The notes beneath the pieces were generated by a model that saw only the letters and a list, made by a program, of their open reading frames with translations, was not told the DNA's origin and did not search any database. From the sequence record NC_054930.1: 64,000 bases of DNA; one strand, 5' to 3'. The number at the start of each line of letters is the position of its first letter. Within the stretch, counting starts at the first letter, position 1. The stretch is from Escherichia phage PP01. The translations under genes were made by a program, and so were the position numbers. Shown piece by piece: positions 1 to 64,000 of the stretch.

Positions 1-113
1 TATTTTCAAAAGAGCTTCAGGATATGAGCGACGACTACGCGCCAGTTATATTTGTGGATTCGGTTCATTCTGCTGAGTATGTTCCAGTATCTCATGGTAT
101 GTCAATGGTATAA
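1..113 (+). CDS. 17: 3' end of upstream ORF (...DDYAPVIFVDSVHSAEYVPVSHGMSMV*); by synteny the C-terminus of large terminase gp17
   Basis: In-frame ORF running off the 5' edge, stop TAA 111-113; lies directly upstream of gene 18 as in T4. Confidence 0.5.
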   Translation, partial: FSKELQDMSDDYAPVIFVDSVHSAEYVPVSHGMSMV

Positions 114-116
114 ATA
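109..116 (+). promoter_or_regulatory. T4-type late promoter (TATAAATA) for gene 18
   Basis: Exact TATAAATA about 30 nt upstream of the gene 18 ATG. Confidence 0.7.
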
Positions 117-144
117 TATTAAAGCATATTAAAGAGGATTAAAA

Positions 145-2124
145 ATGACTTTATTATCTCCGGGCATTGAGCTCAAAGAAACTACGGTTCAAAGCACCGT
201 GGTTAATAACTCTACTGGTACAGCAGCTTTGGCCGGTAAATTCCAGTGGGGTCCTGCTTTTCAGATTAAACAGGTTACAAACGAAGTAGATTTAGTTAAT
301 ACTTTTGGTCAACCAACCGCTGAAACTGCTGACTATTTTATGTCTGCGATGAATTTCTTACAGTACGGAAATGACTTACGAGTAGTTCGTGCTGTTGATA
401 GAGATACCGCTAAAAACTCATCTCCGATTGCTGGTAATATTGAATACACAATTTCTACCCCAGGTAGTAACTACGCGGTTGGAGATAAAATCACGGTCAA
501 ATATGTTTCAGATGATATTGAAACTGAAGGTAAAATTACTGAAGTAGACGCAGATGGAAAAATTAAGAAAATTAATATTCCTACTGCAAAAATTATCGCT
601 AAAGCGAAAGAAGTAGGTGAATATCCAACACTAGGTTCTAACTGGACTGCGGAAATTTCTTCATCTTCCTCTGGTTTAGCTGCAGTAATAACTCTTGGAA
701 AAATTATTACTGATTCTGGTATTTTATTAGCTGAAATTGAAAATGCTGAAGCTGCTATGACAGCGGTTGACTTTCAAGCAAATCTCGAAAAATACGGAAT
801 TCCAGGAGTAGTAGCTCTTTATCCAGGCGAATTAGGCGATAAAATTGAAATTGAAATCGTATCTAAAGCTGACTATGCAAAAGGAGCTTCTGCATTACTC
901 CCAATTTATCCAGGTGGTGGTACTCGTGCATCTACTGCCAAAGCAGTGTTTGGATATGGACCACAAACTGATTCACAGTATGCTATTATAGTTCGTCGTA
1001 ATGATGCTATTGTTCAAAGCGTTGTTCTTTCAACTAAGCGCGGTGAAAAAGATATTTACGATAGTAACATCTATATCGATGACTTTTTCGCAAAAGGCGG
1101 CTCAGAATATATTTTTGCAACTGCACAAAACTGGCCAGAAGGCTTCTCTGGAATTTTAACTCTGTCTGGTGGATTATCATCAAATGCTGAAGTAACAGCA
1201 GGAGATTTGATGGAAGCTTGGGACTTCTTTGCTGACCGTGAATCTGTTGACGTTCAGCTGTTTATTGCGGGTTCTTGTGCCGGTGAATCTTTAGAAACAG
1301 CATCTACTGTTCAAAAACACGTCGTTTCAATTGGGGATGCTCGCCAAGATTGCTTAGTATTGTGCTCTCCTCCGCGTGAAACTGTAGTTGGAATTCCTGT
1401 AACTCGTGCTGTTGATAACTTAGTCAATTGGAGAACTGCAGCAGGTTCATACACTGATAATAACTTTAATATCAGTTCAACCTACGCAGCAATTGATGGT
1501 AACTACAAGTATCAGTATGACAAATATAATGATGTGAATCGTTGGGTTCCATTAGCAGCTGATATTGCTGGTTTATGTGCAAGAACTGATAACGTTTCTC
1601 AGACTTGGATGTCACCAGCTGGTTATAATCGTGGCCAAATTTTGAACGTTATTAAACTGGCTATTGAAACTCGCCAGGCTCAGCGCGACCGTTTATACCA
1701 AGAAGCTATCAACCCAGTAACTGGTACAGGTGGTGATGGTTACGTATTGTATGGTGATAAAACAGCTACTTCTGTTCCTTCTCCATTTGATCGTATTAAC
1801 GTTCGTCGTCTGTTTAATATGTTGAAAACGAACATCGGACGTAGTTCAAAATATCGTTTGTTCGAATTAAACAACGCGTTTACTCGTTCATCATTCCGCA
1901 CAGAAACTGCCCAGTACTTACAGGGAATTAAAGCTCTCGGTGGAATTTATGAATATCGTGTAGTTTGCGATACAACAAATAACACTCCGTCAGTAATTGA
2001 TAGAAATGAGTTTGTTGCAACATTCTACATCCAACCGGCTCGTAGTATAAATTATATCCAACTTAATTTCGTCGCAACTGCTACTGGTGCAGATTTTGAT
2101 GAGTTAACTGGTCTTGCAGGTTAA
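145..2124 (+). CDS. 18: Tail sheath protein gp18
   Basis: 659 aa; N-terminus MTLLSPGIELKETTVQ matches remembered T4 gp18; synteny. Confidence 0.97.
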   Translation: MTLLSPGIELKETTVQSTVVNNSTGTAALAGKFQWGPAFQIKQVTNEVDLVNTFGQPTAETADYFMSAMNFLQYGNDLRVVRAVDRDTAKNSSPIAGNIEYTISTPGSNYAVGDKITVKYVSDDIETEGKITEVDADGKIKKINIPTAKIIAKAKEVGEYPTLGSNWTAEISSSSSGLAAVITLGKIITDSGILLAEIENAEAAMTAVDFQANLEKYGIPGVVALYPGELGDKIEIEIVSKADYAKGASALLPIYPGGGTRASTAKAVFGYGPQTDSQYAIIVRRNDAIVQSVVLSTKRGEKDIYDSNIYIDDFFAKGGSEYIFATAQNWPEGFSGILTLSGGLSSNAEVTAGDLMEAWDFFADRESVDVQLFIAGSCAGESLETASTVQKHVVSIGDARQDCLVLCSPPRETVVGIPVTRAVDNLVNWRTAAGSYTDNNFNISSTYAAIDGNYKYQYDKYNDVNRWVPLAADIAGLCARTDNVSQTWMSPAGYNRGQILNVIKLAIETRQAQRDRLYQEAINPVTGTGGDGYVLYGDKTATSVPSPFDRINVRRLFNMLKTNIGRSSKYRLFELNNAFTRSSFRTETAQYLQGIKALGGIYEYRVVCDTTNNTPSVIDRNEFVATFYIQPARSINYIQLNFVATATGADFDELTGLAG

Positions 2125-2132
2125 TTGATAAG

Positions 2133-2146
2133 GGGCTTCGGCCCCT
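2133..2146 (+). terminator. GC hairpin GGGGC-UUCG-GCCCC after gene 18
   Basis: Perfect 5-bp GC stem with UUCG tetraloop seen in sequence. Confidence 0.5.
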
Positions 2147-2162
2147 ATTCTCGAGGAATCAA

Positions 2163-2768
2163 GTGATTATTTCTAAGTTTGTTACAATAAAACCAAGAAA
2201 TCATTCAAAAATGTGGTCGACAATTCTGGGATATAAAGTATCATATCATGATACAGTATCTGTTCCAATAGAATTAATGCCAAAGAATAGTAATAAAATA
2301 GTTGACGCTAAATGTGATTTGTGTGGTATTAAATTTAGTAGAAGCATTCAGCTTTTAAATAGAACACCAACGCATGCATGTAGAAAATGTAGCATTAAAC
2401 AAGTTGCTATTAAAAATTCGGAAGTTCAATCTGGAATAAGTAGACCATGGCAAAGAGGTGATAAACATCCTCGATGGACTGGTAAAAGAAAAGAGTTTGC
2501 ATTATATGCTAGTAGAGTTCATTCTATAACTAAGTCAGCTAAAATAAGAAAAATCTGGTCAAAATGGCCAAATGCTGATAAAATAGGAGTGTGTGGCGTA
2601 GAAGGTGCTTACCAACTCGATCATAAAGTATCTATCAAATATGGATTTGATAATTTAATTCCGCCGGAAATTATAGCAAGCGTAAAAAATTTAGAAATAA
2701 TCACTTGGGAATCTAACCGAGAAAAATCAAAAAGAAATAGCGTAGATCTTTGGGATTTACTAGAATGA
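2163..2768 (+). CDS. Free-standing HNH-family endonuclease (putative homing endonuclease) with N-terminal Cys4 zinc-finger-like motif
   Basis: 201 aa; CDLCG...CRKC cysteine pairs; C-terminal LDHKVSIKYGFDN...WESNREKS fits the H-N-H signature; GTG start 6 nt after GAGGA; inserted between genes 18 and 19. Confidence 0.75.
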   Translation: MIISKFVTIKPRNHSKMWSTILGYKVSYHDTVSVPIELMPKNSNKIVDAKCDLCGIKFSRSIQLLNRTPTHACRKCSIKQVAIKNSEVQSGISRPWQRGDKHPRWTGKRKEFALYASRVHSITKSAKIRKIWSKWPNADKIGVCGVEGAYQLDHKVSIKYGFDNLIPPEIIASVKNLEIITWESNREKSKRNSVDLWDLLE

Positions 2769-2774
2769 TTCTAA

Positions 2775-2793
2775 AGGCCTGTTTCGGCAGGCC
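2775..2793 (+). terminator. Hairpin GGCCUG-uuucgg-CAGGCC after the HNH ORF
   Basis: Inverted repeat seen in sequence. Confidence 0.4.
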
Positions 2794-2794
2794 A

Positions 2795-2802
2795 TATAAA
2801 TA
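2795..2802 (+). promoter_or_regulatory. Late promoter TATAAATA (distal, gene 19)
   Basis: Exact TATAAATA. Confidence 0.55.
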
Positions 2803-2853
2803 CACTATATCCTTAATTCTTTAATTCTATATGCCCTAGGTTAAACATAGGGA

Positions 2854-2861
2854 TATAAATA
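2854..2861 (+). promoter_or_regulatory. Late promoter TATAAATA (proximal, gene 19)
   Basis: Exact TATAAATA 15 nt upstream of the gene 19 ATG. Confidence 0.7.
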
Positions 2862-2875
2862 CTACAGAGGCTAAT

Positions 2876-3367
2876 ATGTTTGTAGATGATGTAACACGAG
2901 CGTTTGAATCTGGTGATTTTGCTCGACCTAACTTATTCCAAGTAGAAATTTCTTATCTTGGACAAAATTTTACGTTTCAATGTAAAGCCACTGCTTTACC
3001 AGCTGGTATTGTAGAAAAAATTCCAGTTGGATTTATGAACCGTAAAATTAACGTAGCAGGCGATCGTACATTCGATGACTGGACTGTTACAGTAATGAAC
3101 GATGAAGCTCATGATGCTCGCCAGAAGTTCGTTGATTGGCAAAGCATTGCTGCGGGGCAAGGAAACGAAATTACTGGTGGAAAACCTGCAGAGTATAAAA
3201 AGAGCGCTATCGTTCGTCAATATGCTCGTGACGCTAAAACAGTAACAAAAGAAATTGAAATTAAAGGTCTGTGGCCTACTAACGTGGGTGAACTTCAATT
3301 AGATTGGGATTCAAACAACGAAATCCAAACATTTGAAGTAACTCTTGCTCTCGATTATTGGGAATAA
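2876..3367 (+). CDS. 19: Tail tube protein gp19
   Basis: 163 aa; T4 gp19-like sequence and position. Confidence 0.95.
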   Translation: MFVDDVTRAFESGDFARPNLFQVEISYLGQNFTFQCKATALPAGIVEKIPVGFMNRKINVAGDRTFDDWTVTVMNDEAHDARQKFVDWQSIAAGQGNEITGGKPAEYKKSAIVRQYARDAKTVTKEIEIKGLWPTNVGELQLDWDSNNEIQTFEVTLALDYWE

Positions 3368-3374
3368 AATGAAT

Positions 3375-3388
3375 GGGGAGAAATCCCC
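3375..3388 (+). terminator. Hairpin GGGGA-GAAA-UCCCC after gene 19
   Basis: Inverted repeat with GNRA loop. Confidence 0.4.
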
Positions 3389-3399
3389 ATCCTGCTTAA

Positions 3400-5024
<1,625 letters not shown>

Positions 5025-5025
<1 letters not shown>

Positions 5026-5264
5026 TGGAAGGTTTAATTGAAGCTATTAAATCAAACGACCTCGTAGCCGCTCGTAAATTATTTGCTGAAGCCATGGCTG
5101 CAAGAACGATTGATTTAATTAAAGAAGAAAAAATCGCTATCGCTCGTAATTTCTTAATCGAAGGTGAAGAACCTGAAGACGAGGATGAAGATGATGACGA
5201 AGATAGCGATGATAAAGACGACAAAAAAGACAAAGACTCTGACGAAGACGAGGATGATGAATAA
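5025..5264 (+). CDS. 67: Prohead core protein gp67 (acidic C-terminus)
   Basis: 79 aa with D/E-rich tail; synteny. Confidence 0.9.
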
Positions 5265-5689
5265 TGCTTCTGATCCCTGAAACTCATGAATTAGTTCTCG
5301 AGAATGTCGAAGCACTTATTCCTGAAGCACAGGGTCGCTTTGACGAATTGTCTTCTGCTTTAAATAAAGACGATATAAATACAATTGTCGAGAATATGCT
5401 TGATGATGAAACTGATTTAGCGGTTGCATTAGCTTCTATTAATGAAAATATGCCGTTAAATGAATTCATCGTTAAACATGTTTCTGCCCGTGGTGAAATT
5501 ACTCGCACTAAAGATCGCAAAACCCGCGAACGAAATGCATTTCAAACCACTGGGTTGTCTAAAGCAAAACGTAGACAAATTGCTCGTAAAGCTACCAAAA
5601 CGAAGATTGCCAATCCAGCAGGTCAATCTCGTGCTCAGCGTAAGCGTAAAAAAGCTCTTAAACGCCGTAAAGCATTAGGATTAAGCTAA
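5264..5689 (+). CDS. 68: Prohead core protein gp68
   Basis: 141 aa; synteny; start overlaps gp67 stop. Confidence 0.9.
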
Positions 5690-6327
5690 TGAATGAACCC
5701 CAATTACTAATTGAAACTTGGGGTCAACCTGGCGAAATTATTGATGGCGTACCAATGCTTGAATCTCATGATGGAAAAGACTTAGGTTTAAAACCGGGTT
5801 TATACATCGAAGGAATATTCATGCAAGCGGAAGTCGTCAATAGAAATAAACGTCTTTATCCAAAACGTATATTAGAAAAAGCGGTAAAAGACTATATTAA
5901 TGAGCAAGTTTTAACTAAACAAGCTCTCGGAGAATTAAATCATCCTCCACGCGCTAATGTTGACCCGATGCAAGCCGCTATCATTATAGAAGATATGTGG
6001 TGGAAAGGAAATGACGTATACGGACGAGCTCGTGTTATTGAAGGTGACCATGGTCCTGGAGATAAATTAGCAGCTAATATTCGTGCCGGATGGATTCCAG
6101 GAGTTTCTTCTCGTGGATTAGGTTCATTGACTGACACAAATAAAGGTTATCGTATCGTAAACGAAGGATTCAAATTAACTGTAGGTGTTGATGCAGTATG
6201 GGGTCCAAGTGCTCCAGATGCATGGGTAACTCCTAAGGAAATTACCGAATCACAGACGGCGGAAGCCGATACAAGTGCCGATGACGCCTATATGGCTCTC
6301 GCAGAGGCCATGAAAAAAGCGTTATAA
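5689..6327 (+). CDS. 21: Prohead core scaffold protein and protease gp21
   Basis: 212 aa; synteny. Confidence 0.93.
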   Translation: MNEPQLLIETWGQPGEIIDGVPMLESHDGKDLGLKPGLYIEGIFMQAEVVNRNKRLYPKRILEKAVKDYINEQVLTKQALGELNHPPRANVDPMQAAIIIEDMWWKGNDVYGRARVIEGDHGPGDKLAANIRAGWIPGVSSRGLGSLTDTNKGYRIVNEGFKLTVGVDAVWGPSAPDAWVTPKEITESQTAEADTSADDAYMALAEAMKKAL

Positions 6328-6330
6328 ATA
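6323..6330 (+). promoter_or_regulatory. Late promoter TATAAATA for gene 22
   Basis: Exact TATAAATA about 28 nt upstream of ATG. Confidence 0.7.
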
Positions 6331-6357
6331 TTATTATCTAAACAACAGGACTACAAA

Positions 6358-7167
6358 ATGCTTAAAGAACAACTGATTGCCGAAGCACAGAAAATTGATG
6401 CTTCCGTTGCTCTTGATAGTATTTTCGAATCAGTTAATATTTCTCCGGAAGCAAAAGAAACTTTCGGCACTGTATTCGAAGCTACCGTCAAGCAGCACGC
6501 CGTTAAATTAGCTGAATCTCATATCGCTAAAATTGCTGAAAAAGCAGAAGAAGAAGTAGAAAAAAATAAAGAAGAAGCCGAAGAAAAAGCTGAGAAGAAA
6601 ATCGCTGAGCAAGCTTCTAAATTCATTGACCATCTTGCAAAAGAATGGCTCGCTGAAAATAAATTAGCAGTTGATAAAGGCATCAAAGCCGAACTGTTTG
6701 AATCCATGCTTGGTGGATTAAAAGAGCTCTTTGTTGAACACAACGTTGTTGTTCCAGAAGAATCAGTTGATGTTGTAGCTGAAATGGAAGAAGAGCTGCA
6801 AGAACATAAAGAAGAATCAGCTCGTCTGTTCGAAGAACTCAATATGCGCGACGCATATATCAATTATGTGCAGCGTGAAGTGGCATTGAGCGAAAGTACT
6901 AAAGATCTGACTGAGTCTCAAAAAGAAAAAGTCTCTGCTCTGGTCGAAGGTATGGATTATTCAGATGCATTCTCAAGTAAATTGAGTGCAATCGTAGAAA
7001 TGGTGAAGAAATCTAATAAAGATGAAAGCACTATTACTGAGGGTATAAATACTCCTGATACTGAAGCAGCCGGACTAAATTTCGTCACTGAAGCTGTAGA
7101 AGATAAAGCTGCACAGGGTGCAGAAGATATTGTAAGTGTATATGCGAAAGTCGCATCTCGTTTCTAA
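6358..7167 (+). CDS. 22: Major prohead scaffolding core protein gp22
   Basis: 269 aa, acidic coiled-coil-like; synteny. Confidence 0.93.
   Translation: MLKEQLIAEAQKIDASVALDSIFESVNISPEAKETFGTVFEATVKQHAVKLAESHIAKIAEKAEEEVEKNKEEAEEKAEKKIAEQASKFIDHLAKEWLAENKLAVDKGIKAELFESMLGGLKELFVEHNVVVPEESVDVVAEMEEELQEHKEESARLFEELNMRDAYINYVQREVALSESTKDLTESQKEKVSALVEGMDYSDAFSSKLSAIVEMVKKSNKDESTITEGINTPDTEAAGLNFVTEAVEDKAAQGAEDIVSVYAKVASRF
7044..7051 (+). promoter_or_regulatory. Late promoter TATAAATA inside the 3' end of gene 22 (gene 23 promoter)
   Basis: Exact TATAAATA about 135 nt upstream of the gene 23 ATG. Confidence 0.6.
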
Positions 7168-7185
7168 TTTTAAAGGTTAACACAA

Positions 7186-8751
7186 ATGACTATCAAAACT
7201 AAAGCTGAACTTTTGAACAAATGGAAGCCATTACTGGAAGGTGAAGGTTTACCGGAAATTGCTAATAGCAAACAAGCGATTATCGCTAAAATCTTTGAAA
7301 ACCAGGAAAAAGATTTCCAGACAGCTCCGGAATATAAAGACGAAAAAATTGCTCAGGCATTCGGTTCTTTCTTAACAGAAGCTGAAATCGGTGGTGACCA
7401 CGGTTACAATGCTACTAACATCGCTGCAGGTCAGACTTCTGGCGCAGTAACTCAGATTGGCCCAGCTGTTATGGGTATGGTACGTCGTGCTATTCCTAAC
7501 CTGATTGCTTTCGATATTTGCGGTGTTCAGCCGATGAACAGCCCGACTGGCCAGGTATTCGCACTGCGCGCAGTATATGGTAAAGATCCAATCGCTTCCG
7601 GTGCTAAAGAAGCATTCCACCCAATGTATGGTCCAGATGCAATGTTCTCTGGTCAGGGTGCTGCTAAGAAATTCCCAGCTCTGGCTGCTAGCACACAAAC
7701 CGTTGTAGGTGATATCTATACTCACTTCTTCCAGGAAACTGGTACCGTGTATCTGCAAGCTTCAGCTGTAGTAACAATCGATGCTGGTGCGACTGATGCT
7801 GCTAAATTAGATGCCGAAGTTAAGAAACAAATGGAAGCTGGTGTACTGGTAGAAATCGCTGAAGGTATGGCTACTTCTATCGCTGAACTTCAGGAAGGTT
7901 TCAACGGTTCTACCGATAACCCATGGAATGAAATGGGCTTCCGTATCGATAAACAAGTTATCGAAGCTAAATCTCGTCAGCTGAAAGCTGCTTACTCTAT
8001 CGAATTAGCACAAGACCTCCGCGCTGTTCACGGTATGGATGCTGATGCTGAACTGTCTGGTATTCTGGCTACAGAAATTATGCTGGAAATTAACCGTGAA
8101 GTTGTTGATTGGATTAACTACTCAGCTCAGGTTGGTAAATCTGGTATGACCCTGACTCCGGGTTCTAAAGCTGGTGTATTTGACTTCCAGGACCCAATCG
8201 ATATTCGTGGTGCTCGCTGGGCAGGTGAATCCTTTAAAGCTCTGTTGTTCCAGATTGACAAAGAAGCAGTTGAAATTGCTCGTCAGACTGGTCGCGGCGA
8301 AGGTAATTTCATTATCGCTTCCCGTAACGTAGTTAACGTTCTGGCTTCAGTTGATACTGGCATTTCTTATGCTGCACAGGGTCTGGCTACCGGCTTCAAC
8401 ACTGATACTACCAAGTCAGTATTTGCTGGTGTTCTGGGTGGTAAATACCGCGTATATATCGACCAATATGCTAAACAGGATTATTTCACTGTAGGTTATA
8501 AAGGTCCGAACGAAATGGATGCTGGTATTTACTATGCTCCATATGTAGCTCTGACTCCACTGCGTGGTTCTGATCCGAAGAACTTCCAACCGGTAATGGG
8601 ATTCAAAACTCGTTACGGTATCGGTATCAACCCATTTGCAGAATCCGCTGCTCAGGCTCCGGCTTCTCGCATCCAGAGCGGTATGCCTTCTATTCTGAAT
8701 AGCCTTGGTAAAAACGCTTACTTTAGACGTGTATATGTTAAAGGTATCTAA
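7186..8751 (+). CDS. 23: Major capsid protein gp23
   Basis: 521 aa; N-terminus MTIKTKAELLNKWKPLLEGEG. Confidence 0.98.
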   Translation: MTIKTKAELLNKWKPLLEGEGLPEIANSKQAIIAKIFENQEKDFQTAPEYKDEKIAQAFGSFLTEAEIGGDHGYNATNIAAGQTSGAVTQIGPAVMGMVRRAIPNLIAFDICGVQPMNSPTGQVFALRAVYGKDPIASGAKEAFHPMYGPDAMFSGQGAAKKFPALAASTQTVVGDIYTHFFQETGTVYLQASAVVTIDAGATDAAKLDAEVKKQMEAGVLVEIAEGMATSIAELQEGFNGSTDNPWNEMGFRIDKQVIEAKSRQLKAAYSIELAQDLRAVHGMDADAELSGILATEIMLEINREVVDWINYSAQVGKSGMTLTPGSKAGVFDFQDPIDIRGARWAGESFKALLFQIDKEAVEIARQTGRGEGNFIIASRNVVNVLASVDTGISYAAQGLATGFNTDTTKSVFAGVLGGKYRVYIDQYAKQDYFTVGYKGPNEMDAGIYYAPYVALTPLRGSDPKNFQPVMGFKTRYGIGINPFAESAAQAPASRIQSGMPSILNSLGKNAYFRRVYVKGI

Positions 8752-8777
8752 TCTCTAACGATAGAAACACAATTTTA

Positions 8778-8800
8778 GGGAACCTTCGGGTTCCCTTTTT
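8778..8800. terminator. Hairpin GGGAACC-UUCG-GGUUCCC followed by T5, between convergent genes 23 and segD
   Basis: 7-bp stem, UUCG loop, U-run. Confidence 0.7.
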
Positions 8801-9471
8801 CTATTTTATACGATAGCAATCAGGCATATCATCCGCATTTATCCAATTGCGAATAGTTTTAGGACTAACTTTAAAATGCTCCGCTGCGTAATCAGGATTA
8901 TCAAATTTAACGCCCTTTATACATATTGGAATAAATTTTTTAATACCACCAAGTTTTTCAGAAATAGCTTTACGGTGTGAAATCGATATAGGTTTATTTT
9001 TTCGTGGATGAACATGTGTTTTATAATATTCATTGCGCCCTTTAACTCGCTTCGCAATAGTTTCATCAGATTGCTTAACGCCTGTTTTTGCCTTTGATAT
9101 TTTTCGTTTAGCTTCCACAGTCATTCCTTCTTTTGTTCGTATTGATAACATATTACGATATGAAGGATCTTGCAAATGAACTATAACTGGATTTCCTCTG
9201 CCACCAATAGCAGCATTATAGGTATCAGTTCTCATAACGAATTCCTCATTGACTAGTAAAGCTTCCATTTTATACATCTCCTCAGATGAGGAGAAAGAAT
9301 AAAGAATTTCTTTTTAAAGTTATGAATACCATATTTTTTGATGGATTTTTTGATGTTTACGCCAGAACCCATATAACCATCGTTTTCGTCAAGAGTAGCA
9401 TGAGCTCCGATGTAAATTTTTCCATTGATGATATTAGTAATTTGATATATTAAATATTTCATTTTAAACAT
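8801..9471 (-). pseudogene. segD: GIY-YIG homing endonuclease segD, split by a -1 frameshift in an A5 tract (N-terminal ORF to 9253, C-terminal ORF 8801..9277)
   Basis: N-terminal part has [18 protein letters not shown]...YMGSG (GIY-YIG); restoring one A at about 9311-9316 fuses ...[30 protein letters not shown]... into a 223-aa protein, the remembered T4 SegD length. Confidence 0.75.
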
Positions 9472-9484
9472 CGCTCCGTTTGTA

Positions 9485-9522
9485 TATGAATATAATATCA
9501 TATTACTTTGGTCTTGTAAATA
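9485..9522 (-). promoter_or_regulatory. Early-type promoter for segD (TTTACA, 17 bp, TATTAT)
   Basis: Read on the minus strand upstream of the segD start. Confidence 0.45.
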
Positions 9523-9526
9523 ACTT

Positions 9527-9534
9527 TATAAATA
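9527..9534 (+). promoter_or_regulatory. Late promoter TATAAATA for gene 24
   Basis: Exact TATAAATA about 28 nt upstream of ATG. Confidence 0.7.
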
Positions 9535-9561
9535 GTATTATATTTCAACAAGGAAAATACA

Positions 9562-10845
9562 ATGGCTAAAATCAACGAACTTCTGCGCGAATCAACCACA
9601 ACGAATAGCAACTCAATCGGTCGCCCAAATCTCGTTGCTTTGACTCGCGCTACCACTAAATTAATATATTCTGACATTGTAGCAACGCAAAGAACTAATC
9701 AACCTGTTGCTGCTTTTTATGGTATCAAATACCTTAACCCAGACAACGAATTTACATTTAAAACTGGTGCTACTTACGCTGGCGAAGCCGGATATGTAGA
9801 CCGAGAACAAATCACAGAATTAACAGAAGAGTCTAAATTAACTCTCAATAAAGGCGATTTATTCAAATATAATAATATCGTTTATAAAGTATTAGAAGAT
9901 ACTCCATTTGCTGATATTGAAGAAAGCGACTTAGAGTTAGCTCTTCAGATTGCAATTGTTCTTTTAAAGGTTCGTCTATTTTCTGACGCAGCGTCAACAA
10001 GCAAATTTGAAAGCTCTGATAGTGAAATTGCGGATGCTAGATTCCAGATTAATAAATGGCAAACCGCGGTTAAATCTCGTAAACTTAAAACTGGCATCAC
10101 AGTTGAATTAGCGCAAGATTTAGAAGCAAATGGATTCGATGCTCCTAATTTCTTGGAAGATTTGCTTGCAACTGAAATGGCAGATGAAATCAATAAAGAT
10201 ATTCTGCAGTCTTTGATTACAGTGTCAAAACGCTATAAAGTTACAGGAATTACTGATAGTGGATTCATCGATTTGAGTTATGCATCTGCACCTGAAGCGG
10301 GTCGTTCATTATATCGAATGGTATGTGAAATGGTTTCGCATATCCAAAAAGAATCAACTTATACAGCAACGTTCTGTGTTGCTTCAGCTCGTGCCGCTGC
10401 GATTCTTGCTGCATCAGGTTGGTTAAAACATAAACCAGAAGATGATAAATATCTTTCACAAAATGCCTACGGGTTCTTAGCTAATGGTTTACCGCTTTAT
10501 TGCGATACTAACAGTCCATTAGATTATGTAATCGTTGGCGTAGTAGAAAATATCGGCGAAAAAGAAATTGTTGGATCAATTTTCTATGCTCCGTATACAG
10601 AAGGTCTCGACTTAGATGACCCTGAACATGTAGGTGCATTTAAAGTTGTTGTTGATCCAGAAAGCTTACAACCGTCTATCGGTTTATTAGTTAGATATGC
10701 TTTATCAGCAAATCCTTATACCGTAGCAAAAGATGAAAAAGAAGCAAGAATAATTGATGGTGGAGACATGGATAAAATGGCGGGTCGTTCAGATTTGTCT
10801 GTTTTATTAGGTGTTAAATTACCAAAAATTATTATTGATGAATAA
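9562..10845 (+). CDS. 24: Head vertex protein gp24
   Basis: 427 aa; gp23-like fold region; synteny. Confidence 0.95.
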   Translation: MAKINELLRESTTTNSNSIGRPNLVALTRATTKLIYSDIVATQRTNQPVAAFYGIKYLNPDNEFTFKTGATYAGEAGYVDREQITELTEESKLTLNKGDLFKYNNIVYKVLEDTPFADIEESDLELALQIAIVLLKVRLFSDAASTSKFESSDSEIADARFQINKWQTAVKSRKLKTGITVELAQDLEANGFDAPNFLEDLLATEMADEINKDILQSLITVSKRYKVTGITDSGFIDLSYASAPEAGRSLYRMVCEMVSHIQKESTYTATFCVASARAAAILAASGWLKHKPEDDKYLSQNAYGFLANGLPLYCDTNSPLDYVIVGVVENIGEKEIVGSIFYAPYTEGLDLDDPEHVGAFKVVVDPESLQPSIGLLVRYALSANPYTVAKDEKEARIIDGGDMDKMAGRSDLSVLLGVKLPKIIIDE

Positions 10846-10851
10846 AACAAA

Positions 10852-10871
10852 GGGACCGAAAGGTCCCTTTT
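10852..10871. terminator. Hairpin GGGACC-GAAA-GGUCCC followed by T5, between convergent genes 24 and rnlB
   Basis: Inverted repeat and U-run. Confidence 0.65.
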
Positions 10872-10874
10872 TAT

Positions 10875-11882
10875 TTAGCTCACCAACTCAATCCAAGCTG
10901 GACGAAGTACATCTTGTACCATTTTAACTAATTCCTTTTTAATCAAAGAAGGATTATCTGCTTGAGTTAGAGTAATACCTTCACGAGAAGTTTCTTCCAA
11001 AATATCTTGAACAGTTAGCCCCATCACCTTTCCAAAATCCTTTGGACCAATTTCGCCAATTTTAGAAATAACGTTATTTACGCGGTTTAGTGTAACGTAA
11101 CAAGCTAAAATTCCAACCAATTTGTTATCAGCTTCTGATAGTTCAACTTTAGCTTTAATAGGCTTATCAGACTTTTTCTTTTCACTAAATTTAGAGTTCT
11201 TGCATTTAATCGCTACACGAGCACCGTTTGGCAGCCATTTAGGGAAACAAGGCTTCAGAACATAACCTTCTGCAGTATTATCACCAATAACATTAGCATC
11301 AAATACACAATTATTTGCTTCGACAAGGTCTTCCGATGCCGTAACGTTATAAGCGGCTAAGACGGAATCAAGGTCGTTTGGAATCATGATAAGAGCATCA
11401 AATGTTCCACGTCCAAGCATTGGTGCCATTTTAAAACCAAACGTATTACAGAAATCTTGCATTTCGTAATCACTCATGTAATAAGTATCACCGCTTTCCG
11501 TGTTTATGATGATATCGAATACATAGAAATCTTTTTCACCGTAGTCAACACCTTTCTGAATTCCACCACCAGCGAATTCACCAAAGACTTGATATGTCAC
11601 CGGCACTGAAGTTGAAATACTGTCCATGACTTCTTGAACGCCTTTAATAGCTTTATCATACTTTTTGAGTACTATTTCATAGCCATAAAAATCTTCTGCT
11701 GGAAGAATAGGGCCAGTACGTTTAGCGCAAGTTACTTTATCACGCTCAATAATCAATGAGAAATTTGTACCATGAATCTTTTCACGAGCTACCCACTCCC
11801 CACCAGTCAATCCCAAGCTATAAAGTTTTTCAATAAATTTAGAGTTGTAATGATTTTCAAGACTGCTATACTTTTTAAACAT
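10875..11882 (-). CDS. rnlB: RNA ligase 2
   Basis: 335 aa; N-terminus [16 protein letters not shown]; nucleotidyltransferase motif I KIHGTN. Confidence 0.93.
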
Positions 11883-11891
11883 AATTAATCC

Positions 11892-12170
11892 TCAAAATGT
11901 AATTTCTAACCAATCACCATCACGCTGATCACTATTGACTTTAAAGCTGAATCCTTCTTTTCTCAGCCAATCACCAATTTCTTCAGTAATCAATTTATCA
12001 CGAGCAATACAATAATAATTAAAATGTGTTTTACCTTGTTCAGCTGCTTTATTAGCAAGTTCCGAAAAATCTTTAATAAAACATTCTAGCTTAAACTGTT
12101 TACTTTTGAATGCTTTTTCGCGTAATTGATTAGCAAAAGATTCATTTTCATAAAGATCATACTGTTCCAT
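11892..12170 (-). CDS. 24.2: Hypothetical protein (T4 24.2 position)
   Basis: 92 aa ORF; synteny. Confidence 0.7.
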   Translation of the reverse strand: MEQYDLYENESFANQLREKAFKSKQFKLECFIKDFSELANKAAEQGKTHFNYYCIARDKLITEEIGDWLRKEGFSFKVNSDQRDGDWLEITF

Positions 12171-12372
12171 TTTTCACCTTTTTATTGATATGTCTTTTTC
12201 TATAGACAACTTTTTCTCGAGTTTCAAATTTATTCTTAGCAGTCATAGCTCGAGCCCATAATACAGCCACTTCTTTTGCCTGTAAGTTCAATTCACGAGC
12301 AATTTCAATGAATGACTTTCCAGACTCATGGAGTGTAAACACCACAACCTCAGTTCTCATAATCAATCTCAT
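12157..12372 (-). CDS. 24.3: Hypothetical protein (T4 24.3 position)
   Basis: 71 aa ORF; synteny. Confidence 0.65.
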   Translation of the reverse strand: MRLIMRTEVVVFTLHESGKSFIEIARELNLQAKEVAVLWARAMTAKNKFETREKVVYRKRHINKKVKNGTV

Positions 12373-12442
12373 GTTATCGAGTTGATGCCATTATATACAC
12401 CGTTTTCTGATTGTGTTTTATGTGCTTTCAAAATGAAGAAAG

Positions 12443-12456
12443 GGGCCGAAGCCCCT
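12443..12456 (-). terminator. Hairpin GGGGC-UUCG-GCCCC (minus-strand reading) just after the hoc stop
   Basis: Inverted repeat seen. Confidence 0.5.
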
Positions 12457-12460
12457 GAGA

Positions 12461-13879
12461 TTATGGATAGGTATAGATGATACCAGTTTCTAAAGCAGTT
12501 TTATGAATGATGTATCCATTGCGCGATTCTTGAACATCAACTTCTGGATAGTCTTTCATCATCTTCTGAAGAGTGTAACGATGCAAGTAGTATTTACTAT
12601 CTGGATCTTCAGTTTTCCAATCTTTACCTTCTTCAGTCATTTTTTGGATTTCATCCATAACCCACCAACCGCACCAGATATAAGCTGAGCTACGATGTGG
12701 AAGAGGATGAACATAAGGTAATTCACCTTCTGGTTCCGGAGCAACTTTATCAGTCACTTGAACTTGACCTGTGGCTTTAACTGTTTTACTATCATAGTCA
12801 GTTGCTGTAACGACAGCAGTAACTTCAATAGTTTGACTTCCAATAGATGATGTATCAACGGTGTATACATTAGTTGACCCTTCTACAGGAGAAGAATCTT
12901 TCTTCCATGAATACGTAATTTGTGCTTCTTCCGGAGCATCCGTAACGTTAGCAGTAAATGTAGCCGAAGCATCTTGCTGAACATTAATAGAAGGAGGAGT
13001 CAATGTAACCTGTGGATTCATTGTCTTCTTATTAACTGTCAATGATACTTCATTGGAAGTAACTTCCTTTTCATTATAATTTTCTGCAGTTACTTGGGCT
13101 ACGCATTTAATTCTTTTTACTCCACTTGTAGTTGGAGTATAGTTAAATGTAGAGTTAGTTTCTCCACCAACTTGTGAATCATCTACATACCACTGATACG
13201 TGGCAGACGCTCCATCGGGTTGAGAAGCTAAGGCAGCAGTAAATTGAACCGGAGTTCCAATTACTCCAGCAGCAGGACTAGCAGGAGTTACTGCCAAGGT
13301 AGTTGTCTGCGTCTTTTTATTAACCGTCAATGATACTTCATTAGAAGTAACGCTCAATGCATCATAATCTGTCGCAGTTACTTGAGCTACACACTTGATT
13401 TTTTTAACTCCGCTTGTGGAAGGAGTGTAATTGAATGTAGCGTCAGTTGCTTCGTCTACAGGAGAACCGTCAACATACCATTGATACGTAGCAGATGCGC
13501 CCGATGGCTGTGAAGCTAAGGCAGCAGTAAATTCAACGGCTGTTCCGATTACTCCTTCTGGAGGACTATTAGGAGTTACAGCTAAGGTAGTTGTCTGTGT
13601 CTTATTTTGAACTGTGATAGTTGTACTAATTTCAGCTGTTTCAGCTTCAGCTTCTGGAACTGTATTTGTTGCAACCACTTTAATAGTCTTTTGACCAGCA
13701 GGTCCTTTTAATACATAATTAAAGGTTGCTTCAGCTCCATCCTGTGGAACATTATCTACGCTCCAAGCATAGGTAATAGTTCCACCTCCAGTTTCACCAC
13801 TGGGTGTAGCAGTAAACTGCTTGGTTTCATCAATAACCCCTGTTGGTGTTTTAGGAGTTATATCAACTGTAAAAGCCAT
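12461..13879 (-). CDS. hoc: Highly immunogenic outer capsid protein Hoc, with four Ig-like modules plus the capsid-binding C-terminus
   Basis: 472 aa; N- and C-termini as remembered for T4 Hoc (376 aa); contains an extra ~96-aa Ig-like repeat. Confidence 0.93.
   Translation of the reverse strand: MAFTVDITPKTPTGVIDETKQFTATPSGETGGGTITYAWSVDNVPQDGAEATFNYVLKGPAGQKTIKVVATNTVPEAEAETAEISTTITVQNKTQTTTLAVTPNSPPEGVIGTAVEFTAALASQPSGASATYQWYVDGSPVDEATDATFNYTPSTSGVKKIKCVAQVTATDYDALSVTSNEVSLTVNKKTQTTTLAVTPASPAAGVIGTPVQFTAALASQPDGASATYQWYVDDSQVGGETNSTFNYTPTTSGVKRIKCVAQVTAENYNEKEVTSNEVSLTVNKKTMNPQVTLTPPSINVQQDASATFTANVTDAPEEAQITYSWKKDSSPVEGSTNVYTVDTSSIGSQTIEVTAVVTATDYDSKTVKATGQVQVTDKVAPEPEGELPYVHPLPHRSSAYIWCGWWVMDEIQKMTEEGKDWKTEDPDSKYYLHRYTLQKMMKDYPEVDVQESRNGYIIHKTALETGIIYTYP
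13034..13606 (-). repeat. Tandem in-frame duplication (2 x ~288 bp) encoding two near-identical Ig-like modules within hoc
   Basis: Protein residues 92-186 and 187-282 align closely (NKTQTTTLAVTP...SNEVSLTV twice); the DNA similarity is also visible. Confidence 0.85.
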
Positions 13880-13888
13880 AAGTTATCC

Positions 13889-14569
13889 TTATTTTAATGT
13901 TACGAAAGAAGAATTGCGTGTTTCACGAATTAGAACTGATCCGTCACGATTAATGTAGTAAATTAAGCTAAACAAAGTTTGATGCGCAGATGCATGTTCA
14001 AAACTAGTTGGGTGAGATTTCCAATTCGGAGTTTCAGCAATCCACTGGTAAATCCACCAAGGAACAGTGCAGAATCCTGGATTTTTTCCAATCAACTGAA
14101 GATTCGGACTAAAGTTTTCCGGAAGAGTGAATACAGACGGCTTTTCAGATTCAATAATCTCAGCTACAGCCTGTTCGAATTTTTCTTCAACAAAAGGAGT
14201 ATCTTCAATCAAAACATCGGTATTTTCGGGAATTTTATCCGTTTCTACTACTTCAATTTTAATGTCAGATTTAACCGGAGAATCAATCAGAAGTGCTGCT
14301 TCTGGATTGACCTCTTCATCGTCATATTTTAACCCCTCTGCAGCATCAGCAGCATCGATTAAGTCTTTAATAGATAACCCATCAGTCTCTGGCATAGGTT
14401 CATTAGCGAGCTTCTGGAGGGCTTCTTCAATATCAATAACGATATTATCAAAAGATTTATTCTTTTTGACCTTTATACCAAACTGTTCAGCATATTCAGC
14501 TAATTTAGCCTTAGCTTCTTTATTATCATCAAGAGCCTTCAGCTCTGCAATATAATCTTTATCTATCAT
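13889..14569 (-). CDS. inh: Inh, inhibitor of the prohead protease
   Basis: 226 aa; synteny between hoc and uvsW. Confidence 0.85.
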   Translation of the reverse strand: MIDKDYIAELKALDDNKEAKAKLAEYAEQFGIKVKKNKSFDNIVIDIEEALQKLANEPMPETDGLSIKDLIDAADAAEGLKYDDEEVNPEAALLIDSPVKSDIKIEVVETDKIPENTDVLIEDTPFVEEKFEQAVAEIIESEKPSVFTLPENFSPNLQLIGKNPGFCTVPWWIYQWIAETPNWKSHPTSFEHASAHQTLFSLIYYINRDGSVLIRETRNSSFVTLK

Positions 14570-14582
14570 AATATTTCCTCAG

Positions 14583-14590
14583 TATAAATA
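14583..14590 (+). promoter_or_regulatory. Late promoter TATAAATA for uvsW
   Basis: Exact TATAAATA about 29 nt upstream of ATG 14620. Confidence 0.65.
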
Positions 14591-14619
14591 TAGATATATT
14601 TATTACATGGTATTTAGAC

Positions 14620-16131
14620 ATGACTGACATTAAAGTACATTTTTACGATTTTAGTCACGTGAGAATTGATTGTGAAGAAAGTACATTTCATGAACTCCGT
14701 GATTTCTTTAGCTTTGAAGCTGATGGGTATCGTTTTAATCCGAAATACAAATATGGTCACTGGGATGGACGAATCCGTCTTTTAGATTATAATCGCCTTC
14801 TTCCATTCGGTTTAGTTGGGCAAATTAAAAAGTTCTGTGATAACTTTGGCTATAAAGCCTGGATTGACCCGCAAATTAATGAAAAAGAAGAATTATCAAG
14901 AAAAGATTTTGATGAATGGATTTCTAAATTAGAAATCTATTCAGGAAATAAAAGAATTGAACCACACTGGTATCAAAAAGATGCAGTGTTCGAAGGATTA
15001 GTTAATCGTCGTAGAATTCTTAATCTTCCAACATCCGCAGGTAAATCTTTAATTCAAGCTTTGCTTGCACGTTATTATTTGGAAAATTATGAAGGTAAAA
15101 TTCTTATCATTGTTCCAACAACTGCTTTAACAACTCAGATGGCTGATGACTTTGTTGACTATCGTTTATTCAGTCATGCAATGATAAAGAAAATCGGTGG
15201 TGGAGCATCAAAAGATGATAAATATAAAAATGATGCACCAGTCGTTGTGGGTACATGGCAAACTGTAGTAAAACAACCAAAAGAATGGTTTTCCCAATTT
15301 GGTATGATGATGAATGATGAATGCCATCTTGCTACAGGAAAAAGTATTTCATCTATCATATCGGGTTTAAATAACTGCATGTTCAAATTCGGTTTGTCTG
15401 GTTCATTACGTGATGGAAAAGCCAATATCATGCAGTATGTTGGAATGTTTGGTGAAATATTTAAGCCAGTAACGACTTCTAAATTAATGGAAGATGGGCA
15501 AGTAACTGAGCTAAAAATTAATAGTATTTTTCTTCGCTATCCTGATGAGTTCACTACTAAATTAAAGGGAAAAACTTACCAAGAAGAAATAAAAATTATT
15601 ACTGGACTCAGTAAAAGAAATAAATGGATTGCTAAATTAGCTATTAAACTTGCACAAAAAGATGAAAACGCTTTTGTCATGTTTAAGCATGTATCACATG
15701 GTAAAGCTATTTTCGATTTAATTAAAAATGAATACGATAAAGTTTATTACGTATCAGGGGAAGTTGATACCGAAACACGCAACGTAATGAAAACCTTAGC
15801 TGAAAACGGTAAAGGAATAATTATAGTAGCTAGTTATGGTGTATTTTCTACTGGTATTTCAGTTAAAAATCTGCATCACGTTATTTTAGCGCACGGTGTT
15901 AAATCTAAAATTATTGTATTGCAAACAATAGGTCGCGTATTACGTAAGCATGGTTCTAAAACAATCGCAACGGTCTGGGACCTCATAGATGATTGTGGTG
16001 TTAAGCCAAAATCTGCTAATACGAAAAAGAAATATGTTCATTTGAACTATCTTTTAAAACACGGCATTGATCGTATTCAGCGCTACGCAGATGAAAAATT
16101 TAATTACGTAATGAAAACAGTTAATTTATAA
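14620..16131 (+). CDS. uvsW: UvsW SF2 DNA helicase (recombination and repair)
   Basis: 503 aa; Walker A PTSAGKS and DECH box; synteny. Confidence 0.95.
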   Translation: MTDIKVHFYDFSHVRIDCEESTFHELRDFFSFEADGYRFNPKYKYGHWDGRIRLLDYNRLLPFGLVGQIKKFCDNFGYKAWIDPQINEKEELSRKDFDEWISKLEIYSGNKRIEPHWYQKDAVFEGLVNRRRILNLPTSAGKSLIQALLARYYLENYEGKILIIVPTTALTTQMADDFVDYRLFSHAMIKKIGGGASKDDKYKNDAPVVVGTWQTVVKQPKEWFSQFGMMMNDECHLATGKSISSIISGLNNCMFKFGLSGSLRDGKANIMQYVGMFGEIFKPVTTSKLMEDGQVTELKINSIFLRYPDEFTTKLKGKTYQEEIKIITGLSKRNKWIAKLAIKLAQKDENAFVMFKHVSHGKAIFDLIKNEYDKVYYVSGEVDTETRNVMKTLAENGKGIIIVASYGVFSTGISVKNLHHVILAHGVKSKIIVLQTIGRVLRKHGSKTIATVWDLIDDCGVKPKSANTKKKYVHLNYLLKHGIDRIQRYADEKFNYVMKTVNL

Positions 16132-16144
16132 GGGCTTCGGCCCT
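16131..16144 (+). terminator. Hairpin AGGGC-UUCG-GCCCU after uvsW
   Basis: Inverted repeat. Confidence 0.4.
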
Positions 16145-16387
16145 TTGGAGAAAAAGATGTTACTAGAATTTAAACAATTTCTTTATGAAGCTTCTATTGA
16201 TGAATTTATGGGTAAAATTGCCTCTTGTCAAACATTAGAAGGTTTAGAAGAACTTGAAGCTTATTATAAGAAAAGAGTCAAAGAAACTGAATTAAAAGAT
16301 ACTGATGACATCTCTGTGAGAGATGCTTTGGCAGGAAAAAGAGCTGAATTAGAAGATTCAGATGATGAAGTAGAAGAAAGCTTTTAA
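16145..16387 (+). CDS. uvsW.1: UvsW.1 small acidic protein
   Basis: 80 aa ORF directly downstream of uvsW. Confidence 0.75.
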   Translation: MEKKMLLEFKQFLYEASIDEFMGKIASCQTLEGLEELEAYYKKRVKETELKDTDDISVRDALAGKRAELEDSDDEVEESF

Positions 16388-16442
16388 ATTAAAAAAGGCC
16401 CAACCAAAAAGGAAGGGCCAAAACTATAGACTAAAGGTCACA

Positions 16443-16610
16443 CTATAGCAAAAGTTGTGTTTCATTTAATTGTTCTTCCGAACTTTCTGAAACTGGTAGT
16501 TCTTTAATGTAATTATAGCAAGGCCCAGGATGTACAGGACCTTTGTCTGTTTCAACAACCAATGCAGAATCGATTGGAGTTTTACAGACAACACAAATCT
16601 TATCTGACAT
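16443..16610 (-). CDS. uvsY.-2: Small Cys-containing protein (T4 uvsY.-2 position), 55 aa; not in the ORF track
   Basis: Hand-translated ATG..TAG (MSDKICVVCKTPIDSALVVETDKGPVHPGPCYNYIK...); GAGGAG RBS and a TATAAATA upstream. Confidence 0.55.
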   Translation of the reverse strand: MSDKICVVCKTPIDSALVVETDKGPVHPGPCYNYIKELPVSESSEEQLNETQLLL

Positions 16611-16635
16611 GATTGTCTCCTCTGAATTATATATC

Positions 16636-16643
16636 TATTTATA
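16636..16643 (-). promoter_or_regulatory. Late promoter TATAAATA (minus strand) upstream of the 55-aa ORF
   Basis: Reverse complement is exact TATAAATA. Confidence 0.55.
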
Positions 16644-16733
16644 ACCCCATCTTAAAACGCATTTCTTGTACACGCTTTAAACATGCTTCCATTTCTGCTA
16701 AAAGTCTAAATACTTCTTTATAATTTGTCATAT

Positions 16734-16961
16734 TTACCCCATATCTCTCATATGCATATCAATGCCCATATCTTTAGAATAAAAATATTCATCAAGATAT
16801 CCGGCAAATTTTCCTTTAATATAAAGGACATCTTCACCACACGGGTGGTCGGCCAGGATACGAATATCCTGACGCTTGAGATTATACTTTTTCATTAAGA
16901 ATTGAATTTCCGTTTCAAATTCTTCTTCATAATTAAAAGCATCATCAATGCTATATCTCAT
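16734..16961 (-). CDS. uvsY.-1: Hypothetical protein (T4 uvsY.-1 position)
   Basis: 75 aa; start overlaps the uvsY stop. Confidence 0.75.
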   Translation of the reverse strand: MRYSIDDAFNYEEEFETEIQFLMKKYNLKRQDIRILADHPCGEDVLYIKGKFAGYLDEYFYSKDMGIDMHMRDMG

Positions 16962-17374
16962 TATTTTCCAGCCTCAAATGCTCGCATGTCTTGAATATGC
17001 TTAATAGCAAATCCACGTGATTTAATAGCATCAAGAGCTCCGCTACAGAAATCTAATAAAATCCCCCAATACTGTAACGAGGTATCAACCTTTAAAACAT
17101 CCTTATCAGCTGATAGAACTGTCTTCATTTCTGATTTCTCGTAACGATCCATACTAAATTCATCACCATCTCCTCGTCCCGAGTAGTAGTCTAATTTAGC
17201 TTTAAGAGCAACTTTTTTCTGTGCTTCAATTCTAAGCATTTCCTTTTTAATACTTGAATGCTTATTAAGCCATTTACTATATAACATCACATTATTAGCT
17301 GCTTCATATTGTAATTTAGTCGAATCTATAAACACATCTTTCTTCAATTCTTCTTGAAGATCTTCTAATTTCAT
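16961..17374 (-). CDS. uvsY: UvsY recombination mediator protein
   Basis: 137 aa; sequence as remembered for T4 UvsY. Confidence 0.93.
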   Translation of the reverse strand: MKLEDLQEELKKDVFIDSTKLQYEAANNVMLYSKWLNKHSSIKKEMLRIEAQKKVALKAKLDYYSGRGDGDEFSMDRYEKSEMKTVLSADKDVLKVDTSLQYWGILLDFCSGALDAIKSRGFAIKHIQDMRAFEAGK

Positions 17375-17440
17375 ACTGTTCTCTATTCAATTGTTATTGG
17401 ATGGACTTAGATTCATTATACCACGTTTATACGTGAAGCA

Positions 17441-17839
17441 TTATACTCTATTACTGGAAGCCAGTTGCAGTTTTATCTGCTCAATATCATCAGGGTTATC
17501 AATGACCGAAAAGCGTATTTCTACTATCAGAGTATAATCATCATAAACCGGTATTACATTAACTGCTAATTTATCAATACGTGGCTCATAGTTTCTTACT
17601 GCGCTTTCGATGTTACGCTCAACCGTATCAGCAGTAAGAGGAGTCATATTTTCAAAAAGCTGATCTGATAAATCACATCCAAATTCAGGGTCAAACGGTC
17701 TTGAACCTTTTCTTGTTGTAATAATTCCTAAAAGACTGTTTTTAATTGACCTTAATCCAAGCGATCTGGAAACGTCTTTGTTCCAATCCATTTTCATTTC
17801 CGGGTCAATGTCAGAATAAAGCTTATTAATATTTGCCAT
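17441..17839 (-). CDS. 25: Baseplate wedge protein gp25
   Basis: 132 aa; synteny. Confidence 0.93.
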   Translation of the reverse strand: MANINKLYSDIDPEMKMDWNKDVSRSLGLRSIKNSLLGIITTRKGSRPFDPEFGCDLSDQLFENMTPLTADTVERNIESAVRNYEPRIDKLAVNVIPVYDDYTLIVEIRFSVIDNPDDIEQIKLQLASSNRV

Positions 17840-18465
17840 TATAGTAACTCAAAGAACTCTTTGAGGCCTCTTATTACGTGAGCATGGGTTTTTCCACACT
17901 CTGGACACTTAATTGGAACAGCCAAATAAACGGTAGGTTTTAAAAGCATATCTTTTATAGCTACAATATCTGACTCTGTGATGATAGAATATAAATCTTC
18001 TAGTTCCTTTTCATTTAAGTCTTCAACTGGAATGCTTTCCCCGTTAGCATGAATCGTTTCTATGCATGATACTATCATGTGGGCTATATTTTTATCATCA
18101 AAAATTTTAGGGTATCGGAATTTAATTTTAATGTCACCCAGTGTATACCAGAGGTCTTCTGGTGCATCTATTTGTGTATGTAATAGATTTATATGGGTTG
18201 GTATTTCAGTTCCACAGGTGCACTTCCAGGAGTTTTCGTGATTAACTTCGCCGAGAGAATGTGCCCATAAATGAATCAACAATAGTTCTGATTCTTGGCG
18301 GTTTAAATCTTTTGCATTTGTGCAGTCTTTGATTAGCTTTTTAACAATTACTTCTACGGAACCATTATTTTTGGCAGTAATAAGTTCTAGATATTCTTTA
18401 AGCGTGAATGCGCGACAATTGATTATTTTAGAACCAACTCTCACATCAAATTTGTATTCATACAT
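17839..18465 (-). CDS. 26: Baseplate hub protein gp26
   Basis: 208 aa; synteny. Confidence 0.9.
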
Positions 18466-18487
18466 ATTTTAGCTCCTTTATTTATCA

Positions 18488-18499
18488 TATTTATAAATA
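18488..18499. promoter_or_regulatory. Overlapping divergent late promoters: TATAAATA on the plus strand (18492-18499, gene 51) and on the minus strand (18488-18495, gene 26)
   Basis: Near-palindromic TTTATAAATA read on both strands between divergent genes 26 and 51. Confidence 0.65.
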
Positions 18500-18516
18500 G
18501 AATAAAAGGAGCATCT

Positions 18517-19266
18517 ATGGCAAACATTATTCGTTGTAAATTACCAGATGGTGTTCATCGTTTTAAACCATTTACGGTAGAAGATTATCGAGATTTTTTG
18601 TTAGTTCGAAACGATATAGAACATCGGTCACCACAAGAACAAAAAGAAATAATTACTGATTTAATTGATGATTATTTTGGAGACTATCCGAAGACTTGGC
18701 AACCATTTATATTTTTGCAGGTATTTGTAGGGTCAATAGGTAAAACTAAAGTACCGGTCACATTTGTATGTCCAAAATGTAAAAAAGAAAAGACAGTTCC
18801 ATTTGAAATATATCAAAAAGAATTAAAGGAACCTGTTTTTGATGTAGCTAATGTTAAAATTAAATTAAAGTTTCCTTCTGAGTTTTATGAAAATAAAGCA
18901 AAGATGATTACTGAAAATATTCATTCCGTCCAAGTAGATGAAATTTGGTATGATTGGAAGGAAATTAGCGAGTCCAGTCAAATAGAACTAGTTGACGCCA
19001 TCGAGATAGAAACATTAGAAAAAATTCTCGATGCAATGAATCCTATTAATTTAACTCTACATATGTCATGCTGTAATAAGTACATTAAAAAATACACTGA
19101 TATAGTAGACGTGTTTAAGCTATTAGTTAACCCAGATGAGATATTTACTTTTTATCAAATTAATCACACACTCGTAAAAAGTAATTATAGCTTAAATTCA
19201 ATAATGAAAATGATTCCTGCCGAGCGCGGATTCGTATTAAAACTGATTGAGAAGGATAAACAATAA
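18517..19266 (+). CDS. 51: Baseplate hub assembly protein gp51
   Basis: 249 aa; synteny. Confidence 0.9.
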
Positions 19267-20441
19267 TGAGTATGTTGCAACGCCCCGGATATCCAAATCT
19301 CAGCGTTAAATTATTTGATAGCTACGACGCTTGGAGTAATAATAGATTTGTTGAATTAGCTGCTACTATTACCACATTAACTATGCGGGATTCTCTTTAT
19401 GGCCGAAATGAAGGAATGCTGCAGTTTTATGATTCTAAAAACATCCATACAAAAATGGATGGAAATGAAATAATTCAGATTTCTGTAGCTAATGCAAACG
19501 ATATTAATAATGTTAAAACAAGAGTTTATGGATGTAAGCATTTTTCCGTGTCAGTAGATTCAAAGGGTGATAACATCATTGCTATTGAATTGGGAACTAT
19601 TCATTCTATAGAAAATCTTAAATTTGGTAGACCGTTTTTCCCTGATGCAGGTGAATCTATAAAGGAAATGCTTGGCGTCATTTATCAAGATCGCACATTA
19701 TTAACTCCAGCAATAAATGCTATAAATGCTTATGTTCCTGATATTCCGTGGACTAGCACATTTGAAAACTATTTGTCATATGTCAGAGAAGTTGCTCTAG
19801 CTGTAGGAAGTGACAAATTTGTATTTGTATGGCAAGACATCATGGGAGTTAACATGATGGACTATGATATGATGATAAATCAAGAACCGTATCCAATGAT
19901 TGTCGGTGAGCCATCTTTAATAGGTCAATTCATCCAAGAATTAAAATATCCATTGGCATATGATTTCGTTTGGTTGACTAAATCGAATCCTCACAAACGT
20001 GACCCAATGAAAAATGCTACTATCTATGCGCATTCATTTTTAGATTCTTCAATACCAATGATTACTACAGGAAAGGGTGAAAACTCTATTGTAGTGTCAA
20101 GGTCAGGTGCTTATTCTGAAATGACTTATAGGAATGGATATGAAGAAGCTATTCGTCTTCAAACTATGGCACAATATGACGGCTATGCTAAATGTTCTAC
20201 TGTCGGTAATTTTAACTTGACTCCTGGTGTTAAAATTATTTTTAATGATAGTAAAAACCAATTTAAAACAGAATTTTACGTTGATGAAGTTATTCATGAA
20301 TTATCCAATAATAATTCAGTAACTCATCTATATATGTTCACTAATGCAACGAAACTGGAAACAATAGACCCAGTTAAGGTTAAAAATGAATTTAAATCTG
20401 ATACTACCACTGAAGAAAGTAGTTCTTCCAATAAGCAATAA
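19266..20441 (+). CDS. 27: Baseplate hub protein gp27
   Basis: 391 aa; synteny. Confidence 0.93.
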
Positions 20442-20919
20442 AGAAGTTTCTATTCCTAAAATGGGTCTTAAACACTATAACATTTTAAAAGATGTTAAAG
20501 GACCTGATGAAAATTTAAAACTTCTTATTGATTCTATTTGTCCGAATTTATCACCGGCAGAAGTTGATTTCGTTTCTATTCATTTATTGGAATTTAATGG
20601 AAAGATTAAATCTCGTAAAGAAATAGATGGCTATACTTATGACATTAATGATGTTTATGTGTGCCAAAGATTAGAATTTCAATACCAAGGAAATACATTT
20701 TATTTTAGACCTCCTGGAAAATTTGAACAATTTTTAACGGTGAGCGATATGTTATCCAAGTGCTTGCTTAAGGTCAATAATGAAGTTAAAGAAATTAATT
20801 TTCTTGAGATGCCAGCATTCGTTTTAAAATGGGCAAATGACATTTTTACAACTTTAGCAATTCCTGGCCCTAATGGTCCAATAACCGGAATTGGCAATAT
20901 TATTGGATTATTTGAATGA
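20386..20919 (+). CDS. 28: Baseplate hub distal protein gp28
   Basis: 177 aa; overlaps the gp27 3' end as in T4. Confidence 0.88.
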
Positions 20920-22688
20920 AAAAGCCACAAGAAATGCAAACGATGCGTAGAAAAGTTATTTCAGATAATAAACCAACACAGGAAGCGGCTAAATCCGCTT
21001 CCAATACTTTATCTGGACTTAACGATATATCTACGAAATTGGATGATGCTCAAGCTGCTTCTGAATTAATTGCTCAAACTGTCGAAGAAAAATCGAATGA
21101 AATAATTGGAGCAATTGACAATGTAGAAAGCGCAGTGAGTGATACTACTGCTGGTTCTGAGTTAATTGCTGAAACTGTTGAAATTGGCAACAATATTAAT
21201 AAAGAAATCGGTGAATCGCTCGGGAGTAAATTAGATAAATTAACGAGTTTATTAGAGCAAAAAATTCAGACAGCTGGAATTCAACAAACAGGAACCAGTT
21301 TAGCCACTGTTGAAAGCGCTATTCCTGTTAAAGTTGTTGAGGATGATACAGCTGAATCTGTGGGTCCTTTATTACCGGCTCCTGAAGCAGTTAATAATGA
21401 TCCTGACGCTGATTTTTTCCCTACCCCTCAGCCAGTTGAACCTAAACAAGAATCACCAGAAGAAAAACAGAAAAAAGACGCATTTAACTTAAAATTATCT
21501 CAAGCTTTAGATAAATTAACAAAGACTGTTGATTTTGGATTTAAGAAATCCATTTCAATTACTGATAAAATATCAAGCATGTTATTTAAGTATACCGTCA
21601 GTGCTGCTATTGAAGCCGCTAAAATGACTGCAATGATATTGGCTGTTGTTGTTGGAATAGACCTGTTGATGGTTCATTTCAAATATTGGTCAGATAAATT
21701 TTCGCAGGCTTGGGATTTGTTTAGTACAGACTTTACTAAATTCTCTAGCGAAACCGGAACATGGGGTCCTTTATTACAGAGCATCTTTAGTTCTATTGAT
21801 GAAATTAAAAAATTCTGGGAAGCGGGAGATTGGGGCGGTTTGACAGTAGCTATTGTAGAAGGACTTGGAAAGGTTCTTTATAATTTAGGTGAACTTATTC
21901 AACTTGGAATGGCTAAATTATCTGCTGCAATTCTTCGAGTCATTCCTGGAATGAAGGATACTGCTGATGAAGTAGAAGGAAGAGCACTAGAAAATTTCCA
22001 AAATTCTACTGGAGCATCTCTCAATAAAGAAGACCAGGAAAAAGTTGCAAATTATCAAGATAAACGAATGAATGGAGACCTCGGTCCAATAGCAGAAGGA
22101 CTAGATAAAATTGCGAACTGGAAAACTCGTGCATCTAACTGGATTCGTGGTGTTGATAATAAAGAAGCACTAACTACCGACGAAGAACGTGCAGCGGAAG
22201 AAGAAAAATTAAAGCAACTTTCGCCGGAAGAAAGAAAAAATGCTTTAATGAAGGCTAATGAAGCTCGTGCCGCGATGATTCGCTTTGAAAAATATGCTGA
22301 TTCAGCTGATATGAGTAAAGACTCAACGGTTAAATCAGTTGAAGCTGCCTATGAAGACCTTAAAAAACGGATGGATGACCCGGATTTAAATAATTCACCG
22401 GCAGTTAAAAAAGAACTTGCTGCTAGATTTTCTAAAATTGATGCTACTTATCAAGAACTCAAGAAAAATCAGCCTAATGCCAAACCTGAAACTTCTGCTA
22501 AATCGCCAGAAGCAAAACAAGTCCAGGTTATTGAAAAGAACAAAGCACAACAAGCTCCTGTTCAACAAGCATCTCCTTCAATCAATAATACTAATAATGT
22601 TATTAAGAAAAATACTGTCGTTCATAATATGACACCCGTAACGAGCACGACTGCTCCTGGTGTATTTGATGCGACTGGAGTTAATTAA
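20916..22688 (+). CDS. 29: Tail tube length determinant (tape measure-like) gp29
   Basis: 590 aa; synteny. Confidence 0.93.
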   Translation: MKKPQEMQTMRRKVISDNKPTQEAAKSASNTLSGLNDISTKLDDAQAASELIAQTVEEKSNEIIGAIDNVESAVSDTTAGSELIAETVEIGNNINKEIGESLGSKLDKLTSLLEQKIQTAGIQQTGTSLATVESAIPVKVVEDDTAESVGPLLPAPEAVNNDPDADFFPTPQPVEPKQESPEEKQKKDAFNLKLSQALDKLTKTVDFGFKKSISITDKISSMLFKYTVSAAIEAAKMTAMILAVVVGIDLLMVHFKYWSDKFSQAWDLFSTDFTKFSSETGTWGPLLQSIFSSIDEIKKFWEAGDWGGLTVAIVEGLGKVLYNLGELIQLGMAKLSAAILRVIPGMKDTADEVEGRALENFQNSTGASLNKEDQEKVANYQDKRMNGDLGPIAEGLDKIANWKTRASNWIRGVDNKEALTTDEERAAEEEKLKQLSPEERKNALMKANEARAAMIRFEKYADSADMSKDSTVKSVEAAYEDLKKRMDDPDLNNSPAVKKELAARFSKIDATYQELKKNQPNAKPETSAKSPEAKQVQVIEKNKAQQAPVQQASPSINNTNNVIKKNTVVHNMTPVTSTTAPGVFDATGVN

Positions 22689-22696
22689 GGAATAAT

Positions 22697-23791
22697 ATGG
22701 CAATTGTTAAAGAAATAACTGCTGATTTAATTAAAAAGTCCGGTGAGAAAATTTCAGCCGGACAGAGTACTAAATCAGAAGTAGGAACTAAAACATACAC
22801 AGCCCAGTTTCCAACTGGGCGTGCTAGTGGTAATGACACTACAGGGGACTTCCAGGTAACAGATCTATATAAGAATGGATTATTATTTACTGCATACAAT
22901 ATGTCATCTAGGGATTCTGGAAGTCTTAGATCGATGAGATCTAACTACTCTTCTTCATCTTCGAGTATTTTACGTACAGCCAGAAACACTATCAGTAATA
23001 CAGTATCAAAACTGTCAAATGGATTAATATCAGATAATAATTCAGGAACAATAAGTAAAGCCCCTGTTGCAAATATTCTTTTACCAAGATCTAAATCTGA
23101 TGTTGATACATCATCACATAGATTTAATGATGTTCAAGAAAGTCTTATCAGCAGAGGCGGAGGTACTGCTACTGGTGTGCTAAGTAATATTGCTTCAACT
23201 GCAGTATTTGGAGCACTGGAAAGTATAACACAAGGTATAATGGCTGATAATAATGAACAGATTTATACGACAGCCAGAAGTATGTATGGCGGCGCTGAGA
23301 ATAGAACTAAAGTGTTTACATGGGATTTGACTCCACGTTCAACAGAAGATTTAATGGCTATTATTAATATCTATCAATATTTTAACTATTTTTCTTATGG
23401 TGAAACGGGTAAATCTCAATACGCTGCTGAAATAAAGGGGTATTTAGATGATTGGTATCGTTCTACGTTAATTGAACCTTTATCTCCGGAAGACGCAGCT
23501 AAAAATAAAACACTATTTGAGAAAATGACATCGAGTTTAACTAACGTCCTAGTAGTTTCAAACCCGACAATTTGGATGGTGAAAAACTTTGGTGCAACAT
23601 CTAAGTTTGATGGAAAAACGGAAATATTTGGCCCATGCCAAATACAGAGCATCAGATTTGATAAAACACCTAATGGTAACTTTAACGGATTAGCTATTGC
23701 TCCAAACCTCCCTAGTACATTTACTCTTGAGATTACTATGAGAGAAATTATCACGTTAAACCGTGCTTCTTTATATGCGGGGACTTTTTAA
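22697..23791 (+). CDS. 48: Baseplate-tail tube junction protein gp48
   Basis: 364 aa; synteny. Confidence 0.93.
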   Translation: MAIVKEITADLIKKSGEKISAGQSTKSEVGTKTYTAQFPTGRASGNDTTGDFQVTDLYKNGLLFTAYNMSSRDSGSLRSMRSNYSSSSSSILRTARNTISNTVSKLSNGLISDNNSGTISKAPVANILLPRSKSDVDTSSHRFNDVQESLISRGGGTATGVLSNIASTAVFGALESITQGIMADNNEQIYTTARSMYGGAENRTKVFTWDLTPRSTEDLMAIINIYQYFNYFSYGETGKSQYAAEIKGYLDDWYRSTLIEPLSPEDAAKNKTLFEKMTSSLTNVLVVSNPTIWMVKNFGATSKFDGKTEIFGPCQIQSIRFDKTPNGNFNGLAIAPNLPSTFTLEITMREIITLNRASLYAGTF

Positions 23792-24756
23792 TGTATTCTT
23801 TAGAGGAATTTAATAATCAAGCAATAAACGCAGATTTCCAACGTAATAATATGTTTAGCTGCGTTTTTGCGACAACTCCATCAACTAAAAGCTCTTCGTT
23901 GATAAGTTCAATTAGCAACTTTTCTTATAATAACTTGGGTCTAAATTCAGATTGGTTAGGATTGACTCAAGGCGATATTAATCAGGGAATTACCACGCTA
24001 ATTACAGCTGGCACACAAAAACTGATAAGAAAATCAGGGGTTAGTAAATATCTTATTGGTGCCATGAGTCAACGTACAGTTCAAAGTTTATTAGGCTCAT
24101 TTACAGTTGGTACATATTTAATTGACTTCTTTAACATGGCATATAACTCATCTGGATTGATGATATACTCCGTAAAAATGCCAGAGAATAGATTATCCTA
24201 TGAAACTGACTGGAACTATAATTCTCCTAATATTCGTATAACTGGGAGAGAATTAGACCCTTTGGTTATTTCATTTAGGATGGATTCAGAAGCATGTAAC
24301 TATCGTGCAATGCAAGACTGGGTTAACGCTGTTCAAGACCCAGTAACTGGACTGCGTGCTTTGCCACAAGATGTCGAGGCAGACATTCAAGTTAATCTTC
24401 ATGCTCGTAATGGATTACCTCATACTGCTGTGATGTTCACCGGATGCATTCCAGTGTCAGTGAGCGCTCCTGAGTTATCATATGATGGAGATAATCAAAT
24501 AACTACATTTGATGTTACTTTTGCGTATAGAGTCATGCAGGCTGGAGCAGTTGATAGACAAGCTGCGCTTGAATGGCTTGAATCTGCTGCTATAAATGGC
24601 ATTCAAAGCGTTCTCGGAAATAGTGGAGGTGTTACTGGACTATCTAATTCGCTTTCACGACTTAGTAGATTAGGAGGAACTGCAGGAAGCATTTCAAACA
24701 TTAATACTATGACGGGAATTGTCAACTCGCAAAGTAAAATATTAGGAGCAATATAA
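23791..24756 (+). CDS. 54: Baseplate-tail tube initiator gp54
   Basis: 321 aa; synteny. Confidence 0.93.
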   Translation: MYSLEEFNNQAINADFQRNNMFSCVFATTPSTKSSSLISSISNFSYNNLGLNSDWLGLTQGDINQGITTLITAGTQKLIRKSGVSKYLIGAMSQRTVQSLLGSFTVGTYLIDFFNMAYNSSGLMIYSVKMPENRLSYETDWNYNSPNIRITGRELDPLVISFRMDSEACNYRAMQDWVNAVQDPVTGLRALPQDVEADIQVNLHARNGLPHTAVMFTGCIPVSVSAPELSYDGDNQITTFDVTFAYRVMQAGAVDRQAALEWLESAAINGIQSVLGNSGGVTGLSNSLSRLSRLGGTAGSISNINTMTGIVNSQSKILGAI

Positions 24757-24760
24757 CAAT

Positions 24761-24778
24761 GGGGACCTTTCGGTCCCC
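24761..24778. terminator. Hairpin GGGGACC-uuuc-GGUCCCC followed by a U-run, between convergent genes 54 and alt.-3
   Basis: 7-bp inverted repeat. Confidence 0.65.
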
Positions 24779-24784
24779 GTGTTT

Positions 24785-25075
24785 TTATTTACGGAATGAA
24801 ATAAAAGCAGCAACTGAAGCAACTAAACTGTCTTCAATATAAACTTCAATTTTTACCGGAGCTTCTGACTCAAATTTACCTGTTACTACACCTTGGAAAA
24901 TGCTTTCAGTCTGCTCTGGCTTTGAAAAATTTTCAGAAGGAAAAATTCCGAACTTTTTATCTGTTCCAAAAATTTTGATAAATTCATCATAAACTGCTTC
25001 ATTAAAAGCGTTATCAGCAGGAATAACGCCTTCAACTACGAGTTCTTGACCTAAAAAGCGCAAAGAAGATTTCAT
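24785..25075 (-). CDS. alt.-3: Hypothetical protein (T4 alt.-3 position)
   Basis: 96 aa; preceded by an early promoter and a GAGGA RBS. Confidence 0.75.
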   Translation of the reverse strand: MKSSLRFLGQELVVEGVIPADNAFNEAVYDEFIKIFGTDKKFGIFPSENFSKPEQTESIFQGVVTGKFESEAPVKIEVYIEDSLVASVAAFISFRK

Positions 25076-25082
25076 TTTGTGT

Positions 25083-25136
25083 TCCTCATGTTATGTCAGT
25101 AAGATTATTATAACACAACACGAGGGACTTGTAAAC
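25083..25136 (-). promoter_or_regulatory. T4-type early promoter plus leader (-35 GTTTACA, 17-bp spacer, -10 TATAAT, SD GAGGA); copy A of a 54-bp exact repeat
   Basis: Minus-strand reading GTTTACAAGTCCCTCGTGTTGTGTTATAATAATCTTACTGACATAACATGAGGA; identical to 40667-40720. Confidence 0.8.
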
Positions 25137-27193
25137 TACATTTTGAACTTTTTAGACATTCCGTTGATGTTAACCAAAGAAGCCAAGATTTGAGAAACTT
25201 CATTTTCCTCTTCTTTTGATTCTTCTACAAGGAATTGATTAAATCCAGCCATTGGACGAACTTCACCAGTTTCCATTAGATGGTCGCCATCATATACCGA
25301 TTCTTTTAATTGTTCAGAAGGAGGAACGATTGTGCCTTCGATTAAATACTTATTATAAGCAGTTTCTTTCATCATGTACGTACTCACTTTATTAATCTTC
25401 AGCAAAATTCCACGCGGTAAAATAACTTCAGCTTCTGACGGAAATCCTGATAAATGCCCTGGAACGATAACTTTGATTCGCTCAGCTCCTTTAATTACCA
25501 TACCCACGCTAGTTTCAGCATCTTCATTCGCATAAGCAGAATGACTGCCCATATGCATTAAATCTTCAGCATCAACGGAACCTTCTCCTTCACCAGAAAA
25601 TACTGCACCGGAATCATCTAGAGCCATATAGTTTTTACCATACTCACCGAAGATATTTGGTTTAAGCGATGTGGATACGAAGTTCTTGAAATAGAACATT
25701 TTATTTTCAATATTATGACGTAAAGTTTTAAAGGTAACTTCTTGTCCACGGTAAAGTGTAGTTCCTGGAGGAAGAACTGATCCTTTGGCAAAGGCAGAAT
25801 CCATTGTCTCGATGTGTTTAATAGCTCGTTCCATGTATTCTTCACGTGTAGAATCCGGTTTACCTAAAAGGAACGAGTTCATTTCAACATATGAATCTGC
25901 ACAATAATCTTCAATTACATCAGACTCAGCCTGAGTTAATCCTTTTGGAGTTACTTCAGTACTTGCATATTCATACGCTTGAGAAGCAGACTCATTAATC
26001 AATTTATAAACGCCATTCATGACAAATTGAATAATAGCTACCTTTTCATCTGGCGTGGCTTTAGAACCTTTAACTAAATCATTGACGATTTTCTTAATAA
26101 CATCAAAGCTATTAGAAATATTAATGTCAGCAAGATCGCTTAAAATTTTATCAGTTTTATAATCAAAAAATTCTTTATTCTTTAAATATTCTTGAGAACC
26201 TTGATATGTTATATCGCTCTGTAACTTGATAGATGGATCACGTAAACGTGCATGAGCCAATGCAATATGATTTCGGAAGCTTTCTAGTTCATAATCACTA
26301 GATTTAAAACGAGAAGCACTTCTCATACCACCGATAGCTCCTTTGCTGAAGTTTGAACCAACCTGAATAACGCCGGAGTTCATTGGTCCTTCTGCTTTAT
26401 ATACCGGAACTTTAGATTCAAACTCTTGGTATTTCTTAGCAGCGAAGCTATCACCCTGAAGTGAAGCATCGACGGTAGAGTATTGAGCTTGTGCTGCTAA
26501 TCGACGACTAATTTTAGTTTTCTGAATAACAGCTTGATCCGTGCGCTTATCATTTTCTAAAGCAATAGAAGCGGCAACAGCGACAGCTTTAGGAACAGCA
26601 TTACCTGTTTTAACATCTACATAAACATCACCAACCTTTGATTCAACTTTTGTGAATAACTCAGTTGAAATAGGAGGTACACCTGGAATGTCTTCTAAAT
26701 TGGCATTTTTACGGTAAACCATAATATATGCATATTTCTTATCATAGTCCCAGATTTCCTTTAAAAGAACATATCGACCTGCTCCTTTAGTACGTACTAA
26801 ACGGTCGGCAATAACTTGCATTTGACGAGCTGCGCCATTTGTTTTACTCTTTAGTACGCGGAATAAGCATGCGTCAATTTTGTACTGTTTCATTGTCTGA
26901 AGAGCAGTATCAAAAACCGCATTAATGACACCAATTGGATTTCCACCCAAGTTTTTAAGTTTAACTAATGATAGTTTCTCATTAACACCTATCATTACGA
27001 TATGCATCATTTTATCGCCTGGCTTAACGTTTTTATTCGTATCACCGCCAGAGGTGTATGTACAAAATCTAAATCCAGGAAGCACGCTTTCTTCGCCTGC
27101 TTGAATAGCAAAAATTTGAGGTATTTTATGCTTAGGATTTAAGTTAACAACCGGCGCCGAAGCGCCGTCAAATAATTCTGTAATAAGTTCCAT
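25136..27193 (-). CDS. Alt-family ADP-ribosyltransferase, paralog 1 (685 aa)
   Basis: N-terminus MELITELFD; ART signature YRGQ ... FVSTSL ... SEAEVILPRG (Arg, S-T-S, E-x-E); paralogous to the adjacent ORF. Confidence 0.88.
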   Translation of the reverse strand: MELITELFDGASAPVVNLNPKHKIPQIFAIQAGEESVLPGFRFCTYTSGGDTNKNVKPGDKMMHIVMIGVNEKLSLVKLKNLGGNPIGVINAVFDTALQTMKQYKIDACLFRVLKSKTNGAARQMQVIADRLVRTKGAGRYVLLKEIWDYDKKYAYIMVYRKNANLEDIPGVPPISTELFTKVESKVGDVYVDVKTGNAVPKAVAVAASIALENDKRTDQAVIQKTKISRRLAAQAQYSTVDASLQGDSFAAKKYQEFESKVPVYKAEGPMNSGVIQVGSNFSKGAIGGMRSASRFKSSDYELESFRNHIALAHARLRDPSIKLQSDITYQGSQEYLKNKEFFDYKTDKILSDLADINISNSFDVIKKIVNDLVKGSKATPDEKVAIIQFVMNGVYKLINESASQAYEYASTEVTPKGLTQAESDVIEDYCADSYVEMNSFLLGKPDSTREEYMERAIKHIETMDSAFAKGSVLPPGTTLYRGQEVTFKTLRHNIENKMFYFKNFVSTSLKPNIFGEYGKNYMALDDSGAVFSGEGEGSVDAEDLMHMGSHSAYANEDAETSVGMVIKGAERIKVIVPGHLSGFPSEAEVILPRGILLKINKVSTYMMKETAYNKYLIEGTIVPPSEQLKESVYDGDHLMETGEVRPMAGFNQFLVEESKEEENEVSQILASLVNINGMSKKFKM

Positions 27194-27196
27194 GAT

Positions 27197-29290
27197 TTAT
27201 CCTTGAACGAACTTGTAAGGCATGTTTGTAATATCTATGCAAGACGCAATAATTCCAAGAGATGATTCTACTTTCTGTTTAATATTTGATGAAACAAATG
27301 ATGCAAAGTCAACTCTGTCTTCTATTTCAATATCATCTGTCATTGCAACTACTTCGCCGGTTTCCATTAGACGGTCACCGTCATAAATTACTGATTCGGT
27401 GAGTTCTTCCGTAGTCATAACTTCAGCTTGAATGAGTTTTGTATTATTAGATGTTGTTCCGTCATTATTAGAAGCATCAGTTATTTTATTAACTTTGACC
27501 ATCAATCCGCGTGGTAGAATAACTTCAGCTTCTGTTGCTATTCCGAGACTTCCTGGATATACAACATTAACTTTATGAGCTCCATCAATTGCCCATCCTA
27601 TTTGAACTTTAACGTATTCAGGATTTTCTTTATACGCTCTTATTTCGTTTGGATTGATAGTTATTCCTTCTTCATTTTTATCAACTGTTAATTCATTACG
27701 AGCTTCTGGTTCTAAAAGACCTATACCAGCATGTGTAATTCCAAAACGTCCAAAAATGATAGGAGTTAAAGAAGTAGATACAAAATTTCTGAAATAGAAC
27801 ACTTTATTTTTAACTAGTGCTTCGTATATAGGAGCAGTCATGCTTTGAGCACGATAAACTGTAATGCCTTCTGGTATACGGTCACCATTTTCAAAAGCTG
27901 AATCTAAATTATTTATCGCAGATTCAATTTCTTTTTCACTCATTACATCATATCGTTCTGGATTGTAGCGGCCTAAAAGAAGATTATTGATGTCAGTATA
28001 TCCTGATCCACAATACTCTCTAATGCCGCGCTTTTGCGATGGAGTATATTTAGAACCATCACGTGCAATGGTAATATCAATCATTGGACCTGCACCAATT
28101 CCAGAAAAGCTATAAATCATTCGTTTGAGGAATTTAGTTTTTGCTGCGTTCCAGGAATTTTTAGTTATTTCTTCCCAGACTTCATCTGGCTGCCCTTTAC
28201 GAGTTTTATTATGTTTATCAAGCCAATTATCTTTATATTCTTCAAAGAATTGATTAACAGCTGCTGCGTATTTCTCTAAACATTTTATTGAAGTAGTTGG
28301 TTCATTTTTAATCGCATTAAGAATTACATCTTTAATTTTTTCAGAAACTTCATTAACCTCACTTTTTGAAAAGAATTTATAATCATAGTGAAGTTCATCT
28401 GCAGTTCCTTCAGCAATAATTTTTGCTGCCTTAGTTTTAGAAGCTAATGAATTAATTCCAAGTTTCATTTCTTCTGCTTCAGGAATTAAAGGAGCTGTAG
28501 CAGGTTTATTGAAATTAGCTGCGGTAGATTCATACTTCTGGAATAATTCACTTTCAAATCTAGAAGATTCTAATGATTGACTTTGCGCAATTGCTCTACG
28601 GGAAATTTTAACTTTAACGATTACAGCTTGGTCAGAACGTTTATCATTTTCTTGTGCAATAGAAGCAGCAATTGCCTCATTTTTAGTTACTTGAGCTCCA
28701 GTATCTTTATTAATATAAACATCGCCGACTTTCGATTCAACTTTAGTAAAGAGCTCGGTACTAATTTCCGGAACTCCTGGAATGTCTTCTAGTGATACAT
28801 TTTTGCGATGTATAAGAATATATGCATACTTTTTATCATAATCCCAGAGTTCCTTAAGAAGGACGTATCTGCCACCTGAACGACTACGGATAAGTCTATC
28901 AGCAATAACTTGAATTTGTCGAGCTTGACCAGCAGTTTTAGACTTAAGAATACGAAGCATGCAGGCATCAATTTTATACTGACGCATTGTTTGCATTGCA
29001 ATAGTAAAAACTGAATTGATATAATTAATTGGGCTTGGACCGAGACCTTTTAATTTAGCAATTGAACCTTTAGCAGTTAATGTAAAAGGAACAATATGCA
29101 TCATTTTATCGCCCATTTTTAAATCGCGATTAGTATCACCTCCAGATGTATAGGTACATAAACGAAAGCCTGGTTGTTCAATTGCGTCATCAACGTGAAC
29201 TGAAAAAATTTGTGGTATTTTCTTCTTTGGATTTAAGTTTGTAATCGGAAGAGTAGTATCTTCGTCAAATAATTCTGTAATAAGTTCCAT
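27197..29290 (-). CDS. alt: Alt-family ADP-ribosyltransferase, paralog 2 (697 aa from the second ATG), RNA polymerase ADP-ribosylase-like
   Basis: N-terminus MELITELFDEDTTLPITNLNPKKK; ART signature YRAQ ... FVSTSL ... TEAEVILPRG; GAGG RBS 6 nt before the second ATG. Confidence 0.88.
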   Translation of the reverse strand: MELITELFDEDTTLPITNLNPKKKIPQIFSVHVDDAIEQPGFRLCTYTSGGDTNRDLKMGDKMMHIVPFTLTAKGSIAKLKGLGPSPINYINSVFTIAMQTMRQYKIDACMLRILKSKTAGQARQIQVIADRLIRSRSGGRYVLLKELWDYDKKYAYILIHRKNVSLEDIPGVPEISTELFTKVESKVGDVYINKDTGAQVTKNEAIAASIAQENDKRSDQAVIVKVKISRRAIAQSQSLESSRFESELFQKYESTAANFNKPATAPLIPEAEEMKLGINSLASKTKAAKIIAEGTADELHYDYKFFSKSEVNEVSEKIKDVILNAIKNEPTTSIKCLEKYAAAVNQFFEEYKDNWLDKHNKTRKGQPDEVWEEITKNSWNAAKTKFLKRMIYSFSGIGAGPMIDITIARDGSKYTPSQKRGIREYCGSGYTDINNLLLGRYNPERYDVMSEKEIESAINNLDSAFENGDRIPEGITVYRAQSMTAPIYEALVKNKVFYFRNFVSTSLTPIIFGRFGITHAGIGLLEPEARNELTVDKNEEGITINPNEIRAYKENPEYVKVQIGWAIDGAHKVNVVYPGSLGIATEAEVILPRGLMVKVNKITDASNNDGTTSNNTKLIQAEVMTTEELTESVIYDGDRLMETGEVVAMTDDIEIEDRVDFASFVSSNIKQKVESSLGIIASCIDITNMPYKFVQG

Positions 29291-29324
29291 CATATCCTCT
29301 CTAGTGTTTATTCTATTTATAAAA

Positions 29325-29348
29325 TTAAAGGCCCGAAGGCCTTTAATA
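29325..29348 (-). terminator. Hairpin AAGGCC-UUCG-GGCCUU (minus-strand reading) between the 62-aa ORF and alt
   Basis: Inverted repeat seen. Confidence 0.4.
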
Positions 29349-29531
29349 ATCTAGTGGTAAGAGAGTACGGTATATTTCAAACTTTGGCCCTTTTTCATAG
29401 GCATCAAATGTTTCTGTAAATTTATTATAAGCATACGCATCTACAAATTCGAGAATGACTTGCGATACCGAAGTAGAAACATCTCCACCTTCTTTTTGAG
29501 CTATAACAATTGTTTCTAAGTAAGCTTTCAT
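29343..29531 (-). CDS. Hypothetical 62-aa protein, translationally coupled to DNA ligase (ATGA overlap)
   Basis: ATG at 29531-29529 overlaps the ligase TGA stop. Confidence 0.5.
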   Translation of the reverse strand: MKAYLETIVIAQKEGGDVSTSVSQVILEFVDAYAYNKFTETFDAYEKGPKFEIYRTLLPLDY

Positions 29532-30988
29532 AGACCAGTTACCTCATGAAAATCACCAAATACATCCTCGAATGTATTAGCTTTAGTTTTATCTTCACGT
29601 AAACGAATCGCAATCGGAAGAAATAATTTAACGTAATCAGTGCGGCCATCAGATTTTAACCAACCATTGCATTCGCACTCTAGAATTTTTCCAATATAAT
29701 AATTTTGGTTTTCCATAATGCGAGTACGGTCAAGTTCATGTGATTTTACACCGGCTTTATCTTTTAAGCCTGAACCTGCATTTACTTTAATTTTTCCACA
29801 CTCTGATTCAAGAATAAATCCACCCGCTTTAGTAGGGTCTTTACGGTGAGGATAAATTCCTACAATTTTTAAATCAACATCAATTACTTCTTTAAATTTA
29901 TAGAGATTTTTTGAACGAGCATTTTCCCACAATCCATCGGTATTTTTGAGAATAATACCTTCAAGACCTTGGTCAATATATTTTTTATAAATTACCTTAG
30001 CTTCATCTAGGTTATTTACTACCTGGTTTTCAATTAAAATTACTTTATCATATCCTGATGCCATTTGTTCTAGTTTAGAAAAACGTACATCATATTTTAA
30101 ACGAAACGCCGGAAGACCGTATATTTCTACCAACGGAACATAATCCCAGACCTGAAACTTCATGCATTTGGCTTCTTTTTCTGAAATAGTTCCCTTTAAA
30201 GATTTATTGGCGATTCCATTAGAAGCAGTACGAGATTCAGCTACTTCGGCAAACTCTTTAGCTTTACTGATTTCAGGAGCATCAAAAAGAAAATCTAGGC
30301 CTTCTGGTTCCTTTTCAACTTGCTCATGGTATACCAATTCGCCATCAATTAACACACCTTCTGGATGAATCTGGCGGGCTTCAGCAGTCATTTTGATTAA
30401 CTCTTCCTTAAGAAGATCTAATCCTAAATATTCATTACCAGCTCGCGATAAAAGACGAACATCATCTAATTCATCGCCTCGGACTTCAGCAAAACACCGA
30501 GCTCCATCAGCTTTTAACTGTGCAAAAGCTGGAAACTTGATATTCTTACTAATGCCTTTTTCATCATAAGAACTTGCAAGCATTTGAGGTTGTTCAGGAA
30601 TTAAACCTGGCCAAACTTTGTTTGCAATAGATACTGAAGCACCGCATTCAAGGTCTCGCATCATAACTCGACGCAAAACTTCAACATCATCCTTTTTACC
30701 ATCGGTGATATATCCAGTTAATTCCTCAATTGCTGCATTGCCAGTTAATTTCCGAGTAGCTAACGTGAATTCAATGAAGTCAAGCATATCGGTAATAGTC
30801 AACATTCCAAAACTCTGGGTAGCAATACCAGGTTTAGGCCATTTCTTGATATAATATTGTAACCCACGAGAATAAGTCAGACGATATACTCGTTTAAGCA
30901 ATTCATTATCTTTATTCTTTTCAAGAATTGCTTGCTTCTGTTTAGTTGATCCAATAGATGCTATTTCATTCAGAATTTTAAGAATCAT
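29528..30988 (-). CDS. 30: ATP-dependent DNA ligase gp30
   Basis: 486 aa; adenylation motif KADGAR; N-terminus MILKILNEIASIGSTKQKQ. Confidence 0.97.
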   Translation of the reverse strand: MILKILNEIASIGSTKQKQAILEKNKDNELLKRVYRLTYSRGLQYYIKKWPKPGIATQSFGMLTITDMLDFIEFTLATRKLTGNAAIEELTGYITDGKKDDVEVLRRVMMRDLECGASVSIANKVWPGLIPEQPQMLASSYDEKGISKNIKFPAFAQLKADGARCFAEVRGDELDDVRLLSRAGNEYLGLDLLKEELIKMTAEARQIHPEGVLIDGELVYHEQVEKEPEGLDFLFDAPEISKAKEFAEVAESRTASNGIANKSLKGTISEKEAKCMKFQVWDYVPLVEIYGLPAFRLKYDVRFSKLEQMASGYDKVILIENQVVNNLDEAKVIYKKYIDQGLEGIILKNTDGLWENARSKNLYKFKEVIDVDLKIVGIYPHRKDPTKAGGFILESECGKIKVNAGSGLKDKAGVKSHELDRTRIMENQNYYIGKILECECNGWLKSDGRTDYVKLFLPIAIRLREDKTKANTFEDVFGDFHEVTGL

Positions 30989-31254
30989 TGCTCATCCTTC
31001 AAGGTTTGGTTTACAGCTCTATTATAAATCAATTCATCATTAAGCTCAGGCAAAGACTTATGATATGTAGTTCTAACTTTATTTCCTTGCATCCAGTGCT
31101 TGACGTAAATGAAACCTTGCTCTACACATTTTTTAAAAATTCGTTCGTCTTTTTGAGCTCGGAATTCTGGATTGCATCTAAAAAATTGATTTACGTGACC
31201 GTAATCACGTGTAGTATTACCTTCATTTTCATAAATAGTGTGAACGACAAACAT
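30985..31254 (-). CDS. 30.1: Hypothetical protein (T4 30.1 position)
   Basis: 89 aa; synteny. Confidence 0.7.
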   Translation of the reverse strand: MFVVHTIYENEGNTTRDYGHVNQFFRCNPEFRAQKDERIFKKCVEQGFIYVKHWMQGNKVRTTYHKSLPELNDELIYNRAVNQTLKDEQ

Positions 31255-32093
31255 TAGAATGCTCCTTGAAAAATATTATCACCACTAGTAGGTCTATTAT
31301 ACAAATACTCTATGCCACCAGGTTTAATATAGTTCCATGTCTGAAACGGATGTGTCTGATATGGATGATATGGATGATTATAAGGATTAAATCCAGGCGT
31401 TCTCCAGGTAGTGTTCCAAGGAAAAGAATCGTTTTTAACCATCTTCTCAATTACATCTTTTATAGCTTTTTCACTATCAAAACTTTCTTTATTTTCCTTT
31501 GGTGAAAAAAGCTTATTTTCTACATCATTCCATGTATAAACTCGCTGCGCAGTTTTTGGAATATTGTCACGCTCTCCTCGAGCCATCCAATAAACTGGAA
31601 CATTTAATATTTCACTCGCATGATCGCAGTGATGAGCGAGATCGTCAATATAACAAATTACGTTATATTTCTCTTTTGCCTTTTTGAACAGCTCTTCTTT
31701 TGAAGAATCATGACCACACATCATTACTTCTGAGAAGGCACCGGGAAAAAGAGCATTCAAATTAAATTGACGATTCAACAGAGCGTCAATAGAATCACCC
31801 AATGCTGTAACAGCTACAAAATTATAATCTTCCTTTAATTTGTTAATTACACACAGGGCATCTTTATACGGAGACAAGTAACGAATAAAATCTGAACGAT
31901 TGTATTTTTCAATTAACTTGACGCCAAGTTCTTCGTCACAATTAAAGAGTTTACCTGGAGAAATAAATTTCTCATCTTGGATCATTTTTAAAATATGTTC
32001 TAATGGAAGATTATATTTCTGAGCAAAATAAGGAAGGCCTGATTGCCAGCTTAAACATACTCCATCAATATCAGTCAAAATAGTTGGCTTCAT
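31254..32093 (-). CDS. 30.2: HAD-superfamily hydrolase-like protein (T4 30.2 position)
   Basis: 279 aa; N-terminal DIDGV (DxDG[T/V]) motif. Confidence 0.75.
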   Translation of the reverse strand: MKPTILTDIDGVCLSWQSGLPYFAQKYNLPLEHILKMIQDEKFISPGKLFNCDEELGVKLIEKYNRSDFIRYLSPYKDALCVINKLKEDYNFVAVTALGDSIDALLNRQFNLNALFPGAFSEVMMCGHDSSKEELFKKAKEKYNVICYIDDLAHHCDHASEILNVPVYWMARGERDNIPKTAQRVYTWNDVENKLFSPKENKESFDSEKAIKDVIEKMVKNDSFPWNTTWRTPGFNPYNHPYHPYQTHPFQTWNYIKPGGIEYLYNRPTSGDNIFQGAF

Positions 32094-32548
32094 AGAGAGT
32101 CTCTTAATAGATTTAACACATCAATAAATTCAGCTTCGGTTAGTATTGTATCATCTTTTGTTAGACCACTAGCCATGCTGTGCTTCAAAACTTTTCCTTT
32201 CGAGGCTTGTAATGCATCACGAAAGCCCCTGTTTTGGATCGCTGCTTCAAAATATGCATTTGTGTATAATTCTTTCCACGCTGGAGAGTATCTTGAAAAC
32301 GGAACTCCAAGCCAGAACAACGTGCCACGGTCCTGAGCTCTAGCATAAGCTCGTCCAGCTTTTTGCGCGTCCAACCCAGACATCCCAAATATACGACGTT
32401 GTTGTTCAACATTTTTCACCTTACATCCCTGGAGAAATCCTTCGAGACCTCCAAATTGGATACCATTCATAACGAAAGGCCATTGGGCGAAATTGCTTAA
32501 TGCACATGATGGCCATCTAAAATTGCTTCTAATCTCTAACTCAGACAT
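32090..32548 (-). CDS. 30.3: NADAR/YbiA-family protein (T4 30.3 position)
   Basis: 152 aa; LSNFAQWPF motif resembling FSNFAxWP of E. coli YbiA. Confidence 0.8.
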   Translation of the reverse strand: MSELEIRSNFRWPSCALSNFAQWPFVMNGIQFGGLEGFLQGCKVKNVEQQRRIFGMSGLDAQKAGRAYARAQDRGTLFWLGVPFSRYSPAWKELYTNAYFEAAIQNRGFRDALQASKGKVLKHSMASGLTKDDTILTEAEFIDVLNLLRDSL

Positions 32549-32756
32549 CTTTAATACTTATAATTTCAATATCAGCCCAATGACCGTAACCTGGTAGACG
32601 GTCCTCAATGGATAATCCGCCATCATATTTAAGCATTTTAATTGTCATAATATATGGCTCTAAATGGTCTTCTGTGAGAGGAGAAACGTCAGTCACACGA
32701 TAAGTAACTTCAACCATTTCCGTACCTAATAATTTCTGAATTAATTTCTTAAACAT
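32541..32756 (-). CDS. Hypothetical protein (T4 30.3' position)
   Basis: 71 aa ORF. Confidence 0.6.
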   Translation of the reverse strand: MFKKLIQKLLGTEMVEVTYRVTDVSPLTEDHLEPYIMTIKMLKYDGGLSIEDRLPGYGHWADIEIISIKDV

Positions 32757-32760
32757 TTTA

Positions 32761-33048
32761 TTAGAACCTCATCTGAAAACCATGCGATTTAACATTACCG
32801 CCGCCAATATCAGAAATGTTAATTTCACGCGCAATTGAAGGGTCAATATCAATTTCACGATTGAGTTTAGTAATAGCTAAAGTATCACGGCCATTTACAG
32901 TACGGAACTCTAAAGGGCAGACTACATTAACGTAGTTTTTAATCGATTCACTGGTAGGTTGCAAATGAGCAGGAAGGTCTTTAGGCGCCTTAGAGAAAAC
33001 TACTTCACAGAAATTTTTGCGGGTATCAAAATAAGTAGTCATAAACAT
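32761..33048 (-). CDS. Hypothetical protein (T4 30.4 position)
   Basis: 95 aa ORF. Confidence 0.6.
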   Translation of the reverse strand: MFMTTYFDTRKNFCEVVFSKAPKDLPAHLQPTSESIKNYVNVVCPLEFRTVNGRDTLAITKLNREIDIDPSIAREINISDIGGGNVKSHGFQMRF

Positions 33049-33065
33049 AGTATTTTCCTCAGTAA

Positions 33066-33079
33066 GGGGCCGAAGCCCC
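33066..33079 (-). terminator. Hairpin GGGGC-UUCG-GCCCC (minus-strand reading) after the 125-aa ORF
   Basis: Inverted repeat. Confidence 0.45.
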
Positions 33080-33089
33080 TCATTTTATT

Positions 33090-33467
33090 TTAAATGTCAA
33101 ATTCGTTAAGAACTACATCAAAGATTGCTTCAAGATGCTCAGGTTTAGCTCTGTTACTCAGAATATGACGAATCCAAGTTTTAACCAGAAGCTTGCGATT
33201 AACGCCATTCCAACAAGGATGAGTACCTAAATCACGTTGACGGAAATCATCATCTAATGCGATTTTAAAGGAAGAACCTTCTTTCGTGATTGAAACCGTG
33301 ATGCCATTTTCAAATCGCATATAAACGTAGTTAGGAGTCATATACTGTTCAATTTCGCATACTGATCCATTTTGATGTTTCCAAAGGCAAATAGTATCAA
33401 TAGAACCTGCAATACCGTTAGAAACATATTTACGTTCAAAGTTGATGTAGTTCATTTTATTCTCCAA
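33090..33467 (-). CDS. Hypothetical protein (T4 30.5 position)
   Basis: 125 aa; an early-type promoter (GTTTACT..TATTAT) lies upstream at about 33480-33525. Confidence 0.65.
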   Translation of the reverse strand: MENKMNYINFERKYVSNGIAGSIDTICLWKHQNGSVCEIEQYMTPNYVYMRFENGITVSITKEGSSFKIALDDDFRQRDLGTHPCWNGVNRKLLVKTWIRHILSNRAKPEHLEAIFDVVLNEFDI

Positions 33468-33522
33468 GATGTTTAATTGCGGTACAGGTATATAATATCA
33501 TATCCTGTACCAAAGTAAACAA

Positions 33523-33855
33523 TTATTTTACTAATTTCCAATGCTTCATGTCAAGTTTGCCAACTTTTTTCATCTTCTCAATTAAGCGTTCGGCACGTTG
33601 GCGAGCTGTAACATAATACCATTCACCTAATTCATTTTGTTCAATTTTTCCAACGATTACTGTATTCAATTCATAAATCCAACCAGTAAAGAAATTATGA
33701 ACTTGAATTGTAAAGGTGAAATCTGTTCCCATACCTTCTGTTGTTTCTACTTCAACAATATCACCTTCAACTGCCATTAAGAACCACATAGTTTCATCAT
33801 ATTTACCATTGAAGCATTTAGTTTTAACCGCAGCGTTCAGATTAATCGTTTTCAT
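33523..33855 (-). CDS. Hypothetical protein (T4 30.6 position)
   Basis: 110 aa; an early-type promoter (GTTTACA, 17 bp, TAGTAT) lies upstream at about 33870-33915. Confidence 0.65.
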   Translation of the reverse strand: MKTINLNAAVKTKCFNGKYDETMWFLMAVEGDIVEVETTEGMGTDFTFTIQVHNFFTGWIYELNTVIVGKIEQNELGEWYYVTARQRAERLIEKMKKVGKLDMKHWKLVK

Positions 33856-33943
33856 TTTATTCTCCTTTGTTTGTGTAAGATAATACTATCACAAAGGAAC
33901 CATACTGTAAACAACTTTGTGCAATCTTTGGAAAATAAAAAAG

Positions 33944-33961
33944 GACTCCCGAAGGAGTCCT
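33944..33961 (-). terminator. Hairpin GGACUCC-UUCG-GGAGUCC (minus-strand reading)
   Basis: 7-bp inverted repeat. Confidence 0.45.
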
Positions 33962-33965
33962 CAAC

Positions 33966-34184
33966 TTATGCTTTCTGCTTACCAAAACGAGAAGCATCAT
34001 CTCGAAGAACCGCACGTGCTCGACGCATGATCTTCTCAACAGTTTGATTGATACGAGAGTTCGACGCACGCTTGTAACCAGCGCGTTTAGAATCACCAAC
34101 TTTCTTTTCAACTGCTTTCTTTGCTTTAGCTTGTTTTGCCATTGTAAATTCTCTTTTAAATGAAAATGCAGGACTTATTGGCAT
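33966..34184 (-). CDS. Small basic protein (Lys/Arg-rich), possibly T4 30.7-like; start may be the internal ATG at 34142
   Basis: 72-aa ORF; the overlapping ORF 33857-34111 is judged spurious. Confidence 0.5.
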   Translation of the reverse strand: MPISPAFSFKREFTMAKQAKAKKAVEKKVGDSKRAGYKRASNSRINQTVEKIMRRARAVLRDDASRFGKQKA

Positions 34185-34336
34185 TGCCTGCGCAAGCCCT
34201 CAAGGGGAACATAGGTTTTGTATATTTACCGACAGGATAACCATAAACCTCGTCAACATTCAAGAGGTACACCGTAAAACAAAGTTCGACGGCTCCTCGA
34301 TTTTAGCTCACACTAAGGCAGTGAATCTCCAATAAA

Positions 34337-34585
34337 TTACTTCAGTGTTACCACAAAGTGACGAACTGCTTTTCGTGCAGCAGAAGCCAGAGGCTTAGCA
34401 TACTTAAGTTCATCTTTTTCCTGGAGCTCAGCAGCTAATGCGGTTTGAGCAGGATTCAGATGTTTGAAATAACGCAGGATTTCAAGAGCTTCGGCTTCAA
34501 CATCAATAGATGCGCCATAGTTTTCGTGACCATTATTCCATGCGTTTCGTTGCAGTTCAAGAGCGTGTTGTAATTGTTTAATCAT
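34337..34585 (-). CDS. rIII: rIII lysis-inhibition accessory protein
   Basis: 82 aa; synteny upstream of gene 31. Confidence 0.8.
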   Translation of the reverse strand: MIKQLQHALELQRNAWNNGHENYGASIDVEAEALEILRYFKHLNPAQTALAAELQEKDELKYAKPLASAARKAVRHFVVTLK

Positions 34586-34724
34586 TTAAAAATTCTCGTT
34601 AGAGATTAAAACTCGGTAGTCACGTTCTTCTGAATTTCATCTTCTTTCGACAGATCTCTCAGTTGTAGACTACCACGTAGAATTGTTCGGTTAACTTATT
34701 ATTCCGACACCCAATTCATATTAT

Positions 34725-34732
34725 TATTTATA
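34725..34732 (-). promoter_or_regulatory. Late promoter TATAAATA (minus strand) between gene 31 and rIII
   Basis: Reverse complement is exact TATAAATA. Confidence 0.5.
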
Positions 34733-35068
34733 TCACTTATAAAGACACGGAATAGCTTTATAGTGACAAGTAACGAATTTTTGTTTAATTTCTTTTGGCT
34801 GCTTAAGACCCAGAGCTACAAAAGGATGCGGAACGTTTCGAATTTGACCAACTGGAAGAGAAGTCAAATCACCAACTTCGCAGAAACCTTCAGGAACATC
34901 AGGACCAACAGAGTGAACTACACACAGTTCAGGAACTTCACCTTGAACACGTTTACCGATAATGAGTCCTGATTCTGTAACTTCTTCATCACCAGCTTGC
35001 GCAGGTTCAGAAACTAAAATAACATATTCACCGACAGCACGAATTGGTAGCTGTTGTACTTCAGACAT
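34733..35068 (-). CDS. 31: Co-chaperonin gp31 (GroES-like, for gp23 folding)
   Basis: 111 aa; N-terminus [21 protein letters not shown]. Confidence 0.95.
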
Positions 35069-35124
35069 CGTTTTTCCTTTTTGTTAACAGATGAATTAAT
35101 AATAACAAATAATTCTTAAAGCAT

Positions 35125-35433
35125 TTATTTACCAATAAATTGAAGCAAATGCTCAACTTTCATGCCATTAACGGAAATCAATTTGTCAATAGAAAAACCT
35201 CGCCATGCACCAAGCTCAACATCAAATACTGGAACCATATCAGTAGATTCTTTCCGAGTTGATTCAGTCAATTTACCGGTTTGCATGGTTGGCATAAAGT
35301 CAGCATCACGAGTACCTTTCATAGTACGAATAGTACCGTCAGACTTTTCAAAAACCACGTTTGAAATACCCATAGACAATTTAGTTTTCAAAATTTCACG
35401 AATTGCTACTTTTTGTTCAGTCGTCAGTTTCAT
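35125..35433 (-). CDS. Hypothetical protein (T4 31.1 position)
   Basis: 102 aa ORF. Confidence 0.65.
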   Translation of the reverse strand: MKLTTEQKVAIREILKTKLSMGISNVVFEKSDGTIRTMKGTRDADFMPTMQTGKLTESTRKESTDMVPVFDVELGAWRGFSIDKLISVNGMKVEHLLQFIGK

Positions 35434-35670
35434 TTATTTACCTATCACAGTTTTAATATGGGTTGTTCCACGTTCTTTAAGAGTGGAAAGCAATTTTTGG
35501 CATTTTTCTAAATCAGATTTCCAACTATACGGTCTATCAATACAAACCCAGTCTGACTTATAATACTGTTTCCATTTAGAGAAAAAATACTTCTTATACT
35601 CTACAGCAAATGAAATGTTCTCGTTGGAATAAGAACTAATTGCTGTGAGTTGTACCAAACGAAATTTCAT
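35434..35670 (-). CDS. Hypothetical protein (T4 31.2 position)
   Basis: 78 aa ORF. Confidence 0.6.
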   Translation of the reverse strand: MKFRLVQLTAISSYSNENISFAVEYKKYFFSKWKQYYKSDWVCIDRPYSWKSDLEKCQKLLSTLKERGTTHIKTVIGK

Positions 35671-36251
35671 TATTCACCACAGAATTCGTTGATATTTTCC
35701 CAGTTTAACTTATTCAAGTTTTTCTTAGGAACATTAAACACTTCAATACCTGCATTTCGCAGAATATCATCCCAGCCAGGTTTATTTTTATCGTATGTTT
35801 CGCAATAAACCAACTTTTTAATTCCAGATTGAGCTATCGCTTTTGCACAATCTGGGCAAGGAGAAAGTGTTACATACATAGTAGCACCTTCAATTGAAGA
35901 ACCATTTCGTGCAGCAAACAAAATTGCATTTAGTTCAGCATGAATTTCATTTTTAGGCGACCATTCAGAATGAGCGCTGCGGTGTTCTTTCGCCAAGACA
36001 AAACGATCAGTTGAACCAAACGATACACATTCGGGCTTATGACCTTGAATGATAGTATGTTTAGGTTTATTCAACAACCAACCTTGCTCGGCAGCATAAT
36101 CACAGCAATTCACACCGCCTGCAGGCGAACCATTATATCCGGTAGAAATAATACGTCCATTCTTTTCAATTACTGCTCCTACCTTCCAGGAGCAACATTT
36201 TGATTCTTGTGATACTAAATATGCAATTTGAAGTACTGTACTCGCTTTCAT
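35670..36251 (-). CDS. cd: dCMP deaminase
   Basis: 193 aa; zinc-binding HAE and PCPDC motifs. Confidence 0.95.
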   Translation of the reverse strand: MKASTVLQIAYLVSQESKCCSWKVGAVIEKNGRIISTGYNGSPAGGVNCCDYAAEQGWLLNKPKHTIIQGHKPECVSFGSTDRFVLAKEHRSAHSEWSPKNEIHAELNAILFAARNGSSIEGATMYVTLSPCPDCAKAIAQSGIKKLVYCETYDKNKPGWDDILRNAGIEVFNVPKKNLNKLNWENINEFCGE

Positions 36252-36586
36252 TTCATAATCACCAGATAAGCAGATTTAGCAGTTTCAACACGATAAATTT
36301 CGTGACGAAGTTTAGTTATACTTTTAATAACAGAACTAATTATATTCTGCCCATCTTTAAAGCGGTTTTTCTTATCAATAAAAATTGCACCAGCCATCTT
36401 TTTGTGAAGCTCAACTGGATACTTCGTCACAATAATAGCATCATACACAGAAGGATGAATACTGTTCACCAGAGTATCGTTCATTAAAGTTATTCTAATG
36501 AACTGAGCTGTTTCAGAATCAAGCGCTCTATGATCGCCAGTATCATTTTCAAGACAATTATCAATTATATCAGTTAAATTCATCAT
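36248..36586 (-). CDS. Hypothetical protein (cd.1 position)
   Basis: 112 aa ORF, tightly packed. Confidence 0.6.
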   Translation of the reverse strand: MMNLTDIIDNCLENDTGDHRALDSETAQFIRITLMNDTLVNSIHPSVYDAIIVTKYPVELHKKMAGAIFIDKKNRFKDGQNIISSVIKSITKLRHEIYRVETAKSAYLVIMK

Positions 36587-36819
36587 AGTACGCCATACAC
36601 CCTTTGTGCTTCAACTAATCCATCAAAATCCAATTTGAGATGTGTTATTTGGTCACCATCACCTGGATTCACAATTACTAATACTGAACGAGGAGTTTCG
36701 GTAATAACACGAACCGACGTTTCAGGAAATCGTTCAGAAACCTTATTTACCAATTCCTGAGCAAATAGTTTAACTTTTTCTTGGAATTCTTTAACAGTAA
36801 TTGGATTTTCACTTAGCAT
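36583..36819 (-). CDS. Hypothetical protein (cd.2 position)
   Basis: 78 aa ORF. Confidence 0.6.
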   Translation of the reverse strand: MLSENPITVKEFQEKVKLFAQELVNKVSERFPETSVRVITETPRSVLVIVNPGDGDQITHLKLDFDGLVEAQRVYGVL

Positions 36820-37340
36820 GTTGATCCAAGCTCCTTACTTTCAACGTTTTTAACTAATTTGACAGAAACTAATTCAGCATCTTGAGTAATCATTACCGGA
36901 CCTTCTTCATACTCTTCAAGATATTCTAGAGCTTTCTTTTTAGCTTCTTCCTTCGTATCAGTTTGAGCATAGATATAGAACATACAACCAGTAATACCTA
37001 CTACTTTCCACTTAATTTCTTTATCAGCTTTAATTTCAAATTTACTGGCAGAATCATCTTTTTGAACTTCTTCGAAAAAAGAATATTCTAACATATAAGC
37101 AATTGAAAATAACGGACTAACTTTATAGGATTCGCCCATTACATCAACAGCTTTATACCAACAGTCATCAATTTCGCGTTTAATGCTAATAACATTTTTC
37201 GCAGGATCTATTTTTACTTTAAATGAATTTTCCCCAATAAACTGGGCAATTCGTTTATTAGCCCCACAAGTTTCATTAAAAATATCTTTATATCCAGCTT
37301 TAAAGCGATAAACCTTATCTTCTTCAAACCATTCGCTCAT
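36813..37340 (-). CDS. Hypothetical protein (cd.3 position)
   Basis: 175 aa ORF. Confidence 0.65.
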   Translation of the reverse strand: MSEWFEEDKVYRFKAGYKDIFNETCGANKRIAQFIGENSFKVKIDPAKNVISIKREIDDCWYKAVDVMGESYKVSPLFSIAYMLEYSFFEEVQKDDSASKFEIKADKEIKWKVVGITGCMFYIYAQTDTKEEAKKKALEYLEEYEEGPVMITQDAELVSVKLVKNVESKELGSTC

Positions 37341-37402
37341 TTCAATTTCCTCATTTGTTTTGGTAGAGCTATAATATCACAACTCTACCGTAAAGTAAAC
37401 TG

Positions 37403-37678
37403 TTAAATTGCTTTGAATTCTGATGTCTGCGATTCAAAGCGAATATCGCCCTTGATAACTAACTCAGCATCAAGACCGAATACGACAATGATATGCGCGG
37501 AACCTGGATACAGCGTAATGGCGATAGAATCCACCTGGTCTGGAAGCAAAGTGTTCAATACATGAGTCACTTGAGCGTGGATTCGAAGTTCAGCTGCATT
37601 ATCAAGCTTTTCAAACATGTTATTAACGATAATTTGACTAAACACTACTTCTACGATTTTAGAATAAGTCGGAAACAT
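37403..37678 (-). CDS. Hypothetical protein (cd.4 position)
   Basis: 91 aa ORF. Confidence 0.6.
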   Translation of the reverse strand: MFPTYSKIVEVVFSQIIVNNMFEKLDNAAELRIHAQVTHVLNTLLPDQVDSIAITLYPGSAHIIVVFGLDAELVIKGDIRFESQTSEFKAI

Positions 37679-37680
37679 AT

Positions 37681-37881
37681 TTACCTCACATAATTTTCTT
37701 CAAGCCAATCAATAACATCCAACGCATTATCAAAAGTTGAACCATCTACTTTGTCTTCTGTTTCATAATCAAGAACATCTAAACCTACTCTTCCATCAAC
37801 AATAGGCCATAAACAAAATAGATATTTCTTTTCTTTTTCAATTTTATCACAAAGTCGATAAATCTTTTCTATGTTATTCAT
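37681..37881 (-). CDS. Hypothetical protein (cd.5 position)
   Basis: 66 aa ORF. Confidence 0.55.
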   Translation of the reverse strand: MNNIEKIYRLCDKIEKEKKYLFCLWPIVDGRVGLDVLDYETEDKVDGSTFDNALDVIDWLEENYVR

Positions 37882-38070
37882 AAGTTTTCCATGGTAAAGG
37901 CAGTTTAGTTTTCTTTACTGTTAGTTCAACATCAGGATTCTTTTCTCTTAATTTAAGACATTCCTCCCAAGCCCTAATTTCACTAGTGAATACGCAAAAT
38001 TGCCCATTACTAGTACCAACTAAATCGCTATTTACAATAACAATAGCCCAAGTTTCATGATGCCAAGCCA

Positions 38071-38071
<1 letters not shown>
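37874..38071 (-). CDS. Hypothetical protein, coupled to the pseT stop (TAATG)
   Basis: 65 aa ORF. Confidence 0.55.
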
Positions 38072-39289
<1,218 letters not shown>

Positions 39290-39293
<4 letters not shown>

Positions 39294-39520
39294 TTATTTT
39301 TCTCAACCAATGATTGAATATAATCATGCAGGTCTTTAGATGCTTTGCCCCACTTATTTTGATATTCATTTTTGAGATTAGCACGTGATTGAGCTAATAA
39401 AACATCATTAGTTGGAGGTAAAGATTCTAATCGTTGAATCTGGCGTCCATAAATCATTGCAGCCATCTCAGATTCATAAATCAATCCTTTGAGATGTTCA
39501 AATTGATGCCATGAAATCAT
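39290..39520 (-). CDS. Hypothetical protein (pseT-region)
   Basis: 76 aa ORF. Confidence 0.55.
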
Positions 39521-39816
39521 TTACATTTATCCTCTTTTAGCTCTTGACGATAATAACATATCATAGTTTTTTGGTCATGTACATATCGTTTTACATCATT
39601 AAGCCAAATACGAAATTCCTGAGAATCTTCGAATGGCATACCGACCCAAGCTTTACCATCAATAACTTTAACTTGCCAAGATAGTTTAGCTTCGTCATAT
39701 GACTTTATTTGCACAGGCCAATTAGGATGAACTGTTTCTTTCTTTACTTCTAGAGGCTTTGTCGAACAACCAACTAGAAGACCAATAGATAATATTACTG
39801 CTGATAGTTTAATCAT
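39517..39816 (-). CDS. Outer-membrane spanin (o-spanin, Rz1 equivalent), lipoprotein
   Basis: 99 aa; signal peptide with lipobox LLVGC-S; ATGA overlap with the upstream i-spanin. Confidence 0.8.
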   Translation of the reverse strand: MIKLSAVILSIGLLVGCSTKPLEVKKETVHPNWPVQIKSYDEAKLSWQVKVIDGKAWVGMPFEDSQEFRIWLNDVKRYVHDQKTMICYYRQELKEDKCK

Positions 39817-40166
39817 TTAGAAAGGTCCTGGATGTCTTCTGCGAACTTGTTGAAGGAGTTGTTGATTTGTTTTTCAACCAATCCTGGCTTATGAGCCACC
39901 ACATCCGCCTTCTTTGCATCTTTGCGCAGTTTTTCATTTTCACGCTCAATAGCAGCAATTGCCTCACGATTTTTATTATTCATCGCATCAATATAATTAT
40001 ATTGAATTTTTAAATCATTCAATGCTAAAGCGTTTTCATTGGCCGTTTTTGTAATTTCAGTAACCGATGTTTCTAATCTTTCTACCTTATTTTTTAAAAT
40101 AATAGATGTTCCGCCAAATGCTATTACAAGTAATAGCAATCCAGCTGTAAAATTACTTACATGCAT
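39813..40166 (-). CDS. Inner-membrane spanin (i-spanin, Rz equivalent)
   Basis: 117 aa; N-terminal transmembrane segment FTAGLLLLVIAFGGTSIIL followed by a coiled-coil-like region. Confidence 0.8.
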   Translation of the reverse strand: MHVSNFTAGLLLLVIAFGGTSIILKNKVERLETSVTEITKTANENALALNDLKIQYNYIDAMNNKNREAIAAIERENEKLRKDAKKADVVAHKPGLVEKQINNSFNKFAEDIQDLSK

Positions 40167-40663
40167 AAAGTTTTAATAACCTCTACAATATCGTCTTGAG
40201 AAAGACCGTTAATTAAAATATGATGTTCAGCTGGAGATTTAGAAATTTTAAAGCATGCCTCAACATCTTCTGCCATATCTGATGCGCTACGATTTGGATT
40301 ACTAATTCCAAGACGATGTTTTCCCGTCAAAGGATTAACGATGATGTAGCATTTACAGCTATTAATGTGAACATTAGGTTGAGTCTGATTAATGAATACT
40401 TCACAATCGTATTTCGCAAGCTGATTTTCTAAAAAGACTTTCATCTCCTCGACCGCATCAGGAAGCATATCACGAGCTTGCTCAAGACGACGATTTCGAT
40501 ATTCTTTGATGGTCGTTTTCCGCTTAACTTGCTTAGCTAAATCTTTCTTAAGATCGGTGATATATCCAACTCGACGATTTCCTTTGAATACAGAAATCCC
40601 ATCTGTAGTATCACCGTATGCTTCAACGACCATCTCAGTAGTAATAAACTGCAAATCCATCAT
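40157..40663 (-). CDS. alc: Alc, inhibitor of host transcription
   Basis: About 167 aa; synteny; preceded by an early promoter. Confidence 0.85.
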   Translation of the reverse strand: MMDLQFITTEMVVEAYGDTTDGISVFKGNRRVGYITDLKKDLAKQVKRKTTIKEYRNRRLEQARDMLPDAVEEMKVFLENQLAKYDCEVFINQTQPNVHINSCKCYIIVNPLTGKHRLGISNPNRSASDMAEDVEACFKISKSPAEHHILINGLSQDDIVEVIKTLCM

Positions 40664-40666
40664 AAA

Positions 40667-40720
40667 GTCCTCATGTTATGTCAGTAAGATTATTATAACA
40701 CAACACGAGGGACTTGTAAA
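40667..40720 (-). promoter_or_regulatory. T4-type early promoter plus leader, copy B of the 54-bp exact repeat (upstream of alc)
   Basis: Identical 54 bp to 25083-25136: -35 GTTTACA, 17 bp, -10 TATAAT, SD GAGGA. Confidence 0.8.
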
Positions 40721-40724
40721 CAGC

Positions 40725-42312
<1,588 letters not shown>

Positions 42313-42320
42313 AATAAAAT

Positions 42321-42334
42321 GGGCCTTGCGGCCC
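42321..42334 (-). terminator. Hairpin GGGCC-GCAA-GGCCC (minus-strand reading) after nrdB
   Basis: Inverted repeat. Confidence 0.4.
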
Positions 42335-42339
42335 ACTCC

Positions 42340-43509
42340 TTAAAAATATTTTTTAAAACTCATCATAACTTTATCATCAACATCATTATCAATCTGTGCT
42401 ACAAGGTAAGATGACAGTTCTACTTCTTGCGGCGCGGATTGAACATTATCAGAATTAAGATATTCACGAATCCAAGGATATGGATGTTTAACCGGAGCAT
42501 CGGTAATTGGGCATGGAAGACCGCACTGTTTCATACGAGATACAGTTAAGTAATCAATAAAGCTCCACATGCTATTTGTATTTAATCCAGGAACATCACC
42601 ATCTTTAAATAAATGAACTGCCCAATCTTTTTCTTGACGGTTAACTTCCATGAAAATATCAACTGCTTCTTGTTCACACTCTTGAGCAATTTTAACCCAT
42701 TCATCACCGTCAGTGCCAAGTTGAAGTTGACGAATAATATATTGAGTGCCTTTAAGATGAAGTTGCTCATCGCGCGCAATGAACTTCATAATCTTAGCAT
42801 TACCTTCCATGATTTCCATGTTCTTATGGAAGTTAAAGGTACATGCGAAAGATACATAAAAACGAATAGCTTCCAATGCATTGATTACATGAAGGCAAAG
42901 ATAAAGAGATTTCATTAGTGCTCGTTTAGTACATTCAACAACTTTGCCTAACTCTTCTTTACGAAATCCTTCTGATAAAATTCCTTCATAATCTTCAACC
43001 GCATTCTGATATTCACGAGTCTTAACTAGAACATCATCATAATAGCGACCAATGGACTCGGCACGTTTCATAATAGCTTTATCTAATACAATCTCATCAA
43101 ATACCTTTGATGGATCAGTATAAAGATTTCGCATGATATGAGTATATGAACGGCTGTGAATAGTTTCACTAAAAGTCCATGTAGCAACCCATGTATCAAG
43201 ACTTGGGTCTGAAATTAATGACATAAGTACAGCAGACGGTGCACGACCCTGAATGCTATCCAAAAGTGATTGATACTTCAGGTTATTAGTAAAAATATCT
43301 TGCTGATACTGAGGAAGCTTGTTAAATTGTGCAGCATCCATCATCAAGTTTACTTCTTCAGGACGCCAGAAAAATGACAACTGCTTTTCAGTTAAATCTT
43401 CAAAAACTTTATGACGTTGAATATCATAACGCGCAATACCAAGACCTGAACCGAAGAACATAGGTTCTTTTAAAACATCAACTGGATTTGTATTAAAAAC
43501 TGTGCTCAT
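42340..43509 (-). CDS. nrdB: Ribonucleotide reductase small subunit, uninterrupted (no intron)
   Basis: 389-aa continuous ORF. Confidence 0.95.
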   Translation of the reverse strand: MSTVFNTNPVDVLKEPMFFGSGLGIARYDIQRHKVFEDLTEKQLSFFWRPEEVNLMMDAAQFNKLPQYQQDIFTNNLKYQSLLDSIQGRAPSAVLMSLISDPSLDTWVATWTFSETIHSRSYTHIMRNLYTDPSKVFDEIVLDKAIMKRAESIGRYYDDVLVKTREYQNAVEDYEGILSEGFRKEELGKVVECTKRALMKSLYLCLHVINALEAIRFYVSFACTFNFHKNMEIMEGNAKIMKFIARDEQLHLKGTQYIIRQLQLGTDGDEWVKIAQECEQEAVDIFMEVNRQEKDWAVHLFKDGDVPGLNTNSMWSFIDYLTVSRMKQCGLPCPITDAPVKHPYPWIREYLNSDNVQSAPQEVELSSYLVAQIDNDVDDKVMMSFKKYF

Positions 43510-43560
43510 AAATTTTCCGCTTAGTTAATAGATAGTGACTCGTCCGTGAGTCAAATTATA

Positions 43561-45825
43561 TCATAATTTACAGGATGAACAATCTTCAGCTTTTGGAGTT
43601 TCTATTTCATAATCATCAGTACCAGAACCATCACGGGTATTATGATAATAGAAATTTTTTCCGCCAAAATACCAAAAATACAAAAGGTCATCAATCATTA
43701 CAGACATTGGAACCTTTCCTTTTGGAAAAATCTGCGGGTCATAATATGTATTCGCTGAAGCTGATTGACATACCCATTTCAGCATAATAGCTACCTGCGT
43801 AAGATAAGGTTTATTACCTTTCTTAGCTAATTTCCATGTATAATCATAGAGGTCTATGTTATGTTCAATATTGGGCACGACTTGATTAAAGGAACCCTCT
43901 TTTGATTCTTTAACCGAGACTGGTCCACGTGGAGGCTCGATACCATTTGTACTGTTAGAAACTTGGGAAGATGACTCACATGGCATAAGTGCTGATAATG
44001 TGCTATTACGGATGCCAAAGAGCTTAAGGTCTTCCCGCAGCGCCGACCAGTCACAAACGTATTTTGGAGCTGCGATTTGATCAATCTTTTTATTGTACCA
44101 GTCGATAGGTAATTCGTCTCGAGACCAACGAGTGTCTGAATAATATTCGCAAGGTCCTTTTTCTTTGGCGAGCTTAATGGATGCTTTAATGAGTCCATAC
44201 TGTAGTCTCTCAAATAGTTCATGTGTTAAATCGTTAGCATCTTCATAAGAAGCAAAGTTACTTGCCAGCCAAGCTGCATAGTTAGTAACACCTACACCAA
44301 GATTTCGACGCTTTTTAGCTTTTTCTGCTTCAGGAACTGGATATCCTTGGTAATCCAAAAGATTATCAAGAGCACGAACTTGGACTTCTGCCAATTCATT
44401 AATTTTATCTTGGTCTTGCCAATCGAAGTTATCCAACACAAATGCAGATAACGTACACAATCCAATTTCAGCATCAGGACTATTCACATCATTTGTTGGA
44501 ATAGCAATTTCACAGCACAAGTTACTCTGACGAATAGGTGCCTTTTCACGAATAAACGGAGTATAGTTATTCGTATTATCAATGAACTGTACATAAATCC
44601 TTGCTGTTCCTGAGCGTTCAGTCATGAGCAATTCAAATAATTCACGAGCTTTAATACGCTTTTTACGAATATTAGGATCTTTTTCTGCTGCTTCGTATAA
44701 TTCACGGAAACGGTCTTGGTCTTTAAAATAAGAATAATAAAGCTCGCCACCCATTTCATGCGGACTGAACAAAGTAATGTAGTCGTTCTTTCCAAACCGT
44801 TCCATCATCAAATCATTCAGCTGGACGCCATAATCCATATGACGGATACGGTTTTCTTCTACACCTTTGTTATTTTTCAAAACGAGAAGATTTTCAACTT
44901 CCAAATGCCAAATAGGATAATAAGCAGTAGCAGCGCCGCCACGAATTCCGCCCTGTGAACATGATTTAACAGCAGTCTGAAAATGTTTCCAAAAAGGAAT
45001 AACCCCAGTATGACGCACTTCACCTGTGCCAATCTTAGAACCTTCGGCACGAATCATACCAACGTTAATGCCGATTCCAGCTCGTTTAGAAATATACTCA
45101 ACAATTGAAGCAGAAGCCTTATTGATAGACTTCAGCGAATCACCTGCCTCAATAACAACGCATGAACTAAATTGCCGAGTCGGAGTACGACATCCAGCCA
45201 TAATAGGAGTTGGCAATGAAATCTGTCGAGTAGATACTGCTTCATAAAAACGGATAACGTGTTTTAATCTATCAACAGGTTCATCTTGATGCAATGCCAT
45301 TCCAATAGTCATAAATGCAAACTGTGGAGTTTCATAAATTTGACCAGTGGTTTTATCTTTAACGAGATATTTTTCTTTTAATTGCATCGCCCCGGAATAA
45401 GTAAATTCCATATCCCGCTCATGCTTAATTTTTGATTCTAAAAATGTAATTTCTTCTGCTGAATATTTTGACAACAATTCAGGGTCATATTTACCTTCAT
45501 TTACGCAGTAAGAAATATGGTCAATAAATGAACGTGGTTCATACTGCCCATAAACATGCTTACGAAGAGCGAACATTAAACAGCGCGCAGCTACGTATTG
45601 ATAATCAGGCTCTTCAACTGAAATAGAATTCGCAGCAGCCTTAATGACAATAGTCTGAATGTCATCAGTTGTCATTCCATCACGGAGATATGATTTAATA
45701 TTTTCATATAATTCATAAGGATCTACAGATGTTCCTTCAGCTGCCCAAGATAAAACTTTAATAATTTTTTGCGGGTCAAAGCTTTGAGAAACACCACTAC
45801 TTTTGATAACATTAATTAATTGCAT
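43561..45825 (-). CDS. nrdA: Ribonucleotide reductase large subunit
   Basis: 754 aa; synteny. Confidence 0.96.
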   Translation of the reverse strand: MQLINVIKSSGVSQSFDPQKIIKVLSWAAEGTSVDPYELYENIKSYLRDGMTTDDIQTIVIKAAANSISVEEPDYQYVAARCLMFALRKHVYGQYEPRSFIDHISYCVNEGKYDPELLSKYSAEEITFLESKIKHERDMEFTYSGAMQLKEKYLVKDKTTGQIYETPQFAFMTIGMALHQDEPVDRLKHVIRFYEAVSTRQISLPTPIMAGCRTPTRQFSSCVVIEAGDSLKSINKASASIVEYISKRAGIGINVGMIRAEGSKIGTGEVRHTGVIPFWKHFQTAVKSCSQGGIRGGAATAYYPIWHLEVENLLVLKNNKGVEENRIRHMDYGVQLNDLMMERFGKNDYITLFSPHEMGGELYYSYFKDQDRFRELYEAAEKDPNIRKKRIKARELFELLMTERSGTARIYVQFIDNTNNYTPFIREKAPIRQSNLCCEIAIPTNDVNSPDAEIGLCTLSAFVLDNFDWQDQDKINELAEVQVRALDNLLDYQGYPVPEAEKAKKRRNLGVGVTNYAAWLASNFASYEDANDLTHELFERLQYGLIKASIKLAKEKGPCEYYSDTRWSRDELPIDWYNKKIDQIAAPKYVCDWSALREDLKLFGIRNSTLSALMPCESSSQVSNSTNGIEPPRGPVSVKESKEGSFNQVVPNIEHNIDLYDYTWKLAKKGNKPYLTQVAIMLKWVCQSASANTYYDPQIFPKGKVPMSVMIDDLLYFWYFGGKNFYYHNTRDGSGTDDYEIETPKAEDCSSCKL

Positions 45826-46142
45826 AAGTCCTCAACTTGAAAATCGTCTTTAAACAATCGGTTAACTATATGAGCTATTATATCACCATGACACGGCTTT
45901 GGTTTACATGTGCATCCTAGCCTCATTCCACGTAAAGGCTCTAAATGTGCTTTAGTTATTTCTCCGGATTTAATTCGACGTATAAAATCTTTTTTAAATA
46001 ATTCAATGGCAGCCTCCCGGCTGCCAGCATCTTTACCGACGTAATTTCCCCAAAATGTACCGCGGTGAATATTAACATCAAAGTCGGATTTATATTTATT
46101 CACTACCCGGCATAGACGGCCCGCGCGGTGATAATTCAGCAT
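45816..46142 (-). CDS. Small protein with C-x-C...P-C-H-G-D motif (nrdA.1 position)
   Basis: 108 aa; ...[18 protein letters not shown]... Confidence 0.65.
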
Positions 46143-46371
46143 ATTGTTTTTCCGTCAAAACAGTAATATCGTAGTAACAGTCAGAAGAAGTTTTAACTGT
46201 GGAAATTTTATTATCAAAATACTCACGGGTCATTTTATGAGTATAATATTTTTTACCATAAATGATAATAGGCTGATTTGGTCCTGGAACTTCTAACTCA
46301 CTTGGGTTAGGAAGTGTAAAAAGAACGGCACCAGAAGTATCTTTAAATCGTAAAATCATATATCCTCTCAA
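46096..46371 (-). CDS. Hypothetical protein (nrdA.2 position)
   Basis: 91 aa ORF; start uncertain. Confidence 0.55.
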
Positions 46372-46382
46372 TTAAATTAAAA

Positions 46383-47243
46383 TTATACCGCCATCTTTCC
46401 TTTAATTGGCGGGTGAGATACATAGTTGTTAAGAACGAAATCTTTAGGTCTAAGTTTAAGAACATATTTTAATTGTTCTTTAGTAGAAAGATATCGGAAT
46501 TTATAAGGTAGACCACTTATTACCAGCTCACAAAGCTCTTTAGGTTCACGCCTCAAAATTTCTTTACACTGTTCTACGTGATTCATATAGATATGAGTAT
46601 TACCACCAGAAAATATCAAATCTCCTGGAATAAGATTACACATCTTAGCTACAATATGAACTAACGTAGCATATGATGCAATATTAAATGGAAGACCGAG
46701 AAAAACATCTACCGAACGTTGATACCACTGCAAATCCAAATAGCCATTACGCACATTAAACTGATAGAACATATGACAAGGCGGTAATGCCATATATTTA
46801 AGTTCAGCTGGATTCCATGCTGAAACAATTTGACGCCTATCATTTGGCAGTTTTTTAATACGATCAACAACTTCTATAATTTGGTCTACACCACCAAAAT
46901 CACGCCACTGTTTTCCATAAATTGGACCAAGTTCACCGCTATGATACCCTAAATCTTTTGCCTGATTTTCGTAATTTTCATCCCAAACTGTTTTGCCTTG
47001 AATTAATGAATCGTGCTGAATTAATCGTAAATCATTGACATTTGTGCTTCCTGATAAAAACCAAAGCAGCTCAGCAATGCAAGCTTTCCAGGCGAGCTTC
47101 TTAGTTGTTACCGCAGGAAAACCTTTAGTTAAATCCCAGCGTAATTTAGTACCAAACAAAGCAATTGTTCCTGTGCCTGTTCGGTCATCGGTTTCATAGC
47201 CATTTTCAAAAATGTCTTTAATTAAATCTTGGTATTGTTTCAT
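46383..47243 (-). CDS. td: Thymidylate synthase, uninterrupted (no group I intron)
   Basis: 286-aa continuous ORF; N-terminus MKQYQDLIKDIFENGY; active-site PCH. Confidence 0.97.
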   Translation of the reverse strand: MKQYQDLIKDIFENGYETDDRTGTGTIALFGTKLRWDLTKGFPAVTTKKLAWKACIAELLWFLSGSTNVNDLRLIQHDSLIQGKTVWDENYENQAKDLGYHSGELGPIYGKQWRDFGGVDQIIEVVDRIKKLPNDRRQIVSAWNPAELKYMALPPCHMFYQFNVRNGYLDLQWYQRSVDVFLGLPFNIASYATLVHIVAKMCNLIPGDLIFSGGNTHIYMNHVEQCKEILRREPKELCELVISGLPYKFRYLSTKEQLKYVLKLRPKDFVLNNYVSHPPIKGKMAV

Positions 47244-47288
47244 TTAGTACCTTATATAAATTATAATACATTTTATGAAGCTAAATAA

Positions 47289-47636
47289 TCAATACGGTTT
47301 AGCATCAAATTTTCTCTCAATTTCAGGCGTGAAGTATAATTCTTTGCCACGTTTGGAAAAGCGACCAATAATATGATAATTATTCTCATCAAACGTAATA
47401 TTGCCAATATCCATGGCTTTCAACCAAATATCGATATTTCTATCCAGTTTTATATCAAAATTCCAATACGGAGAACTATTACCGAAAATACTGCAAGCGG
47501 ATTCAGTGAAACAACTACTATAAATCTTGTCTTTAGGAACTACTAATTGATAGACGCCTTTAATAAACTGAGGACCCTGCCATTTAGGTTGTTTCGCGTC
47601 TTTTTCTAATAGAATAGGGTAATAATTAAAATTCAT
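47289..47636 (-). CDS. Hypothetical protein inserted between frd and td (115 aa from ATG; 119 aa from the upstream GTG at 47648)
   Basis: ORF filling a roughly 410-bp frd-td spacer; no recognisable motif. Confidence 0.55.
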   Translation of the reverse strand: MNFNYYPILLEKDAKQPKWQGPQFIKGVYQLVVPKDKIYSSCFTESACSIFGNSSPYWNFDIKLDRNIDIWLKAMDIGNITFDENNYHIIGRFSKRGKELYFTPEIERKFDAKPY

Positions 47637-47656
47637 ATTTTCCGCCACGCATTATT

Positions 47657-48483
<827 letters not shown>

Positions 48484-48493
48484 ATTATTTTCC

Positions 48494-48736
48494 TTAAACA
48501 GACTTTTTCACAATTTTCCAATCAGCTTTAAACTGCTCGACGTCAGAATGGTAAATCCAGAATCCTGCGCTTTCTCCATCCTCATAAAGAGGACATCCAT
48601 CGCATTCATCTTCCCATCCCATATCACGTAAAAGATGTTCAGCTTTTTCAACAAGTTCAGAATCTTTACCGATGATATTAAAATACCATTTACCTCTAAC
48701 TTCTGAATCTTTGATGCTTTGGCGTTGTAATCTCAT
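48494..48736 (-). CDS. Hypothetical protein (frd.2 position)
   Basis: 80 aa ORF. Confidence 0.6.
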   Translation of the reverse strand: MRLQRQSIKDSEVRGKWYFNIIGKDSELVEKAEHLLRDMGWEDECDGCPLYEDGESAGFWIYHSDVEQFKADWKIVKKSV

Positions 48737-48790
48737 TTTATTCTCCTTAATTGATAGGGTAATAGTATCACGCTACTACCCTTCTGTAAA

Positions 48791-49171
48791 CTACTTTTTG
48801 AAAGTTTTTCGCAAAAGTTCAATGATTTCATCTACATTGTTTTCGTCAACAATGCAGTGAATTTTTGTTACGCCAGAAACCGGGTCTTTGACTTCATCTT
48901 TTTCAGAAGTCGGTTCTTTATACTCACGAAAACAATGAAATTCGTCTTCGCAAATTTCTAAAAGTCTATCTTTGAGGTAAAAATGTTTTCCATTTGCGCA
49001 TTCAATGTGTTTTACTGCTTTATATCCATTAGCGACGGAAACTTCTTTAACTTCAAACCATCCGCCATTCTCTCGAATGGCTTTAACTATTGATGAATTA
49101 GAACGTGGGCTATAATTAATAAATGTATCAATAAGTCTTGGAACAAGTTCATACTTTTTACCGGTATACAT
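48791..49171 (-). CDS. Hypothetical protein (frd.3 position)
   Basis: 126 aa ORF. Confidence 0.6.
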   Translation of the reverse strand: MYTGKKYELVPRLIDTFINYSPRSNSSIVKAIRENGGWFEVKEVSVANGYKAVKHIECANGKHFYLKDRLLEICEDEFHCFREYKEPTSEKDEVKDPVSGVTKIHCIVDENNVDEIIELLRKTFKK

Positions 49172-49215
49172 TACGGTTTCCTCATTTTAACGGGGCTGTA
49201 ATAGCCCCTTGATAA

Positions 49216-49443
49216 TTATTGTTCAATCAGTCCCATGTAAAATTCTGCGTCTTCAGAATCCATGCCATCACAATATTCATTAGCCATAAAGAGGGTGAGG
49301 TCTTCAAGAGGACCTTTAATAACGATTTGAATACTCCAAAACTTAGAATCTTGCACGCTTGTGATACTAAGTTCAGGATAACGATTACGAATAATCTCTT
49401 CAATATATTCAAAATCAACGATGTCAATATCAACTTTAGCCAT
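49216..49443 (-). CDS. Hypothetical 75-aa protein; the start is reassigned to ATG 49443 because an early-type promoter lies inside the longer ORF
   Basis: AAAGAGGAAAATAAT-ATG RBS; GTTTACA, 17 bp, TACTAT at about 49465-49512 on the minus strand. Confidence 0.5.
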
Positions 49444-49540
49444 ATTATTTTCCTCTTTAATCATCAGCAGTATTGCCGATAGTTGTATAGTACCATGGAA
49501 GGACAAGGATGTAAACAGTTTTGTGAAAAATTTTTAAATT

Positions 49541-49562
49541 AAAAAAGGGGACCCTAGAGGTC
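49541..49562 (-). terminator. Hairpin GGGGACC-5 nt loop-GGUCCCC after gene 32
   Basis: 7-bp inverted repeat. Confidence 0.55.
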
Positions 49563-49587
49563 CCCAATTAATTAGTAATATAATCTA

Positions 49588-50496
49588 TTAAAGGTCATTC
49601 AAAAGGTCATCCAGGTCCGTGTCATCAGCACTAGATGAACTGCTAGAGCTTGAGCTCATAAAATCATCTTCAGTTTTTGTATTGAAGTCATCAACATTGA
49701 ATGCATCCAAATCATCAGCAACTTTATCAGCTTTCTTAGCAGCAGTTGCAGCGGCACCGCCCATCACAGCAGTTCCCATAACTTGACCGAATTTAGTATT
49801 CAGTTCTTCAAACGATTTGAATTTATCTTTAGAAGTCATTTCAGAAAGGTCAACCATTTGTTCGAACAGTTCTTTCTGGAAAGATTCATCGTCAATGTTT
49901 GGAATCGCAGATTGATTCAGGAATTTAGATTCATCGTAGTTACTAAATCCGGAAACTTGTTTAACTTTCAGTACAAAGTTAGCACCTTCCCACGGGCAAG
50001 TTACATCAACCGGAGTTTCACCCATTTCGACATCAACCGCAATCATTGCATTGATTTTATCCCAGATTTTCTTACCGAAACGGTATTTAAATACTTTACC
50101 TTCGTTTTCTGGAGCAGCTGGGTCTTTTACTACAAGAATGTTAGCCCAGTAAGAAGTTTTACGTTTAACAAGACCGTACTCTTTATTGTCAGTGTTGTAC
50201 AGATCATTTTTACTGATGTACTGACATACTGGGCAAGAATCGTAATCACCGTGGGTAGATGAACAGTTTTCAATATACCATTTACCATTTTTCTTGAAAC
50301 CGTGATTTACAAGAATTGCGAATGGTGCTTGTTCATCATTTTTAGACGGAAGAAAACGAATTACTGCTTGACCGTTACCCGCATTGTCGAGTTTCAGTTT
50401 CCACTCGCCTTTATCTTCAGAAGAAAAACCACCTTTATTTCCAGCCAGTTTAGCCATTTGTGCAGCGAGTTCAGCAGTAGATTTACGTTTAAACAT
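49588..50496 (-). CDS. 32: Single-stranded DNA-binding protein gp32
   Basis: 302 aa; N-terminus [17 protein letters not shown]; acidic C-terminus with a poly-Ser run. Confidence 0.97.
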
Positions 50497-50565
50497 TTTT
50501 ATTTCCTTTTTAATTTAATTAACAGTTGGTGCTATGACGATGTATGACCTCATAGCTGGTCAGTG
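50497..50565 (-). promoter_or_regulatory. Gene 32 autoregulatory translational operator (5' leader with pseudoknot plus A/U-rich gp32 binding region)
   Basis: Minus-strand reading GCUAUGAGGUCAUACAUCGUCAUAGCAC...UUAAUUAAAUUAAAAAGGAAAUAAAA-AUG matches the remembered T4 operator. Confidence 0.7.
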
Positions 50566-50595
50566 AGATAATTATAATTTATTTATAATAAGCAA

Positions 50596-51249
50596 TTAAT
50601 ACTTACAAGATTTCACAGTTTCAATAAAAACTTTTTTAGCTTCCTGTGAATCGATATTTAAAATTTTTCTATAAGCTTTTAACTTTATAGAATAATTGTT
50701 CCAAACTAAATTATCAGTTTGTTCATCATGTTTATCAATTATATTTAAAAATGAATCAAGCAAGATAAACGTTTCAAACGAAATTATGTTCGACTGAAGC
50801 AGTTTAAAAATATAACTTGATTGAACCTTTGGATTATATTCAAAGATTTCTTTAAAAGCAGAAACTTCAACTTTTTTACTAAAATAATAAATGTTGCGAA
50901 TATCTTCTTCAAACTTAAATTTAATTTGCTTTAAGCGTCCGATATATTCACGATAAAACACAAGTGCATCAGCGTCAGAGATGTCACCAATCCAAGCATC
51001 TTGGTTAGCAACAAGATTGCTTATAAAGATTAAAGCAAGTTCCTTTAATTTATATTTTTCTGATAACTTCTGGAAAAAATACTTATCCCTTCGCTTTTGA
51101 TAAGCGGCATCAGACACCCGCATGCACCAATTATACTTAATTACATCATACTTTCCATTCATATGTTGTTTTATCATTAAGTATAATTTATAAACTGATT
51201 TACCATCAATATATCTTTCACCACCAGCAGGCATGCGGAGTTTAATCAT
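50596..51249 (-). CDS. 59: Helicase loader gp59
   Basis: 217 aa; synteny. Confidence 0.93.
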   Translation of the reverse strand: MIKLRMPAGGERYIDGKSVYKLYLMIKQHMNGKYDVIKYNWCMRVSDAAYQKRRDKYFFQKLSEKYKLKELALIFISNLVANQDAWIGDISDADALVFYREYIGRLKQIKFKFEEDIRNIYYFSKKVEVSAFKEIFEYNPKVQSSYIFKLLQSNIISFETFILLDSFLNIIDKHDEQTDNLVWNNYSIKLKAYRKILNIDSQEAKKVFIETVKSCKY

Positions 51250-51259
51250 AGTAGAAAAT

Positions 51260-51583
51260 CTAATGTATTAGTTTTTCACAACGAACAACAGAAGGACGTA
51301 AAAGATTTTCGTCAATGGCTTCTGACTGAATTTTTTCAATTATACCCGAAGGAATAAATTTAGCAAATTGAGTTTCAGGAATAGAATTTTCTTCTAAGAA
51401 TGCTGTTGTAGCTTCAAGATAACTCATTCCAAACTCTTCTACCATTTTTTCAATAATAAATCCATTTTCTTGGCGGTCAAGAAGCTTTGCTATTTCATCC
51501 TTTTCTTTCTTAATTGAAAGTTCTTTTTCTGAAAGACCGGTCTCATCGACCGGACGAATATCATTTAGAGAAAACTGTGTCAT
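51260..51583 (-). CDS. 33: Late transcription co-activator gp33
   Basis: 107 aa from ATG 51583 (the ORF-track start 51592 is TTG); synteny. Confidence 0.8.
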   Translation of the reverse strand: MTQFSLNDIRPVDETGLSEKELSIKKEKDEIAKLLDRQENGFIIEKMVEEFGMSYLEATTAFLEENSIPETQFAKFIPSGIIEKIQSEAIDENLLRPSVVRCEKLIH

Positions 51584-51830
51584 AAAGTTCAACTACCTCT
51601 TCAGTTTCAGCTTCAAACACATCACGGTTATCTTTATGATACAAAGCTAATAGACGATTAAACATCTTACCATCAACGCCAAGTTCATCTTTGGCACGAA
51701 TTCGAATATCTTTAATCAGTTCATTATAACCGGAAATTTTCAGTTTATGATCAGATGCTTCTTTAATAAATTTAGCCAAGTCTTCGCCATGGATAGCTTC
51801 ATCAAATTCAACCATTTCTTTTTTAGCCAT
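51561..51830 (-). CDS. dsbA: Double-stranded DNA-binding protein DsbA
   Basis: 89 aa; synteny. Confidence 0.85.
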   Translation of the reverse strand: MAKKEMVEFDEAIHGEDLAKFIKEASDHKLKISGYNELIKDIRIRAKDELGVDGKMFNRLLALYHKDNRDVFEAETEEVVELYDTVFSK

Positions 51831-51838
51831 TATTCACC

Positions 51839-52756
51839 TCAAAATTCATTAATGCTATTAGTTAATTTAGAAAGACCCGCTTTTACAAAATATGAATAAA
51901 TTTTGCCACGCGGTGGTAATTTATATGAATTATAGTAATTCACAATGTTTGAAGCAATATTATCAGGAATATAATCAAAATCAATTAGAACTAAATTTTC
52001 TTTATAACGATTATATTCAGATTCTGTGAGAAGCACCTTAGCTTGCTCACGGTCATTAGCAATAGCTTCAACGATTGAAGTTTTCATTGAAGGAGTTCGT
52101 TCACCTTCAACTCTGGTAAACCAAAAGTCAGATCGTACTTTAACTGAAGCAACGTTATCCTTTTTGTCGCCTTTAAGGATTTTAGTCATACAGTCAATTT
52201 CAGCAGAACCACTTTTAATTTTAACCCATTTCTTATGCATCGGAGACCATTGCTTAACATTTGGGTATTTGTGAAGTTGAGTAAAGTCACCATCCGATGA
52301 AATGATTAAAATCTTATGTCCTTCTAAAGAGAACTTTTTAACAAGAACAGCAATGTGGTCATCTGCTTCATACTTATCAATATCCATAACAATGTATGGC
52401 ATATAAGCTTTCAATTCATCTATAACTTTATGACTGGATTCAAAATAACCTTCCCAGTCCCAAGTAGATTCTTCTCGTGCTTTTCCACGGTTTTTCTTAT
52501 AATAATAAGCGAAATCACGACGCCAGTATCCAGATTTCGCGTTATCAATACACAGTACAATTTTAGTGTATCCAAGCGTTTTTGCTTTTTTGACATTAAA
52601 CTTAATTGAGTTCAATATCAAATGACGAACCATTGATAAATTAATTTTTTCTTTATCTGGGAAGTTTACAAGAGCAGTTGAAAGCGCAATTTGACTAAAG
52701 TCAATAAAGCAAATTCCTTCTTTATAGTCTTCATCTAGCATCATTTCTAAATCCAT
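51839..52756 (-). CDS. rnh: RNase H (5'-3' exonuclease, FEN family)
   Basis: 305 aa from ATG 52756 (the ORF-track start is TTG); preceded by an early promoter GTTTACT, 17 bp, TATAAT at about 52775-52815. Confidence 0.93.
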   Translation of the reverse strand: MDLEMMLDEDYKEGICFIDFSQIALSTALVNFPDKEKINLSMVRHLILNSIKFNVKKAKTLGYTKIVLCIDNAKSGYWRRDFAYYYKKNRGKAREESTWDWEGYFESSHKVIDELKAYMPYIVMDIDKYEADDHIAVLVKKFSLEGHKILIISSDGDFTQLHKYPNVKQWSPMHKKWVKIKSGSAEIDCMTKILKGDKKDNVASVKVRSDFWFTRVEGERTPSMKTSIVEAIANDREQAKVLLTESEYNRYKENLVLIDFDYIPDNIASNIVNYYNSYKLPPRGKIYSYFVKAGLSKLTNSINEF

Positions 52757-52818
52757 ATGAACCTCGTTCAATTAGTGAGATTTCTATTATATACCATCCA
52801 AATCTTAAAGTAAACAAG

Positions 52819-52826
52819 TATAAATA
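52819..52826 (+). promoter_or_regulatory. Late promoter TATAAATA for gene 34
   Basis: Exact TATAAATA about 34 nt upstream of ATG. Confidence 0.7.
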
Positions 52827-52860
52827 CTTATTATTGAAAACACAATAGGAGCCCGGGAGA

Positions 52861-55800
52861 ATGGCCGAGATTAAAAGAAAGTTCAGAGCAGAAGATGGTC
52901 TGGACGCAGGTGGTGATAAAATAATCAACGTAGCTTTAGCTGATCGTGCCGTAGGAACTGACGGCGTTAACGTTGATTACTTAATTCAAGAAAACACAGT
53001 TCAACAATATGATCCAACTCGTGGATATTTAAAAGATTTTGTAATCATTTATGATAACCGCTTTTGGGCTGCTATAAATGATATTCCAAAACCAGCAGGA
53101 GCTTTTAATAGCGTACGATGGAGAGCGTTACGTACTCATGCAAACTGGACAGCTGTTTCATCAGGACCTTATCAATTAAAATCAGGCGAATCAATTTCAG
53201 TTGATACTGCAGCTGGTAATGACATTACATTTACTTTACCATCTACCCCAATTGACGGTGATACTATCGTTCTCCAAGATATTGGAGGAAAACCTGGAGT
53301 TAATCAAGTTTTAATTACAGCTCCGGTACAAAGCATTGTAAATTTTAGAGGTCAGCAAGTACGATCAGTACTAATGACTCATCCAAAATCACAGATAGTT
53401 TTAATTTTTAGTAATCGTCTGTGGCAAATGTATGTCGCTGATTATAGTAGAGAAGCTGTAGTTGTAACGCCTGCGAGTCTCTATCAGGCGCAATCAAACG
53501 ATTTTATCGTACGTAGATTTACTTCTGCTTCAGCAATTAATATTAAACTTCCAAGATTTGCTAATCATGGCGATATTATTAATTTCGTTGATTTGGATAA
53601 ATTAAATCCTCTTTATCACACAATTGTTACTACATATGATGAAACAACTTCAGTACAAGAAGTTGGAACTCATTCCATTGAAGGCCGTACATCGATTGAC
53701 GGTTTCTTGATGTTTGATGATAATGAGAAATTGTGGAGATTGTTTGACGGGGATAGTAAAGCACGTTTACGCATTATAACAACTAATTCTAATATTCGTC
53801 CAAATGAAGAAGTCATGGTATTTGGCGCGAATAATGGAACAACCCAAACAATTGAACTTCAGCTTCCGACTGATATTTCTGTTGGTGATACTGTCAAAAT
53901 TTCCATGAATTACATGAGAAAAGGACAAACAGTTAAAATCAAAGCTGCAGGTGAAGATAAAATTGCTTCTTCAGTTCAATTGTTGCAATTCCCAAAACGC
54001 TCAGAATATCCGCCTGAAGCTGAATGGGTAACAGTTCAAGAATTAGTTTTTAACGGTGAAACTAATTATGTTCCAGTTTTGGAGCTTGCTTATATAGAAG
54101 ATTCTGATGGAAAATACTGGGTTGTACAACAAAACGTTCCAACTGTAGAAAGAGTAGATTCTTTAAATGATTCTACTAGAGCAAGATTAGGCGTAATTGC
54201 TTTAGCTACACAAGCTCAAGCTAATGCTGATTTAGAAAATTCTCCACAAAAAGAATTGGCAATTACTCCAGAAACGTTAGCTAACCGTACTGCTACTGAA
54301 ACTCGCAGAGGTATCGCAAGAATAGCAACAACTGCTCAAGTTAACCAGGATACTACATTCTCTTTTGCTGATGATATTATCATCACTCCTAAAAAGCTGA
54401 ATGAAAGAACAGCTACTGAAACTCGCAGAGGTGTTGCTGAAATTGCTACGCAGCAAGAAACTAATGCAGGAACCGATGATACTACAATCATCACTCCTAA
54501 AAAGCTTCAAGCTCGTCAAGGTTCTGAATCATTATCTGGTATTGTAACCTTTGTATCTACTGCAGGTGCTACTCCAGCTTCTAGCCGTGAATTAAATGGT
54601 ACGAATGTTTATAATAAAAACACTGATAATTTAGTTGTTTCACCTAAAGCTTTGGATCAGTATAAAGCTACTCCAACACAACAAGGTGCGGTAATTTTAG
54701 CAGTTGAAAGTGAAGTAATTGCTGGACAAAGTCAGGAAGGATGGGCAAATGCTGTTGTAACGCCAGAAACGTTACATAAAAAGACATCAACTGATGGAAG
54801 AATTGGTTTAATTGAAATTGCTACGCAAAGTGAAGTTAATACAGGAACTGATTATACTCGTGCAGTCACTCCTAAAACTTTAAATGACCGTAGAGCAACT
54901 GAAAGTTTAAGTGGTATAGCTGAAATTGCTACACAAGTTGAATTCGACGCAGGCGTCGACGATACTCGTATCTCTACGCCATTAAAAATTAAAACCAGAT
55001 TTAATAGTACTGATCGTACTTCTGTTGTTGCTCTATCTGGATTAGTTGAATCAGGAACTCTCTGGGACCATTATACCCTTAATATTCTTGAAGCAAATGA
55101 GACACAGCGTGGTACACTTCGTGTGGCTACACAAGTTGAAGCTGCTGCAGGAACATTGGATAATGTTCTAATAACTCCTAAAAAGCTTTTAGGTACTAAA
55201 TCTACTGAAGCACAGGAAGGTGTTATTAAAGTTGCAACTCAGTCTGAAACTGTGGCTGGAACGTCAGCAAATACTGCTGTATCTCCAAAAAATTTAAAAT
55301 GGATTGTGCAGAGTGAACCAACTTGGGCAGCAACTACTCTGATAAGAGGGTTTGTTAAAACTTCATCTGGTTCAATTACATTCGTTGGTAATGATACCGT
55401 TGGTTCAACGCAGTCATTAGAATTATACGAGAAAAATAGTTATGCAGTATCGCCATACGAATTAAACCGTGTATTAGCAAATTATTTGCCGTTAAAAGCA
55501 AAAGCTGTAGATAGTAATTTACTGGATGGTCTAGATTCATCTCAGTTCATTCGTAGGGATATTGCACAAACGGTTAATGGTTCACTAACCTTAACACAAC
55601 AAACGAATCTGAGTGCCCCTCTTGTATCATCTAGTACTGCTACATTCGGTGGATCAGTTTCAGCAAATAGTACATTAACTATTTCTAATACTGGAACGGC
55701 AACTCGTCTGATTTTTGAGAAAGGACCTCAAACTGGAACAAACCCGGCTCAAACGATGACAGTCAGAGTGTGGGGAAATCAATTTAGCGGGGAATCAGAC

Positions 55801-56730
55801 ACAACACGTTCTACCGTATTTGAAGTTAGTGATGAAACGTCTAGTCATTTTTATTCTCAGCGTAATAAAGCTGGAAATATAACATTTAATATCAACGGTA
55901 CAGTAACACCGATAAATGTTAATGCTTCAGGAACATTGAATGCAAATGGTGTAGCAACATTTGGTAATTCAGTCACTGCAACTGGTGAAATTATTTCTCG
56001 AAGCGCAAATGCTTTCCGTGCTATTAACGGAAATTATGGTTTCATTGTTCGCAATGATGGATCAGTAACGAATTTTATGCTTACTGCATCGGGTGATCAG
56101 ACTGGTGGATTTAATGGATTACGTCCTTTAGCTATTAATAATGCATCTGGCCAAGTAACGATTGGTGAAAGCTTAATCATTGCCAAAGGTGCTACTATAA
56201 ATTCAGGCGGTTTGACTGTTAACTCGAGAATTCGTTCTCAGGGCACTAAAACATCTGATTTATACACCCGCGCTCCAACATCTGATACTGTAGGATTCTG
56301 GTCAATTGATATTAACGATTCAGCCACTTATAACCAGTTCCCGGGTTATTTTAAAATGGTTGAAAAAACTAATGAAGTGACTGGGCTTCCATACTTAGAA
56401 CGTGGCGAAGAAGTTAAATCTCCTGGTACATTGACTCAGTTTGGTAACACACTTGATTCGCTTTACCAAGATTGGATTACTTATCCAACGACCCCAGAAG
56501 CACGTACCACTCGCTGGACGCGTACATGGCAGAAAACTAAAAATTCTTGGTCAAGTTTTGTTCAGGTATTTGATGGAGGTAACCCTCCTCAACCTTCGGA
56601 TATAGGAGCAATCCCATCTGATAATGGAATAATAGGTAATCTTACTATTCGTGATTTCTTACGAATTGGTAATGTTCGCATTATTCCTGACCCAGTGAAT
56701 AAAACTGTTAAATTTGAATGGGTTGAATAA
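52861..56730 (+). CDS. 34: Long tail fibre proximal subunit gp34
   Basis: 1289 aa; internal repeat motifs; synteny. Confidence 0.96.
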   Translation: MAEIKRKFRAEDGLDAGGDKIINVALADRAVGTDGVNVDYLIQENTVQQYDPTRGYLKDFVIIYDNRFWAAINDIPKPAGAFNSVRWRALRTHANWTAVSSGPYQLKSGESISVDTAAGNDITFTLPSTPIDGDTIVLQDIGGKPGVNQVLITAPVQSIVNFRGQQVRSVLMTHPKSQIVLIFSNRLWQMYVADYSREAVVVTPASLYQAQSNDFIVRRFTSASAINIKLPRFANHGDIINFVDLDKLNPLYHTIVTTYDETTSVQEVGTHSIEGRTSIDGFLMFDDNEKLWRLFDGDSKARLRIITTNSNIRPNEEVMVFGANNGTTQTIELQLPTDISVGDTVKISMNYMRKGQTVKIKAAGEDKIASSVQLLQFPKRSEYPPEAEWVTVQELVFNGETNYVPVLELAYIEDSDGKYWVVQQNVPTVERVDSLNDSTRARLGVIALATQAQANADLENSPQKELAITPETLANRTATETRRGIARIATTAQVNQDTTFSFADDIIITPKKLNERTATETRRGVAEIATQQETNAGTDDTTIITPKKLQARQGSESLSGIVTFVSTAGATPASSRELNGTNVYNKNTDNLVVSPKALDQYKATPTQQGAVILAVESEVIAGQSQEGWANAVVTPETLHKKTSTDGRIGLIEIATQSEVNTGTDYTRAVTPKTLNDRRATESLSGIAEIATQVEFDAGVDDTRISTPLKIKTRFNSTDRTSVVALSGLVESGTLWDHYTLNILEANETQRGTLRVATQVEAAAGTLDNVLITPKKLLGTKSTEAQEGVIKVATQSETVAGTSANTAVSPKNLKWIVQSEPTWAATTLIRGFVKTSSGSITFVGNDTVGSTQSLELYEKNSYAVSPYELNRVLANYLPLKAKAVDSNLLDGLDSSQFIRRDIAQTVNGSLTLTQQTNLSAPLVSSSTATFGGSVSANSTLTISNTGTATRLIFEKGPQTGTNPAQTMTVRVWGNQFSGESDTTRSTVFEVSDETSSHFYSQRNKAGNITFNINGTVTPINVNASGTLNANGVATFGNSVTATGEIISRSANAFRAINGNYGFIVRNDGSVTNFMLTASGDQTGGFNGLRPLAINNASGQVTIGESLIIAKGATINSGGLTVNSRIRSQGTKTSDLYTRAPTSDTVGFWSIDINDSATYNQFPGYFKMVEKTNEVTGLPYLERGEEVKSPGTLTQFGNTLDSLYQDWITYPTTPEARTTRWTRTWQKTKNSWSSFVQVFDGGNPPQPSDIGAIPSDNGIIGNLTIRDFLRIGNVRIIPDPVNKTVKFEWVE

Positions 56731-56738
56731 GAGGTATT

Positions 56739-57854
56739 ATGGAAAAATTTATGGCAGAGTTTGGACAAGGATATGTCCAAACGCCATTTTTATCGGAAAG
56801 CAATTCAGTAAGATACAAAATAAGCATAGCGGGTTCTTGCCCGCTTTCTACAGCAGGACCATACGTTAAATTTCAGGATAATCCTGTAGGAAGTCAAACA
56901 TTTAGCGCAGGCCTTCATTTAAGAGTTTTTGACCCTTCCACGGGAGCATTAGTTGATAGTAAGTCATATGCTTTTTCGACTTCAAATGATACAACATCTG
57001 CCGCTTTTGTTAGCTTCATGAATTCTTTGACGAATAATCGAATTGTTGCTATATTAACTAACGGAAAGGTTAATTTTCCTCCTGAAGTAGTATCTTGGTT
57101 AAGAACCGCAGGAACGTCTGCTTTTCCATCTGATTCTATATTGTCAAGATTTGACGTATCATATGCTGCTTTTTACACTTCTTCTAAAAGAGCTATCGCA
57201 TTAGAGCATGTTAAACTGAGTAATAGAAAAAGCACAGATGATTATCAAACTATTTTAGATGTTGTATTTGACAGTTTAGAAGATGTTGGAGCTACCGGGT
57301 TTCCAAGAAGAACGTATGAAAGTGTTGAGCAATTCATGTCAGCGGTTGGTGGAACTAATAACGAAATTGCACGTTTACCAACTTCATCCGCGATAAGTAA
57401 ACTCTCTGATTATAATTTAATTCCTGGCGATGTTCTTTATCTTAAAGCGCAGTTATATGCTGATGCAGATTTACTTGCGCTTGGAACTACAAATATATCT
57501 ATCCGTTTTTATGATGAATTGAATGGATATATTTCTTCAACACACGCTGAGTTTACTGGACAAGCTGGGTCATGGGAATTAAAGGAAGATTATGTAGTTA
57601 TTCCAGAAAATGCAGTAGGATTTACGATATATGCACAAAGAACTGCTCAAGCTGGTCAAGGTGGCATGAGGAATTTAAGCTTTTCGGAAGTGTCAAGAAA
57701 TGGAAGTATTTCGAAACCTGCTGAATTTGGCGTCAATGGTATTCGAGTTAATTATGTCTGTGAATCTGCTTCACCTCCAGATATAATGGTACTTCCTACA
57801 CAAGCATCGTCTAAAACTGGTAAAGTGTTTGGACAAGAATTTAGAGAAGTTTAA
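56739..57854 (+). CDS. 35: Long tail fibre hinge protein gp35
   Basis: 371 aa; synteny. Confidence 0.92.
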   Translation: MEKFMAEFGQGYVQTPFLSESNSVRYKISIAGSCPLSTAGPYVKFQDNPVGSQTFSAGLHLRVFDPSTGALVDSKSYAFSTSNDTTSAAFVSFMNSLTNNRIVAILTNGKVNFPPEVVSWLRTAGTSAFPSDSILSRFDVSYAAFYTSSKRAIALEHVKLSNRKSTDDYQTILDVVFDSLEDVGATGFPRRTYESVEQFMSAVGGTNNEIARLPTSSAISKLSDYNLIPGDVLYLKAQLYADADLLALGTTNISIRFYDELNGYISSTHAEFTGQAGSWELKEDYVVIPENAVGFTIYAQRTAQAGQGGMRNLSFSEVSRNGSISKPAEFGVNGIRVNYVCESASPPDIMVLPTQASSKTGKVFGQEFREV

Positions 57855-57860
57855 ATTGAG

Positions 57861-57880
57861 GGAGCCTTCGGGTTCCCTTT
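57861..57880 (+). terminator. Hairpin GGAGCC-UUCG-GGUUCC followed by a U-run after gene 35
   Basis: Inverted repeat with U-run. Confidence 0.55.
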
Positions 57881-57885
57881 TTCTT

Positions 57886-57893
57886 TATAAATA
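57886..57893 (+). promoter_or_regulatory. Late promoter TATAAATA for genes 36-37
   Basis: Exact TATAAATA about 23 nt upstream of ATG. Confidence 0.7.
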
Positions 57894-57916
57894 CTATTAA
57901 AATAAAGGGGCATACA

Positions 57917-58573
57917 ATGGCTGATTTAAAAGTAGGTTCAACAACTGGAGGCTCTGTCATTTGGCATCAAGGAAATTTTCCATTGAATCCAGCCGGTGAC
58001 GATGTACTCTATAAATCATATAAAATATATTCAGAATATAATAAGCCACAAGCTGTTGATAACGATTTCGTTTCTAAAGCTAATGGTGGTACTTATTTAA
58101 ATAAAGTAATTTTTAATAAAGGAATGACTGTTCCTGGCGCAGGGTCAGGCGATAACGGTATTTTTGCTGGTCCTGGTGATAGTGCCACGTATGATACTAC
58201 AAATATGGATATTGTTTCGTGGTATGGTATTGGTTTTAAATCATCACAGGGTTCAGCGGGTAGAACTGTAGTAATTAACACGCGAAATGGAGATATTAGC
58301 TCAAAGGGTGTAATTGAAGCATCACAAATACGCGCAACTTCATTATCTCCAGTAAATAATTATGACCTTACACGGAAAGATTATGTTGATGGAGCAATAA
58401 ATATTGTTACAGCAAACGCAAACTCTAGGGTATTACGCTCTGGAGACACTATGACAGGAAATTTAACTGCGCCAAACCTTTTTTCACAGAATCCTGCATC
58501 TCAACCCTCACATGTTCCACGATTTGATCAAATTGTTATTAAGGATTCTGTTCAAGATTTCGGCTATTATTAA
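57917..58573 (+). CDS. 36: Long tail fibre distal small subunit gp36
   Basis: 218 aa; synteny. Confidence 0.92.
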   Translation: MADLKVGSTTGGSVIWHQGNFPLNPAGDDVLYKSYKIYSEYNKPQAVDNDFVSKANGGTYLNKVIFNKGMTVPGAGSGDNGIFAGPGDSATYDTTNMDIVSWYGIGFKSSQGSAGRTVVINTRNGDISSKGVIEASQIRATSLSPVNNYDLTRKDYVDGAINIVTANANSRVLRSGDTMTGNLTAPNLFSQNPASQPSHVPRFDQIVIKDSVQDFGYY

Positions 58574-58581
58574 GAGGACTT

Positions 58582-62722
<4,141 letters not shown>

Positions 62723-62752
62723 TTTGAATAAATATCCTTAAAAGGAGGGTCT

Positions 62753-63409
62753 ATGGCAGCACCTAGAATATCATTTTCGCCCTCTGATATTCTGTTGGGT
62801 GTTCTAGATCGCTTGTTCAAAGATAACGCTACCGGGAAGGTTCTTGCTTCCCGGGTAGCTGTCGTAATTCTTTTGTTTATAATGGCGATTGTTTGGTATA
62901 GGGGAGATAGTTTCTTTGAGTACTATAAGCAATCAAAGTATGAAACATACAGTGAAATTATTGAAAAGGAAAGAAATGCACGCTTTGAATCTGTCGCCCT
63001 GGAACAACTCCAGATAGTTCATATATCATCTGAGGCAGACTTTAGTGCGGTATATTCTTTCCGCCCTAAAAACTTAAACTATTTTGTTGATATTATAGCA
63101 TATGAAGGAAAATTACCTTCAACAATAAGCGAAAAATCACTTGGAGGATATCCTGTTGATAAAACTATGGATGAATATACAGTTCATTTAAATGGACGTC
63201 ATTATTATTCCGACTCAAAATTTGCTTTTTTACCAACTAAAAAGCCTACTCCCGAAATAAACTACATGTACAGTTGTCCATATTTCAATTTGGATAATAT
63301 CTATGCTGGAACAATAACTATGTACTGGTATAGAAATGATCATATAAGTAATGACCGCCTTGAATCAATATGTGCTCAGGCGGCCAGAATATTAGGAAGG
63401 GCTAAATAA
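62753..63409 (+). CDS. t: Holin T
   Basis: 218 aa; single N-terminal transmembrane segment VAVVILLFIMAIVWY and a large periplasmic domain. Confidence 0.95.
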   Translation: MAAPRISFSPSDILLGVLDRLFKDNATGKVLASRVAVVILLFIMAIVWYRGDSFFEYYKQSKYETYSEIIEKERNARFESVALEQLQIVHISSEADFSAVYSFRPKNLNYFVDIIAYEGKLPSTISEKSLGGYPVDKTMDEYTVHLNGRHYYSDSKFAFLPTKKPTPEINYMYSCPYFNLDNIYAGTITMYWYRNDHISNDRLESICAQAARILGRAK

Positions 63410-63682
63410 TTATTTGTTCGTATACATCTCTAGATATCGATATACACCCTCAAAACCCTCGTTGAATTCGTCGATGAGGGTTTTCTTATCTTCTTGAGTT
63501 AATTCAGAAACAATTTTACGGAATGAATTCTGATTTAATTTTCTACCTTCATGCGTTACTCCAATCTCATTCAGAAATGCAATAAAATTAGCACGATTTT
63601 CAACAATATCTTCTCTGGAAAATTTAATCAAAATAGACGCAACAGTAATAATTTCACGAACTGTATCAATATTTTTATTCAT
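63410..63682 (-). CDS. asiA: Anti-sigma-70 factor AsiA
   Basis: 90 aa; N-terminus MNKNIDTVREIITVASILIKF. Confidence 0.95.
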   Translation of the reverse strand: MNKNIDTVREIITVASILIKFSREDIVENRANFIAFLNEIGVTHEGRKLNQNSFRKIVSELTQEDKKTLIDEFNEGFEGVYRYLEMYTNK

Positions 63683-63694
63683 TAACTATACCAC

Positions 63695-63847
63695 TCAATT
63701 AGTTGACTTTATTATAGTATCATCAGACGCTTGATTTGTAAACTGGTCTGTGTTATTTTCTTCAAAAATTTTTTCTACGAATTCCTTGAACGACTTACGT
63801 TCCTGAGCTACATTATGCTCGATTACCTTTTCAAGATTATGACTCAT
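63695..63847 (-). CDS. Hypothetical 50-aa protein; not in the ORF track
   Basis: Hand-translated ATG..TGA (MSHNLEKVIEHNVAQERKSFKEF...); start overlaps the upstream stop (ATGA). Confidence 0.35.
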   Translation of the reverse strand: MSHNLEKVIEHNVAQERKSFKEFVEKIFEENNTDQFTNQASDDTIIKSTN

Positions 63848-64000
63848 TCGAAATAATCTTCAATTTCATAATCATGGACATAAATCATTATAGTTTTTAA
63901 TACATCATCAATACTTTTTCCTGGAGCTGGAATTACGTAAAAATACCCTGCTTTTGAGAGGTCTTTATAAGTTCCAATCAAGAAATCATTATTCTCAAGA
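63844..64000 (-). CDS. 3' end of an ORF running off the window (...IMIYVHDYEIEDYFE*); possibly arn-region
   Basis: Open minus-strand frame to the window edge. Confidence 0.35.
   Translation of the reverse strand, partial: LENNDFLIGTYKDLSKAGYFYVIPAPGKSIDDVLKTIMIYVHDYEIEDYFE

Follow-up and report, generated by a model that had tools for sequence, protein, structure and literature searches.

A T2-type, intron- and endonuclease-free nrd, td and gene 32 region in a Tequatrovirus, a predicted target of the T4 homing endonucleases

Introduction

Homing elements are spread unevenly among the T-even phages, a pattern on record from the late 1980s onward; intron distribution was reportedly first described by Quirk (1989) and by Sandegren and Sjoberg (2004). 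In crosses that follow T4 homing and marker exclusion, the recipient has classically been T2. We asked which of the T4 elements occupy the nucleotide-metabolism genes of the phage analyzed here, and what the state of its insertion sites would mean in an encounter with T4. The window, a 64,000-nucleotide stretch of Escherichia phage PP01, belongs to a Tequatrovirus: its best database matches are Tequatroviruses with 95–97% identity, and the closest database genome is only ~96–97% identical. A first-pass annotation had described td and nrdB as continuous and the region as poor in homing elements. We compared the window with the T4 reference (NC_000866) by blastn and junction alignments.

td and nrdB are continuous across the T4 intron sites

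The genes and sites from nrdB to td, all on the minus strand, are as follows.

42340–43509, minus strand: nrdB, uninterrupted, class Ia ribonucleotide reductase (RNR) small subunit, 389 aa (ORF; Pfam)
42842–42843, minus strand: empty nrdB group I intron site of the T4/RB3 type (junction 42843 to 42842)
42900–43040, minus strand: hypervariable NrdB surface-loop cassette, aa ~160–200 (alignment)
43384–43388, minus strand: MobE-dependent nick position (mapped in T2 nrdB), nrdB nt 122–126, T2-type allele (alignment)
43510–43560, minus strand: nrdA-nrdB spacer, 51 bp (ORF ends)
43561–45825, minus strand: nrdA, uninterrupted, 754 aa (ORF; Pfam)
45816–46371, minus strand: nrdA.1 (DUF4326) and nrdA.2 (DUF5496), small ORFs (domain matches)
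46383–47243, minus strand: td, uninterrupted thymidylate synthase gene, 286 aa (ORF; Pfam)
46677–46721, minus strand: empty td intron site in the I-TevI homing site, td nt 523–567 (junction 46695 to 46694)

The td product matches the Pfam model Thymidylat_synt over its whole length (positions 1–266 of 266, E = 2.4e-95) and is identical to spliced T4 Td at 283 of 286 residues. A T4-type td intron would appear as an insertion of ~1 kb after td nt 549, with a group I core and a GIY-YIG ORF for I-TevI; the window td has none. The T4 td intron (1017 nt in NC_000866) is missing exactly between 46695 and 46694, and the junction is in frame. NrdB matches Ribonuc_red_sm (E = 2.6e-37), shows by eye the Trp of FFWRPEE and the motifs SETIHSRSY, NALEAIRFY and ARDEQLHL, and its gene is collinear with spliced T4 nrdB and with T2 nrdB. 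An intron of the T4/RB3 type, which would add 0.6–1.1 kb after nrdB nt ~664 and carry I-TevIII, is likewise absent from the window nrdB: the 598 nt of the T4 intron are missing exactly between 42843 and 42842, again in frame, and the flanks depart from intron-deleted T4 at 2 nt just upstream. The nrdA product has full-length matches to Ribonuc_red_lgC, Ribonuc_red_lgN and ATP-cone, and the gene is 95.6% identical to that of T4 at the nucleotide level. The small genes nrdA.1 and nrdA.2 are also present in T4 and T2.

We also searched for the intron RNA itself. At the Rfam gathering threshold nothing was matched in the window, nor in the T4 control with its two group I introns, and this negative is uninformative because the control was blank as well. 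In permissive mode, the group I core (RF00028) was recovered from both T4 control introns (td, E = 9e-8; nrdB, E = 2e-6), and none was found within window positions 42300–47700. The exact junctions and the lack of a group I core bear out the earlier reading that the T4 introns carrying I-TevI and I-TevIII are absent, and the alignment of the whole region with T4, the check proposed with that reading, revealed no insertion misread as a continuous ORF. td, nrdB and nrdA are ordinary uninterrupted genes for which splicing is unnecessary.

The intergenic positions of mobE, segG and segE are empty

The features around frd, genes 32 and 59 and the inh-uvsW position are as follows.

47289–47648, minus strand: optional ORF between frd and td, 115–119 aa (ORF; RB32ORF229c in the T2 annotation)
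47657–48238, minus strand: frd, dihydrofolate reductase (ORF; Pfam)
49588–50496, minus strand: gene 32, single-stranded DNA-binding protein, 302 aa (ORF)
50497–50595, minus strand: 32-59 spacer, 99 bp, with the late-promoter motif TATAAATA and a T2-type gene 32 mRNA pseudoknot/operator
50596–51249, minus strand: gene 59, helicase loader (ORF; T4 alignment)
14570–14619, no strand assigned: inh-uvsW spacer, segE absent (T4 alignment)

The first-pass annotation had taken the short nrdB-nrdA and 32-59 spacers to mean that mobE and segG are absent, and both the ORF coordinates and the T4 comparison agree. Where T4 has nrdB.1 and mobE (~700 bp), the window has the 51-bp spacer, which contains no ORF, no mobE, no nrdB.1 and no U-tract terminator. 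A free-standing mobE (or hef) would be seen as an HNH ORF of at least ~140 aa with an internal terminator, and there is none at nrdA/nrdB. Phages without mobE have no terminator at this position (PMC2790892). In T4, segG (633 bp) lies between genes 32 and 59 according to the T4 annotation, which agrees with the first-pass annotation; T4 147918–148542 has no counterpart in the window, and no GIY-YIG ORF of ~630 bp separates genes 59 and 32. The 32-59 spacer is that of T2 save for 1 nt. Both the nrdA-nrdB and the 59-32 spacers contain short regulatory sequence only. A repeat search over 42000–51500 gave chance-level short repeats only, and a promoter/terminator scan stayed at background level.

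The same holds at inh-uvsW, where T4 112044–112680 (segE) has no counterpart and the window alignment jumps from 14606 to 14626; the gap in T2 is likewise 50 bp. In total, five T4 segments are precisely missing in the T4 alignment: the td intron with I-TevI, the nrdB intron with I-TevIII, nrdB.1 plus mobE, segG and segE. The absence of segE had gone unmentioned in the first-pass annotation, as had the optional ORFs, not found in T4, that flank td and frd. In T4, frd and td overlap, without the frd-td ORF. This ORF has no Pfam or NCBIfam match, belongs to phrog_1928 (unknown function), has only three homologous clusters in a large protein database, and gives a poor AF2 model (pLDDT 61.5).

The window carries a frameshifted segD and an HNH-like ORF

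A homing endonuclease gene and an HNH-like ORF lie outside this region.

8801–9501, minus strand: segD, GIY-YIG homing endonuclease gene with a −1 frameshift (T4 alignment; ORFs)
2163–2768, plus strand: free-standing 201-aa ORF with a GTG start between genes 18 and 19, in a 642-bp insert relative to T4

The window segD is 99.4% identical to T4 segD at the nucleotide level, with flanks at ~96%. As had been noted, it is frameshifted: it is one A short of T4 segD (A6 to A5 near 9316, codon ~52), which leaves ORFs of 82 and 158 aa, and no intact SegD frame (~223 aa with a GIY-YIG domain) is present in the window. In our phage collection segD was found in only 53 records; among the 14 of these that were listed, the copies for which an aligned length could be compared (RB18, T6, PST, ECML-134 and others) are one base longer across that stretch. 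The frameshift, a single base in a homopolymer, may be a sequencing error.

The 201-aa ORF had been called an HNH gene. The ORF and its insertion were confirmed, and the HNH assignment is probable rather than certain. The sequence contains a Cys4 cluster and an HNH-like D-H...N...N motif, whose residues D153, H154, N176 and N185 are invariant across 27 homologues; the residues expected of a beta-beta-alpha-metal nuclease, a catalytic His and a metal-binding/structural Asn, are present. Its nearest known counterparts are the HNH (beta-beta-alpha-metal) nicking and homing endonucleases, such as Gme HNH (4h9d), the phage GVE2 HNH protein (5h0o) and the T4 Mob proteins. It has no Pfam or NCBIfam match, and thus no curated HNH model. 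Its PHROG matches are phrog_5104 (unknown function) and, weakly, phrog_12131 ('homing endonuclease', E = 4e-4), all its homologues are named 'hypothetical', and a BLASTP comparison with T4 MobE showed no similarity. Sequence matches in the PDB were discarded as chance zinc-finger matches. On its sequence, the protein is probably an HNH nuclease. We suggest only tentatively that it represents a family, as yet undescribed, of zinc-ribbon HNH homing endonucleases that are free-standing and mobile among Tequatroviruses and remoter T4-like phages. Taken with the cluster of silent differences in the I-TevI target (below), the phage might then act as donor at 18/19 while being partly protected at td, and so be more than a passive recipient of the T2 kind.

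Other candidates were rejected as homing endonucleases. Four ORFs found in the window only (36813–37340, 38973–39293, 47289–47648 and 48238–48483) have no Pfam or NCBIfam nuclease match, and each belongs to a PHROG whose function is unknown. The denA product (41902–42336), with its GIY-YIG domain, is endonuclease II, encoded by a backbone gene in both T4 and T2. The homing-endonuclease complement differs from that of T4, as originally proposed: six such genes (segD, segE, I-TevIII, mobE, I-TevI and segG) lie in the matching part of T4, versus the frameshifted segD and one HNH-like ORF here.

The layout is that of T2 and is common among relatives

Judged from the sequence, the nrd/td/32 segment is laid out as in phage T2. 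Aligned with T2 records, it forms one piece of equal length. T2 (e.g. MH751506) shares the uninterrupted td (861 bp) and nrdB, the 51-bp and 99-bp spacers, the optional ORFs RB32ORF229c (frd-td) and RB32ORF231c around frd, the MobE target type, the gene 32 pseudoknot type and the lack of segE, with ~95.6% nucleotide identity over 6.5 kb. Collinearity from nrdB to gene 59, the spacer lengths and the allele at the MobE nick region are all those of a T2-type recipient. NrdB has 389 aa here and 392 aa in T2 because the hypervariable loop cassettes differ; nucleotide identity in the cassette is 45–50% among the window, T2 and T4, against 91–100% in the rest of nrdB, and the window's version is present in 46 records. 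T2 differs also in lacking segD and the 18/19 ORF.

The best database match for the region is VEc74 (MT932213), which shares the gene order and the empty sites; its td is 98.5% identical and its I-TevI site is the same as the window's, whereas overall identity is only 96.7% and the nrdB-to-59 span has ~276 bp extra. T4 shares the backbone genes at 91–98% nucleotide identity. Its extras are the td intron with I-TevI, the nrdB intron with an I-TevIII relic, nrdB.1 plus mobE, segG and segE, whereas it lacks the 18/19 ORF, the frd-td ORF, the ORF upstream of frd and the second full-length alt copy.

The elements are patchily distributed in the phage collection. td matched 602 records, of which 398 had at least 80% of the gene in a single uninterrupted stretch, and the td intron was covered to at least 80% in 197 of the ~600 td-bearing records. 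The nrdB intron was found in 118 records, segG in 142, and mobE plus nrdB.1 in full T4-type form in 20 (143 with any match). Of 29 close relatives taken at even spacing through the match ranking, ~17–18 have no endonuclease-sized insertion from nrdB to gene 59. Most T-even genomes have few endonuclease insertions, T4 being the outlier (PMC2988022), and counts of homing endonuclease genes are 15 in T4, 1 in T2 and none in RB26 (PMC2993671, Table 5). The element-free state does not set this phage apart: T2 is arranged in this way and most of the relatives share it, and the intron- and endonuclease-free layout is already known and is the commonest known state. We conclude, with a probability of about 0.93, that the order denA-nrdB-nrdA-nrdA.1-nrdA.2-td-(optional ORF)-frd ... 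32-59 represents the T2-type, element-free nucleotide-metabolism cluster of Tequatroviruses, a predicted target of the T4 endonucleases.

Whether the sites were always empty is a separate matter. An ancestor might have lost its introns and endonuclease genes by recombination with element-free relatives. The genome is indeed a mosaic, its 18–24 segment, which includes the segD copy (closer to T4 than its flanks are), resembling T6, RB18 and ECML-134 and its nrd/td/32 segment T2 and VEc74, which indicates that exchange with element-bearing phages has occurred. We nevertheless consider such a loss unlikely: the junctions are exact, no partial intron or endonuclease remnant was found, and the flanks are of the T2 type and not the T4 type, most clearly in nrdB nt 1–200 (97–98% identity to T2 versus 82–85% to T4). 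Had an empty allele replaced the elements, the sequence would look no different, and the description of the present-day cluster is unaffected.

Predicted behavior in mixed infection with T4

The empty sites of the cluster closely match those of T2, and therefore this genome should come under attack from co-infecting T4. The predicted lesions are an I-TevI cut in td, 23–25 nt upstream of the insertion site, a MobE nick near nrdB nt 122–126, a SegG cut in gene 32 and a SegE cut in uvsW. With the T4 copy as repair template, each site and the markers beside it would become T4 sequence, resulting in homing and localized marker exclusion. Such cleavage and conversion are predicted by analogy with T2. 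In T4 × T2 crosses, I-TevI, mobE and I-TevIII are inherited at ~2 times the input ratio, and the MobE-dependent nicks in T2 nrdB map to nt 122–126 (PMC2790892). Over nrdB nt 101–160, a single nucleotide separates the window from T2, whereas T4 has many differences.

It could be argued that silent substitutions, at the I-TevI site and elsewhere, make the empty sites protected alleles, refractory to the T4 endonucleases. The 45-nt I-TevI homing site departs from intron-deleted T4 at 8 positions, all silent, and nowhere else in td are the differences so dense (a density equalled in 132 of 20000 permutations); position −19 (A to G) and the particular bases found at −22 and −3 also set the window apart from T2. 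However, T2 is itself variant at 6 of the 8 positions and yet inherits I-TevI at ~2 times the input (PMC2790892), the CAACG cleavage motif is intact in the window, and at the MobE target the window has the allele of T2, which is sensitive. I-TevI, moreover, tolerates many substitutions within its site. The cluster is equally explicable by the constraint on the T4 exons to pair with the intron guide sequence. We thus regard protection as improbable, and the td site would be expected to be sensitive to I-TevI. That the elements were lost in assembly, or the ORFs misread as continuous, is hardly credible given the in-frame junctions, the full-length Pfam matches and the recurrence of this uninterrupted arrangement in numerous independent genomes, several T2 records among them, the segD homopolymer deletion being the only possible sequencing artefact found.

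For annotation, td and nrdB of this phage are single-exon genes. Importance beyond annotation is small, T2 and many sequenced relatives already serving as recipients. The T2-type cluster leads us to predict that the phage, when co-infecting with T4, would behave like T2 and receive the td and nrdB introns, mobE, segG and segE, and that its own markers near the empty sites would undergo localized exclusion, a prediction that could be handy to users of the isolate.

Relatives and gene order of the nrdB–td region

In a nucleotide search of the phage collection, 6.5 kb around nrdB–td matched 882 phage records. The top matches were Tequatroviruses, among which VEc74 (96.7%), UFV13 (96.2%) and several T2 records (95.6%) each aligned as a single collinear piece. 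Over the window's initial 25 kb, no match in the collection exceeded ~96.6% identity. These matches, taken together, indicate that the window is that of a T4-like coliphage, mosaic relative to the phages in the collection. The 18–24 segment resembles T6, RB18 and ECML-134, and the nrd/td/32 segment resembles T2 and VEc74. The genes and spacers of the region, taken from the list of ORFs, are as follows.

Genes and spacers between nrdB and gene 59 (window coordinates)
42340–43509, minus strand, nrdB, 389 aa
43510–43560, nrdB–nrdA spacer, 51 bp
43561–45825, minus strand, nrdA, 754 aa
46383–47243, minus strand, td, 286 aa
47657–48238, frd
49588–50496, gene 32
50497–50595, 32–59 spacer, 99 bp
50596–51249, gene 59

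The ORF ends of nrdB and nrdA and of genes 32 and 59 thus define the two spacers, whose lengths agree exactly with those in the first-pass annotation. Full-length Pfam matches were obtained for thymidylate synthase (1–266 of 266), the RNR small chain and three RNR large-chain domains.

Where frd and td overlap in T4, the window has an ORF of 115–119 aa (47289–47648, minus strand), which is also present in VEc74. It had no domain match, a large protein database gave only three homologous clusters for it, and its AF2 model was too poor for use (pLDDT 61.5). Directly upstream of frd lies an 81-aa ORF (48238–48483, minus strand) that T4 does not have; it belongs to phrog_3183, of unknown function.

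Five T4 segments are absent

We aligned the whole window to T4 positions 88000–168903, assembled from the annotated record. Five T4 segments had no counterpart in the window.

T4 segments absent from the window (T4 coordinates; corresponding window position)
112044–112680; 14606–14626; segE
138457–139058; 42842–42845; nrdB intron
139719–140420; 43509–43565; nrdB.1 and mobE
143546–144571; 46694–46702; td intron
147918–148542; 50559–50595; segG

In the base-level alignment, the td intron (1017 nt in the T4 record) was missing exactly between 46695 and 46694, and at 42843|42842 the nrdB intron (598 nt in T4) was likewise precisely absent. The reading frame was kept across each junction, and the Td protein was identical to that of spliced T4 at 283 of 286 residues. 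Rfam at the gathering threshold gave no match in the window, a setting at which both T4 control introns were missed too. In permissive mode, which recovered the group I cores of the T4 positive control in td (E 9e-8) and nrdB (E 2e-6), no group I core was found in window 42300–47700. The first-pass annotation had described td and nrdB as continuous and intron-less, with neither mobE nor segG nearby. The ORF list, the Pfam matches, the in-frame junctions and the Rfam comparison bear this out, and the alignment, which disclosed no misread insertion, supports its proposal that the homing-endonuclease complement differs from that of T4. The absence of segE between inh and uvsW (window 14570–14619), as in T2, had escaped its list. 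Secondary loss of the elements from an ancestor would leave this description of the region unchanged and seems rather unlikely; no trace of such a loss is left.

Putative endonuclease genes and other features of the window

segD (8801–9501, minus strand) is 99.4% identical to T4 segD, against ~96% for the surrounding capsid genes, as expected of a recently transferred mobile gene. The frameshift previously ascribed to it is present in the sequence: one A is missing from an A6 run near 9316, leaving ORFs of 82 and 158 aa. The gene is present in 53 database records, and among the matches listed (RB18, T6, PST, ECML-134 and others) the segD stretch is one base longer than in the window, which suggests that the deletion is either private to the window sequence or a homopolymer sequencing error.

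T4 and T2 both lack a 642-bp stretch that the window carries between genes 18 and 19. Within it lies an ORF of 201 aa that starts with GTG. Searches of Pfam, NCBIfam and PDB sequences gave no match for this ORF, nor did it resemble MobE. It falls in a PHROG family of unknown function, and none of the 46 homologues found had been given a name. We regard this unannotated family as HNH-like.

Two ORFs without a T4 counterpart, at 36813–37340 (minus strand, 175 aa, between cd.2 and cd.3) and 38973–39293 (minus strand, 106 aa, between pseT and pseT.1), have no nuclease domains and fall in PHROGs of unknown function. Tandem full-length alt-like ADP-ribosyltransferase genes (25136–27193 and 27197–29293, minus strand; 685 and 698 aa), both with an ADPrib_exo_Tox domain, occupy the locus where T4 has one alt and the short relics alt.-1 and alt.-2. 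Hoc (12461–13879, minus strand) has 472 aa versus 376 aa in T4, and overlapping blastn pieces suggest an extra repeated domain. The distal tail-fibre region (58748–62728) did not align to T4 genes 37/38; the ORFs there, 1109 and 263 aa long, point to gp37 plus gp38 adhesin of the T2 type and so to a receptor specificity unlike that of T4. A T2-type gene 32 pseudoknot, CTGACCAGCTATGAGGTCATACATCGTCATAGC, lies upstream of gene 32 (50520–50567, minus strand), the T4 version being shorter and different. The window, T2 and T4 each have a version of their own, unrelated to the other two, of a ~30-aa NrdB loop (aa ~160–200; window 42900–43040), with 45–50% nucleotide identity versus 91–100% over the rest of nrdB.

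The target sites resemble those of T2

The annotated T2 record has an uninterrupted td of 861 bp, spacers of 51 bp (nrdB–nrdA) and 99 bp (32–59), and the extra ORFs RB32ORF229c between frd and td and RB32ORF231c upstream of frd, all of which the window shares. The 32–59 spacer, which contains the TATAAATA motif, differs from that of T2 by one base. MobE-dependent nicks were mapped to nt 122–126 of T2 nrdB (Wilson & Edgell, PMC2790892). Window nrdB nt 101–160, spanning this position (window 43384–43388), is identical to T2 except for one base, whereas T4 differs at many positions; over nt 1–200, the identity is 97–98% to T2 and 82–85% to T4.

The td homing site (window 46677–46721, td nt 523–567) keeps the CAACG motif and is identical to that of VEc74, but carries eight silent differences from intron-deleted T4. 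This 45-nt I-TevI site is the densest difference cluster in td, a density reached in only 132 of 20000 permutations. Such clustering could mean that the empty sites are protected alleles, refractory to the T4 endonucleases. However, T2, which is also variant at six of the eight positions, nevertheless acts as a recipient, and the clustering may stem from the requirement that the T4 exons pair with the intron; we consider protection decidedly improbable. In crosses of T4 with T2, the inheritance ratio of I-TevI, mobE and I-TevIII was in each case roughly double that of the input (PMC2790892). Together with the T2 layout and target alleles, this makes it most likely that the region would behave as that of T2, in which case the single-exon genes would be functional and the empty target sites sensitive.

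Frequency of the element-free state

The survey of T-even-like phages by Sandegren and Sjoberg in 2004 reportedly found the td and nrdB introns in a minority. In the phage collection, td was matched in 602 records, in 398 of which at least 80% of it was contiguous in one place. The td intron was at least 80% covered in 197 records, the nrdB intron was found in 118 and segG in 142; nrdB.1 with mobE was of the full T4 type in 20 records, with some match in 143. The span from nrdB to gene 59 was without an endonuclease-sized insertion in ~17–18 of 29 close relatives, which were taken at even spacing along the match ranking. An assembly artefact hiding the elements is very unlikely, because the in-frame junctions are common to many independent genomes.

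The nrd region is a hotspot for homing endonuclease insertions (PMC2790892). T4 has been called 'an oddity' with its 15 homing endonuclease genes, few being present in most T-even genomes (PMC2988022); T6 has 11, T2 has 1 and RB26 has none (PMC2993671, Table 5). The earlier observation is confirmed and its interpretation supported: the state of this region is the ordinary, long-known T2-type arrangement, whose empty target sites the T4 endonucleases would cut or nick and then convert.

Follow-up and report, generated by a model that had tools for sequence, protein, structure and literature searches.

The nrdA.1 locus

The window analysed here is the whole 64-kb stretch of Escherichia phage PP01 DNA (NC_054930.1; 64,000 nucleotides). 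It carries one copy of the DUF4326 domain, in an ORF that is almost certainly the T4-type gene nrdA.1, encoding this domain alone. The features of the locus, with the basis for each in brackets, are as follows.

45816..46142, minus strand: nrdA.1 coding sequence, 108 aa plus stop codon (ORF list, Pfam PF14216, T2 nrdA.1 annotation)
45873..46112, minus strand: DUF4326 domain, residues 11-90 (Pfam envelope, translation checked)
45882..45917, minus strand: signature loop, G76-C77-T-C79-K-P81-K-P-C84-H85-G86-D87 (sequence, conservation, secondary structure of the model)
46038..46106, minus strand: N-terminal conserved block, residues 13-35, VVN15...D22..R27G.xWG32N33 (conservation)
45816..45825, minus strand: stop of nrdA.1 and start codon of nrdA overlapping by 10 nt, ATGCAATTAA (ORF coordinates, sequence)
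46096..46142, minus strand: start of nrdA.1 and 3' end of nrdA.2, a DUF5496 gene, overlapping out of frame by 47 nt (ORF coordinates)
46151..46156, minus strand: possible, weak Shine-Dalgarno-like GACGGA, 9-14 nt 5' of the ATG (from reading the sequence, inference only)

A previous reading of this DNA, made from the sequence only, had singled out a 108-aa ORF with a Cys/His motif beside nrdA and supposed that the motif was the signature of a catalogued, widespread but uncharacterised domain. Both points are borne out. The ORF starts with ATG, and the HMM search against Pfam that had been suggested as a check returned DUF4326 (PF14216) with 78.7 bits (E = 5.5e-22), the curated gathering threshold of this family being 25 bits; residues 11-90 cover profile positions 1-81 of 82. 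The product also matches phrog_464 (E = 7.6e-49), and a search of NCBIfam gave no match. Given the Pfam score and the residue conservation described below, a spurious or chance ORF is ruled out, and nrdA.1 is therefore a genuine gene.

The gene is a familiar one. In phage T2 the same ORF, at the same coordinates relative to nrdA, is annotated as "nrdA.1, NrdA.1 conserved hypothetical protein", and a 1-kb region around nrdA.1 is present in 513 phage records. The DNA of the region is 97.1% identical to that of T2 and 98.7% to that of phage VEc74, with values of 97-99% across T2 and other Tequatrovirus genomes. NrdA.1 of T2/T4 (Tequatrovirus) has the same length (108 aa), the same neighbours (nrdA.2 upstream, nrdA downstream) and the same overlaps, and differs from the PP01 protein by a few substitutions.

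Directly downstream lies nrdA (43561..45825). The gene is transcribed with the frd-td-nrdA-nrdB nucleotide-metabolism genes; the 10-nt overlap between nrdA.1 and nrdA implies co-transcription of the two and suggests that they are probably translationally coupled. At the other end, nrdA.2 matches the DUF5496 profile from end to end (1-87 of 87), as far as the stop codon of nrdA.2, and its overlap with nrdA.1 is identical in the T2 annotation. The only in-frame ATG, GTG or TTG between M1 and C77 of nrdA.1 is a GTG at V14, which lies within the conserved first strand.

Conservation of the DUF4326 signature

Residue conservation was counted over 153 divergent domain copies, drawn from clusters at ≤50% identity. 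In the loop, C77 and C84 are present in all 153 copies, C79 in 151, H85 in 152, P81 in 151, G86 in 144 and D87 in 142. The block of residues 13-35 forms the second half of the conserved set, with N33 in 152 of the 153 copies, R27 in 147, G32 in 142, D22 in 141 and N15 in 140. The near-invariance of polar and charged residues is an enzyme-like pattern. The sequence-only reading had staked itself on the conservation of the Cys and His residues in homologues; because they are conserved, it survives this check.

The signature of the family (VVN, D, R, WGN, LGCxCxPxxCHGD) is complete in NrdA.1 except that P34 is replaced by Tyr. This is one of four strongly conserved positions at which the T4-type subclade departs from the consensus (Y24N, G26H, P34Y and K73M); at the first three, where NrdA.1 has N24, H26 and Y34, the family has Tyr in 118, Gly in 122 and Pro in 138 of the 153 copies. 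Judging from these departures, the substrate of the T4-type proteins may differ from that of the rest of the family.

The loop G76-D87 is presumed to be a candidate active or metal site. That the invariance extends over three Cys and a His, and not over one Cys, favours a site in which C77, C79 and C84, together with H85 (or D87 or D22), would coordinate Zn(II), or perhaps an Fe-S cluster, with no thiol nucleophile. Such a site is possible but doubtful: C84 and H85, adjacent at the start of a helix, would not easily serve together as ligands of a single ion, and NrdA.1 matched none of the zinc-finger or zinc-ribbon families of Pfam. A classical four-Cys site including C11, the only other nearby Cys, is ruled out because C11 is poorly kept, the residue being Thr in most DUF4326 members. 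Proline-containing Cys-rich loops are frequent in zinc knuckles. The metal site is also how the sequence-only reading had interpreted the motif; the protein would then be either a binding module stabilised by zinc or an enzyme that depends on a metal, both compatible with a nucleotide or ADP-ribose substrate.

Predicted fold and relation to other families

The predicted structure of NrdA.1 has a pLDDT of 92-97 in most 10-residue blocks of residues 11-90, with 83 at residues 31-40. A strand (74-77) ends at C77 and is followed by a loop (78-84) and a helix (85-96). In the model a strand thus ends, C-terminally, in a conserved Cys, and a loop and a helix come next, as expected of the Rhodanese/Cys-phosphatase superfamily. 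In favour of the metal site, the loop is modelled ligand-free at very high confidence (pLDDT 96). Cys-phosphatase-type active sites also occur at strand-loop-helix junctions.

A structural search of BFVD retrieved almost exclusively DUF4326 proteins (17 matches at E ≤ 1e-3, TM up to 0.85), and the model superposes, with TM 0.6-0.85, on DUF4326 proteins from phages, from archaeal viruses and from giant viruses; by the predicted structures, NrdA.1 shares the fold of other members of the family. Against the PDB, Foldseek gave no match below E = 2, and sequence searches with NrdA.1 alone, the DUF4326 profile or a DUF488 neighbour gave chance-level matches only. Thioredoxin glutathione reductase (PDB, E = 0.14) was dropped, as the alignment covered residues 1-48, with the motif outside.

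A clade of RapZ-C, DUF488 and DUF4326 is said to have been described by Burroughs and Aravind in 2023. Comparison of the DUF4326 and DUF488 profiles with hhalign gave P = 7.6e-4 at a probability of only 25%, the DUF488 profile being narrow (42 close sequences); on balance this leans towards homology. The alignment pairs LGCx-CKPxxCHGD of DUF4326 with LLCSEHKPHHCHRR of DUF488, residue for residue, so that DUF488 (PF04343, "active DUF488-N3" subclade) has C-x..-x-P-x-x-C-H at the same strand-loop-helix position. An extra Glu, and an Arg after the His, set the DUF488 sequence, C-S-E-H...C-H-R-R, apart from C-x-C...C-H-G-D of DUF4326, and the N-terminal halves of the two do not align. The position aligned with C79 is thus His in this neighbouring clade; a swap of Cys for His is typical of metal ligands and counts in favour of the metal site.

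Neither a single RapZ sequence nor a 93-sequence RapZ-C profile (P = 0.31 between profiles) aligned significantly with the DUF4326 profile in hhalign, and we therefore claim no homology to RapZ-C at the sequence level. The loop of the RapZ C-terminal domain (PF22740; PDB 5O5S), C-T-G-G-K-H-R-S, follows the C-x5-R pattern, without a second or third Cys; RapZ-C is also carried on the same protein as a P-loop kinase-like domain. It binds an sRNA and a sugar phosphate. RapZ-C, the presumed nearest fold to DUF4326, is not known to be a metalloprotein, which argues against the metal site.

The C-x5-R motif is absent from DUF4326. Counting six positions on from C77 gives P83 (Ala 56, Pro 43 in the family), and from C79 it gives H85; the loop has no Arg. 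In this respect DUF4326 differs from PTP, DUSP, PTEN and Cdc25/rhodanese; it also has a longer, Pro-containing loop, a much smaller sheet, and three invariant Cys instead of one.

Distribution, fusions and operons

DUF4326 is a large family: clustering at 50% identity gives at least 9,904 clusters, and the domain is carried by tailed phages, haloarchaeal viruses, giant viruses and bacterial candidate-defence islands. Gene neighbourhoods were sampled at 160 loci, including 80 from bacterial or archaeal genomes and about 105 that are not T4-like; the set is biased towards relatives with RG[ST]xWGN(P) or RLGCxCxP patterns, with T4-likes ranked first. Unlike the solo NrdA.1, about 57 of the 100 DUF4326 genes called outside the T4-likes, most of them bacterial, encode products of some 200 aa or more; one such product examined is a fusion with a minimal SLOG (mSLOG) domain, to which bacterial and archaeal DUF4326 is usually joined.

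Among 54 longer representatives, SLOG-type fusions comprised YAcAr (6), mSLOG (6), DprA-like (5) and YpsA (1); other partners were NADAR (3 plus 1), Macro (2) and TIR (1), and DNA polymerase A, RNase H and RNA polymerase occurred once each. An operon of the form DuOB - DUF488 - (mSLOG-DUF4326) was found at 37 to 44 of the roughly 105 non-T4-like loci, nearly all from the 80 genome loci, and at 44 loci a DUF488 gene lies immediately 5' of the DUF4326 gene. Two of the operon partners match PDC-M45, a candidate defence system in PADLOC: DuOB corresponds to PDC-M45A (1.4e-58) and DUF488 to PDC-M45C (1.2e-67). In PADLOC-DB 2.0 there was no match for the bacterial mSLOG-DUF4326 fusion or for NrdA.1. 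Outside the T4-likes, phage neighbours of DUF4326 include PNKP with an Rnl1-type ligase, a Thg1-like gene, NrdD, and PhoH with a weak, sub-threshold match to an HD 5'-deoxynucleotidase.

What these fusions and operons suggest is chemistry of NAD/ADP-ribose and of nucleic-acid ends. According to the prediction of Iyer, Burroughs and Aravind (2022, PMC9503650), DUF4326 forms a rhodanese-phosphatase clade that would process the terminal phosphates borne by the ribose in ADP-ribose products, and the same fusion pattern appears in PMC7824862. The gene, the family and a computational prediction of its function are thus already known. In the searchable literature, the eight papers that mention DUF4326 proteins are all computational or annotation work, with no biochemical data, and searches for PDC-M45, DuOB and mSLOG returned unrelated word matches only. 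A NADAR-like N-glycosidase, whose target would be a ribosyl-base or ADP-ribosyl linkage (de-ADP-ribosylation) and not a phosphate, is improbable; the NADAR profile (PF08719) did not match NrdA.1.

Relation to ribonucleotide reductase

From the position beside nrdA, a nucleotide- or redox-related role had been suggested. The nucleotide part is plausible; the adjacency to nrd genes from which it was drawn is limited to the T4-likes, where it holds at 37 close loci. At other T4-like loci, nrdA.1 is located after nrdB (six loci) or nrdA and nrdB are not nearby (nine loci), and none of the 80 bacterial or archaeal loci has an nrd gene near DUF4326. Elsewhere, ribonucleotide reductase directly adjoins DUF4326 in just two phage contigs, both unrelated, with an NrdA-like gene (L054) and NrdD (L075). 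The placement beside nrdA is a local T4 gene order, not a family-wide link.

The redox part found no support: a CxxC motif on a thioredoxin fold, as in thioredoxin- or glutaredoxin-type partners of ribonucleotide reductase, was not found in NrdA.1. The protein might be an accessory or redox factor, that is, a thiol-disulfide relay or assembly factor for T4 NrdA/NrdB, which would account for the 10-nt overlap with the nrdA start codon. The 37 adjacent loci, the six with nrdA/nrdB just upstream and the two unrelated contigs are on the side of this idea, which we nevertheless consider highly improbable; NrdA.1 is probably not a dedicated ribonucleotide reductase partner.

Possible mode of action

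Our tentative preference is that NrdA.1 may well be a small cysteine-dependent enzyme acting on the phosphorylated ribose of NAD/ADP-ribose-derived nucleotides or of nucleic-acid ends, in agreement with the prediction from Aravind's group. DUF4326 would be a small alpha/beta enzyme module with its invariant residues gathered in one site: strand 74-77 ending at C77, the loop C77-x-C79-x-P81-x-x-C84, and H85-G86-D87 opening the next helix, with N15, D22, R27 and N33 contributed by the N-terminal half. This layout would resemble the Cys-loop-helix active site of the rhodanese/Cys-phosphatase superfamily and the RapZ-C and DUF488 relatives. The chemistry would most likely be cysteine-dependent phosphoryl transfer or hydrolysis, and the likely substrate a ribose that carries phosphate, whether the ribose belongs to an NAD+/ADP-ribose-derived nucleotide or sits at the end of a nucleic acid. 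The identity of nrdA.1 and, for DUF4326, residue conservation, fold confidence, fusions and operons are what the analysis shows; catalysis, nucleophile, substrate and role in infection are what we infer.

Several points weigh against this proposal. Besides the missing C-x5-R, the invariant Pro of the loop has no backbone NH to offer, the group on which classical phosphate-binding loops rely, and the three invariant Cys and the His would also suit a metal site. The lack of a PADLOC match for T4 NrdA.1 is a further one.

In T4, the stand-alone NrdA.1 would be active early in infection. It could destroy or process a nucleotide or ADP-ribose immune product made by the host, or could join the repair genes close by (denA, rnlA and pseT) in cleaning up ends. 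A more specific reading would make T4 NrdA.1 an early counter-defence enzyme that dephosphorylates or otherwise inactivates a host-made NAD/ADP-ribose-derived signal or nucleic-acid-end modification; we regard this as unlikely. On that account, the lone catalytic domain of NrdA.1 would be a relative of the effector (or processing) domain in the bacterial DuOB-DUF488-(mSLOG-DUF4326) island, which resembles PDC-M45.

As a sequence feature nrdA.1 is ordinary, an annotated T-even gene from a catalogued Pfam family. Its value is as an experimental handle, since DUF4326 is very widespread and repeatedly fused to ADP-ribose-processing domains; the T4/T2 gene encodes the domain in minimal form, alone and in 108 aa, and no available phage system is more tractable. 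It could help to decide between a thiol active site and a metal site for DUF4326, and to identify the substrate. If the counter-defence role were true, it would be the first activity assigned to a family of about ten thousand clusters that spans phages, archaeal viruses and giant viruses.

Identity and genomic setting of nrdA.1

The ORF at 45816..46142 is, close to certainly, nrdA.1. A 1-kb region containing it has matches in 513 phage records, with at least 80% of the query covered in 487, and is 97-99% identical to Tequatrovirus genomes (98.7% for VEc74, 97.1% for T2). T2 carries this ORF with identical overlaps, and its record (LC348380) labels it "nrdA.1, NrdA.1 conserved hypothetical protein".

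45816..46142, minus strand: nrdA.1, 108 aa, ATG start
45882..45917, minus strand: sequence signature, residues 76-87 of the nrdA.1 protein
43561..45825: nrdA, with ATP-cone and RNR large-subunit domains
45816-45825: nrdA.1/nrdA overlap, 10 nt, nrdA.1 stop codon over the nrdA ATG
46096-46142: nrdA.2/nrdA.1 overlap, 47 nt, nrdA.1 start over the 3' end of nrdA.2 in a different frame

The sequence-only reading had reported a 108-aa ORF with a C-x-C...P-C-H-G-D signature, and both the ORF and the quoted residues are correct as written. Its belief that the domain was catalogued as a DUF was borne out by Pfam, which assigned residues 11-90 to DUF4326 (PF14216; E = 5.5e-22, 78.7 bits, cutoff 25). The protein also matches phrog_464 (function unknown), while NCBIfam and PADLOC searches with it gave no matches. 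The whole window has a single DUF4326 copy.

The upstream gene nrdA.2 matches DUF5496 over the full profile length. It overlaps nrdA.1, which in turn overlaps nrdA; the T2 annotation is identical, and the 47-nt out-of-frame overlap is unusually long. Further upstream lie thymidylate synthase, a 119-aa ORF and dihydrofolate reductase; nrdB, denA, rnlA and pseT lie downstream. The 119-aa ORF (47289-47648, minus strand), between td and frd, matches phrog_1928 (function unknown; E = 9.5e-36) and no Pfam family, and the corresponding gap in the T2 record (5745-6157 of our locus L001) has no annotated gene. Both td (46383-47243, 286 aa) and nrdB (42340-43509, 389 aa) are uninterrupted in the window; phage T4 itself has group I introns in both. 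In some relatives (loci L012, L027 and L039) an extra 1.5-3 kb separates nrdB from nrdA.1, suggesting that introns or homing-endonuclease genes have been inserted.

Residue conservation and predicted fold

A first, word-indexed search retrieved T4-like relatives only (72 clusters). With a profile the count rose to at least 7,300 DUF4326 clusters, and an exhaustive search of 50%-identity representatives gave 9,904 with a cutoff of E <= 1e-3 and 1,801 with E <= 1e-10. The 150 best representatives yielded 153 domain copies, which were aligned to a family HMM to count conservation. The sequence-only reading depended on the Cys and His residues being conserved in homologues, and they are: C77 and C84 in all 153 copies, H85 in 152 and C79 in 151. 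The rest of the signature is similarly retained (P81 in 151, G86 in 144, D87 in 142), as are N15 (140), D22 (141), R27 (147), G32 (142), N33 (152) and L70 (152). C11, invariant in T4-likes, falls outside the conserved site because family-wide the position is mostly not Cys (Thr in 72 of 153, Cys in only 27). The T4-type subclade departs from the family at four other positions, with N24 for Tyr (118/153), H26 for Gly (122/153), Y34 for Pro (138/153) and M73 for Lys (118/153), so the substrate pocket of the Tequatrovirus-type protein may be altered.

An AlphaFold2 model built on a 56-sequence alignment (mean pLDDT 90.6, pTM 0.83) has, in order, a strand (12-15), two helices (42-59 and 64-70), a strand (74-77), a loop (78-84) carrying the Cys motif, a helix (85-96) and a short C-terminal helix. 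Foldseek found nothing in the PDB, so the fold has no close solved representative. Nearly all matches in BFVD were DUF4326 proteins. These belong to tailed phages, to viruses of haloarchaea, to Pandoravirus, Pithovirus and Marseillevirus, and to a crustacean bacilliform virus.

Phage neighbourhoods

We compared 80 viral and 80 bacterial/archaeal loci, queried with the window's own proteins and additional queries.

Gene neighbourhoods of phage DUF4326 genes
Close T4-likes, L008-L044 (n = 37): td-(nrdA.2)-DUF4326-nrdA-nrdB-...-rnlA; denA detected in most
T4-likes, L045-L053 (n = 9): td-DUF4326-denA-rnlA; nrdA/nrdB absent within 8 kb
T4-likes, L055, L056, L059, L060, L072, L083 (n = 6): td-nrdA-nrdB-DUF4326-denA-rnlA
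Contigs of ~90-105 kb and one 14-kb fragment, L068, L070, L073, L074, L076, L078, L082 (n = 7): Rnl1-type RNA ligase and genuine PNKP, opposite strand, 2-4 kb away
Jumbo-phage contigs of ~350 kb, L071, L077, L081, L085 (n = 4): Thg1-like gene upstream of solo DUF4326 gene, ~6730-7500
L063-L065, L067 (n = 4): PhoH (named by eye), DUF4326, ClpP-like protein, then a weak, sub-threshold HD 5'-deoxynucleotidase match
L075 (n = 1): NrdD (anaerobic RNR), 6106-7974, directly upstream
L054 (n = 1): NrdA-like gene, 1,223 aa, 8320-11991, directly downstream

In the seven PNKP contigs, where the PNKP comprises a kinase plus a HAD phosphatase, the T4-like td, frd and nrd genes are absent near the DUF4326 locus. 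Their setting echoes the nrdA.1...rnlA...pseT neighbourhood of T4. The Thg1-like gene, of the tRNA-His guanylyltransferase family of 3'-5' polymerases, is directly adjacent to DUF4326 in L077 and L085 and within three genes in L071 and L081; an N6/N4 DNA methylase lies three genes downstream in these jumbo-phage loci. In one viral contig (L057) a second DUF4326 gene stands four genes away from the first.

The nucleotide-related role proposed from the position beside nrdA stands in part. Phage DUF4326 genes do tend to have genes of nucleotide metabolism and nucleic-acid-end repair as neighbours, and an RNR gene recurs beside DUF4326 in L054 and L075, contigs not closely related to T4. However, the co-occurrence with nrd genes seen in the 37 close T4-likes is not family-wide, as none of the 80 bacterial/archaeal loci has an RNR gene nearby. 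Adjacency to nrdA belongs to the gene order of Tequatrovirus, not to the DUF4326 family. The L054 NrdA-like protein is ~470 aa longer than T4 NrdA and may contain an intein.

Cellular operon and domain fusions

The bacterial/archaeal gene usually encodes ~196 aa, and one representative is an mSLOG-DUF4326 fusion. DUF488 precedes it in 44 loci and DuOB ("dual OB") in 37, while a further 10 have a divergent DuOB gene. The recurrent bacterial operon, found among L089-L167, has three genes: DuOB (PF22557), DUF488 (PF04343/PF22751) and the fusion (for example, L142 7698-8288, L125 7246-7686 and L158 6496-7185). DuOB and DUF488 match components A (1.4e-58) and C (1.2e-67) of the PADLOC candidate system PDC-M45; the third gene has no PADLOC model. 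Some of these islands contain GmrSD-N and HEPN genes and some loci lie between prfB and lysS, as expected of a defence island. The cellular DUF4326 gene belongs to a candidate defence operon, next to its probable paralogue DUF488.

Among 54 representatives of at least 140 aa, the commonest fusion partners are SLOG-type (YAcAr 6, mSLOG 6, DprA-like 5, YpsA 1; counts may overlap), followed by NADAR (3 plus 1), Macro (2) and TIR (1), with DNA polymerase A, RNase H and RNA polymerase once each. Some of these partner domains bind NAD/ADP-ribose derivatives or process them. Several proteins (P0134, of 352 aa, P0138, P0216 and P0226) have two or three tandem DUF4326 domains.

Possible relationship to DUF488 and possible function

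A RapZ-C-DUF488-DUF4326 clade has reportedly been defined. A profile of 42 DUF488 operon neighbours aligned with the DUF4326 profile at P = 7.6e-4 (probability 25%), setting LLCSEHKPHHCHRR opposite LGCx-CKPxxCHGD. A RapZ-C profile of 93 sequences was not significant against either DUF4326 (P = 0.31) or DUF488 (P = 0.13); permissive alignments preserved the order of elements, with FDVRFLPNPHW and IGCTGGKHRS of RapZ at corresponding places. The canonical C-x5-R motif is absent from DUF4326. Membership of this clade is plausible and has support in the literature; our own tests demonstrate it only in part.

The chief rival to the mechanism favoured below makes the three Cys and the His metal ligands. 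All four are essentially invariant, and in DUF488 the position of C79 is His, a Cys-to-His swap that would suit a metal site; we consider this rather unlikely, and the two views are not fully exclusive. The essentially invariant polar residues, and a Cys that closes a strand and leads into a loop and then a helix, point to an enzyme. Together with the gene contexts and the NAD/ADP-ribose fusions, they favour, tentatively, a small enzyme whose substrate would be phosphorylated ribose, carried by a nucleotide or ADP-ribose derivative or by the end of a nucleic acid. The solo T4 version may serve in counter-defence or repair.

The gene, its family and a computational prediction of function (Iyer, Burroughs and Aravind 2022, PMC9503650) are already on record, and the minor subclade substitutions are the sole departure of the window from them. 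That prediction makes DUF4326 a rhodanese-phosphatase clade whose members would process terminal phosphates on the ribose of ADP-ribose products. This is an ordinary, correct identification of a known domain in a gene that is annotated yet uncharacterised; in the searchable literature, DUF4326 is mentioned in 8 papers, none of them biochemical, and no member has been characterised. T2 and T4 offer the simplest experimental entry to this very large family.
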